DNA from: Atribacterota bacterium
GTDB taxonomy: Bacteria > Atribacterota > Phoenicimicrobiia > Phoenicimicrobiales > Stramentimicrobiaceae
Direction: 5' to 3'
Length of the DNA stretch: 64,000 bases
NCBI GenBank assembly: GCA_040767965.1
Contig: JAXGNR010000004.1
Coordinates: 416,001-480,000 of the forward strand
The notes under the pieces are model-generated. The model did no database searches. It had not been told where the DNA came from and was given only the letters and a program-made list of their open reading frames with translations. Positions 1 to 64,000 of the stretch are shown piece after piece. The stretch's first letter is position 1, and each line of letters begins with the position of its first letter. The position numbers and the translations under genes are program-made.

Positions 1-662
1 TTCAGATAAATAATCTTCCAGTTATTAAAACATTTATATCATTTTCGAAAGAAGAAACCAAAAATTATATTGAAACTTGCCACTATCCTTTTTTATCAAA
101 AGACAAGACATCCTCAAGTTCAAATGGAGTTTTTCTGGTAAAAAATAAAAGACAGGCAAGAAAGCTGTGGAGAAAAATATTTTTTAGAGGCTTAAAATTA
201 GAAAATTCTTACGTAAAACAAAAAGATTATGTTTTTTTTCAGGAATATGTACCTAACAAAGGTTTTGATCTTCGTGTAATTATGATTGGTGATTCATATT
301 TTGGTTATTATAGATATCCATCAAAAAAAGATTTTAGAGCTTCAGGTTCAGGAATAGTTATAAAAGAAAGTATTCCTAAAAAAGTATTGAATTTAGCAAA
401 AAAAACAAGAGAATGTTTACCAAAATCATACCTATTGGCAGTAGATTTTTTACAGGATACCCGTGATGATAAATTTTATATAATTGAAATTTCCATCTTT
501 ACACAGGTATTATCTTCGGAAAACTTAGTTGTCGATGGAATTCCCGGAAGATATATTGAGCAGAATGGAGATTTTGTTTTTGAACCAGGACGTTTTTGGA
601 TACAAGAACTTATGATGAAAGAATTAATGAAAGATTGGATTGCTAAAAATACAGTAAAATAA
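1..662 (+). CDS. ATP-grasp (RimK-like) ligase, 5' end outside window
   Basis: Frame is open from position 3: QINNLPVIKTF...YPFLSKD..SSSNGVFLVK...FFQEYVPNKGFDLRVIMIG...DFRASGSG...LAVDF...IIEIS, typical RimK/ATP-grasp motifs; the ORF track start at 282 is internal. Confidence 0.75.
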   Translation, partial: QINNLPVIKTFISFSKEETKNYIETCHYPFLSKDKTSSSSNGVFLVKNKRQARKLWRKIFFRGLKLENSYVKQKDYVFFQEYVPNKGFDLRVIMIGDSYFGYYRYPSKKDFRASGSGIVIKESIPKKVLNLAKKTRECLPKSYLLAVDFLQDTRDDKFYIIEISIFTQVLSSENLVVDGIPGRYIEQNGDFVFEPGRFWIQELMMKELMKDWIAKNTVK

Positions 663-901
663 TATATAGAGAATAAAAAATAAGAGGTTATGCATAAGAC
701 AAGCAATAAAAATTAAGATATTATTAATATTCTAATTTATAGTTAATGAGGTTTAGCTATAAGGAATGAAAACAGAAGTAAAAAAAGTGCATACATCTTG
801 CCATTTTTCAACAATAAATTATTAGGCCAAATAGATTACCATACAATTTAAGTGAAAACTATTTATAAAACTTAAGACTTAAGAAAAGAGTTAATAAAAA
901 A

Positions 902-1180
902 GTGCACATTTTATACTTACATCAATATTTCAATACCCCTGAAGAAGGTGGTGAAACAAGATCTTATGAGTTTGCTAGAAAATTAATTAAACTTGGGCAT
1001 AAAGTAACAATAGTGACAAGTTCTAATAAAACAGATAATTCAGTGAAAATAATGGAAGGTATAAATTTTGTTACACATAAATAAGCTTTTTAATAACTTG
1101 AAATTAACAAAATTATATAAACTTACAAGTATTTTTTTAGGTTGGTTCCCTGCAACAACCAGATGCTTAAAAAGGAAGTT
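902..1180 (+). pseudogene. Truncated GT4 family glycosyltransferase relic
   Basis: MHILYLHQYFNTPEEGGETRSYEFARKLIKLGHKVTIVTS is a classic GT4 (WbuB-like) N-terminus but stops after 60 aa; nearby LVPCNN resembles a GT4 C-terminal LVPPxN motif. Confidence 0.65.
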
Positions 1181-1184
1181 TTAA

Positions 1185-2339
1185 TTGATTATCATTTATT
1201 ATTTTTCTATATTATTATTGTCTTATATTTACCTTGGTTATCCTCTTTCATTATACTCTCTGAGCCTATTCAAAAAATACAATATTATTTATTTAGTTGG
1301 TTACTTACCCTCAGTATCAATTATTATCGCTGCCTATAATGAAGAAAAAGTTATTGAAGATAAAATCAAAAATACTTTAGAGCTTGATTACCCCAAAGAA
1401 AAGCTTGAAATTATTGTATTTTCTGATTTCTCTAAAGATAACACTGATGATATTGTGAAGAGGTATGAAAAAGTTGGTGTTAAACTCTTAAGAATTGAAG
1501 GGAGAAAAGGAAAAACTTTTTGCCAGAACAGAGCAGTAGAACATGCTAAGGGAGAAATCATACTATTTTCTGATGCTAACAGTATGTATGAGAGAGATGC
1601 TGTGAGAAAACTGGTTAGAAACTTTGCAGATGAAAAAGTTGGCTGTGTCTCAGGAGAATTAAAATATATTAACAGTGCTAATCAGAAAGATGAAAATAGT
1701 GAAGGATTTTACTGGAAATACGAGAAGATGATTAAAAGACTGGAGAGCAAAGTTTCTTCTCTTGTTGGGGCTAATGGGGCAATCTATGCTGTGAGAAAAA
1801 AATTGTATGCTCCTTTAGAGGATTTTGCAATCAGTGACTTTGCTGAACCCCTTATGATATTGATCAAAGGTTTCAGGACGGTTTATGAGCCGGAAGCTAT
1901 TGCAATTGAGAAAAATAATGATTCGTTCAGAGATTCATATCGCAGAAGAGTTAGGATAGTCACCAGGACTTTTAATAATATTATTAACTCCAGTGAAATA
2001 TTGGAATTGTTTAATCCAATTAAATATGGCTGGTATTCAATTCAATTAATTAGTCATAAATTTTTAAGATGGTTTACCGGATTGTATATGTTTATATTCT
2101 TACTACTTAATATAATTCTAGTTAATGAGAGCTGGGTTTATGCAATTATATTGATTTTGCAACTATTATTCTATCTTGTCGCATTTTTAGGTTATTTAGA
2201 CCAAAAATATTCCCAAAAAAGAGAAGTTATATTGTTGAATATTATTTTTTATTTTTGTATTTCAAATATTGCAATGCTCAATGGCATTATTAATGCTTTA
2301 TCAAAAAATAAAATTATAACCTGGGATACAAAAAGATAA
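1185..2339 (+). CDS. GT2 family glycosyltransferase (CesA-like, membrane-bound)
   Basis: VSIIIAAYNEE, SDFSKDNT, LFSDAN (DxD-like), GANGAIYA, RRRVRI, C-terminal TM helices; TTG start. Confidence 0.9.
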   Translation: MIIIYYFSILLLSYIYLGYPLSLYSLSLFKKYNIIYLVGYLPSVSIIIAAYNEEKVIEDKIKNTLELDYPKEKLEIIVFSDFSKDNTDDIVKRYEKVGVKLLRIEGRKGKTFCQNRAVEHAKGEIILFSDANSMYERDAVRKLVRNFADEKVGCVSGELKYINSANQKDENSEGFYWKYEKMIKRLESKVSSLVGANGAIYAVRKKLYAPLEDFAISDFAEPLMILIKGFRTVYEPEAIAIEKNNDSFRDSYRRRVRIVTRTFNNIINSSEILELFNPIKYGWYSIQLISHKFLRWFTGLYMFIFLLLNIILVNESWVYAIILILQLLFYLVAFLGYLDQKYSQKREVILLNIIFYFCISNIAMLNGIINALSKNKIITWDTKR

Positions 2340-3115
2340 TAAACTTGTATTTAGAATTGCTATTTCTTCTTTTTCAAATTAATAAAAATGAGATTAAGAG
2401 AAAAGCAATTGAAAATAAGTTATTTTAAAAAATAGAACAATTTCACTCTTTTAATGACCATATATATTGAAGAAATAAACGGGTATTTATTTGAGTAGAT
2501 ATTTAAATAGTTATATTGATATTGAAATTTAAAAACCGATATTATATCAGATACTCAAGGCTATGGATTAACTTTAATTTCAAGAATAACAAGAAAATAC
2601 CAGGATATTGTTTCGGTTACCAGGAATTAACAATATTGGTTTAGGGTAGATGAGATGAATTGTATATTAGGACCAATACTTCCCGATGAGCTTAAGACTA
2701 TTGGTTAACTGTATTGAAGATAGTAGTGAAAAATTAAAGAACAATGAAAACGGTGAATATGATAATGGGATAAAATTGTCTGATAAGATTATTTTAAACT
2801 GTGAGATGATTGCCAATGGCGGATTTACCCCAGCAACTTCGGGATACTGGTAACACCGTTGTTTCAGGTTTGTGGCTTACACTGGCAACCTCTATTTCTC
2901 AGATATAAAAGAAAAATATTTAAGATTAATCGATAGTTTATATTATAAAAGTTTACAATTATTTTTTGTGTTATATTTATGATATAAATTATTAATTGAT
3001 TTTACAGCTATAATAAAGAATTTATAAATAATATATAATACAATAAACGCTAGGGCTGGAATCGCTAAGTCTTTTTGCATATTTTAATTTTGTTGTTTTT
3101 ATCGAAAGGATTTAA

Positions 3116-4084
3116 ATGCATTTATTGTTATTGGTTTTTATTTTTTCAAGTATTGTTAGTTTTTTTAGTTTTCCAATTATAATTCCTCGTTTAAAAAAAG
3201 CGAGAATTACCGGGCGAAATATGAATAGTGTCAATCAAGAAGAAATTCCAGAGATGGGTGGCTTGGTAATAGTAGCTGGATTTTCCAGTGGAATTATTCT
3301 AATAATTTTTTTAAAAACATTCTTCAAATTATTGCCTGATGTAAATTTAGTATCATTGCTTGCCTGTCTTTCAACTGTATTAATTGTTGCTTTGATTGGA
3401 GTTGTTGATGATCTAATTTCTATAAGGCAGATTATAAAGGCATTTATGCCAATATTTTCTGCCCTACCATTAGTGGCAATCGAGATTGGAGATACCATTA
3501 TGAGAGTCCCATTTATTGGTAGAATTAATTTTGGCATTATATACCCCCTGCTTTTAATACCATTGGGCGTTACTGGTGCAACTAATGCATTTAATATGCT
3601 GGCAGGATTTAATGGATTAGAGGTAGGTTTAGGGATAGTATGCATGATAACTGTCTCTATTATTGCTTATATTACAGGCAGCATGACTGCACTGGCAATT
3701 TCATTACCATGTCTGGGTGCTTTGCTTGCTGCTATTTACTATAACTGGTATCCGGCTAAGATATTAGTAGGTGATATTGGTACTTTATGCATGGGGGCAG
3801 TTCTGGCAACATGTGTTATTGTAGGTGATTTTGAAACAGCAGGTGTTATCTTGATAATACCATTTGTATTTGAATTTATTATTAAGGCATTACATAAATT
3901 TCCCACCCAGGATTGGTGGGGAGTGTACAAAGAAGGAAAATTATATTGCCCGGAAAATGGCCCGGTAAGTTTACCTCAAATTATAATGAAAGTCAGTGGG
4001 GGAATCAAAGAAAAAAATCTGGTAATATTTTTGATAGGTTTCGAGACATTTTTTGGATTGATTGCGATAATGATTTATTTGTAG
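3116..4084 (+). CDS. Polyprenyl-phosphate GlcNAc-1-phosphate transferase, archaeal GPT/AglH-like (MraY/WecA/GPT superfamily)
   Basis: IPEMGG, GVVDDL, NAFNMLAGFNGLEVG, YNWYPAKILVGDIGT; polytopic membrane protein; SD AAGGA upstream. Confidence 0.85.
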   Translation: MHLLLLVFIFSSIVSFFSFPIIIPRLKKARITGRNMNSVNQEEIPEMGGLVIVAGFSSGIILIIFLKTFFKLLPDVNLVSLLACLSTVLIVALIGVVDDLISIRQIIKAFMPIFSALPLVAIEIGDTIMRVPFIGRINFGIIYPLLLIPLGVTGATNAFNMLAGFNGLEVGLGIVCMITVSIIAYITGSMTALAISLPCLGALLAAIYYNWYPAKILVGDIGTLCMGAVLATCVIVGDFETAGVILIIPFVFEFIIKALHKFPTQDWWGVYKEGKLYCPENGPVSLPQIIMKVSGGIKEKNLVIFLIGFETFFGLIAIMIYL

Positions 4085-4817
4085 GTTGAAAAAATCTGGT
4101 CTGTTAATGATATTTTAACAATCTTTTTTTCCAAAAACCAATTCTGTCTACCAATTATTTTAAAAAAACTCTCTTAAATTCACCATCTGCTTTATACTTC
4201 TCTCTCTCAAGAAAAAAGAGGGAAGTAAAGAATAAGAACAGTCTCTCTTTTAGTGGAATAAAAATAGAATAAAAAACCCCCATCTTCAGAGTGGATACAT
4301 TAAAAAGAGAAGTAATTTGAAATATTACTATAAATTAAATAAATGATTTATAATTTTAAGTTGATTACAATTTTTGACTTAGTATGATAATTATAATTAT
4401 CATGATATATTCATATCAATGCAATAAATGATTCGCTATATTGTGAAATTATATTATCCAAAAATATTCGGTTTAGCATCATATTAGATGAAGGTAATTT
4501 TATAAAATTAGAATATGAAAAGAAAAAAAGAAGAAATAATAGAAGCAGGCTATTAGCAAGCTATTACAGGAAATGATTGAATATTCTTTTGGTAAAGAAA
4601 GCGAGTAAGAATAAAATCCTCCCCTTCTCCTAGATTAAGAATAATCTGTTTGAGTGAAAGATTCATTTAATATAGTAATCATTAATCATTTTAATTAAAT
4701 ACATTAGATAATGTTGAGATTAGTGAATTACATGTATATACTATATTAAACATATTAATACTAAATGAATATGCTAATAATAATATAATATATATGGATA
4801 TTTGCAAGAGGAACTTT

Positions 4818-5969
4818 ATGAGAATACTAATTGTAGGTGCCGGGCCAATTGGCTGTTATACAGGGCAATTATTAAAAAAAATTGGATATGAGCCTATTTT
4901 GCTGGAAGAACATTCCAGTGTGGGGAAGCCGGTGCAATGTGCTGGAATTGTATCTTCAAAATTAATAAAAAATATTGAATCTTTTATAACCGAAGAATCG
5001 ATTACAAGCTATATTAACAGTTTTATTATTAATACTCCCTGGACAGATGAGTTTTCCATTAATATCCCTGGAATTGCCTGTGTTTTAAATAGAGAAAAAT
5101 TTGATTTAGACTTGAGTAAAGGACTGGAGATACATTTTGGGAAACGTATTACTAAAATAGAAAAAAAAGATTCTGTTTATTATATTTCTACAAAGCAAGG
5201 GGAATTATTTGAAACGGATATTTTGATTGGAGCTGATGGGCCTGATTCAATTGTCAGGAATTATCTGCTGGCTAATTTTAAAGGTGATAAAAATAAAGAT
5301 TACCGCCTTAAAATTGATTACTATTTTGGCATGCAATATCAGATAAAGTTAAATGATTCTTATCCTGGAATTGTTAATAATTCAATACAGGTATATTTTG
5401 ATGAAAAGACGCCCTTTTTTATTTGGATAGTTTCCGAAAATAGTAAATCAATAAGGATTGGTTCTGTTGGGAAAACTGCAGAAAGTACTAAGAAATCTTT
5501 AGATGATTATCTTGAAAGAAAAAAAATAACAGGAGAGTTTACTGATGTTATTGCTGGAAAAATAGCACTTGGGAATATCCCCACCTATTTTGACAATATA
5601 GCACTAGTAGGTGATGCTGCCTGCCAGGTAAAACCATTAACTGGGGGAGGTCTCTCTTATGGCCTGCAATGCGTTCAAACACTGGCTTCCTGTATAGAAA
5701 AAAATGAACTTGATAAATATGAACAGAAGTGGAAAAAAAAATTTGGGAAAGAAATTATCTTTGGGTTAAAAGCAAGAAAATATTACGAAACCATGAATGT
5801 TAAGCATAAAAAAGAAATTTTTAATGTTTTTAAAAATAATCACAGTTTTATTGAAAAAACAATAGATTATGATAATCATTCTACCTTATTTTTTGAAGCT
5901 TTTAAAAATAAGCAGATATTAATAGAAGCAGGGAAAATTATCACTTATTATTTAAAAAAAGGAATCTAA
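4818..5969 (+). CDS. Geranylgeranyl reductase family FAD-dependent oxidoreductase
   Basis: ILIVGAGPIG, EEHSSVGKPVQCAGIVS, IGADGPDSIVR, VGDAACQVKPLTGGGLSYG; likely start ATG 4818 after GAGG. Confidence 0.85.
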   Translation: MRILIVGAGPIGCYTGQLLKKIGYEPILLEEHSSVGKPVQCAGIVSSKLIKNIESFITEESITSYINSFIINTPWTDEFSINIPGIACVLNREKFDLDLSKGLEIHFGKRITKIEKKDSVYYISTKQGELFETDILIGADGPDSIVRNYLLANFKGDKNKDYRLKIDYYFGMQYQIKLNDSYPGIVNNSIQVYFDEKTPFFIWIVSENSKSIRIGSVGKTAESTKKSLDDYLERKKITGEFTDVIAGKIALGNIPTYFDNIALVGDAACQVKPLTGGGLSYGLQCVQTLASCIEKNELDKYEQKWKKKFGKEIIFGLKARKYYETMNVKHKKEIFNVFKNNHSFIEKTIDYDNHSTLFFEAFKNKQILIEAGKIITYYLKKGI

Positions 5970-6018
5970 TATCAATGTTAGATTCAGAATAATTTAACAG
6001 ATAAGAAGATGGTTAGAA

Positions 6019-9000
6019 TTAAAACGATATGCCTGTTTGGAAGTAAAGTCGAACTTTTGCTGATTCGGAAATTGGCTTGCTTGCTCCGATGGTAATAATA
6101 AAAGGATTGCTTTGTGCCTGTTTAAACTTAAAATTTATTTCTGCACCTATAGCTGCATTTAATTCTGAAGGGAGTTGAAGCAATTTTCCTTCCCAGGCCT
6201 GTCCTGCATCAAAAAACAAAGAACCGGATATTCTTTCTAAAAAGATTGAAGCCCAATCAAATCCTATCTTTCTTTCTACAGTCTTGATTGGAAAACGATA
6301 TTCGATACTTGCAGATAGAATATTATTCCCACTGAAAGTGGAAGCCGGAAATCCCCTAAGAGGGAAGCTGTTGTTTATTGAACTAAGTTCAGTGCTGTTT
6401 GAATTTCCACCCAGATAAAATTTTTCCTTTTGAGTTAAGCCCTTTGTTGCAAAACCAGCAACAAAGCGTAATGCTATCGATTGATTTGACTCAGACAAAG
6501 GGAAATATTTTCTGCCATCAAATAATAATTTATTGAAGGTTAAATCGCTTCCCAGCAATGTATTGGCATGCTGATAGTTTAATGAGAAAGAAGAGCCAAT
6601 TTCAGGGCCTACAGATGTCTGGTATTTTTCTGTATCATTGTAATCGTAACTTAAAATAAATGAATTAATTTTTCTAAAAGAAAGATTATCACTATTATTT
6701 CCATCATTCTTAAAATTATACAAGTGACTCTGGAAACCCAGGGTAAAATTGCCAGAAAAATAACGCGCTGAATCCTGCTGGGATGTGTATCCTTCATTTT
6801 GGTAATTTAGATTGGCCTGAAATACAGCATTTGTGCTTTTGGCATCAAAAAAATTCTGCAGATGGCCATCTTCCAGAAGTGTTTCGCCTTGCCAGGAAAT
6901 GGAAAAGTTTGGGTTTTGAGAATATTGGATAAAGTGAAAATCATAGTAAAGAGAAGGGGTGAAAACACCTTTTGCCAGTTTAAAAGGAAGATAGTAGTAT
7001 CCCAGATAGTCCTGTGCTGTGCTTGAAAATCCCAGATAAAGATCTTTAGAGGTTAAATTAAAATATGGTATCCAATAAGTTGGAAACAAGCTATCCCAGG
7101 GAGAATATGATACAGGGGACTGTTCTTTGTTTTTGTTCCTGATACAAAGAACCGTCCCCTGTATTGGTTTGTGAGAAATATTTACTTGATACAAAGAACC
7201 GTCCCCTGTATTGGTTTGTGTTTCAAATGACACTGGTTTCCAGAGTAAATTTTTAGTTTCAGCTAAATGTAATTCATAGCCAGTAGAATGATATTGAATG
7301 AAGGCAATTTCCTTTCCATCAGGGGAGCCGGCTGGTTCAAAGGCACCGGTGGTAACATTTGTTAATCTGAATAATATTTTTTCCTTCAATTGATATGCAT
7401 ATAGATTGAAAATACCACTGCGGTCTGAGGTAAAATAAATATATTCACCATCCGCAGACCAGCTTGGGCTTATATCAATGTGTTTGTCTCTGATTATAGG
7501 ATTTAAATATTTAATTTCATTAGCAGTGCCTAGCTCAAGAATATAAATATCTTGATAGCCATTTTGCCACATAGAAAAAGCTATTTTTTTACCATCAGGA
7601 GACCAGACTGGTTGAGAAATTTGTGTGCCATCATTAAAGCTGGTGAGATACAATAGATCTTCAAAAGTTAACATCTCATTTTTTGAAGAAGTAAAATCAG
7701 TATTTTTATTATTTCCCCCAAATAAAGAGGGAAAGGTATTTTCCAGAGAAAACAAAACAAGATTGCTACTGCCCGCGATGTTAATCACAGCTACAACATT
7801 ATATTCTGATTTGCTCGGATGCCAGCCGGGATCTTTGATTCTCATTCCTTCAGAAAGCTGTATTTGATTACCATTTTGTAGATTGAACAAAAACAGGTCA
7901 TAATATTGGTAAAATTCTTTAAAATTTTGCAGCTTGCTATAGATTAAATATTTGTTATCCGGTGATAAAGAGTAAGAGGTTCCATGACCTGTAGTTCTAT
8001 TTATTATAATACTTTCTTCTTTATTGAGTTGATTATATGAACGTATAGTAGGATATAATTCAGGTATATTAACACGATAAAGTAAAATTGCTTTATCTTT
8101 ATTATCTTTTTGCCACCAGATAGGATTATCAGCCCAGTACTGATGATTGGTAATTTGTTCAGAATGCGTTATCTCGCTGAAGCTGTATACATTTTCCAGT
8201 TGCTCCTGGTATTGAGATAACTTTTTGTCTTCCCAGTTTTTATATAAATCGTTTTGGTTAATACCCAGAGCTTTTTTAATAGACCAATTTATTCCCAGTA
8301 GAGGATTGGCACAAAAATATTCACTTATATCCAAAAGTTTTTCTTCTCCGTATTCCTGAGCAATATAATGCACAAGGGATTGACCGTAAATATAGGGGAT
8401 ATTGCCACCGGGCCAGGAAGTAAAATAGGTATCTTTTAACAGTTTTAAGTCTATTGGATTTTCTTCTAAAAAATCCGAACGCAGATACATATCATATCTA
8501 TTGTCTGTCAATCTGCCGCCTGATCCCAATTTACTTTCATAAAAAATTGCCAGTCCTTCAATAGCCCACATTGGCTGTAACGCATTAGGAGCAATGATTT
8601 GTCCCAGGAATAAACGCAAAAAAGATGTTGCTTTGCTGGTCATATCGAAATGAGCTATATGAGTGTATTCATGTGCTATTAATATTTTTAACCAGCTTTT
8701 AAATTTTGTATCAAAGGTTTTAAAACCAGGAGCGGTAAGATTTATTCTGATAGCGGGGTGTGGCAGAACGGTTGCAAATCCATAAACAGAGTCGCTAAAA
8801 TCTTCTAGAATAATTGCTGTTTTTCTATTTTTATTATATGGTTCTCCAAAATAAGGTATTAATTTTTGATATGTTTCTTCTGCTATATCGGCAATGGTAA
8901 GGGCAAATTCCTGGTATTCAAAATGCTGCAAAGTGGGGCTTTTTCCGGGAAAAATAACCAAAAAATGTTCACTTTCTATGGTTTGCCATTCTAGCGAAAG

Positions 9001-9108
9001 ATCATATGGCATTGACCAAACTATCATACTGAGAAAGCCTGTTTTGATTAAGAACAGGCATATTAAAGAAAACAAAAATATTGTTATTTTATTTTTTGTT
9101 TTAAACAT
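6019..9108 (-). CDS. Omp85/BamA-family outer-membrane protein with N-terminal HEXXH metallopeptidase-like domain and PD40 (TolB-like) beta-propeller
   Basis: N-terminal signal/TM; AHEYTH...WAIEGLA (zincin); PVWSPDGK, PSWSADGE, PAGSPDGK repeats; FPLRGF, SIEYRFP, FFDAGQAW, terminal F (barrel signature). Confidence 0.85.
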   Translation of the reverse strand: MFKTKNKITIFLFSLICLFLIKTGFLSMIVWSMPYDLSLEWQTIESEHFLVIFPGKSPTLQHFEYQEFALTIADIAEETYQKLIPYFGEPYNKNRKTAIILEDFSDSVYGFATVLPHPAIRINLTAPGFKTFDTKFKSWLKILIAHEYTHIAHFDMTSKATSFLRLFLGQIIAPNALQPMWAIEGLAIFYESKLGSGGRLTDNRYDMYLRSDFLEENPIDLKLLKDTYFTSWPGGNIPYIYGQSLVHYIAQEYGEEKLLDISEYFCANPLLGINWSIKKALGINQNDLYKNWEDKKLSQYQEQLENVYSFSEITHSEQITNHQYWADNPIWWQKDNKDKAILLYRVNIPELYPTIRSYNQLNKEESIIINRTTGHGTSYSLSPDNKYLIYSKLQNFKEFYQYYDLFLFNLQNGNQIQLSEGMRIKDPGWHPSKSEYNVVAVINIAGSSNLVLFSLENTFPSLFGGNNKNTDFTSSKNEMLTFEDLLYLTSFNDGTQISQPVWSPDGKKIAFSMWQNGYQDIYILELGTANEIKYLNPIIRDKHIDISPSWSADGEYIYFTSDRSGIFNLYAYQLKEKILFRLTNVTTGAFEPAGSPDGKEIAFIQYHSTGYELHLAETKNLLWKPVSFETQTNTGDGSLYQVNISHKPIQGTVLCIRNKNKEQSPVSYSPWDSLFPTYWIPYFNLTSKDLYLGFSSTAQDYLGYYYLPFKLAKGVFTPSLYYDFHFIQYSQNPNFSISWQGETLLEDGHLQNFFDAKSTNAVFQANLNYQNEGYTSQQDSARYFSGNFTLGFQSHLYNFKNDGNNSDNLSFRKINSFILSYDYNDTEKYQTSVGPEIGSSFSLNYQHANTLLGSDLTFNKLLFDGRKYFPLSESNQSIALRFVAGFATKGLTQKEKFYLGGNSNSTELSSINNSFPLRGFPASTFSGNNILSASIEYRFPIKTVERKIGFDWASIFLERISGSLFFDAGQAWEGKLLQLPSELNAAIGAEINFKFKQAQSNPFIITIGASKPISESAKVRLYFQTGISF
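7110..7220. repeat. REP-like cassette: two direct 34-bp repeats plus one inverted copy
   Basis: TGATACAAAGAACCGTCCCCTGTATTGGTTTGTG at 7140-7173 and 7187-7220 (identical); 7110-7130 is the reverse complement of 7144-7164 with 1 mismatch. Confidence 0.9.
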
Positions 9109-9206
9109 ATTTTATCTTTTATCTCACATAGTTTTTCTTGATATATTTACTACTATAACTTTTTTTACAATTCCTTACAATAAAATAAATAAAAAACAGA
9201 TTTGTC

Positions 9207-9235
9207 TTGGAAAGCATATTTAGATTATGTATAAT
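9207..9235 (+). promoter_or_regulatory. Candidate sigma70-type promoter
   Basis: TTGGAA-17 bp-TATAAT upstream of 9271. Confidence 0.45.
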
Positions 9236-9270
9236 GGAAATTAATTTAGTAAAATTGATGGAGGCTAAAT

Positions 9271-10419
9271 TTGGCAGCAAAAAAAGAAAAAAATAGCAAA
9301 AATTCCCTTCAATCTAATAAGAAGAAAAAGTTGTTCGATATTTTCTTTTATAGTATTAGCGGGATAGTTATCCTGGTTTTGCTTTTTATTGGTTTAAGGC
9401 AACGAGGCTGGTTACCATTATGGATTGACAACTTGCCTTCTCCTCAGATTTCCGGGATTACTGAGGAAATTAAAGAAAAAAGAGACAGCTTCAATATTAT
9501 CAATGCCCATGAGCATGTTCAAAGTGAAGAAAATTTACCGATATTAAGGCAGGCTATGGCAGACTGTCAGGTAAAAAAAATGGTTTTGCTTGGCACCTCT
9601 GATTTTACTTTTTACCTGGATCCTGATTATGGTTTTACCGGTTATGATGAAAATAATGAGGTTATTTTAAAAATGAGCAGGGAAAACCCGGATGAATTTG
9701 CTGCTTTGGTGACATTGGATCCCCGAGATAAAGATAAATTGGAAAAATTAAAAAAATATACAGCCGATGGGGCTGCCGGAGTAAAGCTATATAACGGACA
9801 TGGAACCTTTTATGATTTATATTTCAATATACCTCTTGATGATCCTGAAATGATGGAAGTTTACGCTTATTGTGAACAAGAAAGCCTGCCAATTTTGTAT
9901 CATGTGAACAGTGGCCGTTTTTTAGAGCAATTTGAAAGAATATTAGAGGAATTCCCCGATTTAGTGATAGTGGCTCCTCATTTTATTCTTACATCAGCAA
10001 ACCTGAGCAGACTAAACGATCTAATGAGAAAATATCCCCAATTATATACTGATATCAGCTTTGGACATCCTGACTTTTTAGTAGCAGGGTTTGGCAGAAT
10101 ATCTAATAACATCTATGCTTTCAGGGAATTTATGGTTAATTTCCGCGATCGGATCACCTATGGAACAGATTTAGTAGTAACCACCTATAAGGCAAAGACC
10201 AGAGCTTATATAGATGATGTACATTTAGCATATATGGACTTGTTGGAAAAGGAAGAATTTGTTTTAACAAACAATATTTACAACATGATGGGATCTGATG
10301 CTCGAAAAAATATTGATACTGGAAGAGTCTTTAATGGTTTGAATTTAGATGATGAAACTTTACAAATGATATATCATGACAATGCTGAAAGAATATTTTT
10401 TAATAAAGTAAATAATTAA
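9271..10419 (+). CDS. Membrane-anchored amidohydrolase family protein (TIM barrel)
   Basis: Basic N-terminus plus TM helix, INAHEH, GVKLY, ILYH, VAPH, YTDIS, YGTD, IYHDNAERIF; TTG start with GGAGG. Confidence 0.8.
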   Translation: MAAKKEKNSKNSLQSNKKKKLFDIFFYSISGIVILVLLFIGLRQRGWLPLWIDNLPSPQISGITEEIKEKRDSFNIINAHEHVQSEENLPILRQAMADCQVKKMVLLGTSDFTFYLDPDYGFTGYDENNEVILKMSRENPDEFAALVTLDPRDKDKLEKLKKYTADGAAGVKLYNGHGTFYDLYFNIPLDDPEMMEVYAYCEQESLPILYHVNSGRFLEQFERILEEFPDLVIVAPHFILTSANLSRLNDLMRKYPQLYTDISFGHPDFLVAGFGRISNNIYAFREFMVNFRDRITYGTDLVVTTYKAKTRAYIDDVHLAYMDLLEKEEFVLTNNIYNMMGSDARKNIDTGRVFNGLNLDDETLQMIYHDNAERIFFNKVNN

Positions 10420-10465
10420 TAAAACCAGAAACAAAAAATATTGATTTTAAAAAGGAAAGAAAAAA

Positions 10466-11404
10466 TTGAAATATTTATTGGTGGCATTAATAGCTTTTTT
10501 TGTTTCTTATTTGCTTACTCCTTTTATTGCCCAGGTGGGAAAAAAGCAAAACTTTGTTGATAATCCAGGATACCGGAAAATACATCGCGATGCAATTCCT
10601 AATCTGGGTGGAATTGTAATATTTTTTGGTTTTTTGTTGAGTATTCTTTTTATAATCCCAATCCAGGGAGTAGTTAAAGGGTTGCTGGCAGGTAGTGTCG
10701 TTATTCTGCTTTTAGGGGTAATTGATGATATCGCTGATTTAAAGCCAAGTTATAAGTTTATAATTCAACTGGTAGCAGCTTTTCTTGTTATTGGATACCA
10801 TTATGACCTGATAAATCAGTTTATAAAAGAAGAATTGGGATTTTTAAATATCAGTGGATATTTGCTTTACCCGCTATTGTTGTTTTGGATTGCAGGTGTG
10901 ACAAACTCTGTAAATCTGATTGATGGCCTGGATGGCCTTGCCTGTGGTGTTTCAATAATATCCCTTGGAACTTTTTTCATAATGGGTCTCGCAATAAAGG
11001 AAGGTTTTGAGATATATAATCTACTTAATATTGCTCTTTTTGGTAGCATGTTAGCTTTTTTCCGTTATAACTTTTATCCTGCTCAAATATTTTTAGGAGA
11101 TTCAGGCAGCACTTTTGCCGGTTTTACTATAGCTTCAATTGGATCAGTATGGGTAATATCATCAGGAAAAGTATTTTTTTTCCTGATCCCGCTACTTATT
11201 CTAGCTTTGCCAGTTGGCGATACCGTTTTTGCTATCCTGAGAAGAATTAAAAACAAACAGCCTATATTTCAAGGAGATCAGGGGCATTTGCACCACAGAC
11301 TTTTAGATCGTGGTATTTCTCATCGTAATGTGGTATTGATATTACTAGGCATAACTTTTTGCTGTTGTTTATTGGCATTGTTTTTATTCTATAGTATTTA
11401 TTAA
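10466..11404 (+). CDS. wecA: Undecaprenyl-phosphate GlcNAc-1-phosphate transferase (WecA/TagO)
   Basis: DNPGYRKIH, PNLGG, GVIDD, NSVNLIDGLDGLA, NFYPAQIFLGDSGS, DQGHLHHRL. Confidence 0.9.
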   Translation: MKYLLVALIAFFVSYLLTPFIAQVGKKQNFVDNPGYRKIHRDAIPNLGGIVIFFGFLLSILFIIPIQGVVKGLLAGSVVILLLGVIDDIADLKPSYKFIIQLVAAFLVIGYHYDLINQFIKEELGFLNISGYLLYPLLLFWIAGVTNSVNLIDGLDGLACGVSIISLGTFFIMGLAIKEGFEIYNLLNIALFGSMLAFFRYNFYPAQIFLGDSGSTFAGFTIASIGSVWVISSGKVFFFLIPLLILALPVGDTVFAILRRIKNKQPIFQGDQGHLHHRLLDRGISHRNVVLILLGITFCCCLLALFLFYSIY

Positions 11405-11507
11405 AAAAGAAATAACATGTAAACAATAAATATTAATTTTAGATAGCAAGCAAAGATGATGATATTATAAAAAAGTTAAATAAACAATAAAGGAATAATT
11501 AAAAATA

Positions 11508-12476
11508 ATGCAAAAGATACTTGTAACTGGAGGAGCTGGTTTTATAGGATCACATATTGTGGATTTACTAACAGAAAATGATTTTGAAGTAATAGTAGTT
11601 GACAATTTATCCAGTGGTAAAAAGACAAATTTGTCTGGAAAAGCAAAGCATTATCTTTTAGATATTACTAGTCCTGAAATGAAAGATGTTATAGCAAAAG
11701 AGAAACCTGCTTATATTTGCCATCATGCTGCTCAAATAAGTGTATCTTATTCTGTTCGCCAGCCTAGAGCAGATGCTAAAAGTAATATCTTAGGAATATT
11801 AAATATCCTGGAAAGCGCTTCAGAAAATGGAGTTGAAGGAATTATATTTGCTTCAAGCGGAGGTGCTGTTTATGGTGAACCAAAGCAATTTCCAATCACT
11901 GAAAAATTTAACCTTTGCCCGAGTTCTCCTTATGGAATTGCTAAAATGGCTTCAGAATATTATTTGCAATTCTTTAAAGAATATCATAATTTAAACTATA
12001 TATCATTACGCTATGGCAATGTTTATGGCCCCAGACAAGATCCCTTTGGGGAAGCTGGTGTTATTGCTATTTTTATTAATGAGATGTTAAAAGGGGATAC
12101 ACCTACAATTAATGGTGACGGAGAATATATCAGGGATTATATCTATGTAGAAGATGTAGCGAATGCTTGTTTACTCAGCATAAAAAATATGCTAAAATTA
12201 TCAAGATTAGCTGAACAGGAAAAAGGTATTCATTTTACTTCTTTTAACCTGGGTACTGGTCAAGCAACTTCTGTAAATCAGTTATTTTGTTATTTAAAGA
12301 AGATAATAAATTTTGATAGAGAGGCTAGTTACGGTCCTTCTCGTCCTGGTGATTTGAGAAAAAATATCCTAAATAATCAGCTGGCGAAAAAACACCTTGC
12401 CTGGCATCCAAAATATACAATTCAGGAAGGCTTAAAGAAAACAGTTGATTGGTTTAAGAGTATGAAAAATATTTAA
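11508..12476 (+). CDS. NAD-dependent nucleotide-sugar epimerase (UDP-glucose 4-epimerase-like)
   Basis: VTGGAGFIGSH, SSGGAVYG, YGIAK (YxxxK), RYGNVYGPRQ, RDYIYVEDVA. Confidence 0.9.
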   Translation: MQKILVTGGAGFIGSHIVDLLTENDFEVIVVDNLSSGKKTNLSGKAKHYLLDITSPEMKDVIAKEKPAYICHHAAQISVSYSVRQPRADAKSNILGILNILESASENGVEGIIFASSGGAVYGEPKQFPITEKFNLCPSSPYGIAKMASEYYLQFFKEYHNLNYISLRYGNVYGPRQDPFGEAGVIAIFINEMLKGDTPTINGDGEYIRDYIYVEDVANACLLSIKNMLKLSRLAEQEKGIHFTSFNLGTGQATSVNQLFCYLKKIINFDREASYGPSRPGDLRKNILNNQLAKKHLAWHPKYTIQEGLKKTVDWFKSMKNI

Positions 12477-12526
12477 TTTCATATTATATAATAAAAGAAC
12501 TATCTATAGAATTACTGGAGGAAGAT

Positions 12527-14161
12527 TTGTCTGAGTGGATAGATATAGTAAATAAAATGCCTGCAATCGCAATAGCTGGCATTTTAATGATATTATTAGG
12601 TAATTATGATCAAAAGCAAAAACTTACATTTTGGGTTAAAATTGCCTTACAGTCTTTAATTGCCGTATTGGTTATTTTTGCAGGGATAAGGATTGATTTT
12701 TTGCGGAATTCTACTGGTGGTTATTGGTATCTTACAAACTTATCAATTCCCATTACCATTTTTTGGCTTATATGCATAACTAACTCTGTAGGCCAGACTG
12801 ATGAAATCGACAAATTAACGCCAATTATAGTTTTAATTGCCTCAGTTACTTTTTTTATAGTATCCGTTTTTCAAAGACAGGGATTGTTGTTAGCAGAATT
12901 GCTTTCTTTGTTTTTAATTGTTTTTTCTATAGTTGCCTTATTTTTGCAAAACAAAAATGATAATTTTTTAAAAAATTATTTTTCAAAATACTATATGTTT
13001 TTTGGTTTTATGCTTGCAGTTATTGCAATTGTAGGAGTATTAAAGAGCACAGCAGCTCTGACTTTGCTAACTCCATTTTTAATATTGGGGTATCCGATTA
13101 TTGACAGTTCGTATTCGTTTTTTGCTGAATACTTAAAAAATGACTACTTCGGAAATACAATGACTGAGAGCAAGCTGAGACAACGTTTAATAGAACAGGG
13201 TTTTTCCTGGAGAGGTGCTAATATTGTTATTATTTTAAGCTCTGTATATTTAAGCTTAATCGCGATAATCATTTCAGTACGGGAAGATTTCTACCTGTTT
13301 ACAGCGATGGTTATTATTGGATATCTTTCTTTTTATTTTATAAAACAGTTAATTTTATGCGATGATAGAACAGTAAGTTTTAATGAGAAAAATCAAAAAG
13401 TAGTACTTTTTGGGGTTCCCATCGACAGGATCAACTGTCAGCAGGCTATTGAACGACTGGAAGCATTTGTAAATCAGAAAATACCTCGTTTTGTAGTAAC
13501 CCCGGACACTTTAGCCATTTTACGGGCAAGAAAAGACAAGAAATACCTGGGAATTACTAAAAAAGCAGACTTGGTAACTCCTGATGGGTCAGGAGTGCTA
13601 TGGGCGACTTCTTCTTTGGATGTTCCATTACTGGAACGTATTACAGGAATTGATTTAATTAACAAAATTTGTGAATTATCTGTAGAAAAAGGTTTTAGCT
13701 TATATTTTCTTGGTTCTAAAGATTGTGTTGTTAAGAAAGCAGTAGAGAATATAATGCTAAAATATCCTGGAATTAAAATAACAGGATACCATCACGGATA
13801 TTTTAATAAAGAAAAAAGTGAGCATTTCCAGGCTGGAAATTGTGAAAAAGATATAATAAAGGAAATAAAGCAAAAAAAACCAGACTTTTTATTAGTCGGT
13901 TTAGGTGTTCCAAGGCAGGAATTTTGGATAGCAAAACATAAGGACGAGCTAGGAGTACCAGTATGTATTGGCATTGGCGGCAGTTTTGATGTATTATCCG
14001 GGAAAATTCCACGAGCCCCATTGTGGATGCAAAACCATGGTATGGAGTGGATATTTAGACTAATAAAGGAACCGATAAGAGTTAAAAGGGTAATTGCTTT
14101 ACCTTATTTTATTTGGTTAGTATTTTTAGGTAAGATTAAGTTATTTTTTAGAGATAATTAA
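12527..14161 (+). CDS. WecB/TagA/CpsF glycosyltransferase fused to a degenerate WecA/MraY-like membrane domain
   Basis: C-terminal VVTPD, ADLVTPDGSG, ERITGIDL, LVGLGVPRQE, GIGGSFDVLSG, RAPLWMQNHGMEW; N-terminal ~280 aa polytopic and collinear with WecA. Confidence 0.85.
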   Translation: MSEWIDIVNKMPAIAIAGILMILLGNYDQKQKLTFWVKIALQSLIAVLVIFAGIRIDFLRNSTGGYWYLTNLSIPITIFWLICITNSVGQTDEIDKLTPIIVLIASVTFFIVSVFQRQGLLLAELLSLFLIVFSIVALFLQNKNDNFLKNYFSKYYMFFGFMLAVIAIVGVLKSTAALTLLTPFLILGYPIIDSSYSFFAEYLKNDYFGNTMTESKLRQRLIEQGFSWRGANIVIILSSVYLSLIAIIISVREDFYLFTAMVIIGYLSFYFIKQLILCDDRTVSFNEKNQKVVLFGVPIDRINCQQAIERLEAFVNQKIPRFVVTPDTLAILRARKDKKYLGITKKADLVTPDGSGVLWATSSLDVPLLERITGIDLINKICELSVEKGFSLYFLGSKDCVVKKAVENIMLKYPGIKITGYHHGYFNKEKSEHFQAGNCEKDIIKEIKQKKPDFLLVGLGVPRQEFWIAKHKDELGVPVCIGIGGSFDVLSGKIPRAPLWMQNHGMEWIFRLIKEPIRVKRVIALPYFIWLVFLGKIKLFFRDN

Positions 14162-14385
14162 GTTATTATAATTATTATAACTCAATAAAAATACTTTTAT
14201 GAGATATAATAATTTTACCTACCATATACTTATTGCTCACTTCAAAAGAACCATAATATTATATACAACTTTATATTCTATCCTTTAATTAGATAATAAT
14301 ATTAGAATATTTTACTAAAAGAAAAAGAAAATAACTCAAACTTTTGCCTTCACATGGCCTTAGTTGAAACAAAGGGAATTATAAT

Positions 14386-14880
14386 ATGAAAATTTGTATT
14401 AAAGCGGGAATTATTTTATTCACTATTTTGCTTGAATTATTATTATCAAATTTTTTAGTTTTGAATACTATTAAACCGGATTTAATATTAATTGTTGTAA
14501 TTTGTATGTCTCTTATTTCAGGACCAGAAGAAGGAACTGCTGTTGGCTTTATTGGAGGAATGCTGAAAGATATTTTTTCTGTACATTATTTAGGTGTTAA
14601 CGCTTTAGTTAAAACAGTAATTGGATATATTGCAGGATTGACAAGAGAAAAAATATTTCCTCAACACCTTATGTGGATAGTGGTGATATCAACTTTTGTG
14701 TTTACGCTGGCAAACAATATGGCAGTTTATTTTATATTAAAAGCATTACATACAGATTATGATTTTTCTAATATTTTACAAAATATTATTTTTTCTCAGG
14801 CAATCCTGAATTGTGTCTTATCTCCTTTTGTTTTTGTGGGGATTAATAAAATATTTACCTATGGTAAACGCTGGAGTTAA
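14386..14880 (+). CDS. mreD: Rod shape-determining protein MreD
   Basis: IKPDLILI, GFIGGMLKDIFS, GVNAL; hydrophobic 164 aa; directly upstream of mrdA. Confidence 0.85.
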   Translation: MKICIKAGIILFTILLELLLSNFLVLNTIKPDLILIVVICMSLISGPEEGTAVGFIGGMLKDIFSVHYLGVNALVKTVIGYIAGLTREKIFPQHLMWIVVISTFVFTLANNMAVYFILKALHTDYDFSNILQNIIFSQAILNCVLSPFVFVGINKIFTYGKRWS

Positions 14881-14886
14881 ATCAAT

Positions 14887-17826
14887 ATGTTTAGTCAAAA
14901 AAATACCAAGACAACCAAAGAGCAAACCAAAAAGAGATTGAACGATTTTTTTGGTCTAATTATAATTTGTTTTATCATCTTGTTGGTTAACCTTTGGTAT
15001 TTACAAATAATTAGGGGGAAAGAATATGAGCAGAGAGCTATTAATAATTGTATTCGATCTTTGGTAGAAGTAGCCCCAAGGGGGGAGCTATATGATCGAC
15101 AGGGGAAATTATTAATAACCAACCGTCCAGCAGTGAATATTTCAGTTATTCCTGCTGAAATTGAAAATTATCACTACTTATCATCAAAAATAGGCCCAAT
15201 TGTAGGTTTAGAAATTGCTGAAATAGATACAAGATTTCAACAACTAAAATCTCGACCATTTCAAGCGCAAACAATCAAGCGAGATTTAGAAAAAGAACAG
15301 ATAGTGGCTATTGAAGAACAAAAATATAAGTTTAAAGGTACAGTATTGACGGTACAACCGGAGAGAAAGTATCTTTATCAGGATTTAGCAGCACATTTGC
15401 TGGGATATGTTAATGAAATAAGTGAAGATGAACTAAAATCATCTACTTTTGGTCATCTTGCAGGTGGAGACATTGTTGGTAAAAGTGGGATTGAAAGATA
15501 TTATGATACTTTCCTTAGGGGAGAAAAGGGAAGCAAAGAAGTGGAAGTTGATGCCCTGGGAAGAGAGATCCTTACCTTGCGTAATATTGAACCTAAGGCA
15601 GGGAACGATTTATACTTAACTATTGACAGCTCTTTACAGCAGTATGCACAAAATTTACTTGCAGGGCAAAAAGGAGCTATTATAGTAAGCGAACTGAAAA
15701 CTGGAAAGATTCTGGTTATGGTAAGCCAACCAACTTTTAATCCTAATTTATTTACCCAGGAAATGTCTTTTACAGAATGGCAAAATATTTCCCAAAGCGA
15801 AGATAATATACTTTGTAATAGAAATATCCAGGGGACTTATCCTCCTGGTTCAGTGTTTAAGTTAATCACTGCTGTTGCAGCTTTAGAAGAAGGCTTGATT
15901 AGTTTAAATGAGAAAATATATTGTTCTGGTTCCCTAAGTTTAGGTGATGTAACTTTTAAATGCTGGAAAGAAGGAGGGCATGGTCATCAGACATTTACTC
16001 AAGCTATAAGTAATTCCTGTAATGTATTTTTTTATACTCTTGGTCAAAGACTGGGAATCGACAAATTAAGTGATTATGCTTCTATGTTCGGTTTGGGTGA
16101 AAAAACGGGCGTTGATATTCCCGGAGAATTGTCAGGATTAGTACCTTCTCAAGAATGGAAAAAAAACACACTGGATCAAGCGTGGTATCCTGGTGATACT
16201 GTAAATTTGTCAATTGGACAAGGTTACTTACTTGCTACTCCTATGCAGATTCATAATATGGCTTGTGCCATTGCAAATGAAGGCATTTCCTATAAGCCAA
16301 TAAATGTTGACAAGATTGTTTCACCTGAAGGAGAAATAATAAAACAGTTTATCCCGGAAATTGCTCGAAAAGTAAATGTGTCATCAGTAACCTTTCAGCA
16401 TGTAAAAGAGGGAATGAGATTGGCAATAAAAGAAGGCACCGGTAAAAATGCCAGATTAGAAGAAATAGAAATTGCCGGTAAAACTGGGACAGCCCAAAAC
16501 CCACAAGGTGAAAACCATGCCTGGTTTGTAGGCTTTGCACCATTTCAAAATTCAGAAATAGGAATAACTATTTTTGTTGAGCATGGAGGAGATGGCAGTC
16601 AAGCTGCTGCACCTCTGGCTGGTAAAATTATAGCTGAGTATTACCGATTAAAAGAAGAAACAAAAGAGGTTAAAATAATGGCCACTAAGCGTTCACATTA
16701 CCTTGAATTGATTCAGGATCCCATTTATCGTTCTTTGCGTTTGTTTAAGCATTTTGATTATAGTATATTATTTGCAGTGCTTGGTTTGTGCTTTATAGGT
16801 ATCCTGATAATCTATAGTACCACTCATGTACAAACTGGTGACCAGGGCTCATTGTCTACTATAAAAAAACAATTATTATATGTTGCTGCAGGTGTCTTTT
16901 GTATGTTTTTGGCGGCAGTTATTGATTATCATGAAATTGAAAAAATTGCTCTACCTATTTATATATTGGCTGTTCTGGCTTTAGTATATGTTATTTTGTT
17001 TGGCAGGGTAACTGCTGGGGCAAGAAGATGGATAGAGTTTGCAGGACATGATTTTCAGCCTACTGAATTTGCTAAAATAGCTTTGATGATTTTTTTAAGC
17101 AGCTTCTTAAGCAGGCAGAAAGGCAAATTATCATACAATGTTTATTTTATTGTTCCTTTTTTTATAACAGGGATAATGATGTTGTTGATTTTTAGACAAC
17201 CTGACTTGGGCAGTTCAATGGTTTTCCTGGCAATATTATTGAGTATGCTTTTTGTAGCAGGGATTAAATGGAAGCATATCCTAATGATGCTACTAATCAC
17301 AATTGCCTCTTTTCCGGTGCTGTGGTCTTTTTTAAAAGATTACCAGAAAGACAGAATACTGTTGTTTCTTAATCCAAATCTAGATCCATTAGGGGCAGGT
17401 TATAACATTATTCAATCAAAAGTTGCCATTGGTTCTGGTGGCTTATTTGGACAGGGATTATTTAGCGGCATTCAAAGTCAATTAAAATTTTTGCCAGCAC
17501 AGCATACTGATTTTGTGTTTTCCGTGGTAGGAGAAGAATTAGGTTTTTTTGGTGCTTCAATATTGTTAATTTTATTTTTCTTTCTTCTATGGAGAGGTAT
17601 CAAAATTGCTCAGGAATCTCCTGATTTATTAGGAACATTTTTAGCAACTGGAGTTGTTTCTTTTTATTTTTTTCATATATTTATTAATATTGGAATGGCT
17701 ATGGGATTAATGCCGGCTACCGGACTTCCTCTTTCTTTTATAAGCTATGGAGGTACATTTATGCTGACTAATTTTTTAGCTATGGGATTACTAATGAATG
17801 TTCATTTAAGGAGCATTTATTCATAA
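14887..17826 (+). CDS. mrdA: Penicillin-binding protein 2 (MrdA, aa 1-~590) continuous in frame with RodA (from Met598)
   Basis: LWYLQI, APRGELYDR, YPPGSVFK (SxxK), SCN, KTGTAQ; then RodA motifs GARRWI, QPTEFAK, QPDLGS, GYNIIQSKVAIGSGG, PAQHTDFVFS, GLPLSFISYGG; no stop between them. Confidence 0.9.
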   Translation: MFSQKNTKTTKEQTKKRLNDFFGLIIICFIILLVNLWYLQIIRGKEYEQRAINNCIRSLVEVAPRGELYDRQGKLLITNRPAVNISVIPAEIENYHYLSSKIGPIVGLEIAEIDTRFQQLKSRPFQAQTIKRDLEKEQIVAIEEQKYKFKGTVLTVQPERKYLYQDLAAHLLGYVNEISEDELKSSTFGHLAGGDIVGKSGIERYYDTFLRGEKGSKEVEVDALGREILTLRNIEPKAGNDLYLTIDSSLQQYAQNLLAGQKGAIIVSELKTGKILVMVSQPTFNPNLFTQEMSFTEWQNISQSEDNILCNRNIQGTYPPGSVFKLITAVAALEEGLISLNEKIYCSGSLSLGDVTFKCWKEGGHGHQTFTQAISNSCNVFFYTLGQRLGIDKLSDYASMFGLGEKTGVDIPGELSGLVPSQEWKKNTLDQAWYPGDTVNLSIGQGYLLATPMQIHNMACAIANEGISYKPINVDKIVSPEGEIIKQFIPEIARKVNVSSVTFQHVKEGMRLAIKEGTGKNARLEEIEIAGKTGTAQNPQGENHAWFVGFAPFQNSEIGITIFVEHGGDGSQAAAPLAGKIIAEYYRLKEETKEVKIMATKRSHYLELIQDPIYRSLRLFKHFDYSILFAVLGLCFIGILIIYSTTHVQTGDQGSLSTIKKQLLYVAAGVFCMFLAAVIDYHEIEKIALPIYILAVLALVYVILFGRVTAGARRWIEFAGHDFQPTEFAKIALMIFLSSFLSRQKGKLSYNVYFIVPFFITGIMMLLIFRQPDLGSSMVFLAILLSMLFVAGIKWKHILMMLLITIASFPVLWSFLKDYQKDRILLFLNPNLDPLGAGYNIIQSKVAIGSGGLFGQGLFSGIQSQLKFLPAQHTDFVFSVVGEELGFFGASILLILFFFLLWRGIKIAQESPDLLGTFLATGVVSFYFFHIFINIGMAMGLMPATGLPLSFISYGGTFMLTNFLAMGLLMNVHLRSIYS
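16678..17826 (+). CDS. rodA: RodA (SEDS glycosyltransferase), probable internal start
   Basis: In-frame ATG at 16678 preceded by GAGGT (16666-16670); complete SEDS motifs downstream. Confidence 0.75.
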   Translation: MATKRSHYLELIQDPIYRSLRLFKHFDYSILFAVLGLCFIGILIIYSTTHVQTGDQGSLSTIKKQLLYVAAGVFCMFLAAVIDYHEIEKIALPIYILAVLALVYVILFGRVTAGARRWIEFAGHDFQPTEFAKIALMIFLSSFLSRQKGKLSYNVYFIVPFFITGIMMLLIFRQPDLGSSMVFLAILLSMLFVAGIKWKHILMMLLITIASFPVLWSFLKDYQKDRILLFLNPNLDPLGAGYNIIQSKVAIGSGGLFGQGLFSGIQSQLKFLPAQHTDFVFSVVGEELGFFGASILLILFFFLLWRGIKIAQESPDLLGTFLATGVVSFYFFHIFINIGMAMGLMPATGLPLSFISYGGTFMLTNFLAMGLLMNVHLRSIYS

Positions 17827-17865
17827 ATTAAAAAGCAGAAGAATATTTACAAAGAAGGTTGAATA

Positions 17866-19758
17866 GTGAATAAAAAAGTTATAACAAAAACAGATATACA
17901 AGAGTTCTTAAAAAGTAAATTATTAGAAAATGTTGAAAAACCAGGACGTTATATTGGTAAAGAATATAATGAGGTTGTTAAAGAGGAACAGAATTCCCTG
18001 ATAAAAGTAGCCCTGGCCTTTCCTGATTTATATGAAATTGGAATGAGCTATTTGGGTTATAAAATATTATACGAAATAATCAATAAAAGAGTAGACGCTG
18101 CTGCTGAAAGGGTTTTTTTGCCAGCAAAAGATATGGAAATATTAATGAAAAAAGAGGATATTCCATTATTTTCTCTGGAAAATTACAGGCTATTAACAGA
18201 TTTTAATATTATCGGTTTCAGTTTGCAGCACGAACTGTGCTATACTAATGTTCTGCATACTCTAAATTTAGGTAATCTACCTCTGTATTCAGCTGATCGA
18301 GATGAAAGTTTTCCTTTAATAATTGCCGGCGGCCCTTCTGCTTTTAATCCAGAACCATTGGCTGATTTTATTGACCTGTTTGTGATAGGAGATGGAGAGG
18401 ATGTGATTGGCGAAATTATCGATGTCTACCAACAATGGGCAAACAAGACAAAAAGTAAGACCAAATATGACTTATTGCTGTCTTTAAGCAAGTTAAAAGG
18501 AATCTATATACCTTCTTTTTATAAAGTTAATTATAAGGAAGACGGAACTATTGATTCGTTTCAAAAAAAGGTAGCAGAAATAGATTTGCCTGTTAAAAAA
18601 AGAATTACTTTAGACTTAAACAAAGCACCATATCCAGATTTCCCCATCGTACCCAATATTGATGTAGTTCATAACCGGATTACTCTGGAAATATTTCGTG
18701 GGTGTACAAGAGGGTGCAGGTTTTGCCAGGCAGGCATAATTTATAGGCCGATAAGGGAGAGAAGCGCAAAAACAATTTTTGCTATGGCTGAAAATAGCTT
18801 AAAAAATACTGGTTATGATGAAGTATCTCTATCTTCTTTAAGCTCTAGCGATCATAGCTGCATTAGTCAAATAACAGATACTTTGGTTAATTGTTATAAG
18901 GATATTGGTGTAGCAGTATCTTTACCATCTTTGAGGATTGACAGTTTTTCTGTCCAATTGGCCAGACAAACACAACAGGTTCGGAAAACAGGTTTGACTT
19001 TTGCCCCTGAAGTGGGGACAAAGAGAATGAGCAATGTGATAAATAAAAACGTTTCCGAAGATGATCTATATCAAACTGTTCAGGATGCTCTGAAAGAAGG
19101 CTGGCAACGGATAAAGCTGTATTTTATGATAGGTTTGCCTACAGAAACCTGGAATGATATTGATGGCATCATAGACATAATCAAAAAAGTAGAAGCCATA
19201 GGCAAGCAAAAAAAAGGCAAGAGATTTACGCTAAGTGTAAGCATCAATTCTTTTATTCCAAAAGCTCATACTCCTTTCCAGTGGGTAACTCAAGAAAATG
19301 AGAAATCCTTACAGGAAAAATTTGCTTATATAGCTGACAGGCTAAGAAATAAAAAGAATATTTCGTATAGTTTCCCTGATACAGAATTAAGTGTCCTGGA
19401 AAGTGTTTTTGCTAGAGGAGATAGAAGGCTTGGATTGGTAATAGAAGATGCTTACATGTTAGGCTGTAAGTTTGATACTTGGAGAGAATTTTTTGATTTC
19501 AATAAATGGGAACAGGCCTTTCAAAAGAACAATATTATGGTGGATTTTTACACATATAGGGAAAGAGGTAAAGAAGAAATCTTGCCATGGGACTTGATTG
19601 ATTGCGGGGTAAATAAAAGTTTTCTATGGTCAGAGTGTGAGAAAGCTTCTCAAGAAATAACAACTGATGACTGTCGTAATGCTAGTTGCCATAATTGCGG
19701 GTTACAGGAAATTTGCAGTTCATTTAAAAAAGCGAACATAAAGAAAGAGCTAAGTTAA
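17866..19758 (+). CDS. TIGR03960-type B12-binding radical SAM protein
   Basis: VEKPGRYIGKEYN, LAFPDLYEIGMS, EIFRGCTRGCRFCQAG (CxxxCxxC), FIPKAHTPFQW. Confidence 0.9.
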   Translation: MNKKVITKTDIQEFLKSKLLENVEKPGRYIGKEYNEVVKEEQNSLIKVALAFPDLYEIGMSYLGYKILYEIINKRVDAAAERVFLPAKDMEILMKKEDIPLFSLENYRLLTDFNIIGFSLQHELCYTNVLHTLNLGNLPLYSADRDESFPLIIAGGPSAFNPEPLADFIDLFVIGDGEDVIGEIIDVYQQWANKTKSKTKYDLLLSLSKLKGIYIPSFYKVNYKEDGTIDSFQKKVAEIDLPVKKRITLDLNKAPYPDFPIVPNIDVVHNRITLEIFRGCTRGCRFCQAGIIYRPIRERSAKTIFAMAENSLKNTGYDEVSLSSLSSSDHSCISQITDTLVNCYKDIGVAVSLPSLRIDSFSVQLARQTQQVRKTGLTFAPEVGTKRMSNVINKNVSEDDLYQTVQDALKEGWQRIKLYFMIGLPTETWNDIDGIIDIIKKVEAIGKQKKGKRFTLSVSINSFIPKAHTPFQWVTQENEKSLQEKFAYIADRLRNKKNISYSFPDTELSVLESVFARGDRRLGLVIEDAYMLGCKFDTWREFFDFNKWEQAFQKNNIMVDFYTYRERGKEEILPWDLIDCGVNKSFLWSECEKASQEITTDDCRNASCHNCGLQEICSSFKKANIKKELS

Positions 19759-19764
19759 TATAAA

Positions 19765-20460
19765 ATGAGATATAATTATCGTATTGAGTATAAAAAAAAT
19801 GGTCCTTTAAAATATATTTCACATTTGGATTTAAGTGCATTGTTCTGCCGAGCCTTACGTAGAGCCAGGATTCCAGTTGAGTTAACTCAAGGTTTTAATA
19901 GTAGGTTTAGAGTTTCTTTTGGGCCGGCATTATCTTTAGGGTTTACAGGATGGAAAGAGTTATTAGATGTTTCTTTAACCGAAGAATTGGAAAATAACCT
20001 TTTTAAAGAGAAGATTAACCATGCAGCACCGGTTGGATTGGAAATAACACATATATGCCAGATAGATGAAAATGCACTATCCTTAAGTCGTTATTTGCAG
20101 TTTGCTTCTTACCTGATGCAAATAGAATTTCAATCTTTAGAAAATGATATCAAAAGAGAAGAAAAAATAGCTATAGTAAAACATAGAATTACTGAATTTA
20201 AACACAGACAAAACATTTTTATTAAAAAACAAACCAAGAAACAGTTAAAAGAAATAGATTTAAAACCCTTAATCTACCAGATGGAGTTAGTCTCAGATCA
20301 AATGGATAACATCTGTCATATAAGGTTAATAATTGATATAGAACAAAGAGGAAGTATCAATCCACTTTTAATAATAAAGGAATTTCTCGTGAAAAATGAT
20401 GATTTAAAAATATCAATTAGTAATGTGATTAGAGAAAAATTTATTTTCTCTTCTAATTAA
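19765..20460 (+). CDS. TIGR03936/DUF2344 radical SAM-associated protein
   Basis: KYISHLD, RALRRA, TQGFN...SFGPALSLG; usual partner of the upstream gene. Confidence 0.85.
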   Translation: MRYNYRIEYKKNGPLKYISHLDLSALFCRALRRARIPVELTQGFNSRFRVSFGPALSLGFTGWKELLDVSLTEELENNLFKEKINHAAPVGLEITHICQIDENALSLSRYLQFASYLMQIEFQSLENDIKREEKIAIVKHRITEFKHRQNIFIKKQTKKQLKEIDLKPLIYQMELVSDQMDNICHIRLIIDIEQRGSINPLLIIKEFLVKNDDLKISISNVIREKFIFSSN

Positions 20461-20580
20461 AAGCAATTTTTAATAAATCTGTTAATTTGTTAAAGTAAAC
20501 AGAAAAGTATTTAGTTTAACAAATTATAAAAATTTATAAAAATATAACATATAAATAAAGAGGAAGGTGATACCTGAAAA

Positions 20581-22101
20581 ATGGATACTAAAGGAAAACA
20601 AGTAATTATTGATAGCGGCATAAGCGAAGAACGGGTTGCTATTTTAGAAAATAATAAATTGGTAGAAATCCATATAGAAAGACTGGAAGATCGTAAAATT
20701 ATAGGGAATATCTATAAAGGTAAAGTAATGAATGTTTTGCCGGGAATTGAAGCAGCTTTTGTAGACATAGGGATAGATCGAAATGCTTTTTTGCATTTGA
20801 ATGATGTAGAGCAGGCTTTTGGAAAACAGAATGATAAGAGCATAGATGTTAAAGATTTAATAAAAGTAGGGCAGGAAATTGATGTGCAGGTGGTGAAAGA
20901 GGCAATAGCCCCAAAGGGTGCACGGGTAACAACAAATATTAGCTTACCAGGACGTTATTTAGTTTTAATGCCTAACAATAATGGAGTTGCAGTATCCAGG
21001 CGGATCGAAGATGAAGAAGAAAAGGAAAGACTGAAAAAGGCAGTGCAAAGTGTTAAGAAAAAAGAATTCGGTTTCATTGTTCGTACAGCCGGAGTAGGAA
21101 AGGATGAAACTGATTTTGTTCCAGATATGGAAATCTTGATCAGATTGTGGAATAAAATTCAAAAAAGAAGTCAAAAGGCAAAAGCTCCCTTGCTTTTGCA
21201 TGAGGACTTAAATCTGACCTATAGAATTATTCGTGACCTTTTTACAGAAGATATTGACGAATTTGTTGTTAATTCTGAAAAAGAGTATCATAAAATAATT
21301 AGTTTTCTTGACACTCTTTTTTTACTGGATTTAAAACCTAGAGTATCTTTTTACACTGGTGAAAAACCAATATTTGAAGAATACGGTATTGAAAAAGAAA
21401 TCAATCGTGCTTTGGAGAAAAAAGTTTGGATTAAATGTGGTGGATATCTGGTGTTTGATGAAGTGGAAGCATTGACTGTAATTGATGTTAATACAGGAAA
21501 GTATGTTGGTGGGAAAAAAATGAAAAATACCGTTTTAAAAACTAACCTTCAAGCTGCTGAGGAAATAGCACGACAACTGAGATTAAGAGACATTGGTGGA
21601 ATTATTATTATTGACTTTATTGATATGGATAATAAAGAAGATCAGCAAAAGGTCATTAAAAAACTAGAAGAAGCTTTGAAAAAAGACAAGACAAAATCTA
21701 ATATAGTTCAAACAACTGAATTGGGACTGGTGGAATTGACCAGGAAGAGGTCCAAAAGGGATTTAGACTCATTGCTGCGCACTTCTTGTCCTTATTGTTC
21801 AGGAAATGGACGTGTGTTATCAGCAGAAACAGTCAGTAACCAGGTTATTCACAAATTAGAGGATCTCTGTAAGAACTCTAAGGCTGAAGCAATATTTTTA
21901 GGAGTACATCCAAAAGTTGAAGAGGAATTGTCAGGAAGTAAGATGTTGCTTGTTAAACAGCTTGAGAGAGAATATCACAAGTTAATTTATATTACCAGTT
22001 TAACAGATATTCATATTGAAAAGATAAAAGTTATTGCTATAGGAAGAAAGAAAGAAATTAAAAAAATTGTAAAAGTATTTCAAACTAACAAGATAACCTG
22101 A
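20581..22101 (+). CDS. rng: Ribonuclease E/G family (Rne/Rng)
   Basis: GNIYKGKVMNVLPG.EAAFVDIG, LPGRYLV, ALTVIDVNTG, RQLRLRDIGGIIIIDFIDM, CPYCSG. Confidence 0.92.
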   Translation: MDTKGKQVIIDSGISEERVAILENNKLVEIHIERLEDRKIIGNIYKGKVMNVLPGIEAAFVDIGIDRNAFLHLNDVEQAFGKQNDKSIDVKDLIKVGQEIDVQVVKEAIAPKGARVTTNISLPGRYLVLMPNNNGVAVSRRIEDEEEKERLKKAVQSVKKKEFGFIVRTAGVGKDETDFVPDMEILIRLWNKIQKRSQKAKAPLLLHEDLNLTYRIIRDLFTEDIDEFVVNSEKEYHKIISFLDTLFLLDLKPRVSFYTGEKPIFEEYGIEKEINRALEKKVWIKCGGYLVFDEVEALTVIDVNTGKYVGGKKMKNTVLKTNLQAAEEIARQLRLRDIGGIIIIDFIDMDNKEDQQKVIKKLEEALKKDKTKSNIVQTTELGLVELTRKRSKRDLDSLLRTSCPYCSGNGRVLSAETVSNQVIHKLEDLCKNSKAEAIFLGVHPKVEEELSGSKMLLVKQLEREYHKLIYITSLTDIHIEKIKVIAIGRKKEIKKIVKVFQTNKIT

Positions 22102-22160
22102 TTAGTTGGGAGAAATGGCTTCAAATAGAAGCATTGTAAGATACATAAATAAAAAATGAT

Positions 22161-22189
22161 TTGACATGATTTATTTTATGTGATAAATT
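22161..22189 (+). promoter_or_regulatory. sigma70 promoter for rplU-rpmA
   Basis: TTGACA-17 bp-TAAATT with extended -10 TG. Confidence 0.75.
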
Positions 22190-22204
22190 TTATAAGCTAA
22201 TTGA

Positions 22205-22248
22205 CGCACTGGCTAGGCTGTAAAGCTTTTTAGCTGCCTATCCAGGCG
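22205..22248 (+). ncRNA. Probable L21 leader (ribosomal protein leader RNA)
   Basis: GC-rich hairpin CGCACTGGCTAGGC...GCCTATCCAGGCG between the promoter and the rplU SD. Confidence 0.6.
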
Positions 22249-22275
22249 ATTTTAAAAGCAGGAGGAAATACTATA

Positions 22276-22593
22276 ATGCACGCAGTTATTGCAACCGGTG
22301 GCAAGCAATATATAGTTCAAGAAGGAAGCGTTATCAAAATTGAAAAGCTCGAATTGCAAGAAGGAGATACAGTAAAAATTGATCAGGTTTTAATGCTGGA
22401 AAAAGATGGTGAATATGTATTCGGTCAACCGCTAATTGATAATAGTTATGTTGAAGGTAAAGTGCTAAAAAACGGCAAAGCTAAAAAAATTGTAGTTTTT
22501 AAATACAAACCAAAGAAAAAATACCAAAAGAAGTCTGGTCATAGACAGCTTTACACAGAAATAAAAATAGAACAAATTGTTGAAGGAAAATAG
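22276..22593 (+). CDS. rplU: 50S ribosomal protein L21
   Basis: MHAVIATGGKQY, KIVVFKYKPKK, GHRQLYT. Confidence 0.97.
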   Translation: MHAVIATGGKQYIVQEGSVIKIEKLELQEGDTVKIDQVLMLEKDGEYVFGQPLIDNSYVEGKVLKNGKAKKIVVFKYKPKKKYQKKSGHRQLYTEIKIEQIVEGK

Positions 22594-22665
22594 CATAGAA
22601 TAAGTAATTAAAAAACTATTCGTTCTTTAGTCAAACCTTATAGCTTTAAAGAGAGGTGAAATAAT

Positions 22666-22926
22666 ATGGCTCATAAAAAAGGGCAAGGATCAGCTAAAAA
22701 TGGTCGCGATAGTATATCGAAAAGACTTGGAGTTAAAAAATTTGGTGGTCAACTTGTTAAAAGTGGTAATATTATAGTTAGACAAAGGGGTACTCGTATC
22801 ATACCTGGTAAAAATGTAGGTCGTGGAAATGATGATACCTTATTTGCCTTAATTGATGGTTATGTCGATTTTAAGCCGAAAGGCAAGAGTAGAAAACAGG
22901 TATCTGTAAATGCTCTAGAGGCATAA
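22666..22926 (+). CDS. rpmA: 50S ribosomal protein L27
   Basis: [35 protein letters not shown]. Confidence 0.97.
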
Positions 22927-22952
22927 CAGGAAATTAATTAGAAGTAAATAGT

Positions 22953-22985
22953 ACCCTGGGTTTTGTAAAAAACTCAGGGTTTTTT
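22953..22985 (+). terminator. Rho-independent terminator after rpmA
   Basis: ACCCTGGGTTTT-gtaa-AAAACTCAGGGT followed by a T run. Confidence 0.75.
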
Positions 22986-23047
22986 ATTATTAATATATAT
23001 AAATATAAATTTTAAATATTTTAAATATAAATAAAAAAGGTTAAAAA

Positions 23048-24343
23048 ATGTTTTCTGATAAAGTAATTATATTTGTAAAAGCTGGCTCTGGTGGTGATGG
23101 TGCAGTAAGTTTTAGGAGGGAACGCCATATTCCTAAAGGTGGCCCTGACGGTGGAGATGGTGGTAAAGGTGGAGATGTATATATAGAAGTTGATTCTCAT
23201 ACCAAGACTTTAATTCAATTATATCGCAAGCCTCATTGCAAAGCTGAACATGGAGATCATGGTAAAGGTCAGAAGAAAAACGGAAAAGATGGACAGGATT
23301 TGATTATTAAAGTCCCTGCAGGGACTGTTGTTGAGGATTTAGAAAAAGAAAGGATTATTGCAGATCTGGCAGAACCTGAAAGAAAAATTTTGATTGCAAA
23401 AGGAGGGTCCGGGGGAAAAGGAAATTATCGTTTTAGAAACTCCCAAAGACAAACTCCTAGATTTGCCCAAAAAGGAGAAAAAGGGGAAGAGTTAAAACTA
23501 AAATTAAATTTGAAATTAATTGCCGATGCGGGGCTAGTAGGTTTTCCGAATGCCGGTAAATCTACTCTTTTGTCTCGTGTTTCAGCCGCTAAACCTAAAA
23601 TAGCTGATTATCCTTTTACAACAATGGAACCATATTTGGGGGTAGTTAAAGTTGATGAGGAGAATTCTTTTGTACTTGCTGATATTCCAGGAATAATAGA
23701 AGGTGCTCATCAGGGAGTTGGTCTTGGAACACGATTTCTAAAGCATATTGAAAGAACCAAAGTTTTGATTCATATTATTGATGGAGCAAAAAGTATTAAT
23801 CAGGGTATAGATGATATTTATAATGATTATCTTATTATCGAGAATGAATTAAAAAACTATGCCCAAATTTTAGAAAAAAAAGAAAAAATAATTGCAGTAA
23901 ATAAATGCGATTTACCAGAAGTACAGTCTCGGAAGAAAGAAATCAAAGAATATTTTTTAAAAAAAGGAATTCCGGTTTTTTTTATATCTGCAGTTAGCGG
24001 AGAAGGGATCTCTGACTTAATTTACCAGGTGTTTAACAGAATATCTTTTTTTGATTCCCAAGAAAAGGAAGAACAAAGCTCACAGCAACAAGAAAAAGAA
24101 GAAATTAGCTATTATAAATATGAGCCAGATTTTACTGTAAAAAAACAAGGAGGCTTGTTTATTGTGGAAGGCAGTAAAATTGTCAAACTGGTTAATCAAT
24201 TTGATCTAGAGAACCCGCAAGCCCTGGAATATTTCCAAAAAAAATTTAAAAGTAGCGGAGTTGAAAAGGTATTACTCAAGGAAGGAATTACTGATGGAGA
24301 TAAAGTGAAAATTGGAGAGAAGACTTTTTACTTTTATTCATAG
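23048..24343 (+). CDS. obgE: GTPase ObgE/CgtA
   Basis: GGDGAVSFRRE, GGPDGGDGG, GFPNAGKST, DYPFTT, DIPG, NKCD; C-terminal OCT-like domain. Confidence 0.97.
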   Translation: MFSDKVIIFVKAGSGGDGAVSFRRERHIPKGGPDGGDGGKGGDVYIEVDSHTKTLIQLYRKPHCKAEHGDHGKGQKKNGKDGQDLIIKVPAGTVVEDLEKERIIADLAEPERKILIAKGGSGGKGNYRFRNSQRQTPRFAQKGEKGEELKLKLNLKLIADAGLVGFPNAGKSTLLSRVSAAKPKIADYPFTTMEPYLGVVKVDEENSFVLADIPGIIEGAHQGVGLGTRFLKHIERTKVLIHIIDGAKSINQGIDDIYNDYLIIENELKNYAQILEKKEKIIAVNKCDLPEVQSRKKEIKEYFLKKGIPVFFISAVSGEGISDLIYQVFNRISFFDSQEKEEQSSQQQEKEEISYYKYEPDFTVKKQGGLFIVEGSKIVKLVNQFDLENPQALEYFQKKFKSSGVEKVLLKEGITDGDKVKIGEKTFYFYS

Positions 24344-24415
24344 ATACTGTATAATATTATGTTAAATAAATTTCTTTTAATTTTATAAGATGATTTAAAA
24401 TATAAAGGGAAAAAA

Positions 24416-27400
24416 ATGATTTGCTGGTTTAAAATATTAAAAAAATGCAAAAATAAAATATCACAAATTCTTTTGCTATCTATTATTTTCGTTATGTTTC
24501 TTTTTCTAGAAGTAAGCAGTTTTAACTTAGATAGCCCAAGAGTAGCAGTCTATTATTTTCATAACCGATCGGAAAATCTTGAATTGAATTGGCTAGAAGA
24601 GGATCTGCCTTTTTCTATTGGTCAATCATTATCCAAGATTCAAGAAATAGATTTTGTTAATTTATCTGAAGCTGATACTGTTGCTGATTACCACTTATAT
24701 AAAAATATGATTCCTAAGAAAGATATCAGAATGTTTGGTCAATTGGCAAATTTACTACAGGTAGACTTTCTTTTTTCTGGCAATTTTACCCAGGAGAGCA
24801 GTAATCAAATCGGATTGGATTTATTGATGTATTTAACATCAACAAATCATTTGGTTGAGTTTCGCAGAATGTCAGCTCAATTAAATAATTTAGCTAATCT
24901 GGAAGAACGAATAATTAATATAATTTTGCAAGAAGCAGATGTTGAAATGAACAGTACTTCTTTAGAAAATGTCATTGAAGAAGGATTGGATAACAGGAAT
25001 AGTAAATCTATTGATTTAAGTGAGAATATTTCCAGTGAAATATCTATTCCTGTGCAACCAGAACCAAAAGAAGAGCCTCTTTATTCTGAACCTGTATTAC
25101 GAGACCAAGCAATACAAAACAATTCATTAGTATTAGAGTATTACAAAAAAGCGCTGGATTTAAAAGAAAGAGCTATTCAGGAATATGGAGGTGTCGATTA
25201 CCCCAGCAAGCCTTTATGGAATGAGGCGATTCAAAATGCCACCAAAACAGTAGAACTAGATCCTGATTTTGCCGATGGATACTATTTATTATACGAGATT
25301 TATCAAAAAACTAAATGGATTGCCAGAGAAATAGAAAGCTTGGAGCATTATATTGCTACAATAAGGCGAACGAATAAACAGGTTAGCCTGCAAGAATTTT
25401 CAACCTTACTTACCAGACTTGCTCATTTAAAATTCAATGCTGGGGATACCACAACAGCAGTTAGTTATTTAGAAGAGGCAATTTCTTACAATCCAAATAA
25501 TATCGAAACAAGAAATTATTTAATGGAGATATATTACAATACAGGACAAACAACAAAAGCCTTACAACAAGCAGAAGAGATTAAGAGAATTAAACCAGAC
25601 AGTATTGAATTAGACTGGTATTCTAGAAGAACACAAAGAATAAATCTTTACGGAAGGGAAGCATTTGAAAATTACGAGAACGGTTATAATCTATATATTG
25701 CAAAGAAATTTCAGGAATCAATCAGTTATTTAGAGCAAGCTATACGCATGGCACCAGCTTTCAAGGATGCGCATTATTACCTTGGATTGTCTTATTATCA
25801 TTCCAACAACTTGATATCTGCTATAAAACACTGGGAAGAAGCAGTAAAACTAGATCCTTTTGATACCCATTCCATAATTTACCTTAACAAGGCTGTTGAA
25901 GAAAAAGAATATGGAAGAGAAGCAGTTTGGAGTTTCAATGAAGGCTACGAACACTATATTGCAGGAGAATATCAAGAAGCACTATCTCTTTTCCGAAAAA
26001 CTGTTAATATAAATCCAAATTATGAAAAAGCAAGAATGCTTTTAATGCGGACTTATTATCATTTGGACCAGATGGACGAATATCTGGCAGAAAGAAAAAG
26101 AATTACTGAAAATGTTAATTTTACCGGTGATCTGGAAAGGGAGTTATATCAAGTGGCTTATGACTTCTTCTCCATAAAGGAGTACACTGTAGCCTTAGAA
26201 AAATTGCAGGAATCCTTAGATATAAATCCAGATTATTTAGAATCAAGATTTTTGATAGCAGAAACATGGTACCAGTTAGGAAACTATAGTGAGGCAAATA
26301 TTCATTACCAATATATAATATCCAATTACAGTCAAAGCGAATACTATGCAGATTCCTTGTTAGGCAGTGGCTGGTGTTACTTTTTATCAGAAGATTACCG
26401 CCAGGCTGAAAATTGTTTGAAACTGTTTATTGATAATTTTCCTCAAAGTTCTTTTTACCAGGAAGCATTATACAAACTTGGAAGAACTTATTTTATGCAG
26501 GAGGATTATCATAAAACAATAGAGACTTTAGAGAGTTTGATTAACAGAGAATTTGAACAACAAAAATATTCTATTTCTGAAATAAATTTCTTTATCGGAC
26601 AATCTTATTTTTGGCTGGAAAATTATGGAAAAGCGAAAGAGATTTTATTGTCAATTATAGAAAATGATCCTTATTTTGAAATGATGAACGAAACAAAATA
26701 TTTTTACAGTTTTTCGTTGTTTAGAGAAGGTCGATATCAAGAAGCTATTTCTTTGCTGGAAGAGTTATCTATTCATGCTGACATTCAACTTCAGCAAGAA
26801 GTAAATTATCTTTTGGGAAGAGCATTGCTTGAAATAAAAGACTATGATAAAGTAATTAGGATTAATCGTTCTCTATTAGAAAATGATCTAAATGAAAGCA
26901 TGTTAGCAAATGTTTTGTTTGATTTGGGAATAGCATATTCCAGAAATAAAAATGATGCTGAAGCAGTGAAATACTTCCAGAGAGTATTAGAAGAAGTGCC
27001 GTTGGGAGAGCTGGCAAGGCTAAGTAAGATTGAACTGGCACAGAGTTATTTTTATTTAGAAAGATATGTTGACTCCATAAATGTCCTGAAAGACATTTCT
27101 TCTAAAGAAGCTTTGGAATTGAAAATTGATGCTGCCAGAGCTATGGGCGAGACCGATCTTTTGTTATTATCATTACAGGAGTATGAACAAAAATACCCTG
27201 ATGGCTCTATTTCTGCTGATGGATATTATTCAATAGCAATTTCTCAGTACAATGAAGGAAAATACCAGGAAGCTTATGATACTTTTAAAATATTAGAAGG
27301 TATGGAAATTATTGATGAAATGGAGCAAAAAGTAACTTACTGGCAAGGTTTAAGTCAATATAAACTAAAAAACTATTCTCAAGCAAAAGATTATTTTCAA

Positions 27401-28144
27401 TTGATAGACTATTATACGGGAAACGAAACTGCTATTAGCGCTTTATATATGCTGGCCGAGACATATTATCAAGAAGGAAATTATACTGAAGCAATTAAAT
27501 ATTATCAAGAATTTTTAGAAAACTTTAAAACGAATTCTTTAGCAGAAACTGCCTATTATGGACTGGCCTGGAGCTATTTAAATAACCGTGATTACCCAAA
27601 AAGCATAGAAACATTAGAAATACTGATTGAAAATTACCCGGATAGTCAGTTAGTCGAAGAAGGTTATTTTTTATTAGGTAAAATCCATTTTCTTGCTGGT
27701 GAAAATGATAATTCCCGGACTAATTTAATAGATTTTGTAAATAATTATCCAAACAGTATCTTTAAGGAAGAATCAATTTATATAATTGCACAAATCTATC
27801 TAGAAGAACAGAATTGGATTGATAGTATATTATATTTTGAAAACCTGAAAAATGATTACCCTGAAAGCAATTATTTATCAGGCTCATTATATGGACTTTG
27901 TTTGAGCTATTATAAAATGGAGGAATATTCCAAAGCTCTTGTCAATGGTGAACAATATTTAAACTACTTTGATGTTGGTTCACTCAAATGTGATGTTTTA
28001 TACATTATTGCAATCTGTCAAGAAGAGCTGGGAAATATTGCAGCGGCAGTTGAAAGATATGAACAGATAATATCTGAGTGTCCAAATAGTGCTTATATTG
28101 AAAGTGCAAAGGGGCAAATTGAATTCCTTGTTCCAGGACAGTGA
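24416..28144 (+). CDS. Large exported TPR-repeat protein (CpoB/BamD-like TPRs) with N-terminal TolB-N/CsgG-like segment
   Basis: N-terminal hydrophobic helix; RVAVYYFHNRS...LNWLEEDLP; many TPRs, including xxNYPxS-type repeats. Confidence 0.8.
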   Translation: MICWFKILKKCKNKISQILLLSIIFVMFLFLEVSSFNLDSPRVAVYYFHNRSENLELNWLEEDLPFSIGQSLSKIQEIDFVNLSEADTVADYHLYKNMIPKKDIRMFGQLANLLQVDFLFSGNFTQESSNQIGLDLLMYLTSTNHLVEFRRMSAQLNNLANLEERIINIILQEADVEMNSTSLENVIEEGLDNRNSKSIDLSENISSEISIPVQPEPKEEPLYSEPVLRDQAIQNNSLVLEYYKKALDLKERAIQEYGGVDYPSKPLWNEAIQNATKTVELDPDFADGYYLLYEIYQKTKWIAREIESLEHYIATIRRTNKQVSLQEFSTLLTRLAHLKFNAGDTTTAVSYLEEAISYNPNNIETRNYLMEIYYNTGQTTKALQQAEEIKRIKPDSIELDWYSRRTQRINLYGREAFENYENGYNLYIAKKFQESISYLEQAIRMAPAFKDAHYYLGLSYYHSNNLISAIKHWEEAVKLDPFDTHSIIYLNKAVEEKEYGREAVWSFNEGYEHYIAGEYQEALSLFRKTVNINPNYEKARMLLMRTYYHLDQMDEYLAERKRITENVNFTGDLERELYQVAYDFFSIKEYTVALEKLQESLDINPDYLESRFLIAETWYQLGNYSEANIHYQYIISNYSQSEYYADSLLGSGWCYFLSEDYRQAENCLKLFIDNFPQSSFYQEALYKLGRTYFMQEDYHKTIETLESLINREFEQQKYSISEINFFIGQSYFWLENYGKAKEILLSIIENDPYFEMMNETKYFYSFSLFREGRYQEAISLLEELSIHADIQLQQEVNYLLGRALLEIKDYDKVIRINRSLLENDLNESMLANVLFDLGIAYSRNKNDAEAVKYFQRVLEEVPLGELARLSKIELAQSYFYLERYVDSINVLKDISSKEALELKIDAARAMGETDLLLLSLQEYEQKYPDGSISADGYYSIAISQYNEGKYQEAYDTFKILEGMEIIDEMEQKVTYWQGLSQYKLKNYSQAKDYFQLIDYYTGNETAISALYMLAETYYQEGNYTEAIKYYQEFLENFKTNSLAETAYYGLAWSYLNNRDYPKSIETLEILIENYPDSQLVEEGYFLLGKIHFLAGENDNSRTNLIDFVNNYPNSIFKEESIYIIAQIYLEEQNWIDSILYFENLKNDYPESNYLSGSLYGLCLSYYKMEEYSKALVNGEQYLNYFDVGSLKCDVLYIIAICQEELGNIAAAVERYEQIISECPNSAYIESAKGQIEFLVPGQ

Positions 28145-28211
28145 TTGAACAAAAGTATTAGAAATGATAAAAATGTATTAGATTTTATGAAATAGAGGAG
28201 GCTACTATTTA

Positions 28212-28889
28212 ATGTTTGAACTTTTTTATAAGGGCGGTTTCTTGATGTATCCTATTTTTTTCTGTTCTTTGCTGGCAATTGCCATTTTTTTCGAAAGGAT
28301 GTTTTACTTAAAAAGTATCAAAACATCAACAAGAAAATTTGGCAACCGTATAGCCGATTTGGTTAGAAAAGGAAACATCAATTTTGCAATCACTGCCTGT
28401 CGAAAGAATTTTACTCCTATATCCCAGATAATTCTGGCAGCTTTAGTGAAACATGGCAGCTCTAGGGATGAAATAAAAGAGGTCATTGAAGATACTGCAA
28501 GACATGAGATTGCAGCTCTGGAGCGGAATATGCCTATTCTGGGAACAATCGGAAATATTACACCTTTGTTAGGACTTTTGGGAACTGTATTTGGAATGAT
28601 TAAATCTTTCCAGGTTATCTCTGTTGTTGGTGTCGGAAACCCGGAAGCTTTAGCAGGAGGCATATCAGAAGCTCTGCTAACCACTGCTTTTGGTCTTTCA
28701 GTGGCAATCCCAACAATTGTAGCTTACAATTATTTATCTAATCGTATTGACAGGCAAGTTAAAGAAATGGAGTCCACTTCTGTAGAAATACTGGAATTAT
28801 TATCAGAGAATAATAATAATTCAAATATCCAATTTAAAGAGGCGCAAGAGGAAGGTGTAAAAATAGATGAAATTTTATCACATCAGTAA
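28212..28889 (+). CDS. MotA/TolQ/ExbB proton channel family protein
   Basis: GGFLMYPI, TPLLGLLGTVFGMIKSF, LAGGISEALLTTAFGLSVAIP. Confidence 0.93.
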   Translation: MFELFYKGGFLMYPIFFCSLLAIAIFFERMFYLKSIKTSTRKFGNRIADLVRKGNINFAITACRKNFTPISQIILAALVKHGSSRDEIKEVIEDTARHEIAALERNMPILGTIGNITPLLGLLGTVFGMIKSFQVISVVGVGNPEALAGGISEALLTTAFGLSVAIPTIVAYNYLSNRIDRQVKEMESTSVEILELLSENNNNSNIQFKEAQEEGVKIDEILSHQ

Positions 28890-29277
28890 AAAAAGACTTG
28901 GTTTTGATTTAACACCTTTGATTGATGTGGTGTTCTTATTGCTAATCTTTTTTATGCTTACTACTACTTTTATTAATATTGAAAGCGGTGTAAAAGTCGA
29001 TTTACCAAGCGGAGATTTTGCTTCAGTAACCGAGAGGCAGAATTTAATAGTTGCCATTACTGAAAATAATGTAATATATCTGAACAACAATATAGTTGAT
29101 CCGAATAATTTAGCTTCCATGATAAGGGAAGAAATTGGCGAAATGACTGATTCTTTGGTTGTTTTGGAAGCAGATCAGAATATTACGCACGGAAAAGTTG
29201 TTCGGGTTATGGATTTGATAAAAAAAGGTGGAGCAGAGAGGATAGCTATTGCTACCCGTCCATCTGAAGGCCAATAG
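28867..29277 (+). CDS. ExbD/TolR biopolymer transporter
   Basis: DLTPLIDVVFLLLIFFM (conserved TM Asp), VDLP, ADQNITHGKVVRVMD. Confidence 0.93.
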   Translation: MKFYHISKKRLGFDLTPLIDVVFLLLIFFMLTTTFINIESGVKVDLPSGDFASVTERQNLIVAITENNVIYLNNNIVDPNNLASMIREEIGEMTDSLVVLEADQNITHGKVVRVMDLIKKGGAERIAIATRPSEGQ

Positions 29278-29339
29278 CAATATTAGTTAAAAAATATATT
29301 AGCAAAATTAGCAATACAAAAATAAGGTGATATTTTAAG

Positions 29340-30827
29340 ATGACTGGATACAGAGCAAAAAGAAGAAAACTACGATCTAAAAGCTATTTAGGCCGTTCCT
29401 TTCTTATTTCTTTAATCATAAATTTTTTGTTTATTTTTTTCTTTAGCAATCTTACTTCTTTTGATTTATTAAAAATGCCAGAAGAGGAAATTATTCTGGT
29501 TACCATGGTTGAATTACCAACATTGCGAGAACCTGTAACGGCAAGACCAGAAATTGAAGCAGAAGAGCCTGTGGCTGAATTAAGCACTATGCCCAGAGTA
29601 GAGCCCGCCCTCCCAGAACCAGCAAGAGAACAGGAAATAGAAACACAGCCAGCAGCAGAAAGCCAGGATGAAATAGCTGAAATTGTCAGTACTCCTCGTG
29701 CTGAAGTCAAAATACCTGAAATAGAAATACCGTCCAGTGAAGAAATGCCAGCAATGCAAGAACAAGCTCCTGCCAGGCAGGATGTTCAAGTTGCATCTGG
29801 ATCACTTGCTCCATCTATTACCAGCAGAAGAGATATCGAAGGAGAAGTGCTAGAACCAGGACAATATGAGATTCAGGCAAGTATGGGACAACCAGGAAGA
29901 GAAAGAATTGAATCAACTTATGGAAACACCGTTACTCCTGGACAAATAAGTAATTTACCAAGAACTATTGAGAAGGAGTCCCCTTTTGGAAACAGGCCAC
30001 TTGCAGTTACTATTGATAATGCAGACGCCGCCCGTCCACAAAGCGGGCTTGATAAAGCGAATATCGTGTATGAAGTATTGGCAGAAGGTGGGATCACCCG
30101 TTTTCTGGCTATTTATGCAGCCCAAGAAGCAGATGTAGTAGGGCCTGTACGTAGTGCCAGACCATATTTTATTACTAAAGCTATGGAGCACAGCGCTATT
30201 TATGTACATGCAGGGGAAAGTCCTGATGCAGCTAGATTTATCAGAGAAGAAAGGATTGATGATATTAATGAACTAGTTCATTATCAGCCATTTTGGAGAT
30301 CTTCTGATCGAAGACCACCTCATAACTTATATGCATCGACTGAACAGTTAAGAGAAGAGGCTAAAAATATAGGTTATCTTGAAATGATAAACAGAGATAG
30401 TTTTCAGTTTGAAGCAGATTCTAATCAGATACTTACCGGAGCTGATATCCAAAGAATTGATATAAGGTATAATGTCAATTACTCAGTAAGATATCAATAT
30501 AATCCAGAAACAAAGAGGTATATTAGATTTATCAATGATATTCCTCATATCGATGCAGAAACAGGAATGCAATTGCAGGCAAAAAATATTATTATCCAGC
30601 ACAGCGAGAAGAAAGTTCTTGACGAAGAAGGTAGGCTCGCTATCGATTTACTTGGAAGAGGAGATGGACTTATTATTTTTAATGGTAAATCAGAAGAAAT
30701 TACCTGGAAAAAGGAAACTTTAACATCCAAGACATATTTTTATAATAAAAATGGTGACCGATTAGCAATACAACCTGGTAATGTCTGGATTCAGATTACT
30801 CATCCAGATACACAGGTTAGATACTAA
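29340..30827 (+). CDS. TonB/TolA-like membrane anchor plus Pro/Glu-rich linker fused to DUF3048 (YerB-like) domain
   Basis: Basic N-terminus, single TM with S24-x3-N28, P/E-rich spacer; from aa 219 RPLAVTIDN..ARPQSGL..A.IVYEVLAEGGITRF, GPVRSAR, PHNLY. Confidence 0.8.
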   Translation: MTGYRAKRRKLRSKSYLGRSFLISLIINFLFIFFFSNLTSFDLLKMPEEEIILVTMVELPTLREPVTARPEIEAEEPVAELSTMPRVEPALPEPAREQEIETQPAAESQDEIAEIVSTPRAEVKIPEIEIPSSEEMPAMQEQAPARQDVQVASGSLAPSITSRRDIEGEVLEPGQYEIQASMGQPGRERIESTYGNTVTPGQISNLPRTIEKESPFGNRPLAVTIDNADAARPQSGLDKANIVYEVLAEGGITRFLAIYAAQEADVVGPVRSARPYFITKAMEHSAIYVHAGESPDAARFIREERIDDINELVHYQPFWRSSDRRPPHNLYASTEQLREEAKNIGYLEMINRDSFQFEADSNQILTGADIQRIDIRYNVNYSVRYQYNPETKRYIRFINDIPHIDAETGMQLQAKNIIIQHSEKKVLDEEGRLAIDLLGRGDGLIIFNGKSEEITWKKETLTSKTYFYNKNGDRLAIQPGNVWIQITHPDTQVRY

Positions 30828-30891
30828 TGAATCAAAGTCAGCAAAGCTAGAAAATATTTTCTTTAATGATCAGTTATTTACAGGATTATTT

Positions 30892-31797
30892 ATGGATCAG
30901 CAACATGAACTTATCGAGAGTTTTTTAGATTATTTATATTTAGAAAGAGGATTAGCATATAATACAATTGCATCTTATCGTTATGATCTGGATAAGTTTC
31001 ATAATTTTGTTATTAAACAAAAAAGGATAACTTTTAAAAAAGTTAATAGAGAAATATTAACAGAATACTATCAATACCTTATCAATAAAAAATTAGAAAT
31101 AAGTTCTATTTTTCGTAATTTAGTAGCCTTGAAGATGTTTTTCAGATATCTTTTAGTAGAAGAAATTATAGGAAAAGACCTCTCCCATTTTATTGAATTT
31201 CCCCGAATGGGGAAAAAGTTACCAGAAGCTCTTAGTATTGAAGATGTTAACAAACTTTTGGCAGAGGAAAATTTTAAAGGCAAGTTAGGGAAAAGAGATA
31301 AGGCAATACTGGAATTACTTTATGCTACAGGGATGCGCGTTTCAGAATTAATTAATCTAAAAAGGAATGATTTAAATCTTGAACATCGATTATTAAAATG
31401 TACAGGTAAGGGCAATAAAGAAAGATGGATTCCAATTACTGACAAAGCCCATGCGGCTTTATTTGACTATATAGCTTATAACAGACCAAAAATACTAAAG
31501 AAAGCCGATCTGGAAATATTATTCTTGAATAGTCGTGGAGGTCCTATTACAAGGCAAGGAGTTTTTCTATTGATAAAAAATTATTCTAAAATGTCTGGCA
31601 TCAAAATAAATGTTACTCCGCATACCTTAAGACATACTCTGGCTACTCACTTAATTGAAAACGGTGCTGACTTAAGATCAGTTCAAGAGATACTGGGCCA
31701 TGCAGATATCTCTACTACACAAATATATACTCATGTTAGCCGAAAATGGGTTAAGGATGAATATTTTAAGGCATTTCCAAGAGCATATGAAGAGTAG
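30892..31797 (+). CDS. xerD: Site-specific tyrosine recombinase XerD
   Basis: ERGLAYNTIASY, RDKAILELLYATGMRVSEL, GKGNKER, HTLRH, LGHADISTTQIYTHV; likely ATG at 30892. Confidence 0.9.
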   Translation: MDQQHELIESFLDYLYLERGLAYNTIASYRYDLDKFHNFVIKQKRITFKKVNREILTEYYQYLINKKLEISSIFRNLVALKMFFRYLLVEEIIGKDLSHFIEFPRMGKKLPEALSIEDVNKLLAEENFKGKLGKRDKAILELLYATGMRVSELINLKRNDLNLEHRLLKCTGKGNKERWIPITDKAHAALFDYIAYNRPKILKKADLEILFLNSRGGPITRQGVFLLIKNYSKMSGIKINVTPHTLRHTLATHLIENGADLRSVQEILGHADISTTQIYTHVSRKWVKDEYFKAFPRAYEE

Positions 31798-31825
31798 ATA
31801 ATAAAAAAAGGGGGTTCCATTATAA

Positions 31826-32653
31826 TTGGAAAACTTAAGAAAAAAAATAGACGAAAGTATTCAATCAATACATAGACATAGTACCCTAAAACCTAAAATT
31901 GCCATTATTTTAGGTACCGGGTTAGGCAACCTTGCCAATGATATTAGGGAAAATGTAATTATACCATATGAGAATATTAACCATTTTCCGATCTCTACAG
32001 TAAAAGGACATACCGGGAATCTGGTTTTAGGTGAATTAGAAGGAAAACCTATAGTTGCGATGCAGGGAAGGTTTCACTTTTATGAAGGATACAGCATGCA
32101 GGAAATTACCTTCCCGGTGAGGGTAATGAAAGAATTAGGTGCAGATATTATTATAATATCAAACGCAGCCGGAGGTATGAGCCGCTACTTTAGAAGAGGA
32201 GATTTAATGCTTATAAATGACCATATTAATTTGATGGGTGACAATCCTTTAATTGGCCCAAATGACGATAGTTTAGGTCCTCGATTTCCTGATATGTCTC
32301 AACCATATGATTTAAAATTAAGAGAATTAGCTGTAAGGTCAGCTCTTGAAGAAGGAATATTTCTTCATAATGGCGTTTATGCTGGATTAACCGGACCTAT
32401 GTTGGAAACACCTGCTGAATATCGTTTTTTGATAAAAATTGGCGCTGATGCAGTGGGAATGTCTACTATTCCTGAAGTAATAGTTGCCAATCATATGGGC
32501 ATGAAAGTTTTGGGCATTTCCTGTATTACTGATCTGGCGATTGATGGTGTTGTCGAAAAGGTTGAATTTGGTGAAATACTACAAGCTGCAGCTAAAGCAG
32601 AACCAGTTTTGACCAAACTTGTTAGAAAGGTAATAAAAATACTTGATAACTAA
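31826..32653 (+). CDS. punA: Purine-nucleoside phosphorylase (trimeric type)
   Basis: IILGTGLG, STVKGH, MQGRFHFYEGY, GPRFPDMS, ETPAE, AVGMST.PE. Confidence 0.92.
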   Translation: MENLRKKIDESIQSIHRHSTLKPKIAIILGTGLGNLANDIRENVIIPYENINHFPISTVKGHTGNLVLGELEGKPIVAMQGRFHFYEGYSMQEITFPVRVMKELGADIIIISNAAGGMSRYFRRGDLMLINDHINLMGDNPLIGPNDDSLGPRFPDMSQPYDLKLRELAVRSALEEGIFLHNGVYAGLTGPMLETPAEYRFLIKIGADAVGMSTIPEVIVANHMGMKVLGISCITDLAIDGVVEKVEFGEILQAAAKAEPVLTKLVRKVIKILDN

Positions 32654-33104
32654 TCTTTTAAAAATATCTTTATTGGCAACACTTCCCGTAATGGAATTAC
32701 GTGGGGCTATACCCATCGCAATCAATTATTATAAATTACCAGTTATTTCAAGTTATTTATTTGCTGTTCTGGGTAATATTTTACCGGCAATTTTCTTATT
32801 AATCTATTTAAAGCCATTTTCAGATTTTTTAAGAAAATGGCATATTTTTGATTTATTTTTTAATTGGCTTTTCAAGAGAACAGGAAGGCATGAAAAAAAA
32901 TATGAAAAATATGGTGCCTTATTTTTACTGTTTTTTGTGTCAATACCTTTGCCAGTTACCGGTGTCTGGACAGCATCTGCTGCAGCATTTTTATTCGGTA
33001 TTAGATTTTGGTATGCTCTACCGATGATGATTGGTGGAGTAATGATTGCAGGAATTATTGTCACTGCAGCTACCTTAGGTGTAGTTAATTTATTTGGTCT
33101 GTAA
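32643..33104 (+). CDS. Small multidrug export family membrane protein (COG2426-like)
   Basis: LPVMELRGAIP, LGNILP, FVSIPLPVTGVWT. Confidence 0.85.
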   Translation: MITNLLKISLLATLPVMELRGAIPIAINYYKLPVISSYLFAVLGNILPAIFLLIYLKPFSDFLRKWHIFDLFFNWLFKRTGRHEKKYEKYGALFLLFFVSIPLPVTGVWTASAAAFLFGIRFWYALPMMIGGVMIAGIIVTAATLGVVNLFGL

Positions 33105-33181
33105 ATATGTATTTTTCAGAAGTATAATAATGCAAAAAAATTCAAAAACAATAATATAAATAAAAAAATGAGAAAGAGAAT

Positions 33182-34225
33182 ATGCTAAAAACAATTGAGT
33201 GGAAAAATAATCAATTAGTAATGGTTGATCAAAGAAAATTGCCCCACCAATTAGAATTAATAGTTTGTCGTGATTATCAGGATGTAGTTAATGCTATAAA
33301 AGTGATGGCTGTCAGAGGTGCTCCAGCAATAGGAACGGCTGCTGCTTTTGGCATGGCTCTGGCAGCTTTAAATATAAACGCAGAAAATATTTCCGATTAT
33401 ATAAAGGAATTAGAAAAAGTAAAAAATGAGCTGGCTAGCACAAGACCAACCGCAGTAAATTTATTTTGGGCTTTAGAAAAAGTTTGGGAAGTTGTAAAAA
33501 ATATAGGTGGGAGTAAAATAGAATTACAGCGGAATATTTTAGCAAAAGCAGAGCAGATTGCCGAGCAGGATATTAAAACCAATCTCTTAATTGGGGAAAA
33601 TGGGGTAAAATTATTTGATAATGGAGATGTAATTTTAACTCATTGCAATGCTGGATCGCTGGCAACAGTATATTATGGAACTGCTTTAGGAGTAATAAGG
33701 TCGGTTTTTAAAAGAAAAGAGAATATCAGAGTTGTTGCTAATGAGACCAGGCCAGTTCTGCAAGGAGCCAGAATAACAGCATGGGAATTAAAATATGACA
33801 GAATACCTGTTACTCTGATTTGTGATTCCACCGCAGGTTTTCTTATGGCGCAAGGGAAAATTAGCAAGGTAATTGTAGGTGCTGACAGGATTGCGGCAAA
33901 TGGAGATGTAGCCAATAAAATAGGTACTTATAGTTTATCCGTATTAGCTAAGGAACATAAAATACCTTTTTATGTAGCAGCACCTTGTTCAACAATTGAT
34001 TTTAGTATTAAAAGTAAAAAAAATATTCCAATTGAAGAAAGAAACCCTTCTGAAGTAACTACAATCATGGGAAAATCTATTGCTCCAGCTGGAATTGATG
34101 TTTACAATCCGGCATTTGACTTAACTCCAAACAGCAATATTACTGCTTTAATAACAGAAGAAGGGATTGTAAAACCACCATTTTTTGCTAATCTAAAAAA
34201 AATAAAGAAAAACATTTTAAAATGA
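33182..34225 (+). CDS. mtnA: S-methyl-5-thioribose-1-phosphate isomerase
   Basis: DQRKLP, MAVRGAPAIG, TRPTAVNL, LTHCNAG.LAT, ETRP.LQGAR, GADRIAANGDVANKIGTY. Confidence 0.93.
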   Translation: MLKTIEWKNNQLVMVDQRKLPHQLELIVCRDYQDVVNAIKVMAVRGAPAIGTAAAFGMALAALNINAENISDYIKELEKVKNELASTRPTAVNLFWALEKVWEVVKNIGGSKIELQRNILAKAEQIAEQDIKTNLLIGENGVKLFDNGDVILTHCNAGSLATVYYGTALGVIRSVFKRKENIRVVANETRPVLQGARITAWELKYDRIPVTLICDSTAGFLMAQGKISKVIVGADRIAANGDVANKIGTYSLSVLAKEHKIPFYVAAPCSTIDFSIKSKKNIPIEERNPSEVTTIMGKSIAPAGIDVYNPAFDLTPNSNITALITEEGIVKPPFFANLKKIKKNILK

Positions 34226-34248
34226 AAAGCTGTATTTGAGGTGAATTA

Positions 34249-35508
34249 ATGCAATATCAGGATAAATTTTATATAACTGGTGGGAAAGAGCTTAATGGAG
34301 AAGTGGTAATTGATGGAGCTAAAAATTCTGCACTTTCTATCATGGCTGCTTGTCTTCTAAGCAGAGAATTGAGTATTTTAGATAATGTTCCTAGATTAAA
34401 AGATGTCTACAGTATGATTGAAGTAATAAAAGTATTAGGAGTCAAAGTAGAATGGTTAGGAGAAAGCAAGCTATCCATTGATCCTGATGATTTTAATAAT
34501 TACGAAGCTCCCTATGAACTGGTAAAAACCATGAGGGCATCTTTCTTAGTAATGGGACCATTGTTAGCCAGACTAAAAAAAGCTAAAATATCTTTACCCG
34601 GAGGATGTGCCATTGGAGCCCGACCGGTTGATTTTCATTTAAAGGGTTTTAAGACTTTAGGAGCAGAAATAACAACCGATCAAGGATATATAAAAGCAGA
34701 AGTAAAAAAACTGGCTGGAAATGAGATTTATCTAGATTTTCCAAGCCTTGGGGCTACGGAAAATATAATGATGGCTGCATCTTTAGCAGAAGGGAAAACA
34801 GTTATTGAAAATGCTGCCAAAGATCCTGAAGTAATAGAATTAGGGAATTTCCTGAATAAAATGGGAGCAAAAATCGAAGGATTGGGAAATGATATTATAA
34901 CTGTTCAGGGAGTAAAAAAACTTAATGGAGTCCAATATGAAATAATTCCAGATCGGATTGAAGGCGGTACTTATATGATTGCAGCCGCCATTGCAGGTGG
35001 AAAAGTAAAAATAAAAAATGTTAACCCATATTATTTAAAATCATGTATTGTTAAGTTAGAAGAGGCTGGATTAGAAATCAAAACAAAAGACAATGTAGCT
35101 ATGGTGTCCAGCCCAAATGGGATTAAGTCTGTCGATATAAAAACAATGCCTTTCCCTGGGTTTCCTACTGATATGCAAGCTCAGTTTATGGCTTTAATGG
35201 CCGTTGCTAATGGTACCAGTATAATTACCGAAAATGTTTTTGAGAATAGATTTGCTCATACCGGGGATTTAAGAAGAATGGGTGCAGATATTAAAATTGA
35301 AGGCAGAAACAGTATAATTAAAGGAGTAAAAAAGTTAAGTGCAGCTCCGGTTATGGCATCAGATTTAAGAGGAGGAGCCGCCCTGGTATTAGCAGCACTG
35401 GCCGCTGAAGGAACAACAGAAATAAGCAGAATTTATCATATAGATAGAGGATATGTCAAGCTGGAAGAAAAGCTAAAAAAACTAGGAGCAGATATAACCA
35501 GAGGTTGA
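34249..35508 (+). CDS. murA: UDP-N-acetylglucosamine 1-carboxyvinyltransferase
   Basis: GAKNSAL, MRAS, LPGGCAIGARPVDFH, PGFPTDMQAQ, FENRF, DLRGGA, IDRGY. Confidence 0.97.
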   Translation: MQYQDKFYITGGKELNGEVVIDGAKNSALSIMAACLLSRELSILDNVPRLKDVYSMIEVIKVLGVKVEWLGESKLSIDPDDFNNYEAPYELVKTMRASFLVMGPLLARLKKAKISLPGGCAIGARPVDFHLKGFKTLGAEITTDQGYIKAEVKKLAGNEIYLDFPSLGATENIMMAASLAEGKTVIENAAKDPEVIELGNFLNKMGAKIEGLGNDIITVQGVKKLNGVQYEIIPDRIEGGTYMIAAAIAGGKVKIKNVNPYYLKSCIVKLEEAGLEIKTKDNVAMVSSPNGIKSVDIKTMPFPGFPTDMQAQFMALMAVANGTSIITENVFENRFAHTGDLRRMGADIKIEGRNSIIKGVKKLSAAPVMASDLRGGAALVLAALAAEGTTEISRIYHIDRGYVKLEEKLKKLGADITRG

Positions 35509-35624
35509 GAAATTTTATTATTAAATAATAATAAATTATACATTTGATGAATGTGTTACAATAAAAACTATAAATTTACAACAAATGACGAAAAAAAGTG
35601 ATTTTTTGAGGAGGGTCTCATCTT

Positions 35625-36644
35625 ATGCTGGGATTTGATAAAAGTTTAGGAATAGATTTAGGAACTGTAAGTGTATTGATATTCCAAAAAGGAGCAGGGA
35701 TAGTGCTACAAGAGCCTTCTGTTGTTTCTATATATAAAGATACCGGTAAAGTTTTCGCAGTTGGTAAAGACGCGAAAGAAATGCTAGGAAAAACTCCCGG
35801 TAATATTATTGCTCTTGAGCCGATGAAAGCCGGGGTTATAGCTGATTATGATGTCACAGAAAAAATGCTGACTTATTTCATTAAAAAAGTTTCAGCGAAT
35901 TCCCGGTTATTTAAACCCCAGGTTGTAATTTGTGTTCCTGCTGGGGGGACTGAAGTGGAAAAAAGAGCTGTTTTAGAGGCTGCACTTCACGCAGGAGCCA
36001 AAAAGGCTTATTTGGTGGAAGAGTCAATAGCTGCAGCCATAGGTGCAGGATTGGATATTAGCGAACCTTATGGGAATATGGTTGTTGATGTAGGTGGTGG
36101 CACTACTGATATTGCTGTTATCTCCCTTGGTGGTATTGTAGAAAGTGAATCACTGCGAGTTGCAGGCAATAATTTTGATGACAACATAGTTAAATATATC
36201 AAAAGTAAATATAATTTGATGATTGGTGAAAAAACTGCTGAAAATTTAAAGATTGAAATTGGCTCTGCTATGGAAATGGAAAAAGAAATGTATGCAGAAA
36301 TCAGAGGAAGAGATCTGGTAACTGGATTACCTAAAACAATTGAAGTAGGCTCTTCTGAAGTATTAGAAGCTATATCTAAAACTTTAGAATCGATACTGGA
36401 TGGCATCCGAATGGTTTTGGAAAGAACTCCTCCAGAGTTATCAGCAGACATTGCTGACAAAGGAATGATTCTCACCGGCGGAGGTTCCTTATTAAGAAAT
36501 TTTGATATTTTATTAACTAAGGTTAATAAAATACCTGCATATGTTGCTGAAAATCCTATTTCCTGTGTAGCTCTAGGAGCAGGAAAAGTATTGGATCAAA
36601 TTCATCTATTAAAACAAGGGCTGATAACCAGCACTCAAAGATAA
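35625..36644 (+). CDS. mreB: Rod shape-determining protein MreB/Mbl
   Basis: GIDLGT, EPSVV, GVIADY, VDVGGGTTD, LERTPPELSADI, LTGGG. Confidence 0.93.
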   Translation: MLGFDKSLGIDLGTVSVLIFQKGAGIVLQEPSVVSIYKDTGKVFAVGKDAKEMLGKTPGNIIALEPMKAGVIADYDVTEKMLTYFIKKVSANSRLFKPQVVICVPAGGTEVEKRAVLEAALHAGAKKAYLVEESIAAAIGAGLDISEPYGNMVVDVGGGTTDIAVISLGGIVESESLRVAGNNFDDNIVKYIKSKYNLMIGEKTAENLKIEIGSAMEMEKEMYAEIRGRDLVTGLPKTIEVGSSEVLEAISKTLESILDGIRMVLERTPPELSADIADKGMILTGGGSLLRNFDILLTKVNKIPAYVAENPISCVALGAGKVLDQIHLLKQGLITSTQR

Positions 36645-36695
36645 TAAAATAAAAAATGTAAAAATAATTTGATAGATTTTTAATTAGGGAAAATT

Positions 36696-38597
36696 ATGAA
36701 TAAAATAGTTAACCACAAGATTACTGAAAAGAAAAAGTTATTTCTATTTTGTGGCTTATTTCATATTTTTTTGTTGATTTTATTTATAAATGGGATAATA
36801 ATTATTTGTGCAAAACCGCATAACATAATACCTGTTTCAGAGATATTACCAGGAATGACCGGAATCGGTAAAACAGTATTTTCTGGACTGGAAATAGAAG
36901 AATTTGAAGTAACTGTAATTGATATTATCGCTGGAACAGAAATCAATGAAGATTATATATTGGTACAGTTAAGCGGCAATAATATTGATAAAAATGGCGG
37001 TATTTCTGCCGGGATGAGTGGATCTCCTGTTTATTTCGGGAAGAGATTAGCAGGTGCGGTTTCTCATGCCTGGGAAATGAGTGAGCATAATTTATGTCTA
37101 ATAACGCCCATTGAAAATATGTTGCCAATGCTGGAAGGCTTTAAACAACAAAAAACGGAAACAGATACTGATTATGAATTTCAAAAAGATATTTTAATTC
37201 CATTTGATGACAATTTCCCAAAAGAAATATTTGAAGATTATATTTCAAAAAAAGATTTAACAGGATATATTAGCAAAAAATTGTGGGCAAATTTTAAACC
37301 TATAAAAACCCCTTTAATAATAACCGGATTTACTGGTCGTTCGCAAGATATTTTTAAGCAATATTTTTCAAAACAAAATCTTAATTTAATTAATAATAAT
37401 CAGATATTTCCGGCAATGGAAAATATAAAATCTTTAGAATTTGAAGCTGTTGATCCACAGCCGGGATCTGCAATTGGTGTACAACTTTCTACAGGTGATG
37501 CCAGCGTTTTAGCCATTGGTACAGCAACTTATTGCTATGATAATCTGGTTTTAGCCTTAGGTCATCCCTTTATGCATACAGGTGATGCCTCCTTTCTGTT
37601 TTCTGCTGTTTACATTTATCATAGTTTTCCAAATATTATTATGCCCTTTAAAATAGGGGCTCCCTATCAACTGCTTGGTGAAGTTGTCCAGGATCGCAGT
37701 TCTGGAATTCTAGCTCGTGTTGGGTATTATCCTAAAATAGTTTCCTGCAAAATAAGCATTACCGATTTAGACCGCGAAAAATACAAGGAGAGTGGTGCAA
37801 AAATAATACCTCAAGGTAATATAGTACAAAGTATTACTAATGCCTTAATAATTCAATCCATCGACAGTGCAATAGACAGAATAGGATCAGGAACTGCTAC
37901 AGTGAAAATAGAATTAAAAACCAGTGTTCCAAACAGTTTATTTATCCATAAAAATATCTTCTTCAGTAAAGATGATATTGCAACACAATGCATAAACGAT
38001 TTTAATGAAATTATAGACTTAGTGGTCAACAATTATTGTGAAATTATTTCCTTAAGCGAAATCAAGGTTCATGTTGATATTACAGAAGAAAATCAAAGTG
38101 CGATCTTGAAGGAAATGGAAATAGATAAAAAAGAATATTCACCTGGCGAAAAAATTGAAATTAAATTAAAACTGAAACCTTTTCGTAGACCGGAAGAGGA
38201 GAAGATAGTAGAACTGAATATAAGTGAAGATTTAGATGAAGGAGAATTTGTATTAATTGTAAAAGGTGGGTTTTCTGATGAGAATTCTTTAGAGCAGATG
38301 ATATCTCAGAATAATGATAAATATTTGTTAAATGGATGGGAAGAGATTAAGAATGATTTTGAAAAAAGAGTTAAAAATAACCAGATTATTGCAGAATTAA
38401 TTCGCTTGAACAAACATGAAAGAAAAGACTTGAATTGGGAAGATAATTCTGAGCCAGAAGAAAAGGAAATTAAAGAATTATTAGATACAAATTATATAGT
38501 AGAAGGGCAACATGAGATTTATCTAAGTGTTATAAATTATAATAATAAAAATATAGAAAACAGTGATAAAGAAGGTAGGAGTAATAATAATGAATAA
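36696..38597 (+). CDS. SpoIVB-like peptidase S55 domain protein, membrane-anchored/exported
   Basis: PGMTGIGKTVFSG, GISAGMSGSPVY, LAGAVS, LGHPF. Confidence 0.85.
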   Translation: MNKIVNHKITEKKKLFLFCGLFHIFLLILFINGIIIICAKPHNIIPVSEILPGMTGIGKTVFSGLEIEEFEVTVIDIIAGTEINEDYILVQLSGNNIDKNGGISAGMSGSPVYFGKRLAGAVSHAWEMSEHNLCLITPIENMLPMLEGFKQQKTETDTDYEFQKDILIPFDDNFPKEIFEDYISKKDLTGYISKKLWANFKPIKTPLIITGFTGRSQDIFKQYFSKQNLNLINNNQIFPAMENIKSLEFEAVDPQPGSAIGVQLSTGDASVLAIGTATYCYDNLVLALGHPFMHTGDASFLFSAVYIYHSFPNIIMPFKIGAPYQLLGEVVQDRSSGILARVGYYPKIVSCKISITDLDREKYKESGAKIIPQGNIVQSITNALIIQSIDSAIDRIGSGTATVKIELKTSVPNSLFIHKNIFFSKDDIATQCINDFNEIIDLVVNNYCEIISLSEIKVHVDITEENQSAILKEMEIDKKEYSPGEKIEIKLKLKPFRRPEEEKIVELNISEDLDEGEFVLIVKGGFSDENSLEQMISQNNDKYLLNGWEEIKNDFEKRVKNNQIIAELIRLNKHERKDLNWEDNSEPEEKEIKELLDTNYIVEGQHEIYLSVINYNNKNIENSDKEGRSNNNE

Positions 38598-39279
38598 TAT
38601 TGCAATTATCGCAGCTGCTGGAAATGGCGAAAGACTGAATTGCAATAAAAATAAAATGCTAATAAAAATACTTGATAAACCTCTGCTGGCATATACCCTG
38701 AATCAATTTGAAGAAACAGCCTTTGTCAAAGGGGTTATCTTGGTTATTAGAGAAAAAGATTTTCAGAAAATTATGGATGAAATCATAAATAAATATAATT
38801 ACAAAAAAATCATAAAAGTTATTGCTGGCGGAGCAACAAGACAAGAATCGATATATTGTGGATTAAATGCTGTTCCCCAAAGGACTGAATTGGTGTGTAT
38901 TCATGATGGAGCTAGGCCTTTTGTAAAAGACTGGATGATAGAAAAGACATTCGAATTGGCCTCTTTGTATGATGGAGCTATTGTTGCTATTCCTGCCTTT
39001 GAGACTATCAAACAAACATTCCGGGATAAACAAACAATAAAAATGACTCTGGATAGAGAAAAATTATGGATAGCTCAAACTCCCCAGGCATTTAAATTCC
39101 AATATTTAAAGGAATTATATGAAAGGGCAATTTCAAAAGGGATAATGGCTACAGATGATTCCTCTATAGTGGAATATTTTGGAGGAAAAGTAAAAATAAT
39201 TGTCGGGGAAAGGGAAAATATTAAAATTACTACTCCGATTGATATTATGTTAGCAGAAATGTTATTAAAAAATGATTAA
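38590..39279 (+). CDS. ispD: 2-C-methyl-D-erythritol 4-phosphate cytidylyltransferase
   Basis: AAAGNGERL, GGATRQES, IHDGARP, AQTPQAF, TDD, NIKITTP.D. Confidence 0.95.
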   Translation: MNNIAIIAAAGNGERLNCNKNKMLIKILDKPLLAYTLNQFEETAFVKGVILVIREKDFQKIMDEIINKYNYKKIIKVIAGGATRQESIYCGLNAVPQRTELVCIHDGARPFVKDWMIEKTFELASLYDGAIVAIPAFETIKQTFRDKQTIKMTLDREKLWIAQTPQAFKFQYLKELYERAISKGIMATDDSSIVEYFGGKVKIIVGERENIKITTPIDIMLAEMLLKND

Positions 39280-40147
39280 ACTAAAAAGTTATGCAAAAAT
39301 AAATTTATTTCTGGATATTAAAGAAAGAATAGATAATGGCTACCATCTAATAGAGACTATTTTCCAAACTATAAATATTTTTGATGAAATTATAATCGAA
39401 AAATTAAATGAGCCAGTTTTCTTAATTAAATGTGATAACCCGGATGTACCAACTGGAGAAAATAGCTTAATTTATCAAGCTATTAAAAAAGTAATGGGGA
39501 ACACTAAACAAGGTTTATCTGTAAAAATCAAGAAGAATGTTCCTCTAGCTGCAGGACTTGGAGGAGGGTCTTCTAATGTTGCTGCTATATTATTGGGATT
39601 ACAGAGATTATTTAATTTTTCATTCAATCTAAAAGAATTAATAACAATAGCTACTGATTTAGGAATGGATATTCCTTATTTTTTCGTGAGAGGTACAGTT
39701 TATGGCACAGGTCGTGGAGAAATACTTTATCAACTACAGCCAATCAAAGGCCCTCTTAAATTAATACTGATAAATCCTAATTTTCAAATAACTTCAAAAT
39801 GGGCTTATCAAGCTTATGATGAGGAATATGAAAAGAGAAAACAAAATAAAGAAATAAAACAGTATTTACACCAATGCAGTGAATTAAAACTAGCTGACTT
39901 AAAAAAGATTGCTTTTAATAGTTTTGATGCTACAATTGTTAAATTCTATCCTTTGATTAAAGAGATAAAATCACAATTAAAAGAAACTGGTGCTTCAGTA
40001 GTTTCTGTTTCTGGAAGCGGGCCAACTGTATATGGTATATATGAAGATGTCAAAACAAGAAACGATGCTTTTTATTTGTTGAAAGACAAATATCCATTAG
40101 TACTTAAGGCAAATACTATCAGGGCTAAAAATATATTTTGTAAATAA
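39272..40147 (+). CDS. ispE: 4-diphosphocytidyl-2-C-methyl-D-erythritol kinase
   Basis: AKINLFL, GYHLIET, KNVPLAAGLGGGSSN, GRGE, SGSGPTV. Confidence 0.95.
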   Translation: MIKLKSYAKINLFLDIKERIDNGYHLIETIFQTINIFDEIIIEKLNEPVFLIKCDNPDVPTGENSLIYQAIKKVMGNTKQGLSVKIKKNVPLAAGLGGGSSNVAAILLGLQRLFNFSFNLKELITIATDLGMDIPYFFVRGTVYGTGRGEILYQLQPIKGPLKLILINPNFQITSKWAYQAYDEEYEKRKQNKEIKQYLHQCSELKLADLKKIAFNSFDATIVKFYPLIKEIKSQLKETGASVVSVSGSGPTVYGIYEDVKTRNDAFYLLKDKYPLVLKANTIRAKNIFCK

Positions 40148-40197
40148 TTATGCGAATTTGATATTTCTTAACTTTATTAAGCAGTAAAAGGAAAAAA

Positions 40198-40674
40198 ATG
40201 AAAATAGGTTTTGGATATGACATTCATCCCTTGCAAGAAGGAAGAAATCTTATTTTAGGTGGTCAAAAAATCAATTATAAAAAAGGTTTAGCAGGGCATT
40301 CTGATGCCGATGTGCTGATACATGCTGTTATGGATGCTTTGCTTGGAGCAGCTGGTCTGGGAGACCTTGGAATGCATTTTCCGGATACTAATCCCAGATT
40401 GGAAAATATCTCAAGCATGATTATGTTATCACATGTTGTTACTTTGTTAAAAAAAGTGAAATATAAAATAAGTAATATTGATGCAACAGTTGTACTGGAG
40501 AATCCAAAAATAGCAGATTATTATCCTAAAATGAAAAAAAATCTTTCTAGTATATTAAAAATATCTGAAAGCAATATTAACATTAAAGCAACAACCAATG
40601 AAAAAATGGGCCCCGTGGGAAGAGAAGAAGGGATAGCAGCATTTTGTGTAGTATTAATAGAAAAAATTGTATAA
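40198..40674 (+). CDS. ispF: 2-C-methyl-D-erythritol 2,4-cyclodiphosphate synthase
   Basis: IGFGYDIH, GHSDADV, DALLGA, FPDT, KATTNE, GREEGIAA. Confidence 0.96.
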   Translation: MKIGFGYDIHPLQEGRNLILGGQKINYKKGLAGHSDADVLIHAVMDALLGAAGLGDLGMHFPDTNPRLENISSMIMLSHVVTLLKKVKYKISNIDATVVLENPKIADYYPKMKKNLSSILKISESNINIKATTNEKMGPVGREEGIAAFCVVLIEKIV

Positions 40675-40786
40675 TACATTAGAAATGTGTTATAAATATT
40701 GTCCAAAGAAGGTAATATTTTAAACTGGAATAATTAAAATTATTAAAAAAAATATCCTAACTGAAAAAGAAAGGAGAAATATAATT

Positions 40787-41155
40787 ATGAATGATGAAAA
40801 TAAAAATGAAAACAATGAAATTAATGGTGAAAACAATCAAAAATTGTATCCTCATCAATTACCATTAACTACACTTCTCTCCTGGTTTATTAGCATATTA
40901 AATGGAAAAGCATGGGAATATCTTGGATTGATGATGAATCCTGAAACCAGGGAAATTAACCAGGATTTAAGAAAGGCTAAAATATCTATTGATAGTATTG
41001 GCTTTTTATATGAACAAATAAAAGGTGAACTGGAAAAAGAAGAGAAAGTACAAATGGAAAACCATATTGCTAATCTGCACATGAATTTTGTTGAAAAAAC
41101 TAAGGAAAAGAAAAGTTTTACTGAAAATTCCTCAGACAAAGAAGTGCAAAAATAA
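40787..41155 (+). CDS. DUF1844-like protein
   Basis: AWEYLGLMMNPET, DLRKAKISID, LHMNFV. Confidence 0.7.
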   Translation: MNDENKNENNEINGENNQKLYPHQLPLTTLLSWFISILNGKAWEYLGLMMNPETREINQDLRKAKISIDSIGFLYEQIKGELEKEEKVQMENHIANLHMNFVEKTKEKKSFTENSSDKEVQK

Positions 41156-41191
41156 TAATATCCATACTAGACGTTAAAGGGGGAATATATA

Positions 41192-42112
41192 TTGAAAGAA
41201 TTATTTAAAAAATATAAAGAAATTAGATTTTGGGTATTTTTAATGTTACCTCTTTTCTGCATAACCGTTTCCGGCATTACCCAAGATGCTCGATCTTATT
41301 ATGAAAATGGTTATCAATATTTTTCCCAGGGAGATTACCAAAAAGCAGAAGAAAGCTATCAGAAAGCAATTGAGTTAAACCCTGATTTTGAAGATGCCCA
41401 TTATTGGTTGGGGAAGGTTTATAGACAAACAGGTCAGCACACCCAAGCAGTTCCCCAATGGATTGAAGTTTTAAGGATTAACCCAAGAAACCCTTATGCT
41501 TTTAGATATTTAAATGAAAGTTTTCGCAGTACTCCCAGAATTCAAAATGGCAAAGCACAAGATTTTTATGAAGAAAGTTTAAAAATTTTGAAGATTACAA
41601 AAGAAGAATATTTTTTAAATGAAAATAATTATAATATTACTGAATTATTGCAAGTAGCTCCATATTTCAGAAAGGCTCTAGAATTAGAGGATGATTTTAT
41701 TCCTGCATATTATTGGCTTGGAGAATTATACAAGATATTATCAAAAAAAATTAGCTGGCAATACACTTCAATGGCTATCAACAATTTTGAGAATGTCATT
41801 AAAATTGAAGAAGAAAAAACCCCTATAACACTTACCAGACCAGCAGAATATTGGTATACTTATCAAGAGTTGGCAGATATTTATCAATCATTAGGTTTAA
41901 ATGAAAGAAAAGATAATCTATTGTTAAGATTACACGAAATTAAGGCTAAAGCATATGAAAAAATACTGGCAAAATCTGATTTTACTGACTTGGGTTATCC
42001 AGATGCAGTTGAAATTGTTAAAGAACAGGATAAAATTTCTGAACGCTGGAAATATACAGAAGAAGGAATAGTCTTAAGGGTTATAAATGCAGAAGTTGTC
42101 GGAAAAGAATAG
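41192..42112 (+). CDS. Exported TPR-repeat protein
   Basis: Signal-like N-terminus; YQKAIELNPDFEDAHYWLGKVY TPRs. Confidence 0.75.
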   Translation: MKELFKKYKEIRFWVFLMLPLFCITVSGITQDARSYYENGYQYFSQGDYQKAEESYQKAIELNPDFEDAHYWLGKVYRQTGQHTQAVPQWIEVLRINPRNPYAFRYLNESFRSTPRIQNGKAQDFYEESLKILKITKEEYFLNENNYNITELLQVAPYFRKALELEDDFIPAYYWLGELYKILSKKISWQYTSMAINNFENVIKIEEEKTPITLTRPAEYWYTYQELADIYQSLGLNERKDNLLLRLHEIKAKAYEKILAKSDFTDLGYPDAVEIVKEQDKISERWKYTEEGIVLRVINAEVVGKE

Positions 42113-42226
42113 GTCAATAAACATTATCGACATGATGTAGTCTCGTAAGTAATTGGAATTGCCAGTGCCTTGCCTGAAAGGAACTTTGAAGATGGAAATG
42201 AAGCCAAATAAAAAGAAAGAAAAAAA

Positions 42227-42823
42227 TTGATTACAAATAACCTGAAAATTGGTATAATGGGTGGTGTTTTTGACCCGATTCATATTGGACATTTATTTAC
42301 AGCTGAAGAGGCTAGAATAAAATTTTGCTTGGATAAGATCATTTTTGTTCCTTGTTTGCATCCAACACACAAAAGAAATGATCAAATAACAGATATTAAA
42401 CACCGATTACAAATGTCTTATTTGGCAATTAAAAGTAACCCATTTTTTGAGGTATCCGAAATTGAAATTAATAGGCCTGGCCCTTCTTATACAGTCGATA
42501 CTATAAGAGAATTTAGAGGAATATATGGTTGGAATGCAGATATTTTTTTTATTACCGGAGCAGATGCTTTTTTAGAAATTGAAACATGGTATAAAAAAGA
42601 TGAGTTATTAAAATTATGTAAATTTGTAGCTGCTACCAGACCAGGTTATGATCTGGGAAAGTTAAATACAAATTTCAAAAAAGTGTTATACGTAATGGAA
42701 ATACCATTATTGGCTATTTCATCTACTGATATAAGATATCGAATAAAAAATGATTTAAGTATTAAATATATTGTTTTAGAAAAAGTCAGGGATTACATCT
42801 ATAAAAATAAATTATATAAATAA
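42227..42823 (+). CDS. nadD: Nicotinate-nucleotide adenylyltransferase
   Basis: GGVFDPIHIGH, SYTVDT, FITGADA, ISSTDIR. Confidence 0.95.
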   Translation: MITNNLKIGIMGGVFDPIHIGHLFTAEEARIKFCLDKIIFVPCLHPTHKRNDQITDIKHRLQMSYLAIKSNPFFEVSEIEINRPGPSYTVDTIREFRGIYGWNADIFFITGADAFLEIETWYKKDELLKLCKFVAATRPGYDLGKLNTNFKKVLYVMEIPLLAISSTDIRYRIKNDLSIKYIVLEKVRDYIYKNKLYK

Positions 42824-42833
42824 TAATAACAAA

Positions 42834-43466
42834 ATGATGCAAACAGGTATAGGTATCGGAATAGATTTTATTGAAAAAAAGTTAAAAAATTTATTGAGCG
42901 AAGAAAGATTTTTGCACTGTAAACAGGTTAGTAAAATGGCTGGGGAAATTGCCGAACATCATAATGAATCTGTTCAAAAAGCTGTTATTACGGGATTGAT
43001 CCATGATGTTGCAAAAGACCTTTCTTGTATCGATTTAAATAGAATGATTAAAAAATATAACATAAAACTTAGCAGTATTGAAAAAAAAATACCGGAAATA
43101 TGGCATGCATATATCGGTGCTGAGATGTTAAAAGATCTATTCAATATAAACGATGAACAAATTGTAAATGCCATCAAATACCACAGTACAGCTTCTGAAA
43201 CTCTTGGAGAGTTAGGCAAAATAATTTATATAGCTGACAAGATTGAACCAAATAGAAATTTCCCGGAAGCAGAAAAAATAAGAAATCTGGTATGGTATAA
43301 TATCGATTCAGCTATGCTGGAAATATTGAATAGAGAATTAACTTATTTACTCTCTAAAAATAGAGTAATACACCCTGATACTCTAAAAACCAGAAATAAA
43401 CTATTAATAAAAACAAGGGATTGTTATGGGCAGAAGAGATTTGCACAAAAAAAGAAAAACAGTTAA
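42834..43466 (+). CDS. yqeK: HD-domain Ap4A hydrolase YqeK
   Basis: RFLH, LIHDVAK, WHA, AIKYHS, IYIADKIEPNR; follows nadD. Confidence 0.88.
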   Translation: MMQTGIGIGIDFIEKKLKNLLSEERFLHCKQVSKMAGEIAEHHNESVQKAVITGLIHDVAKDLSCIDLNRMIKKYNIKLSSIEKKIPEIWHAYIGAEMLKDLFNINDEQIVNAIKYHSTASETLGELGKIIYIADKIEPNRNFPEAEKIRNLVWYNIDSAMLEILNRELTYLLSKNRVIHPDTLKTRNKLLIKTRDCYGQKRFAQKKKNS

Positions 43467-44583
43467 GAAGAAATATCTACAAATTACTTTTTTGGTAATT
43501 TTACTTATTGCCTGCTTTACTGGGTTGTACCTTTTTAATATTTTTCCTTTTAGTTCTGATATATTTGCTTATGACAGACTTAATATATTGGCCGTCGGAA
43601 CCGATAGTGTTGAAAGTAAAGGTAGGGCTGACACAATACTTGTTTTAAGTCTGTCTCCCAAAACAAAAGAAACAATCTTGTTTTCTATTCCAAGGGACAC
43701 CAGGGTAATGGTACCTGGCAGGGGAATGGATAAGATAAACCATGCTTTTGCTTATGGTGATATAGATTTACTGGAAAAAACTGTTGAAGAGTATATAGGA
43801 TTACCTATTCACTATTATGGAGTATTGGATTTCGAAGGTTTCCAGTACATTATTGATGCCCTTGGTGGAGTGAGCATAGATGTGGAAAAAAATATGTATT
43901 ATGTTGATAATGCTGGAGATTTAATAATAAATCTACATAGCGGCCCACAGATTCTGGATGGAGAAAAGGCATTGCAATATGTACGTTTCAGGCTTGATAG
44001 TCTTGGAGACTTAGGAAGGATACAGAGACAGCAGAAACTCATTAATGCTGTTATTGAAAAAATATTACAATTCGATAGTATGGTAAAAATTCCCAATATC
44101 ATAAATAGCCTAAAAGAGTATATTCGTACAAACATGGATACCAACGAAATCTTATCCCTGGCCAGACTGATGAAGGATATAGATAAGAATAAAATCTGGA
44201 TAGAAACTATTCAAGGTGAGCCTAGATATATAAATGGGATTAGCTATCTGGTAAATGATGAAGAAGAAGTCAGGAAAAAAGTTAGTTTCCTCATAGAAAA
44301 CAGCTATAAAGGGCTTACAATTGAAGTATTGAATGGGAATCAAATGCCAGGGGTCGCCCATAGAGTTGCTAATAAAATGGAGCAATTAGGATTTAAAGTG
44401 ATTAATGTTGATAATGCTGATAATTTTAATTATCAAAAAACAGTATTAATTATAAATAAAAAGAATATCCAGGCTGATAAATATATCAATGAATTTTTTG
44501 ACGATTTAGAAGTTATACGTAGAGACCAACCTCAAAGCGAAGCTGATATGACTATAATAATAGGAAAAAATATGATATACTAA
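43426..44583 (+). CDS. LCP (LytR-CpsA-Psr) family protein with LytR_C domain
   Basis: GRADTI, SIPRDT, DKINHA, LQYVRFR, GDLGRIQRQQ; C-terminal EVLNG...A, DMTIIIG. Confidence 0.92.
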   Translation: MGRRDLHKKRKTVKKKYLQITFLVILLIACFTGLYLFNIFPFSSDIFAYDRLNILAVGTDSVESKGRADTILVLSLSPKTKETILFSIPRDTRVMVPGRGMDKINHAFAYGDIDLLEKTVEEYIGLPIHYYGVLDFEGFQYIIDALGGVSIDVEKNMYYVDNAGDLIINLHSGPQILDGEKALQYVRFRLDSLGDLGRIQRQQKLINAVIEKILQFDSMVKIPNIINSLKEYIRTNMDTNEILSLARLMKDIDKNKIWIETIQGEPRYINGISYLVNDEEEVRKKVSFLIENSYKGLTIEVLNGNQMPGVAHRVANKMEQLGFKVINVDNADNFNYQKTVLIINKKNIQADKYINEFFDDLEVIRRDQPQSEADMTIIIGKNMIY

Positions 44584-44719
44584 ATCAGTTATTTTAATTA
44601 GCAATTATTATGTTTTATAGTGTGAACTCTATATTTAATAAGTATTTTTTTTATAAAAATAAAAAAGAAAAAATTTTCAAAATAAATATTAAACTAATAA
44701 CACAAAAGGAGAAGTTTGC

Positions 44720-45067
44720 TTGAAAAATAATGCTAAAGAAATAGCTCTTTTCTTTGCAAAGACTTTACATGAAAAAAATGCAAAAGATACGGTAATTTTA
44801 AATATTTCAAATATATCAATAATTGCTGACTATTTTATTATTGCAACTGCACAATCTCCAACACATATAAAAGCATTGTCCAATTCTCTTTTAGAAAAAT
44901 TAAAAGAAAATGATATAAATAGAAATGCGGTATTTGAAGGGAATCATAACACTGGATGGCTTTTAATAGATTGTGGCGACATTGTTGTTCATCTGTTTTT
45001 AGAAGAAAAAAGAGACTATTACAATCTTGAATATGTTTGGCAAGAAGCAGAAAAAATATTCTTTTAA
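44720..45067 (+). CDS. rsfS: Ribosome silencing factor RsfS
   Basis: IADYFIIAT, WLLIDCGDIVVHLF, RDYYNLE.VW. Confidence 0.93.
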   Translation: MKNNAKEIALFFAKTLHEKNAKDTVILNISNISIIADYFIIATAQSPTHIKALSNSLLEKLKENDINRNAVFEGNHNTGWLLIDCGDIVVHLFLEEKRDYYNLEYVWQEAEKIFF

Positions 45068-45117
45068 GTAAGATAATCTTTTAATAATATGCTCCGTAAA
45101 GATAAAGGAGGTTTATT

Positions 45118-45522
45118 ATGGTTAGTGGTGGAAGAAGTTCGGGAAATTGGGTTTTTGGATTAATCATTCTAATTATCGGGATAATATTTTTAGTAGAAAA
45201 TTTAATTGGAATGGAAATCTGGGACAAGGTCTGGCTGTTCTGGCCTTTTTTGCTTATGCTTTGGGGATTGGTGGAATTATTTCAAAAGAAGTCTATTTTT
45301 TTTGGGATAATATTACTCGGACTCGGGATATTATTCCTAGCAAAAAATTTAGACTTATTTCAATGGTCGGAATCAATATGGAAGTTTTGGCCAATTATAA
45401 TCATTGCGATAGGCGTCGATCAGCTATTTAAAAAAACAGAAGAGCCAACAATTCTAAAAAGCAATATGAAAAAACAGAAAGGAAAAAAAGAAATGATTAC
45501 TCAAGAAGATGAAATTATCTGA
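45118..45522 (+). CDS. LiaF/DUF5668-like small membrane protein
   Basis: Two GxxLxxxGxxFL...WxxWPxxLxxxG repeats. Confidence 0.7.
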   Translation: MVSGGRSSGNWVFGLIILIIGIIFLVENLIGMEIWDKVWLFWPFLLMLWGLVELFQKKSIFFGIILLGLGILFLAKNLDLFQWSESIWKFWPIIIIAIGVDQLFKKTEEPTILKSNMKKQKGKKEMITQEDEII

Positions 45523-45553
45523 AATTAGTAGTCATTATAGAATAAACAAATAG

Positions 45554-46234
45554 ATGTTAGGAACAATTGTAAACAGCTTGGCTATTGTTTTTGGATGTAT
45601 TGTAGGATTATTTTTAAAGGAACGCTTCCCTGAAAAGATAGGTATCATTTTATTCCAGGGTATTGGTTTAACAACTTTGATGATAGGTGTGCAAATGGCA
45701 GTTCAAGGTACAGAAATCTTACCTATTATTGTTTCAATACTTTTAGGAGGAATGGTAGGAGAATTAATAAATATTGAAAAGAGATTAAATCAGATCGGAA
45801 ATTCCTTAAAAGATAGATTTAGTAAGTTTGATGGAAATGAGAAATTTACTGAAGGATTTATTGCTGCCAGTCTTCTTTTTTGTGTAGGATCGATGGCTAT
45901 TATGGGGGCAATAGAAGAGGGAATCAATAATAATTCCAGTATTTTGTTTGCGAAATCTGCCTTAGATGGTATATCTTCTATAATTTTTTCCGCTTCTTTG
46001 GGTATAGGTGTATTGTTTTCAGCTATACCTGTATTTATATACCAGGGAATAATAACCCAGATTGCTCAATTGGTTAAAAACTTGATTACAGTTGAAATGA
46101 TCACTCAGATGACTGCAGTTGGAGGGATTCTTATTATTGGCTTAGGTATAAATATTTTAGAAATAAAGAAAATAAAAGTAGCTAATTTATTACCTTCAAT
46201 TTTTATTATTCTAATTTTTACTGCTTTCTTATAA
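45554..46234 (+). CDS. DUF554 family membrane protein
   Basis: MLGTIVN, EGFIAASLLFCVGSMAIMG, KSALDG, LGIGV, VANLLP. Confidence 0.88.
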   Translation: MLGTIVNSLAIVFGCIVGLFLKERFPEKIGIILFQGIGLTTLMIGVQMAVQGTEILPIIVSILLGGMVGELINIEKRLNQIGNSLKDRFSKFDGNEKFTEGFIAASLLFCVGSMAIMGAIEEGINNNSSILFAKSALDGISSIIFSASLGIGVLFSAIPVFIYQGIITQIAQLVKNLITVEMITQMTAVGGILIIGLGINILEIKKIKVANLLPSIFIILIFTAFL

Positions 46235-46354
46235 TTTTATAATATTATTTATAAAACTAGTCCAACTATTTTAAATAAAAGATAAAAGGTATAAAATATT
46301 TTCACGTAAAAAATTTAATGAACATAACAGAAGGATTTACCGAAGGAGAAAAAA

Positions 46355-47566
46355 ATGCCAAATACAAAAGCATCAATTTACTTAAGAGATATTGAAAAAG
46401 AAATTCTAATTAACAAAAAAGTAATAGTAAGAGTTGATTACAATGTACCCCTTGATAAAAAATTGGCTGTTACGGATGATTCAAGAATATTAGCTACCTT
46501 AGAAACAATAAAATACCTTTTATCAGCTGGTTGTAAAGTAATTTTAATGAGTCATTTAGGTAGGCCAAACGGAGAATCAAACAACAAATTAAAACTTGAT
46601 CCTGTAGCCAGGAAATTAGAAGATTTACTGCAAAAGAAGGTAATAAAACTGGATGACTGTATAGGGCAAGATGTAAAGAAGTTCATCTCCGACTCGAATA
46701 ATGGTGAATTAATTTTATTAGAAAATTTAAGATTCTATAAAGAAGAAGAAGAAAATGATGAATATTTTGCTAAAGAACTGGCTTCTTTGGCAGATATATA
46801 TATAAACGATGCCTTTGGAGCTGCACACCGAGCGCATGCTTCTACCGTTGGTATCACATCTTTTGTTCCATCCTATATTGGTTTTCTTATGGAAAAAGAA
46901 ATAAAAACACTTGATAAATTGATTAAAAATCCTGATAGGCCTTTTGTATCGGTTATTGGAGGGGCTAAGGTTCGGGATAAAATTACAATTTTAGAAAAAT
47001 TAGTGGATATATCTGATATCTTGCTAATTGGAGGAGGTATGGCTTATACTTTTTTAGCAGCACTTGGCTATGAAGTAGGTAGATCAATACTTGAGAAGGA
47101 ATACATAGAAAATGTTAAAAAAATATTAGGGATAGCAAAAAAGAAAAATAAAGAAATTGTGATACCTGTTGATTCTCTGGTTGCCGATGAATTCGCAGAA
47201 GATGCTATTGCCTATAATGTTCCCGTTGATAAAATACCTCCAAAAATGATGGGGATGGATATCGGTGAAAAAACTATAAGAATTTTTCAGAAAAAAATTG
47301 AAAATGCTAAAACATTATTTTGGAATGGACCTTTAGGTGTTTTTGAAATGAGAAAATTTTCTAAAGGCACAAACAAGATAGCTGCAAAGATTGCCACCTT
47401 GGAAGAAAGATGTTTTACTGTAATCGGAGGAGGAGATTCGATAGCAGCTATAAACAAAATTGGTTTAGCAGGAAATATTTCCCATATTTCAACTGGTGGT
47501 GGTGCGTCTATGGAATATTTAAGCGGTGAAAAATTACCAGGAATTGAGGCAATTAAAAATAAATGA
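46355..47566 (+). CDS. pgk: Phosphoglycerate kinase
   Basis: RVDYNVP, SHLGRP, LLENLRF, NDAFGAAHRAHAS, GGAKV, WNGPLGVFE, STGGGASME. Confidence 0.97.
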   Translation: MPNTKASIYLRDIEKEILINKKVIVRVDYNVPLDKKLAVTDDSRILATLETIKYLLSAGCKVILMSHLGRPNGESNNKLKLDPVARKLEDLLQKKVIKLDDCIGQDVKKFISDSNNGELILLENLRFYKEEEENDEYFAKELASLADIYINDAFGAAHRAHASTVGITSFVPSYIGFLMEKEIKTLDKLIKNPDRPFVSVIGGAKVRDKITILEKLVDISDILLIGGGMAYTFLAALGYEVGRSILEKEYIENVKKILGIAKKKNKEIVIPVDSLVADEFAEDAIAYNVPVDKIPPKMMGMDIGEKTIRIFQKKIENAKTLFWNGPLGVFEMRKFSKGTNKIAAKIATLEERCFTVIGGGDSIAAINKIGLAGNISHISTGGGASMEYLSGEKLPGIEAIKNK

Positions 47567-47642
47567 TAACTTATTCTTTGAAATTACTTTAAAAATTGAA
47601 AGGCAATGGATCTTTAACCATTTCCATTCAATTTAAATATGA

Positions 47643-47680
47643 TCAAAAATTGTTTGTAATTTTGTACAAACAGTTTTTGA
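47643..47680. terminator. 16-bp inverted repeat after pgk (terminator or operator)
   Basis: TCAAAAATTGTTTGTA-attttg-TACAAACAGTTTTTGA. Confidence 0.5.
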
Positions 47681-47699
47681 CAGTATTTTGATTAGAGGT

Positions 47700-47748
47700 T
47701 TGACAAAGGGTAAATTTGCGGTATAATTTAAATACCCTAGGGGGGTAT
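47700..47748 (+). promoter_or_regulatory. sigma70 promoter with CsoR/CstR-type operator
   Basis: TTGACA(47700)-16 bp-TATAAT(47722), then ATACCCTAGGGGGGTAT (47732-47748), a C/G-tract pseudo-palindrome like Bacillus CsoR operators. Confidence 0.85.
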
Positions 47749-47754
47749 ACAATA

Positions 47755-48039
47755 ATGCCGAACGAAAAAAAAATTACTGATGCAAATAAGTTAAAAATAT
47801 TGCAGCGCTTAAAAAAAATTGAAGGACAGATTAGGGGTATTCAAGGTATGGTTGCTGATGATAGACCTTGTGAAGATTTATTGATACAGGTATCAGCGGT
47901 AAGATCAGCCATTCATAGCATAGGCAAGTTAATACTGGAAGAAAAAGTTAATTCCTGTTTCCATTATTCTAAAAAAATATATTTAACCCAAAGTGCTATT
48001 GATGAAATAATAGAACTAATTATTAAGTTTGTACAATAA
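47755..48039 (+). CDS. CsoR/RcnR/CstR family metal- or thiol-sensing repressor
   Basis: RLKKIEGQIRGIQGMV..DRPCEDLLIQVSAVRSA...LEEKVNSC; start ATG 47755 (the TTG at 47716 lies inside the promoter). Confidence 0.9.
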   Translation: MPNEKKITDANKLKILQRLKKIEGQIRGIQGMVADDRPCEDLLIQVSAVRSAIHSIGKLILEEKVNSCFHYSKKIYLTQSAIDEIIELIIKFVQ

Positions 48040-48040
48040 A

Positions 48041-48070
48041 TTGACATTTTTAAGATTATTACCATATAAT
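48041..48070 (+). promoter_or_regulatory. Candidate internal promoter for mcsA
   Basis: TTGACA-18 bp-TATAAT. Confidence 0.6.
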
Positions 48071-48107
48071 CAAGCTGAAATTAATCAGCGAAAGAAGGCC
48101 ATAAAAA

Positions 48108-48650
48108 ATGTTATGCCAGATATGTAAAAAAAATGAAGCAACGATAAAAATTGTTAAGGTTATTGGAATGAATAAAACAGAGATAGATGTTTGTAGTGAT
48201 TGTGCTAAATATTTAATGGGGAACAGCAATACTTCTATTTCCTTTACCAAGAATAGTATTAATGACATCCTGGTAAATTTATTAAATGCTTTTTACAATC
48301 ATACCCAAGAAGAAATATCAGTTGATGAATCATTAGAGAAGAAGTGTCCTAATTGCGGACTAACTTATTCTGAATTTTTAAAATCAGGTAAGCTAGGATG
48401 TGATAAATGTTATGATGTTTATGAAAAACATATCAAACCTCTTCTAAGTCGTTTACATGGAAATTATGTACATGTGGGAAAGATGCCAAAAGCAATTAAG
48501 ATAAATTTAAATAGGATGAAAAAGATTCAGATAAAAAAAGAAGAACTGCAGAAAGCTATTAAAGAAGAAGAATATGAAAAAGCAGCGGTTTTAAGAGATC
48601 AAATTATTGAAGAAGAGAAAAAAGCTGGATTTGATAAAAATGATAAATGA
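48108..48650 (+). CDS. mcsA: Protein-arginine kinase activator McsA
   Basis: CQIC, CSDC, CPNC, GCDKCY, HVGK.P, UVR motif EEYEKAAVLRDQI. Confidence 0.93.
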   Translation: MLCQICKKNEATIKIVKVIGMNKTEIDVCSDCAKYLMGNSNTSISFTKNSINDILVNLLNAFYNHTQEEISVDESLEKKCPNCGLTYSEFLKSGKLGCDKCYDVYEKHIKPLLSRLHGNYVHVGKMPKAIKINLNRMKKIQIKKEELQKAIKEEEYEKAAVLRDQIIEEEKKAGFDKNDK

Positions 48651-49710
48651 TAGTAAAAAGTTATTATTAAAAGAGCTTCGAGATTCTACTGCTTACTGGG
48701 TAAATGGTAGCGGGCCTATGAATCATACAGTGGTAAGCTCTAGAATTAGATTGGCCAGAAACATAAAAGAAATACCATTTCCCCATAGAGCAACTGAGTA
48801 CCAATTAAAAGAAGTTTTGCAAAAAAGCGAAAAAAATATAAGAGGAAATAATCATTTTCTTAATTTTAAAATATTAAAATTAGATGAACTGGAAGAAATT
48901 GATATTTGTTTTTTGGTAGAGAAAAGGCTAATAAGTTTGCTGCTTGCACAGTTTGCAAAACCATTTAGAGCACTTATATACAGAACTGATGAGAGTATTA
49001 GTGTTATGATAAATGAGGAAGATCACTATCGAATACAATGTATGTTACCAGGGTTTCAACTAAAAAAAGTTTGGGAAATGACTGAAAATTGCGATAATCG
49101 AATAGCTGAAAATATTGAATACGCATTTAGTAAAAAATATGGATATTTAACAAGTTGTCCAACAAATGTTGGAACCGGGTTAAGAGCGTCAGTAATGCTT
49201 CATTTGCCAGGATTAATCATAAGTAATCAGTTAAATGATTTAATGAACAGTATCAGCAATCAAGGTTTCGCTATAAGAGGTTTTTATGGAGAAGGTACTG
49301 ATTTTCTAGGAAGCCTGTTCCAGATATCCAATCAATATACATTGGGATTAAATGAAAAGGAAATCATCGACAAATTAGAAACAGTAACAAATAATCTTGT
49401 TAAAAAAGAGCAAAAAGCCAGAGAAGATTTAATTTTCCATTCTAAACAAAAAATTGAAGATCAAATAATGCGTGCTTATGGAATTCTGATAAATGCAAGG
49501 ATTATTTCCACTAGTGAAGCAGTAAATTTGTTATCTCTGGTAAGATTTGGAATAGAAACAGGAATTTTAGTAAAGGTTGGTTATGATACAATTAATAAAT
49601 TAATGTTAGTTATCCAACCAGCATATTTGCAATTAGTTAATGACAAGAAAATGGATAAGGAAGAAAGAGGTTCAGCGAGGGCAACATTAATACAAGAACT
49701 TATAAAATAG
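48640..49710 (+). CDS. mcsB: Protein arginine kinase McsB
   Basis: SSRIRLARN, MINEEDH, GYLTSCPTNVGTGLRASVMLHLP, FQISNQ.TLG; likely ATG 48640. Confidence 0.95.
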   Translation: MINDSKKLLLKELRDSTAYWVNGSGPMNHTVVSSRIRLARNIKEIPFPHRATEYQLKEVLQKSEKNIRGNNHFLNFKILKLDELEEIDICFLVEKRLISLLLAQFAKPFRALIYRTDESISVMINEEDHYRIQCMLPGFQLKKVWEMTENCDNRIAENIEYAFSKKYGYLTSCPTNVGTGLRASVMLHLPGLIISNQLNDLMNSISNQGFAIRGFYGEGTDFLGSLFQISNQYTLGLNEKEIIDKLETVTNNLVKKEQKAREDLIFHSKQKIEDQIMRAYGILINARIISTSEAVNLLSLVRFGIETGILVKVGYDTINKLMLVIQPAYLQLVNDKKMDKEERGSARATLIQELIK

Positions 49711-49814
49711 GTTTTATGGTTTTATGATTGTATATTATTAATTTGAAGAATGGTAAAAAGTTTTAATCTATTTTGAACTAGATATTTTGAAATAATTGAG
49801 GGAAGGATAAAAAA

Positions 49815-52295
49815 ATGTTTAAGAGATACACAGAAAAAGTACGGAAGGTTATTATGATGGCACAGGAAGAAGCCGTTAATCTTAATCATAACTATATTGG
49901 GACCGAACATATTTTAGTAGGCCTGGTAAAAGAAAATGAAGGAATTGCCGGAAAAGTTTTACGTGAATTAGGAGTAGAACCTGAAAAATTAATTGAAGAA
50001 ATAGAAAAAATTGTTGGCAAGGGAGAATACCAGGAAGTAAGTGAAATTACCTTTACTCCAAGAGCGAAAAAAGTGTTAGAATTAGCATCTCAGGAAGCTA
50101 GTCAGCTGGGGCAAAACTATATCGGAACTGAGCATATACTATTAGGATTATTGAAAGAAGGCAGTGGAGTAGCCACAAGAATATTGACAGATATGGGTAT
50201 TGATCTTGATAGCATATATTCTCAGGTAATGAAAGTTTTAATGGAAAGCGGGCAATCTGAAACAACATCTACCGGAGGGAGTATTCGCAAAGAAAGTAAA
50301 GTTCCGACATTAGATGAGTTTGGCAGGGATTTAACTGAACTCGCAAAAGAAGACAAGCTTGACCCTGTAGTTGGCAGAAGCAATGAAATACAAAGAGTAA
50401 TACAAATATTAAGCCGCAGAAAAAAGAACAACCCTTGTCTTATCGGAGAAGCGGGAGTAGGGAAAACAGCTATTGTTGAAGGATTAGCACAAAAAATTGC
50501 TGATAATGATGTTCCTGAAATATTGAAAAACAAAAGAATTATTTCTTTAGACTTAGCTTTGATAGTCGCAGGAACCAAATATCGGGGTGAATTTGAAAAG
50601 AGACTTAAAAAGATTGTCAAAGAAGTGCAAAACTCAAATGATGTAATTCTTTTTATTGATGAATTTCATACTTTAGTTGGAGCTGGTGCCGCTGAAGGAG
50701 CTATAGATGCTTCAAACATCTTAAAACCTGCTCTGGCAAGAGGGGAGATACAAGCAATTGGTGCAACTACTACTGATGAATATAGAAAATATATTGAAAA
50801 AGATAAAGCTTTAGAAAGAAGATTCCAGCCAATATATGTTCTTGAACCATCCATTGAAGAGGCAATTCAAATACTAACAGGATTAAGAGATAAATATGAA
50901 GCTCATCATAAGCTTACTATTTCTGACCAGTCACTGGTTTCCGCTGTAAAATTATCAGCAAGATATGTATCAGGTCGTTTTTTACCTGATAAAGCCATAG
51001 ATGTCATTGATGAAGCATCTTCAAAAGTAAAACTAAAAAATACAGTTTATCCTCCTGATGTAAAAGAAGTAGAAAATCAACTTTTAAAAGTTAGAAGAGA
51101 AAAAGAAACAGCGGTAAAATTACAGGAATTTGAGAAAGCTGCCAGACTGAGAGACAAGGAAAGAAAATGTATGGAAAAATACAGCGAGATAAAAAAAGAA
51201 TGGGAAACCGGTAGAACAAAAGAAAAAATAGAAGTTACAGTAGAAGATGTTGCTGAAGTAGTTTCTAGCTGGAGTGGAGTTCCGGTTTATTCTCTCAAAG
51301 AAGAAGAAGCTAAAAAACTAATCCGAATGGAAGAAGAATTGCACAAAAGAATTGTTGGACAGGATGAAGCCATTAAAGCAATATCCCAATCTGTTCGCAG
51401 GGCTAGAGCAGGAATGAAAGATCCAAAAAGACCCATAGGTTCTTTTATTTTCTTAGGGCCTACAGGTGTGGGCAAAACTGAATTAGCCCGCAGCTTGGCT
51501 GAATTTCTCTTTGGAGACGAAAATGCAATGATAAGCATTGACATGTCTGAATATATGGAAAAATTTGCTGTATCAAGATTGGTAGGAGCTCCTCCAGGGT
51601 ATGTCGGTTATGAAGAAGGCGGACAATTAACAGAAAAAGTTAGAAGAAGACCTTATTCTGTTGTTTTATTGGATGAAATAGAAAAAGCTCATCCTGATGT
51701 ATTTAATATTTTATTACAAATATTTGAAGATGGAAGGTTGACTGATTCGCAAGGCAGAGTAGTAGATTTTAAAAATACTGTTATAATTATGACCTCTAAC
51801 GTTGGAGCAACACTTATAAAAAAAGGAGCTTCATTAGGATTTAGAAGTGCCAATGAACCTGTCCAGATGGACTATAAAGACATAAAAGAAAGAGTAATGG
51901 GAGAATTAAATAAAACCTTTAGACCTGAATTTCTCAACAGAATTGATGAAGTAATTGTCTTTAAAGGCTTAACTCAGACAGAAATTAAAGAAATAGCAGA
52001 CTTGCTTATTACAGAAGTCAAAGAATTGCTTGATGAACAAAAAATTACTGCTACTGTCAAAAATAGCGCAAAGGATATTCTGGCTAAAGAAGGCTATGAC
52101 CCTAATTTTGGAGCACGTCCATTGAGAAGGACCATTGAAAGGCTAATTGAAAATCCCATCTCTGAGAAAATCCTTTCTGGTGAATTTAAAGAAAATGATC
52201 ACATTATAATCAGAGGGAAAAGTGGTAAAATAGTATTGGAAAAAAGTAAAGATAAATCAAAAAAAATAAAAACAAAAGATAAAGATAATGAGTAA
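49815..52295 (+). CDS. clpC: ATP-dependent Clp protease ATP-binding subunit ClpC
   Basis: Two Clp N repeats (GTEHIL), [19 protein letters not shown] middle domain, GARPLRR. Confidence 0.97.
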
Positions 52296-52338
52296 TTTTA
52301 AAACAGAATAATACTTTCATTTGGGGAGCAATTAAAAA

Positions 52339-53709
52339 GTGAAAAATAGTATTAAGGAATATTATAGATGTGAAAATTGTGATTATGAAACTCCCCAATG
52401 GTTAGGCCGTTGTCCAAGTTGCGGAGAATGGAATACATTTGTTAGTATTGAAAAAAGTGCAAACAAAACGAAATCTTTAAAAAAAAGAACTACTAGCAAT
52501 TCTGCGAAACCAATCGCTGATTTTCTTTTTAAAAATGAAAATCAGCGATTTAAAACAAATATTAAAGAATTTGACCGGGTATTAGGAGGAGGTGTAGTTT
52601 CAGGTTCGCTTATTCTTATTGGAGGAGAGCCTGGAATTGGAAAATCAACTCTGGTATTGCAAGTGGCAAATCAGTTAGCAAAAAATGTTGGGAAGTCGCT
52701 ATATATTACTGCAGAAGAGTCAATCAGACAAATTCACTTACGAGCTGAACGTTTATCTGTTGAAGCAAAAGAACTTTATTTATTGTCAGAAACAGACCTG
52801 GAAAACATTATCCAGCAGATAATGCTTGTACAGCCTAAAATCGCTATAATTGATTCAATACAAATAATTAATGATAATTCAACAGATTCAACTCCAGGAA
52901 GTATTAATCAGGTTAAGAATTGTACAGCAAGATTAATGGAAATTGCCAAAAAAAATAATATTGCTATTATTATTATAGGTCATGTTACAAAAGGCGGAGC
53001 AATTGCAGGGCCAAAAATATTGGAGCATATGGTTGATACTGTACTTTATTTAGAAGGAGAAAGATATCAATCTTTTAGATTACTAAGAAGCATAAAAAAT
53101 CGTTTTGGAACTACAAATGAGCTGGGTATTTTTCAGATGGAAAGTTCCGGACTGCAGGAAGTTTTAAATCCTTCTAAAATATTAATATCTTCTCGCGAAA
53201 AACCTGTACCCGGGACAGCAACAACTGTGACCTTCGAAGGAAGCCGGCCCTTGGTTGTTGAGATTGAAGCATTGGTAAGCAATTCTTTTTTAACAAATCC
53301 TCGACGCATATCTACAGGGGTAGATTATAGCAGAGTATCTTTAATAATTGCTGTATTGGAAAACCGGTTAGGTTTACAGTTTCAAAATAAAGACATTTAT
53401 GTTAATGCAGCCGGAGGTATTAAAATAAGTGAACCAGCAATCGATCTCGGTATCGCTCTAGCTATTATTAGCAGTAATAAAGATGTAGCTATTGATATGG
53501 ATACAGTTGTCTTTGGAGAAATAGGTCTGACCGGTGAGCTGAGATCAGTTGGTATGAGTGAAAGAAGATTGAAGGAAGCACAGAAGATTGGTTATAAAAA
53601 AAGTATAATCCCAACAGAGAATGCAAAACAATTAATAAAAAAATTTAATGGTTTTGGAATAAAAAGCGTTAGTAATATACAAGAAATTATAAAATTTATA
53701 CAAAAATAA
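52339..53709 (+). CDS. radA: DNA repair protein RadA/Sms
   Basis: CENC..W.GRCPSCGEWNT, GEPGIGKST, KNRFG. Confidence 0.96.
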   Translation: MKNSIKEYYRCENCDYETPQWLGRCPSCGEWNTFVSIEKSANKTKSLKKRTTSNSAKPIADFLFKNENQRFKTNIKEFDRVLGGGVVSGSLILIGGEPGIGKSTLVLQVANQLAKNVGKSLYITAEESIRQIHLRAERLSVEAKELYLLSETDLENIIQQIMLVQPKIAIIDSIQIINDNSTDSTPGSINQVKNCTARLMEIAKKNNIAIIIIGHVTKGGAIAGPKILEHMVDTVLYLEGERYQSFRLLRSIKNRFGTTNELGIFQMESSGLQEVLNPSKILISSREKPVPGTATTVTFEGSRPLVVEIEALVSNSFLTNPRRISTGVDYSRVSLIIAVLENRLGLQFQNKDIYVNAAGGIKISEPAIDLGIALAIISSNKDVAIDMDTVVFGEIGLTGELRSVGMSERRLKEAQKIGYKKSIIPTENAKQLIKKFNGFGIKSVSNIQEIIKFIQK

Positions 53710-53744
53710 TAATCTATTTTTAACTGAAAATAATAATTGTCTTT

Positions 53745-53773
53745 TTGACACTAAAAATGGCAAATGCTATAAT
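53745..53773 (+). promoter_or_regulatory. Consensus sigma70 promoter
   Basis: TTGACA-17 bp-TATAAT with extended -10 TG. Confidence 0.8.
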
Positions 53774-53921
53774 TTAGTCACTTTTTATTCATTTTACTTT
53801 ATAGTTATTTTAATACTGTTTATTTTATTATTTTAAAAAACATAAAGGGGAGGTGATAATAATAAGAAAATATTTTAAAGTAAAAAAGATAATTAAAAAT
53901 TGAATATAGGAGGTATTTAAT

Positions 53922-55061
53922 TTGTCAGGATTAACAAGAAAAATTATTTGTATTATTTTTTTGCTGATAGGTGGCATAATGGGTTATGAAATTATTCCTG
54001 GCATCGATAGTTTGTCTAATATAGACTTATTAATAAACAAGCAATGGTTGTTGCCAATATTATCCTTTTTTATAGGGTCTTTTTTCGGATTTATAATATT
54101 TATACTAAGTTATAAAAAAATAAGTTTATTAGGTGAAAGATTTATAACCTATTTTATAAAAATACCTACTCAAAAAATTTTATCGGGTGTTATCGGTTTA
54201 ATAGTGGGTTTGATAATAGCAAATTTATTAGCATATTCATTATCTTTCATACCTTTTATTGGAAACTATCTGCCAATCACGCTTAATATTACACTGGGTT
54301 TATTAGGAATTATTATTGGATTAAGCAAAAGAGAAGAAAGTGTAAATTTTTATAAAAAAAGTATTGGTAAGCTGAAGAAAAAAGAAAAAATAGCCCAATA
54401 CCAACCAAAAATACTGGACACAAGCGTTATCATCGATGGCAGAATTGCAGATATTTGCCAAACAGATTTTTTAGATGGTGAACTAATAATTCCACGTTTT
54501 GTATTGAATGAATTACAAGCCATAGCTGATTCCTCAGAACCTCTTAAGCGAAATCGAGGCAGAAGAGGTCTGGATGTTTTAAATAGAATTAATAAAATTC
54601 ATGCAAATAAAATAAAAATAATCAGTCAGGATTATAATGACTTAAAAAGTGTTGATACAAAATTAATTAGATTAGCCAAAGATCTAGATGCCAAAGTTTT
54701 GACAAATGATTATAATCTAAATAAGCTTGCACAGCTGGAAAATGTATCTGTACTAAATATTAACGATCTTTCCAATGCTTTAAAGTCTGTTATATTACCA
54801 GGAGAAGAATTAATAACTCAGATTATCAAAGAAGGCAAAGAATCCGGTCAAGGAGTCGCTTATTTGGATGACGGTACAATGATAGTAGTTGAAAATGGAA
54901 TAAAAAATATCGGAGATAAAGTAAAAGTAGTAGTGACTAGTATTTTACAAACACCGGCAGGCAGAATGATATTTGGAAGGATAAAAGAAAAAATAAGTCA
55001 AAATCATAATGGTTTCAATGATAGTAGTAAAAAGTATCATTCCAGTCATAAAAACAGATAA
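53922..55061 (+). CDS. Membrane PIN/TRAM domain protein (YacL-like)
   Basis: 4 TM helices, [48 protein letters not shown]. Confidence 0.92.
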
Positions 55062-55136
55062 TCAAATAAAATAATTAACATATTATCCTGTTTTTAGTTT
55101 CAATTAAATAGAAAGATTAATAGAGAGGATAAAAAG

Positions 55137-56564
55137 TTGTCTTTAAAATTATATAATACACTAACTAGCAAAAAAGAAATATTTCATCCCTTGGAAAAAG
55201 ACAAAGTAAAAATGTATGTTTGCGGCCCAACAGTTTACGATTTTTTTCACATCGGCAATGCCAGACCTTTTTTAATATTTGAAGTTCTAAGAAGATACTT
55301 TCAGTTTAAAAAATATCAGGTCAAATATGTTTCTAATTTTACCGACATAGACGATAAGGTTATAAAAAGAGCAAATGAAATGGGAGTTGATTTTTCAGAA
55401 ATTGCAGAAAGATATATTAAAGAATATTTTCAAGATGCTGATTATTTGAATATCGGTAGAGCTGATGTAAATCCGAAAGCTACTGATCACATTACTGATA
55501 TCATAGCTTTTGTTGAAGGTTTAGTTGAAAAAGGTTATGCTTATGCAGTTGATGGAGATGTTTTTTTTGAAGTAAATAAATTTAAGGACTATGGCAAACT
55601 ATCTAAACAAAATTTAGAAGAAATAAGAGCTGGAGAAAGAATTGATGTAGATCTTCGCAAGAGAAACCCTTTTGATTTTGTTTTATGGAAAAAAGCGAAA
55701 AAAGATGAGCCTTATTGGGATAGTCCATGGGGTAAAGGAAGGCCGGGCTGGCATATTGAATGTTCGGTTATGTCGCGCAAATATTTAGGAGATAGTTTTG
55801 ATATTCATGCTGGGGGAGCTGATTTAATATTTCCACATCATGAAAATGAAATAGCTCAAAGTGAAGCTTTTACCGGAAAGATATTTGCAAAATACTGGCT
55901 CCATAACGGTTATCTGAAAATAGACAATAAAAAAATGTCTAAATCTATTGGCAATATCTTAAAAATAAGAGAACTTTCAGAAAAATACTCTGGTTCAGAT
56001 CTCAGACATTTTCTTTTATCTGCTCATTACCGAAGCCCTTTGAATTTTTCAGAAGAGCAATTAGAGCAATCTAAAAATAGCCTGGATACCTTAAAAAATC
56101 TTATTTTTAATTTAAACCATATTAAAGAAAAAGATGTATTTTCTGAAAAGATTGACGATTTAGGTAAGGAATTACTTTCAAGAAAAAGAGAATTAGAAAA
56201 TAAATTTATAGAAGCTATGGATGATGATCTTAACACACCTGTTGCACTTAGCACCCTATTCTTATTAGCAAAAAGCGCCAATGTTTATATTAATAGTGAT
56301 GCTGTTAAAAATAAAAAGGTCATTGATGAGGTGTTAGATTTTTATCAACAATATGGAAATGATATTTTAGGTTTTAAAGAAGAAACGGCTGATAAATTTG
56401 AATCGTATGTAAACGATAAGGAAATTGAAGAATTAGTAGAAAAAAGAGAAAAGGCAAGAAAAAATAAAGACTGGAAAACTGCTGATGAGATAAGAGATCA
56501 GTTAAAAGAAATGGATATAATTTTAGAGGATACAGTAGATGGTATTCGTTGGAAAAAAGCTTGA
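55137..56564 (+). CDS. cysS: Cysteine--tRNA ligase
   Basis: YVCGPTVY, HIGNAR, GRPGWHIECS, FPHHENE, KMSKS. Confidence 0.97.
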   Translation: MSLKLYNTLTSKKEIFHPLEKDKVKMYVCGPTVYDFFHIGNARPFLIFEVLRRYFQFKKYQVKYVSNFTDIDDKVIKRANEMGVDFSEIAERYIKEYFQDADYLNIGRADVNPKATDHITDIIAFVEGLVEKGYAYAVDGDVFFEVNKFKDYGKLSKQNLEEIRAGERIDVDLRKRNPFDFVLWKKAKKDEPYWDSPWGKGRPGWHIECSVMSRKYLGDSFDIHAGGADLIFPHHENEIAQSEAFTGKIFAKYWLHNGYLKIDNKKMSKSIGNILKIRELSEKYSGSDLRHFLLSAHYRSPLNFSEEQLEQSKNSLDTLKNLIFNLNHIKEKDVFSEKIDDLGKELLSRKRELENKFIEAMDDDLNTPVALSTLFLLAKSANVYINSDAVKNKKVIDEVLDFYQQYGNDILGFKEETADKFESYVNDKEIEELVEKREKARKNKDWKTADEIRDQLKEMDIILEDTVDGIRWKKA

Positions 56565-56590
56565 CTATGTTTTTGCCATTAGTCTATAAT
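56561..56590 (+). promoter_or_regulatory. Candidate promoter for sigH
   Basis: TTGACT-18 bp-TATAAT. Confidence 0.55.
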
Positions 56591-56678
56591 TGAAAAAAAT
56601 TGCGCTAGATTTAGCTTTTAAAAGTTTTTTAAAATAAAGTTAGATTTTTAAGCCAATAAAAAATGTTGAGGTTTCGCT

Positions 56679-57314
56679 TTGAATATATTTGAAGATAAGT
56701 CAACTGTTTTTTATAAAAAATATGATGACTCAGAATTGGTTTGCATGGCTAATGAAGGGAATTATTTTGCAGAACAGTATATAATAAATAAATATAAAAA
56801 ACATGTTAAAATGAAAGCAAGAACTTATTTTTTAATAGGCGCCGATAGAGAGGATATTATACAAGAAGGCATGATTGGATTGTACAAAGCCGTTAGGAAT
56901 TATGATGGATTAAAGCAATCTTCTTTTAATACATTTGCTGAAATATGTATAAACAGACAGATAATTACAGCTATAAAAACGGCAACCAGACAAAAGCATA
57001 TGCCCTTGAATTATTATGTTTCTCTGAACCAGACTTTAAACCACGATAGCTCTGAAAGGACTTTGCTGGATGTTGTTGATGATATTAATATTAACGATCC
57101 AATGGCATTGTTTATAACAAAAGAAAGATTTAAGGAAATAGAGGATAATTTAAAAAAAGTATTGTCTAAATTGGAAATGCAAGTTTTGGAATTATATCTA
57201 GATGGGAAAACCTATCGGGAAATTGCTCTTGAAATAAAGAGAAATACAAAGTCTATAGATAATGCTATTCAAAGAATAAAATCAAAAATAGAATTTGTTC
57301 ATAAATTCAATTGA
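56679..57314 (+). CDS. sigH: RNA polymerase sigma factor SigH (Bacillus/Clostridium sigma-H type)
   Basis: KARTYFLIGADREDIIQEGMIGLYKA, RQIITAIKTATRQKHMPLN, KSIDNAIQR. Confidence 0.93.
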   Translation: MNIFEDKSTVFYKKYDDSELVCMANEGNYFAEQYIINKYKKHVKMKARTYFLIGADREDIIQEGMIGLYKAVRNYDGLKQSSFNTFAEICINRQIITAIKTATRQKHMPLNYYVSLNQTLNHDSSERTLLDVVDDININDPMALFITKERFKEIEDNLKKVLSKLEMQVLELYLDGKTYREIALEIKRNTKSIDNAIQRIKSKIEFVHKFN

Positions 57315-57339
57315 CTACTACAAAAAAAACAATTATAAT
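57311..57339 (+). promoter_or_regulatory. Promoter of tRNA-tuf operon
   Basis: TTGACT-17 bp-TATAAT, 10 nt before the first tRNA. Confidence 0.75.
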
Positions 57340-57349
57340 GTAGACTGTT

Positions 57350-57425
57350 GCCGGTGTAGCTCAGCTGGTAGAGCAGCTGATTTGTAATCAGCAGGTCATC
57401 CGTTCGAATCGGATCATCGGCTCCA
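57350..57425 (+). tRNA. tRNA-Thr(TGT)
   Basis: GCCGGTG acceptor, CTGAT-TTGTAA-TCAG anticodon arm, TTCGAAT T-loop, CCA end. Confidence 0.95.
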
Positions 57426-57444
57426 TAAAGTGAAGCATAAATAT

Positions 57445-57531
57445 GGGGAGGTACCAAAGTGGCCAAATGGAGCGGACTGTAGATCCGTTGGCTGAACGCC
57501 TTCGAAGGTTCGAATCCTTCCCTCCCCACCA
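57445..57531 (+). tRNA. tRNA-Tyr(GTA)
   Basis: GGGGAGG/CCTCCCC acceptor, GCGGA-CTGTAGA-TCCGT, long variable arm, CCA. Confidence 0.95.
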
Positions 57532-57533
57532 TT

Positions 57534-57609
<76 letters not shown>

Positions 57610-57686
57610 AAAAAATGTTTTTTGAAAAAATAGTCAATTTTACACATAATTACAGAAATGTTTCTTTTTAAGGAGGAAAAAACAAA

Positions 57687-58889
57687 ATGGCTAAAGAAAA
57701 GTTTGTTCGTACTAAGCCGCATGTTAATATCGGTACTATAGGTCACGTTGACCATGGAAAGACTACCCTGACTGCAGCAATAACTAAATATTTGTCTATC
57801 AAGAAATTCGCCAAAGCCACGGCTTTTGATGAAATTGACCGTGCACCTGAAGAAAAGGAAAGAGGGATTACCATCTCAGTATTCCATGCGGAGTACGAAA
57901 CAGAAAAAAGACATTATGCCCATATAGACTGCCCTGGTCATGCTGACTATGTTAAAAACATGATTACCGGTGCAGCTCAAATGGATGGTGCAATCTTAGT
58001 CGTTTCTGCTGCTGATGGTCCTATGCCTCAGACCAGAGAACATATCCTGTTATCCAGACAGGTTGGTGTACCATACATCGTAGTTTTCTTAAACAAAACC
58101 GATATGGTGGATGACCCTGAATTGATTGAATTGGTAGAAATGGAAGTTCGGGAATTATTAAGTGAATATGAATTCCCAGGTGATGATATTCCGGTAGTAA
58201 AAGGTTCAGCCTTAAAGGCCATGGAAGCAGATACTGCTAACCCGGATGATCCTGCTTTCAAACCAATGCAGGAATTAATGGATGCGGTAGACAGCTATAT
58301 CGCCACACCGATGCGTGAGAATGACAAGCCTTTCCTGATGTCTATCGAAGACGTCTTTAGCATAACCGGAAGAGGAACAGTTGCTACTGGCCGTATTGAG
58401 CGCGGTATGATAAAAGTTGGTGACACAGTAGAAATAGTAGGTTTAAGTGATAAGCCGAAAAAAACAGTTGCTACTGGTGTGGAAATGTTCCGCAAGCTGC
58501 TCGATCAAGCTGAAGCAGGGGATAATGTAGGTATTCTCTTGCGTGGTGTAGATAAAAAAGAGATTAAACGCGGACAGGTTCTTGCTGCCCCAGGCAGTAT
58601 TACTCCTCACACCAAATTCAAAGGCGAATTAGTTATCCTTACCAAAGATGAAGGTGGAAGACATACTCCTATCTTTAGCGGTTATCGTCCTCAGTTCTAC
58701 TTTAGAACCACAGACGTTACAGGTACCGTACATCTACCTGAAGGAGTAGAGATGGCCATGCCTGGTGATAACTTGACTGTTTCCGGAGAATTAATTACTC
58801 CAATCGCTATGGAAAAAGGAGTTCGCTTTGCTATCCGGGAAGGTGGCAGAACCATAGCAGCAGGAGTTGTTACCGACATAGTTGAGTAA
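57687..58889 (+). CDS. tuf: Elongation factor Tu
   Basis: [43 protein letters not shown]. Confidence 0.98.
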
Positions 58890-58942
58890 TAATGGTGATA
58901 CTAAAAATTACAGTATTTAATAAATACTGGATATAACAAAAA

Positions 58943-58980
58943 AACAATTAAGACTGGGTATTGATCCAGTCTTAATTGTT
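58943..58980 (+). terminator. Hairpin terminator after tuf
   Basis: AACAATTAAGACTGG-gtattgat-CCAGTCTTAATTGTT, perfect 15-bp stem. Confidence 0.75.
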
Positions 58981-59056
58981 AACTTACTTAGAAGAAGATA
59001 ATAATTAACGAAAATATATAAAAATAATAAATGAAGAGTTTAATTTAATAACTTGC

Positions 59057-59085
59057 TTGACATCAATCAATAATTATGCTAAATT
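59057..59085 (+). promoter_or_regulatory. Promoter for rpmG-trnW-secE-nusG
   Basis: TTGACA-17 bp-TAAATT with extended -10 TG. Confidence 0.7.
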
Positions 59086-59127
59086 TAATTTCGTTAATTT
59101 TCTTAAACGAGAAAAGGAGTAACCTAG

Positions 59128-59277
59128 ATGAGGCAAAGAATAGTTCTAGCATGTACTGAATGTGATAATCGTAATTACAATAATTACAAAAATAAAAAGA
59201 ATACTTCTGGAAGATTATCTTTGAATAAATATTGCAAATTTTGTAAAAAACATACTGAGCATAAAGAAACAAAATAG
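59128..59277 (+). CDS. rpmG: 50S ribosomal protein L33 (zinc-ribbon form); below the ORF-track size cut-off
   Basis: Manual translation [49 protein letters not shown]; SD AGGAG. Confidence 0.95.
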
Positions 59278-59293
59278 AAAAATACAATAACAC

Positions 59294-59369
59294 AGGTCCG
59301 TAGCTCTAACGGGAGAGCACCGGACTCCAAATCCGGGGGTTGCAGGTTCAAATCCTGCCGGGCCTGCCA
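59294..59369 (+). tRNA. tRNA-Trp(CCA)
   Basis: AGGTCCG acceptor, CCGGA-CTCCAAA-TCCGG, GTTCAAATC, CCA; canonical position between rpmG and secE. Confidence 0.93.
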
Positions 59370-59416
59370 TTTTTAATTTTATTAATAAATAGTAAAAATA
59401 TTAAAAAGGTGTTTTA

Positions 59417-59617
59417 ATGAATTTAAATAACTTGTTTCAAAAGATAATTAATTTTATAAAAGAAGCTAGGACTGAATTAAAAAAAGTGACCTGGCCAAAT
59501 AGAAAACAACTAATTAGCAGTACTATTGTAGTAATGATCACTGTTGCTCTGGTGGCTGTTTTTTTAGGCATTGTTGATTTGGTTTTTTCTCGTATTGTTA
59601 CCGTAATATTGCAGTAA
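59417..59617 (+). CDS. secE: Preprotein translocase subunit SecE
   Basis: ELKKVTWP followed by a single TM helix. Confidence 0.95.
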   Translation: MNLNNLFQKIINFIKEARTELKKVTWPNRKQLISSTIVVMITVALVAVFLGIVDLVFSRIVTVILQ

Positions 59618-59677
59618 AAAACTACAAAGAAAGAATTAAATGGTCTAATTCAGTTTATTGGAGTGTGATGACCTATA

Positions 59678-60211
59678 ATTAGTATAGATGAAAAAAAATG
59701 GTATGTTGTGCATACTTATTCTGGATATGAAAATAAAGTAAAAATGAATTTAGAACAAAGAGTAAAATCTATGGGGATGGAAGATCAGATATTTCAGGTT
59801 TTAATACCCACTGAAAAAGTCCTTGAAACAAAATCCGGCAAAAGAAGATATGTTCAAAAAAAAGTATTCCCAGGGTATGTAGTTGTAGAAATGAAAATGA
59901 ATAATGAATCTTGGTACACAGTCCGTAATACTCCTGGTGTTACAAGATTTGTCGGATCTGGCGGAAAGCCAGTTGCTTTGAATGATAATGAAATAAAAAA
60001 CATTCTAAAGCAAATGGGCAAAGATGAAAATAAACCAAAAATAGATATTAACGTCGGTACCAGTGTTAATATAATAACTGGTCCTTTTACTGGCTATACA
60101 GGAAAGGTTAGTGATATCGACAATCAAAAAGGAAAATTAAAAGTTTTATTAACTATTTTTGGGAGAGAGACATCAGTAGAATTAGAATTTACCGATGTTG
60201 AAAAATATTAA
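59678..60211 (+). CDS. nusG: Transcription termination/antitermination factor NusG (start uncertain, probably ATT 59678)
   Basis: Frame extends upstream of GTG 59708 as ISIDEKKWYVVHTYSGYE; FPGYV, VRNTPGVT.FVG, GPF, IFGRET. Confidence 0.93.
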   Translation: MSIDEKKWYVVHTYSGYENKVKMNLEQRVKSMGMEDQIFQVLIPTEKVLETKSGKRRYVQKKVFPGYVVVEMKMNNESWYTVRNTPGVTRFVGSGGKPVALNDNEIKNILKQMGKDENKPKIDINVGTSVNIITGPFTGYTGKVSDIDNQKGKLKVLLTIFGRETSVELEFTDVEKY

Positions 60212-60294
60212 TTTAGATAATTTAGATTATGAAAATAGTGATTCTATAAAAGAATTGCCAAATTATTAATCGTGCGAGAAGAGGTGTAAAGTAA

Positions 60295-60717
60295 ATGGCA
60301 AAAAAGATAATTGCAAATATAAAATTGCAAATTCCCGCTGGAGCGGCAAATCCAGCTCCTCCAGTAGGTCCTGCTTTAGGACAACATGGCCTTAATATTA
60401 TGGAATTTTGTAAATCTTTTAATGCAAAGACAAAACAGGATATAGGCACCGTAATACCAGTAATAATTACTGTTTATCAAGATCGAACATTTGATTTTAT
60501 TTGTAAAAAGCCGCCTATGTCATTTCTTTTAAAAGATGCAGCAAAGGCCGAAAAAGGATCAGCAGAACCTAATAAAACAAAAGTGGCCAAAATATCACGG
60601 GAAAAAGTAAGGGAAATTGCTGAAATCAAGATGCCTGATCTTAATGCTAATGATATTGAAGCTGCTATGAAAATAGTTGAAGGTACTGCTCGTAGCATGG
60701 GCATTGAAATAGAATAA
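60295..60717 (+). CDS. rplK: 50S ribosomal protein L11
   Basis: [29 protein letters not shown]. Confidence 0.97.
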
Positions 60718-60763
60718 GAATTTAAAAAATAGTATACTAATAATTAATTATATTTTTTAAAAT

Positions 60764-60792
60764 GTGGGAGGAGTAATATCCAACTGTACCAC
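60764..60792 (+). promoter_or_regulatory. Probable L1-binding mRNA site upstream of rplA
   Basis: GTGGGAGG...TCC...ACCAC hairpin directly before the rplA SD, as in Firmicutes rplK-rplA spacers. Confidence 0.6.
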
Positions 60793-60804
60793 TAGGAGGA
60801 AATT

Positions 60805-61503
60805 ATGACAAGAAAAAGAGGAAAAAAATATTCTAAGACATTAGAGGGCTTTGATAAAAGTTCTTTATATTCTATTGAAGAAGCAATAAAGTTGGTTAAA
60901 GAATTAACATGGGTTAATTTTACAGAGTCAGTAGATGTTGCAGTCAAATTAGGAGTGAACACCAGACACTCTGAAGAGCAGGTTAGAGGCGCTGTTGATT
61001 TACCCCATGGGACCGGCAAAGAAGCAAAAGTGGTTGTTTTTGCCCAGGGTGAAAAAGTAAAGGAAGCTGAAGAAGCAGGTGCGGAATATGTAGGCGGAGA
61101 AGAATTAGCTGAAAAAATCCTGCAAGGATGGACAGATTTCGATGCAACCATTGCTACCCCGGACATGATGAAAGTGGTTGGTAAATTAGGAAGGGTCTTA
61201 GGCCCACGTGGACTAATGCCAAATCCTAAAGTGGGAACAGTTACTTTTGATGTAAAAGAAGCTGTTTCATCAGTCAAAAAAGGTAAAGTTGAATATAGAG
61301 CTGATCGTTTTGGTATTGTTCATGCCATGATTGGGAAAATTAATTTTACTGATGAACAGTTAACTGAAAACTTTAAAACCTTGATTGATGCTATTATTAA
61401 AGCAAAACCAGCTTCTTCAAAAGGAAAATATTTAATTAGTGTTGCTATCTCTTCAACTATGGGTCCAGGAATAAAATTGGATACAATGAAGCTGATTGCT
61501 TGA
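60805..61503 (+). CDS. rplA: 50S ribosomal protein L1
   Basis: LPHGTGK, ATPDMM, LGPRGLMPNPKVGTVT, STMGPGI. Confidence 0.97.
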   Translation: MTRKRGKKYSKTLEGFDKSSLYSIEEAIKLVKELTWVNFTESVDVAVKLGVNTRHSEEQVRGAVDLPHGTGKEAKVVVFAQGEKVKEAEEAGAEYVGGEELAEKILQGWTDFDATIATPDMMKVVGKLGRVLGPRGLMPNPKVGTVTFDVKEAVSSVKKGKVEYRADRFGIVHAMIGKINFTDEQLTENFKTLIDAIIKAKPASSKGKYLISVAISSTMGPGIKLDTMKLIA

Positions 61504-61535
61504 AATTATTAATAAGAAAAAATAAATATTGAATA

Positions 61536-61650
61536 ATTCCTTAGACAGTAGGTATCAAATTGATTTAATTGGTTATACCAACCTACAGAGGATGAGAATA
61601 AATATAGTCCTTCCTTACCTTTTAATGTCTAAGGAAGGATTTTATATTTT
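61536..61650 (+). ncRNA. L10 leader (rplJ-rplL regulatory RNA) with terminator hairpin
   Basis: CCTTAGACAGTAGG...TTAA...CCTACAGAGG motif, then TCCTTCCTTA...TAAGGAAGGA-TTTT. Confidence 0.75.
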
Positions 61651-61670
61651 AGTAGAAAGGAGGAATATCT

Positions 61671-62207
61671 TTGCCAATTAAAAAAGAAGAAAAAGTTGCC
61701 GCTGTAAAAGAATTATGTGAAGAGTTTGAAAAATCTTCAGGTGTTGTTTTAACTGACTATAAAGGACTAAATGTTCCTGCAATAAATCAAATTCGAAGTA
61801 ATTTGAGAGAGCAAAACATAAAGTATAAAGTGTATAAAAATACTCTAATTAAAATAGCAGCTAAAGAAAAAGGCTTTGAGGAATTCAGCCAAGATCTTTC
61901 TGGTTGTACTGCTATTGCTTTTTCTGAAAACGAGCCTATTCTGGTTGTAAAAATATTAAATCAATTTTTGCAACAAAATAAAGAAAATTTCAAGCTTAAA
62001 AAAGCATTAATTGAAGGAAAAGTTTTTTATAGTGAACAATTAGACAGAATTGCAAATCTGCCTTCTAAGGAAGAATTATTAGCTAAAATGTTAGGCAATA
62101 TGAAATCTCCAATAAGTTCATTTGTTTTTGTATTAAAAGCACCAATTTATGGTTTGGTAAATGTATTAGATCAGATAAGAAAAAGTAAATTAGAAAATGA
62201 ACAATAA
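61671..62207 (+). CDS. rplJ: 50S ribosomal protein L10
   Basis: DYKGL, KVYKNTL, LPSKEELLA. Confidence 0.95.
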   Translation: MPIKKEEKVAAVKELCEEFEKSSGVVLTDYKGLNVPAINQIRSNLREQNIKYKVYKNTLIKIAAKEKGFEEFSQDLSGCTAIAFSENEPILVVKILNQFLQQNKENFKLKKALIEGKVFYSEQLDRIANLPSKEELLAKMLGNMKSPISSFVFVLKAPIYGLVNVLDQIRKSKLENEQ

Positions 62208-62259
62208 ATAAACAAATAAAGATTTTAATTACTACAAATAAAGAGAGGAGGTGAAAAAA

Positions 62260-62667
62260 TTGGTAGATAAAAACGAAGAAGTTACAACAGATGTTGTTAA
62301 TGAAATAATGGAAAAAGTAGAAAAACTAACAGTTTTGGAATTAGCTGATTTAGTCAAAGCATTGGAAGATAAATTTGGTGTTAGCGCAGCTGCTCCGGTA
62401 GCTGTACAAGCAGCCGCTCCTGCGCAAGGAGGTAGCGGACAAGCAGAAGAAGAACAAACCGAATTTGATGTAATTCTTAAAGACGTAGGTGCAAACAAAA
62501 TAAAAGTTATAAAAGAGGTAAGAGCTGCCACCGGGTTAGGCTTAAAAGAATCAAAAGAACTAGTAGAAGGAGCACCTAAACCTGTTAAAGAAAAAATAGA
62601 AAAGAAAGATGCTGATGAGCTTAAAGAAAAATTAGAAGCAGTAGGCGCTACTGTTGAAATAAAATAG
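62260..62667 (+). CDS. rplL: 50S ribosomal protein L7/L12
   Basis: [39 protein letters not shown]; TTG 62260 after GGAGGTGA. Confidence 0.96.
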
Positions 62668-62744
62668 AAAATATTAATAATTGTTTGTCATGTATTTGTC
62701 AATTAATTATTATAAAAATTAATGATAAATAAAAAAATATTGTT

Positions 62745-62800
62745 AAAGTTAAAGAAGATACCAATAATAATTGAAATATTATGAGGTATCTTCTTGACTT
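62745..62800. terminator. Hairpin after rplL overlapping the rpoB -35 box
   Basis: AAGAAGATACC...GGTATCTTCTT stem. Confidence 0.5.
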
Positions 62801-62822
62801 TATATATTTATAATGTTATAAT
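62794..62822 (+). promoter_or_regulatory. Promoter for rpoB
   Basis: TTGACT-17 bp-TATAAT with extended -10 TG. Confidence 0.7.
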
Positions 62823-62861
62823 TTTCCCTTGCATATATAATAAAAAAGGTTGGTGTTTAAA

Positions 62862-64000
62862 GTGCAGAATAATAAAGTAAAAATATTAGATTATTCAAGA
62901 ATTAAAAGTTTTATCGAGCCACCTAACTTCCTCGAAATACAAAAAGAATCATATCGTAAATTTTTACAAGATAATATCCCTATAGAAAAAAGAAAAAATA
63001 TTGGATTGCATAAAGTATTTAAAGATGTTTTTCCTATTCAGGATTTTACAGGAAACCTTGTTCTTGATTATATCCATTATACAATTAAAGAAAACAAATA
63101 TTCTCCTCTTGAATGCTGGGAAAGAGGTAGCACTTTTTCTGCTCCTCTGGAAGTGAGAATAAGTTTAGTTAATAAAAAGACCGGTGAAATTAAAGAACAA
63201 GATGTTTTCATGGGTGAAATCCCGTTAATGACTGATAGCGGAAGTTTTATTATAAATGGAGCGGAGAGGGTTATAGTAAACCAACTTATTCGCTCACCTG
63301 GCATCTATTATGGTAGCGAAGAGTATGCAGGAAATAAAACATTATATAATTATAGAATTATCCCAAATCGAGGTTCATGGCTTGAATTTGGATTTGATAG
63401 TAATAATATGATATTTGTGCGTATCGATAAAAAAAGGAAAATAGCTGCTACTGCTCTTTTAAGAGCTCTCGGCTATGAAAGAAATGAAGATATTTTAGAA
63501 TTATTTGATAATAATGAAATAATTCAAGAAACTTTAGCCAAAGATAGTTCTCATAATAAAAGAGAGGCACTAATTGAGATTTTTAGAAAGTTAAGACCAA
63601 GTGAACCACCAACTGATAGAAATACCAGACAATTATTGGATAGATTATTATTTGATACAAAAAGATATGATCTGGCTGATGTAGGAAGATATAAAGTAAA
63701 TCAAAAATTGTCTATTCAAAATAGAATACTTGACAGGACAACTTCCAAAGCAGTGATAGATCCTGTTACCGGCAAACAGATTGTGAAGAAGAATGTTAAT
63801 ATAACACCGAAAATTGCTGAACAAATCAAAGAATCAAATACTAATAAAATCTATGTTTATAATGATGATGATGAGGAAATAGCTATTTATAATGAGAAGG
63901 ACATCACAACTGTTGCTGTGATTGATCATGAAGAGGGTATTGTTGATGAAAAAAATATTGGACTTCACTTATTAGAAGATATTATCGATCAGCAATCAGG
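62862..64000 (+). CDS. rpoB: DNA-directed RNA polymerase beta subunit, 5' part (runs off window)
   Basis: GTG start; PNFLEIQKESY, FPIQDF, VFMGEIPLMT..GSFIINGAERVIVNQL.RSPG, IIPNRGSWLE, RYDLADVGRYK. Confidence 0.97.
   Translation, partial: MQNNKVKILDYSRIKSFIEPPNFLEIQKESYRKFLQDNIPIEKRKNIGLHKVFKDVFPIQDFTGNLVLDYIHYTIKENKYSPLECWERGSTFSAPLEVRISLVNKKTGEIKEQDVFMGEIPLMTDSGSFIINGAERVIVNQLIRSPGIYYGSEEYAGNKTLYNYRIIPNRGSWLEFGFDSNNMIFVRIDKKRKIAATALLRALGYERNEDILELFDNNEIIQETLAKDSSHNKREALIEIFRKLRPSEPPTDRNTRQLLDRLLFDTKRYDLADVGRYKVNQKLSIQNRILDRTTSKAVIDPVTGKQIVKKNVNITPKIAEQIKESNTNKIYVYNDDDEEIAIYNEKDITTVAVIDHEEGIVDEKNIGLHLLEDIIDQQS

Follow-up and report, generated by a model that had tools for sequence, protein, structure and literature searches.

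In the TonB-ExbB-ExbD system of E. coli (PMC12215075, PMC10907165), motor subunits of the MotA_ExbB and ExbD families, with their transmembrane (TM) Asp, are joined by a transducer that has a single TM helix with a Ser-x3-His motif, a D-box strand and a Pro-rich linker of Glu-Pro and Lys-Pro blocks. Tol-Pal proper (TolQ-TolR-TolA-TolB-Pal-CpoB) is reported only in Gracilicutes according to Williams-Jones et al. (2025, PMC12204202), an account that also describes transducers whose head, a vWA domain, is unrelated to TonB_C. These are encoded in the order TPR, tolQ-like, tolR-like (a heterologous pair) and transducer, the last combining an SHLS-type TM motif with a disordered linker that holds a motor box, and they are described there from Proteobacteria, PVC, Bacteroidetes and Rhodothermaeota. 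B. subtilis YerB (PDB 2psb) and related DUF3048 proteins are ~330-390 aa long, carry a short anchor or signal at the N-terminus and have no motor genes nearby; our literature search on DUF3048/YerB function returned incidental mentions only.

Here, we describe a four-gene block from Atribacterota, analysed within a 64-kb stretch of DNA (the window), that follows the gene order of the vWA-headed systems, with a TM helix whose Ser-x3-Asn resembles the SHLS-type motif, a disordered linker that contains a motor-box-like strand and a head unrelated to TonB_C. It differs from the systems described in PMC12204202, whose main text does not mention 'DUF', in its YerB/DUF3048 head, in having one tolR-like gene, in carrying Asn for the conserved His, in its phylum and in the great length (1242 aa) and the TolB-N/LpoB-like domain of its TPR protein. 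With E. coli TonB the block shares the motor families, the TM Asp, a Ser-x3-(His/Asn) helix, a D-box-type strand at about the same spacing and a Pro-rich linker, which is here acidic and of Glu/Pro type.

Results

Organisation and conservation of the locus

The block (24416-30827, + strand) consists of four co-oriented genes encoding a 1242-aa TPR protein (P0001, 24416-28144), ExbB (P0002, 28212-28889, 225 aa), ExbD (P0003, 28867-29277, 136 aa) and a 495-aa protein with a YerB/DUF3048 head (P0004, 29340-30827). Gaps of 67 and 62 nt separate the genes, exbB and exbD overlap by 23 nt, and a ribosome-binding site (AAGGTGA) lies 5' of the P0004 start codon. No convincing terminator was found within the four genes; a terminator-like hairpin is located after rpmA (22953-22980). 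Just upstream of the TPR gene, a 10/12 sigma-70-like match (24327..24355, +) is a possible operon promoter, as a consensus match only, with 45 such sites observed against 37.8 expected. The block is flanked by obg (23048-24343) upstream and a XerD-like recombinase gene (30781-31797) downstream, in a neighbourhood that also includes mreD, mreB and a gene for a PBP2-RodA fusion.

The original prediction, made from the sequence, had read this stretch as four tightly packed, co-oriented genes, which the ORF positions, strand and Pfam families bear out. It had also stated that no TonB-dependent receptor, TolB or Pal gene adjoins. Among window ORFs of at least 100 aa and two shorter ones there is no match to TonB_C, a TonB-dependent receptor or OmpA/Pal, and tolB and pal genes are absent from the block and from window ORFs of at least 100 aa. 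The statement therefore stands for the block, with the addition of a 1029-aa TolB-propeller and Omp85-barrel gene 15 kb upstream (6019-9108, - strand).

The complete TPR-exbB-exbD-DUF3048 block is present in 8/8 Atribacterota loci, with P0001 orthologues of 1145-1239 aa upstream of exbB in every case, and it is kept at identities as low as 38% for the transducer, 40% for ExbB and 46% for ExbD. The proposed check of DUF3048-exbBD synteny in relatives thus came out positive, within one phylum and with the giant TPR gene included. ExbB or ExbD was found near DUF3048 in 0/72 loci from other phyla, where the DUF3048 proteins are ~350 aa long and lack a stalk. In locus L008, the upstream flank is different, without obg adjacency, and lgt is inserted downstream, while the block is intact. 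Position between obg and xerD had been offered as an argument for a core role; both flanks are present here, but with a different upstream flank in L008 the argument carries little weight. Among 161 DUF3048 cores placed in one tree, all 25 stalked forms and one fragment form a single clade (SH-aLRT 96): the stalk-DUF3048 fusion arose once.

Motor subunits

P0002 belongs to MotA_ExbB (PF01618; Pfam E 5e-36, 123.7 bits against a cutoff of 22.9) and has the TM2/TM3 motifs and TM3 Pro of that family, and P0003 belongs to ExbD (PF02472; E 1.1e-29, 103.5 bits against 25.4) and has the essential TM Asp. The motor motifs that had been reported as intact (GLLGT, EALLTT and the TM Asp in TPLID) were all found. 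In ExbB, GLLGT occupies residues 121-125 and EALLTT residues 153-158, with P167 in TM3; across nine sequences most positions of the two motifs are invariant, E153 and L156 each differing in one sequence, and G121, L122, G124, T125, A154, L155, T158 and P167 are the same in all 9 of the sequences aligned, E. coli TolQ and ExbB among them. The ExbD Asp, D20, is invariant in 9/9 Atribacterota sequences and aligns with the Asp of E. coli ExbD/TolR.

Against NCBIfam, the best model for P0002 was TolQ (TIGR02796, 116.4 bits, cutoff 221), followed by ExbB (TIGR02797, 83.2 bits, cutoff 206.2), and the best for P0003 was TolR (TIGR02801, 77.6 bits, cutoff 127.3), followed by ExbD (TIGR02803, 55.7 bits, cutoff 152.95), so that none of these equivalog cutoffs was reached.

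At the presumptive docking surface, S19 in TM1 of P0002 pairs with S28 of E. coli TolQ and S34 of ExbB, a residue that touches the transducer Ser/His in cryo-EM structures (PMC12215075). The equivalent of E. coli ExbB Trp38, four residues after S19, is Ile in P0002, and the Trp that packs on TonB His20 in E. coli is replaced by an aliphatic residue in 7/7 Atribacterota ExbB, so the interface in the membrane may be a different one or may not exist. E. coli ExbD captures the D-box through a strand at residues 130-134 (PMC10907165); its counterpart in the P0003 alignment is the C-terminal edge strand IAIAT (126-130).

The stalk of P0004

P0004 is built of a basic tail, a single TM helix (aa 19-38; 29394..29453, +), an acidic Glu/Pro-rich linker (aa 45-215, 171 aa; 29472..29984, +) and the YerB/DUF3048 domain, in agreement with the TonB architecture attributed to the fourth gene in the original prediction. 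The AlphaFold2 (AF2) helix contains four invariant residues, S20, S24, N28 and F35, and carries S24-x3-N28 where TonB/TolA has S-x3-H, the His/Asn switch falling exactly on the TonB His20 position. Asn is reportedly able to replace His20 in E. coli TonB. Conservation of this motif held when checked in the 149 stored members of the family in which the core begins no earlier than aa 150: S-x3-N occurs in 118/149 and S-x3-H in 5/149, the latter being deeper relatives with the motif at the same place (lineages including P0128 and P0135). The remaining 26 comprise ~10 N-truncated fragments of the same family (4 of them inferred) and ~16 proteins whose signal-peptide or TM architecture is different. 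Across four sub-lineages the anchor keeps a polar residue, Asn or His, and the motif was found in 1/111 short-form DUF3048 controls.

Profile comparison with hhalign set the helix against the SHLS region of TolA (11-37) in register, pairing S24 with S18 and N28 with H22 (E 0.0041). The probability of this alignment was 8% and that of a second one for the P0004 N-terminus 6%, both low and both over short segments. Neither the Leu nor the Ser of SHLS is retained, an invariant F35 being found instead. P0004 had no match to a TonB N-terminal family (Pfam E<=10; NCBIfam E<=1), and the atlas scored TonB_N-type clusters at 0.76-0.83, under its own lead threshold.

Shortly after the helix lies a strand, IILVTMVE (aa 51-58; 29490..29513, +), flanked by P47 and P60, that resembles a D-box or motor box and had gone unnoticed in the original prediction. 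As defined in PMC10907165, the D-box is a Pro-flanked hydrophobic-polar-hydrophobic-polar-hydrophobic-hydrophobic-polar strand just after the TM helix. ILVTMVE (aa 52-58) fits this pattern, starting at +28 from the motif Ser against +29 for ISVTMVT of E. coli TonB, and its VTMV is identical to TonB 47-50. When any residue is allowed at position 2, the pattern occurs at +27 to +31 in 81/124 family members and once in the 18,669 aa of remaining linker; 43/124 miss the strict pattern, and position 2 is usually hydrophobic, not hydrophilic.

The linker contains 18.7% Glu and 12.3% Pro, has a net charge of -21, and was modelled without secondary structure at pLDDT 40-63, as an extended linker of the TonB/TolA kind. 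It contains several conserved islands, and the length of the whole protein is near constant (mostly 493-499 aa among full-length matches), which makes it unlike a mere spacer.

The head of P0004

The two-lobed globular head (aa 216-495; 29985..30824, +) matches DUF3048 (PF11258; aa 214-346, E 1e-47, 162.5 bits) and DUF3048_C (PF17479; aa 373-484, E 3.3e-30, 105.2 bits), each against a cutoff of 25. These were the only Pfam domains in P0004 at E<=0.01, TonB_C (PF03544) being absent; there was no match to TolA domain III in Pfam or NCBIfam, and no Pfam match to a vWA domain. The AF2 model, at pLDDT >95, is related to YerB (2psb) both by sequence (E 2.7e-46, aa 217-490) and by fold (Foldseek TMt 0.88, E 2.6e-29), and Foldseek returned no fold relative of the head other than YerB and no likeness to TonB_C. 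All residues invariant in 148 family sequences, E245, R271, S272, R274, R396, W456 and G480, are kept. Both Pfam domains, the 2psb fold and these residues make the head a clear member of the YerB/DUF3048 family, and Pfam and Foldseek agree with the earlier reading that the fourth gene ends in DUF3048 and not in TonB_C or TolA domain III. In appearance, the invariant polar pocket is closer to an enzyme or ligand site than to a force-bearing adaptor.

The giant TPR protein

P0001 (24416..28144, +) is an exported protein with a signal peptide, an N-terminal domain and ~1000 aa of TPRs, including CpoB/YbgF-type repeats, and it matches many Pfam TPR families. AXA-like cleavage sites, together with an alignment that shows no conserved lipobox Cys, suggest that the signal peptide is cleaved. 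The N-terminal alpha/beta domain (aa 40-175; 24533..24940, +), missing from the original prediction, has the TolB-N-terminal/LpoB/PelC/GNA1162 fold. It was modelled at pLDDT >90 over aa 41-170, and the PDB matches found with Foldseek were 4hrv (TMt 0.58), LpoB (4q6l/4q6z, TMt 0.55-0.56), PelC and TolB N-domains (E 1e-4 to 4e-3, prob 1.00), with an atlas lead of 0.93; it has no Pfam match at E<=10. The CpoB model TIGR02795 scored 207.7 bits against a cutoff of 90.1, summed over 8 repeat stretches in 1242 aa, and 31 other NCBIfam families also match, TPR models being promiscuous. The architecture differs from that of CpoB/YbgF, a small periplasmic protein or lipoprotein with a coiled coil and one TPR module.

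Discussion

We consider it likely that the block forms an operon, conserved in Atribacterota, for a Ton/Tol-type envelope device powered by the proton-motive force, in which P0004 is the transducer and a YerB head replaces the C-terminal domain of TonB/TolA. ExbB and ExbD would form the usual 5:2 inner-membrane motor, with the S24-x3-N28 helix of P0004 docking on ExbB TM1 and ILVTMVE, just outside the membrane, captured by the periplasmic ExbD dimer in the manner of the TonB D-box. The head, standing where TonB and TolA have their C-terminal domain, would be held away from the membrane by the long acidic linker, and the motor may pull, move or switch it while it is engaged with a target. The giant TPR protein is a co-inherited partner that probably acts in the periplasm as a scaffold or a regulator. 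What the data show is the gene content, the identity of the domains, synteny inside the phylum, conserved motifs and one origin of the fusion; physical coupling, the direction of the force, the target and the physiological role are inferred. A canonical TonB encoded outside the 64-kb window might also use the motor.

Within this reading, the device might, as the original prediction proposed, serve cell division as an analogue of Tol-Pal, stabilising or invaginating the outer membrane and coordinating septal wall synthesis, with the TPR protein in CpoB/TolB-like roles and DUF3048 in a wall-engaging role like that of TolA domain III or Pal. We regard this as possible though rather doubtful. The motor subunits fit TolQ/TolR better than ExbB/ExbD models (116 vs 83 and 77.6 vs 55.7 bits), and the TPR protein passes TIGR02795 and begins with a TolB-N/LpoB-type fold; mreD, the PBP2-RodA fusion, mreB and xerD lie nearby, and restriction of Tol-Pal proper to Gracilicutes leaves that function open in Atribacterota. 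Yet every TolQ/TolR score is under its equivalog cutoff, TolA domain III, a TolB propeller gene and a Pal/OmpA-like gene are all lacking from the block, and CpoB-like and TolB-N-like parts are joined in one protein whose TPR matches extend to 32 NCBIfam families. The neighbourhood is, moreover, a housekeeping stretch in which the obg flank is not conserved.

It is improbable that P0004 is a passive anchor, a tethered YerB-like protein on a long spacer that shares its operon through regulation or descent while the motor serves another partner. Tethering is usual for DUF3048 proteins, 111/128 short forms having a hydrophobic N-terminal segment, and long low-complexity linkers arose independently in lineages without motor genes (L041, L075, P0215, P0245); the weak measures of N-terminal homology and the missing ExbB Trp point the same way. 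However, an in-anchor Asn or His is conserved over four sub-lineages, against 1/111 controls, the D-box-like strand is position-specific, linker length and islands are conserved, and the block is retained where its flanks have changed. More improbable still is that P0004 is the working TonB of the lineage, its head engaging outer-membrane transporters for nutrient import. The gene does sit after exbB-exbD, where tonB often is, and earlier work cited in PMC12204202 is said there to have detected TonB in Atribacteria, but the 64-kb window holds no TonB-dependent receptor, the fold of the head is that of YerB and unlike TonB_C, and the partner inherited along with it resembles TPR/TolB-N proteins instead of a receptor. 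The head family is also spread through single-membrane Bacillota and Patescibacteria, which lack such receptors.

For the YerB-headed transducer that we favour, the vWA precedent for the gene order indicates a new head on a known scheme and not a new kind of machine; the novelty claimed in the original prediction thus holds for the YerB head, the scheme itself having been published for vWA-headed transducers (PMC12204202). Since the polar pocket is intact and the family is otherwise short-anchored and extracytoplasmic in single-membrane bacteria, the target is expected to be common to both envelope types, and we infer a component at the level of the cell wall or lipid carrier, not an outer-membrane transporter. 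Hints of a link between DUF3048 and the cell wall, which speak for the division reading, come from other genomes: a SEDS gene lies two genes upstream of DUF3048 in 4 loci, among the Patescibacteria-type loci listed, in Clostridia and Halanaerobium DUF3048 directly follows dgkA or a dgkA-PAP2 fusion, and fusions of DUF3048 to a beta-lactamase-family domain also occur.

Organisation of the four-gene block

The block comprises four ORFs in the same orientation (24416–30827), flanked, according to Pfam, by obg and a gene for a XerD-like recombinase. The leading gene (24416–28144, + strand) encodes P0001, a 1242-aa protein matching TPR families in Pfam, and is followed by exbB (P0002; 28212–28889, +; 225 aa; MotA_ExbB, E = 5e-36), exbD (P0003; 28867–29277, +; 136 aa; ExbD, E = 1.1e-29) and the gene of P0004 (29340–30827, +), a 495-aa protein in which Pfam detects DUF3048 (aa 214–346, E = 1e-47) and DUF3048_C (aa 373–484, E = 3.3e-30) and assigns no further domain. 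Gaps of 67 and 62 nt and a 23-nt overlap of exbB and exbD separate or join the genes. The original prediction had described a run of four packed, co-oriented genes of this kind between obg and xerD, and every testable particular of that description was borne out. A promoter-like site matching 10 of 12 consensus positions immediately precedes the TPR gene, a terminator-like hairpin is located 5′ of obg, a search for terminators inside the block gave none that was convincing, and the start of P0004 is preceded by a good ribosome-binding site.

Atribacterota are a deep-branching lineage with an unusual envelope, whose periplasm measures 7 nm (PMC7736352). Atribacter laminatus is reported to have an envelope of the Gram-negative type in which a space of 7.0 nm separates the outer from the middle layer, with a 2.2-nm layer inside this space and an additional inner membrane (PMC7736352). 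The GC content of the present sequence is ~31%, and the best 120 listed homologues of P0004 that have a source name are all from Atribacterota, Caldatribacteriota or an unclassified ‘bacterium’ or metagenome.

P0004 has a TonB-like transmembrane motif and a D-box-like strand

P0004 is probably a motor-coupled transducer. The AF2 model consists of a single transmembrane (TM) helix (aa 19–38), a stretch without predicted structure (aa 40–215, pLDDT 40–63) and a confident globular head (pLDDT >95). The linker, with its 171 residues, contains 18.7% Glu and 12.3% Pro, has a net charge of −21 and includes conserved islands. The TM residues S20, S24, N28 and F35 do not vary among 19 Atribacterota sequences. 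Conservation of an S-x3-N/H motif in this helix had been set as a test of the original prediction. Among the stored DUF3048 proteins, 149 have a core that begins no earlier than aa 150, and of these S-x3-N occurs in 118 and S-x3-H in five (P0128, P0273, P0274, P0135 and P0288), versus 1 of 111 hydrophobic N-terminal segments in short DUF3048 controls. The other 26 proteins, which have neither form, are N-truncated fragments or signal-peptide architectures.

Past the TM helix, P0004 carries a segment resembling the D-box of E. coli TonB (residues 43–54), a proline-flanked stretch with the pattern hydrophobic-polar-hydrophobic-polar-hydrophobic-hydrophobic-polar, which an ExbD dimer captures via strand recruitment (PMC10907165). 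In E. coli TonB (taken from NC_000913.3), ISVTMVT begins 29 residues past the motif Ser; in P0004, ILVTMVE lies between P47 and P60 and begins 28 residues past it. If any residue is allowed at position 2, 81 of the 124 family members carry such a pattern between +27 and +31, and the other 18,669 aa of linker contain it once. Our assignment of the D-box rests on this spacing and pattern rather than on hhalign, which placed the TM region in register with TolA 11–37 (S24 with S18, N28 with H22) in a weak match (E = 0.0041, probability 8%) and, in a weak alignment to TonB (probability 6%), covered only an ‘ELP’ segment and not the D-box. No TonB N-terminal model matched P0004, Pfam gave nothing for aa 1–214 at E ≤ 10, and in a language-model atlas the best match of aa 1–130 (0.88) was unnamed, with TonB N-terminal clusters reaching only 0.76–0.83. 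The head of P0004 tested negative for both TonB and TolA, and the protein thus belongs to neither family.

The motor side of the interface

Asn can reportedly replace His20 of E. coli TonB functionally, according to the title of one study. In cryo-EM structures from E. coli, S16/H20 of TonB touch S34/W38 of ExbB, and S18/H22 of TolA touch S28/W32 of TolQ, with these ExbB and TolQ residues in turn contacting a TM3 proline (PMC12215075). Since BLASTP of P0002 against TolQ left TM1 uncovered, we used MAFFT to align seven ExbB sequences from Atribacterota with TolQ and ExbB of E. coli. All nine sequences share the Ser (S19 in P0002) and the TM3 Pro (P167), and the position of the E. coli Trp is occupied by Ile, Met or Leu in all seven from Atribacterota. 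The His-to-Asn change in the transducer is thus accompanied by a Trp-to-aliphatic change in ExbB. Within this one lineage, the pairing could reflect co-adaptation of a single interface or be the sign of a differing one, and it lends itself directly to testing the signal-relay network that was proposed on the basis of cryo-EM (PMC12215075).

The block is conserved as a unit in Atribacterota and the stalked form arose once

An alignment of nine stalked proteins of the family served to scan genomes, one per species. This gave 599 confirmed relatives, and we retained the best 80 loci. The best eight of these are Atribacterota MAGs. Searching all locus ORFs with P0002 and P0003 by phmmer located ExbB and ExbD immediately upstream of the DUF3048 gene in 8/8 Atribacterota loci, and ExbB/ExbD in 0/72 of the remaining loci, which belong to Bacillota, Patescibacteria, one Actinomycetota MAG and unclassified sources. 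An ORF of 1145–1239 aa lies upstream of exbB in each of the eight Atribacterota loci. L008, the most divergent of them (identities: transducer 38%, ExbB 40%, ExbD 46%), has HtrA, methylase and ABC transporter genes upstream, replacing obg, and lgt (prolipoprotein diacylglyceryl transferase; L008 11470–12240) between the DUF3048 gene and xerD. The four genes themselves are intact there despite the changed flanks, so that the block holds together as a unit; with flanks that differ in this way, the earlier argument for a core role from the position between obg and xerD is weak.

Stalked DUF3048 proteins have one origin. We inferred a maximum-likelihood phylogeny from 161 DUF3048 cores (quick IQ-TREE search, SH-aLRT support). 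In it, one clade with a support of 96 contains all 25 stalked proteins together with one N-truncated fragment, and within this clade there are four sub-lineages, two His-bearing and two Asn-bearing.

Two further candidates for TonB-like stalks, P0245 and P0200, had been caught by a loose pattern and were rejected as signal-peptide forms placed elsewhere in the tree. Along with P0215 and the ORFs at L041 8972–10909 and L075 9395–11362, they represent a second, unrelated long-linker DUF3048 architecture, in which a signal peptide and a helical N-domain are followed by 150–300 aa of Pro/Ala/Lys-rich linker and then DUF3048. Genes of this type follow CNNM-DUF502 genes, precede era or a HEAT-repeat gene and have no motor genes in their vicinity.

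The head is a YerB domain with a conserved residue set

The head of P0004 is a bona fide YerB domain, matching B. subtilis YerB (PDB 2psb) in sequence (E = 2.7e-46) and in fold (TMt 0.88); no other fold relative was found in the PDB, the next E-value being 0.037. To our knowledge, the DUF3048 family has one structural-genomics structure and no known function. Across 148 sequences, E245, R271, S272, R274, R396, W456 and G480 are invariant and N227, R232, P233, Q234, E249, H290, S294, R320, H328, N329 and Y394 nearly so. P0004 retains every one of these residues, which look like a catalytic or ligand pocket. The family is large, with 7,545 representative clusters at E ≤ 1e-3, and the best 150 of these are mostly 330–390 aa long with the domain starting at aa 50–100.

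Outside Atribacterota, where we scanned 218 of 270 neighbour ORFs, DUF3048 genes occur in housekeeping contexts. In Clostridia and Halanaerobium, the gene follows ybeY, dgkA (or a fusion of dgkA and PAP2) or both, with a CNNM gene often intervening, and precedes cdd-era; in Paenibacillus and Brevibacillus, it adjoins yerC-pcrB or PhoU-PHO4; and in four Patescibacteria-type loci (L051, L066, L072 and L073), FtsW/RodA and rplY (L25) are directly upstream. In P0308 and P0155 (locus L014 366–2419), DUF3048 is joined to a class-C beta-lactamase-family domain (PF00144). These contexts and fusions give soft hints of a link to the wall or a lipid carrier. Full-text literature searches returned incidental mentions of DUF3048 and, among the papers listed, nothing relevant on YerB. 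In loci related to the four Patescibacteria-type ones above (L033, L035, L049, L067 and L077, from Patescibacteria-type and unclassified MAGs), DUF3048 genes form tandem pairs, and P0170 and P0209 have repeated N-terminal domains that appear PEGA-like by eye.

The giant TPR protein

P0001 orthologues begin with a hydrophobic N-terminal signal and a conserved domain of ~130 aa, followed by ~1000 aa of TPRs. The signal suggests a cleaved signal peptide and not a lipoprotein, because AXA-like sites are present and a conserved Cys is not. Modelled with pLDDT >90, the N-terminal domain matches the folds of GNA1162, the LpoB C-domain, PelC, TolB N-terminal domains, FlgT and CsgG (E = 1e-4 to 4e-3; probability mostly 1.00, range 0.82–1.00; TMt up to 0.58), in agreement with its lead in the language-model atlas; Pfam at E ≤ 10 gave nothing for aa 1–260. 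The TPR part exceeds the CpoB/YbgF model TIGR02795 (207.7 versus 90.1 bits, in 8 stretches) and also matches 31 further TPR families; ‘CpoB-like’, as the protein had been called, is therefore a fair description of repeat type and makes no claim of membership.

Possible roles of the YerB-headed transducer

Two outputs of Ton/Tol-class 5:2 motors are known, the import of nutrients and the stabilisation of the outer membrane. The block had been proposed as a Tol-Pal analogue. It is not a Tol-Pal system, because no TolB or Pal gene lies in the block and TolQ/TolR scores are sub-threshold. Tol-Pal has not been reported from Atribacterota. A Tol-like role of the block in division is rather doubtful. 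Less likely still is a reading in which the proton motor would mechanically work the YerB head, whose invariant pocket looks enzyme-like. The device would then serve in the periplasm as an enzyme or wall-binding module that the motor drives or gates, and not as a plug-puller or lipoprotein mobiliser, with the giant TolB-N/LpoB/CpoB-like TPR protein linking it to the synthesis of the wall. If true, the large YerB family would gain its first functional handle, and Ton/Tol-class motors a third type of output.

For the motor-coupled transducer itself, the closest parallel is the vWA-headed class proposed in 2025, in which a TM helix bearing the SHLS motif and a disordered linker that contains a motor box precede the vWA domain (PMC12204202). 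The present cluster shares this scheme but differs in its head, which is YerB/DUF3048; the string ‘DUF’ is absent from the main text of that paper, and we found no other literature on Atribacter with ExbB, TolQ, or TonB and outer membrane. A second, unrelated head on the chassis of TM helix, D-box and linker would show that this chassis is modular, and the block gives DUF3048 a concrete, testable context.

Other genes in the window

Directly 3′ of mreD (14386–14880), a 979-aa ORF (14887–17826, +) fuses a class-B PBP (PBP_dimer and Transpeptidase) to a RodA/FtsW-type SEDS polymerase. A 1029-aa protein (6019–9108, −) combines PD40/TolB-propeller repeats (TIGR02800, 92.6 bits, below cutoff) with an Omp85/BamA-like barrel at the C terminus and a weak match to Peptidase_MA_2, resembling the ‘OMP-TolB-like’ proteins (PMC12204202). 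Its gene is the sole large one on the minus strand of the window. After mreB, a 633-aa ORF (36696–38597, +) has a weak match to the SpoIVB peptidase S55 (E = 2.9e-8); Atribacterota are not known to sporulate. Finally, the region 48108–63998 has a Bacillota-like gene order, mcsA-mcsB-clpC-radA-PIN(yacL-like)-cysS-sigH-like ... tuf ... nusG-rplK-rplA-rplJ-rplL.
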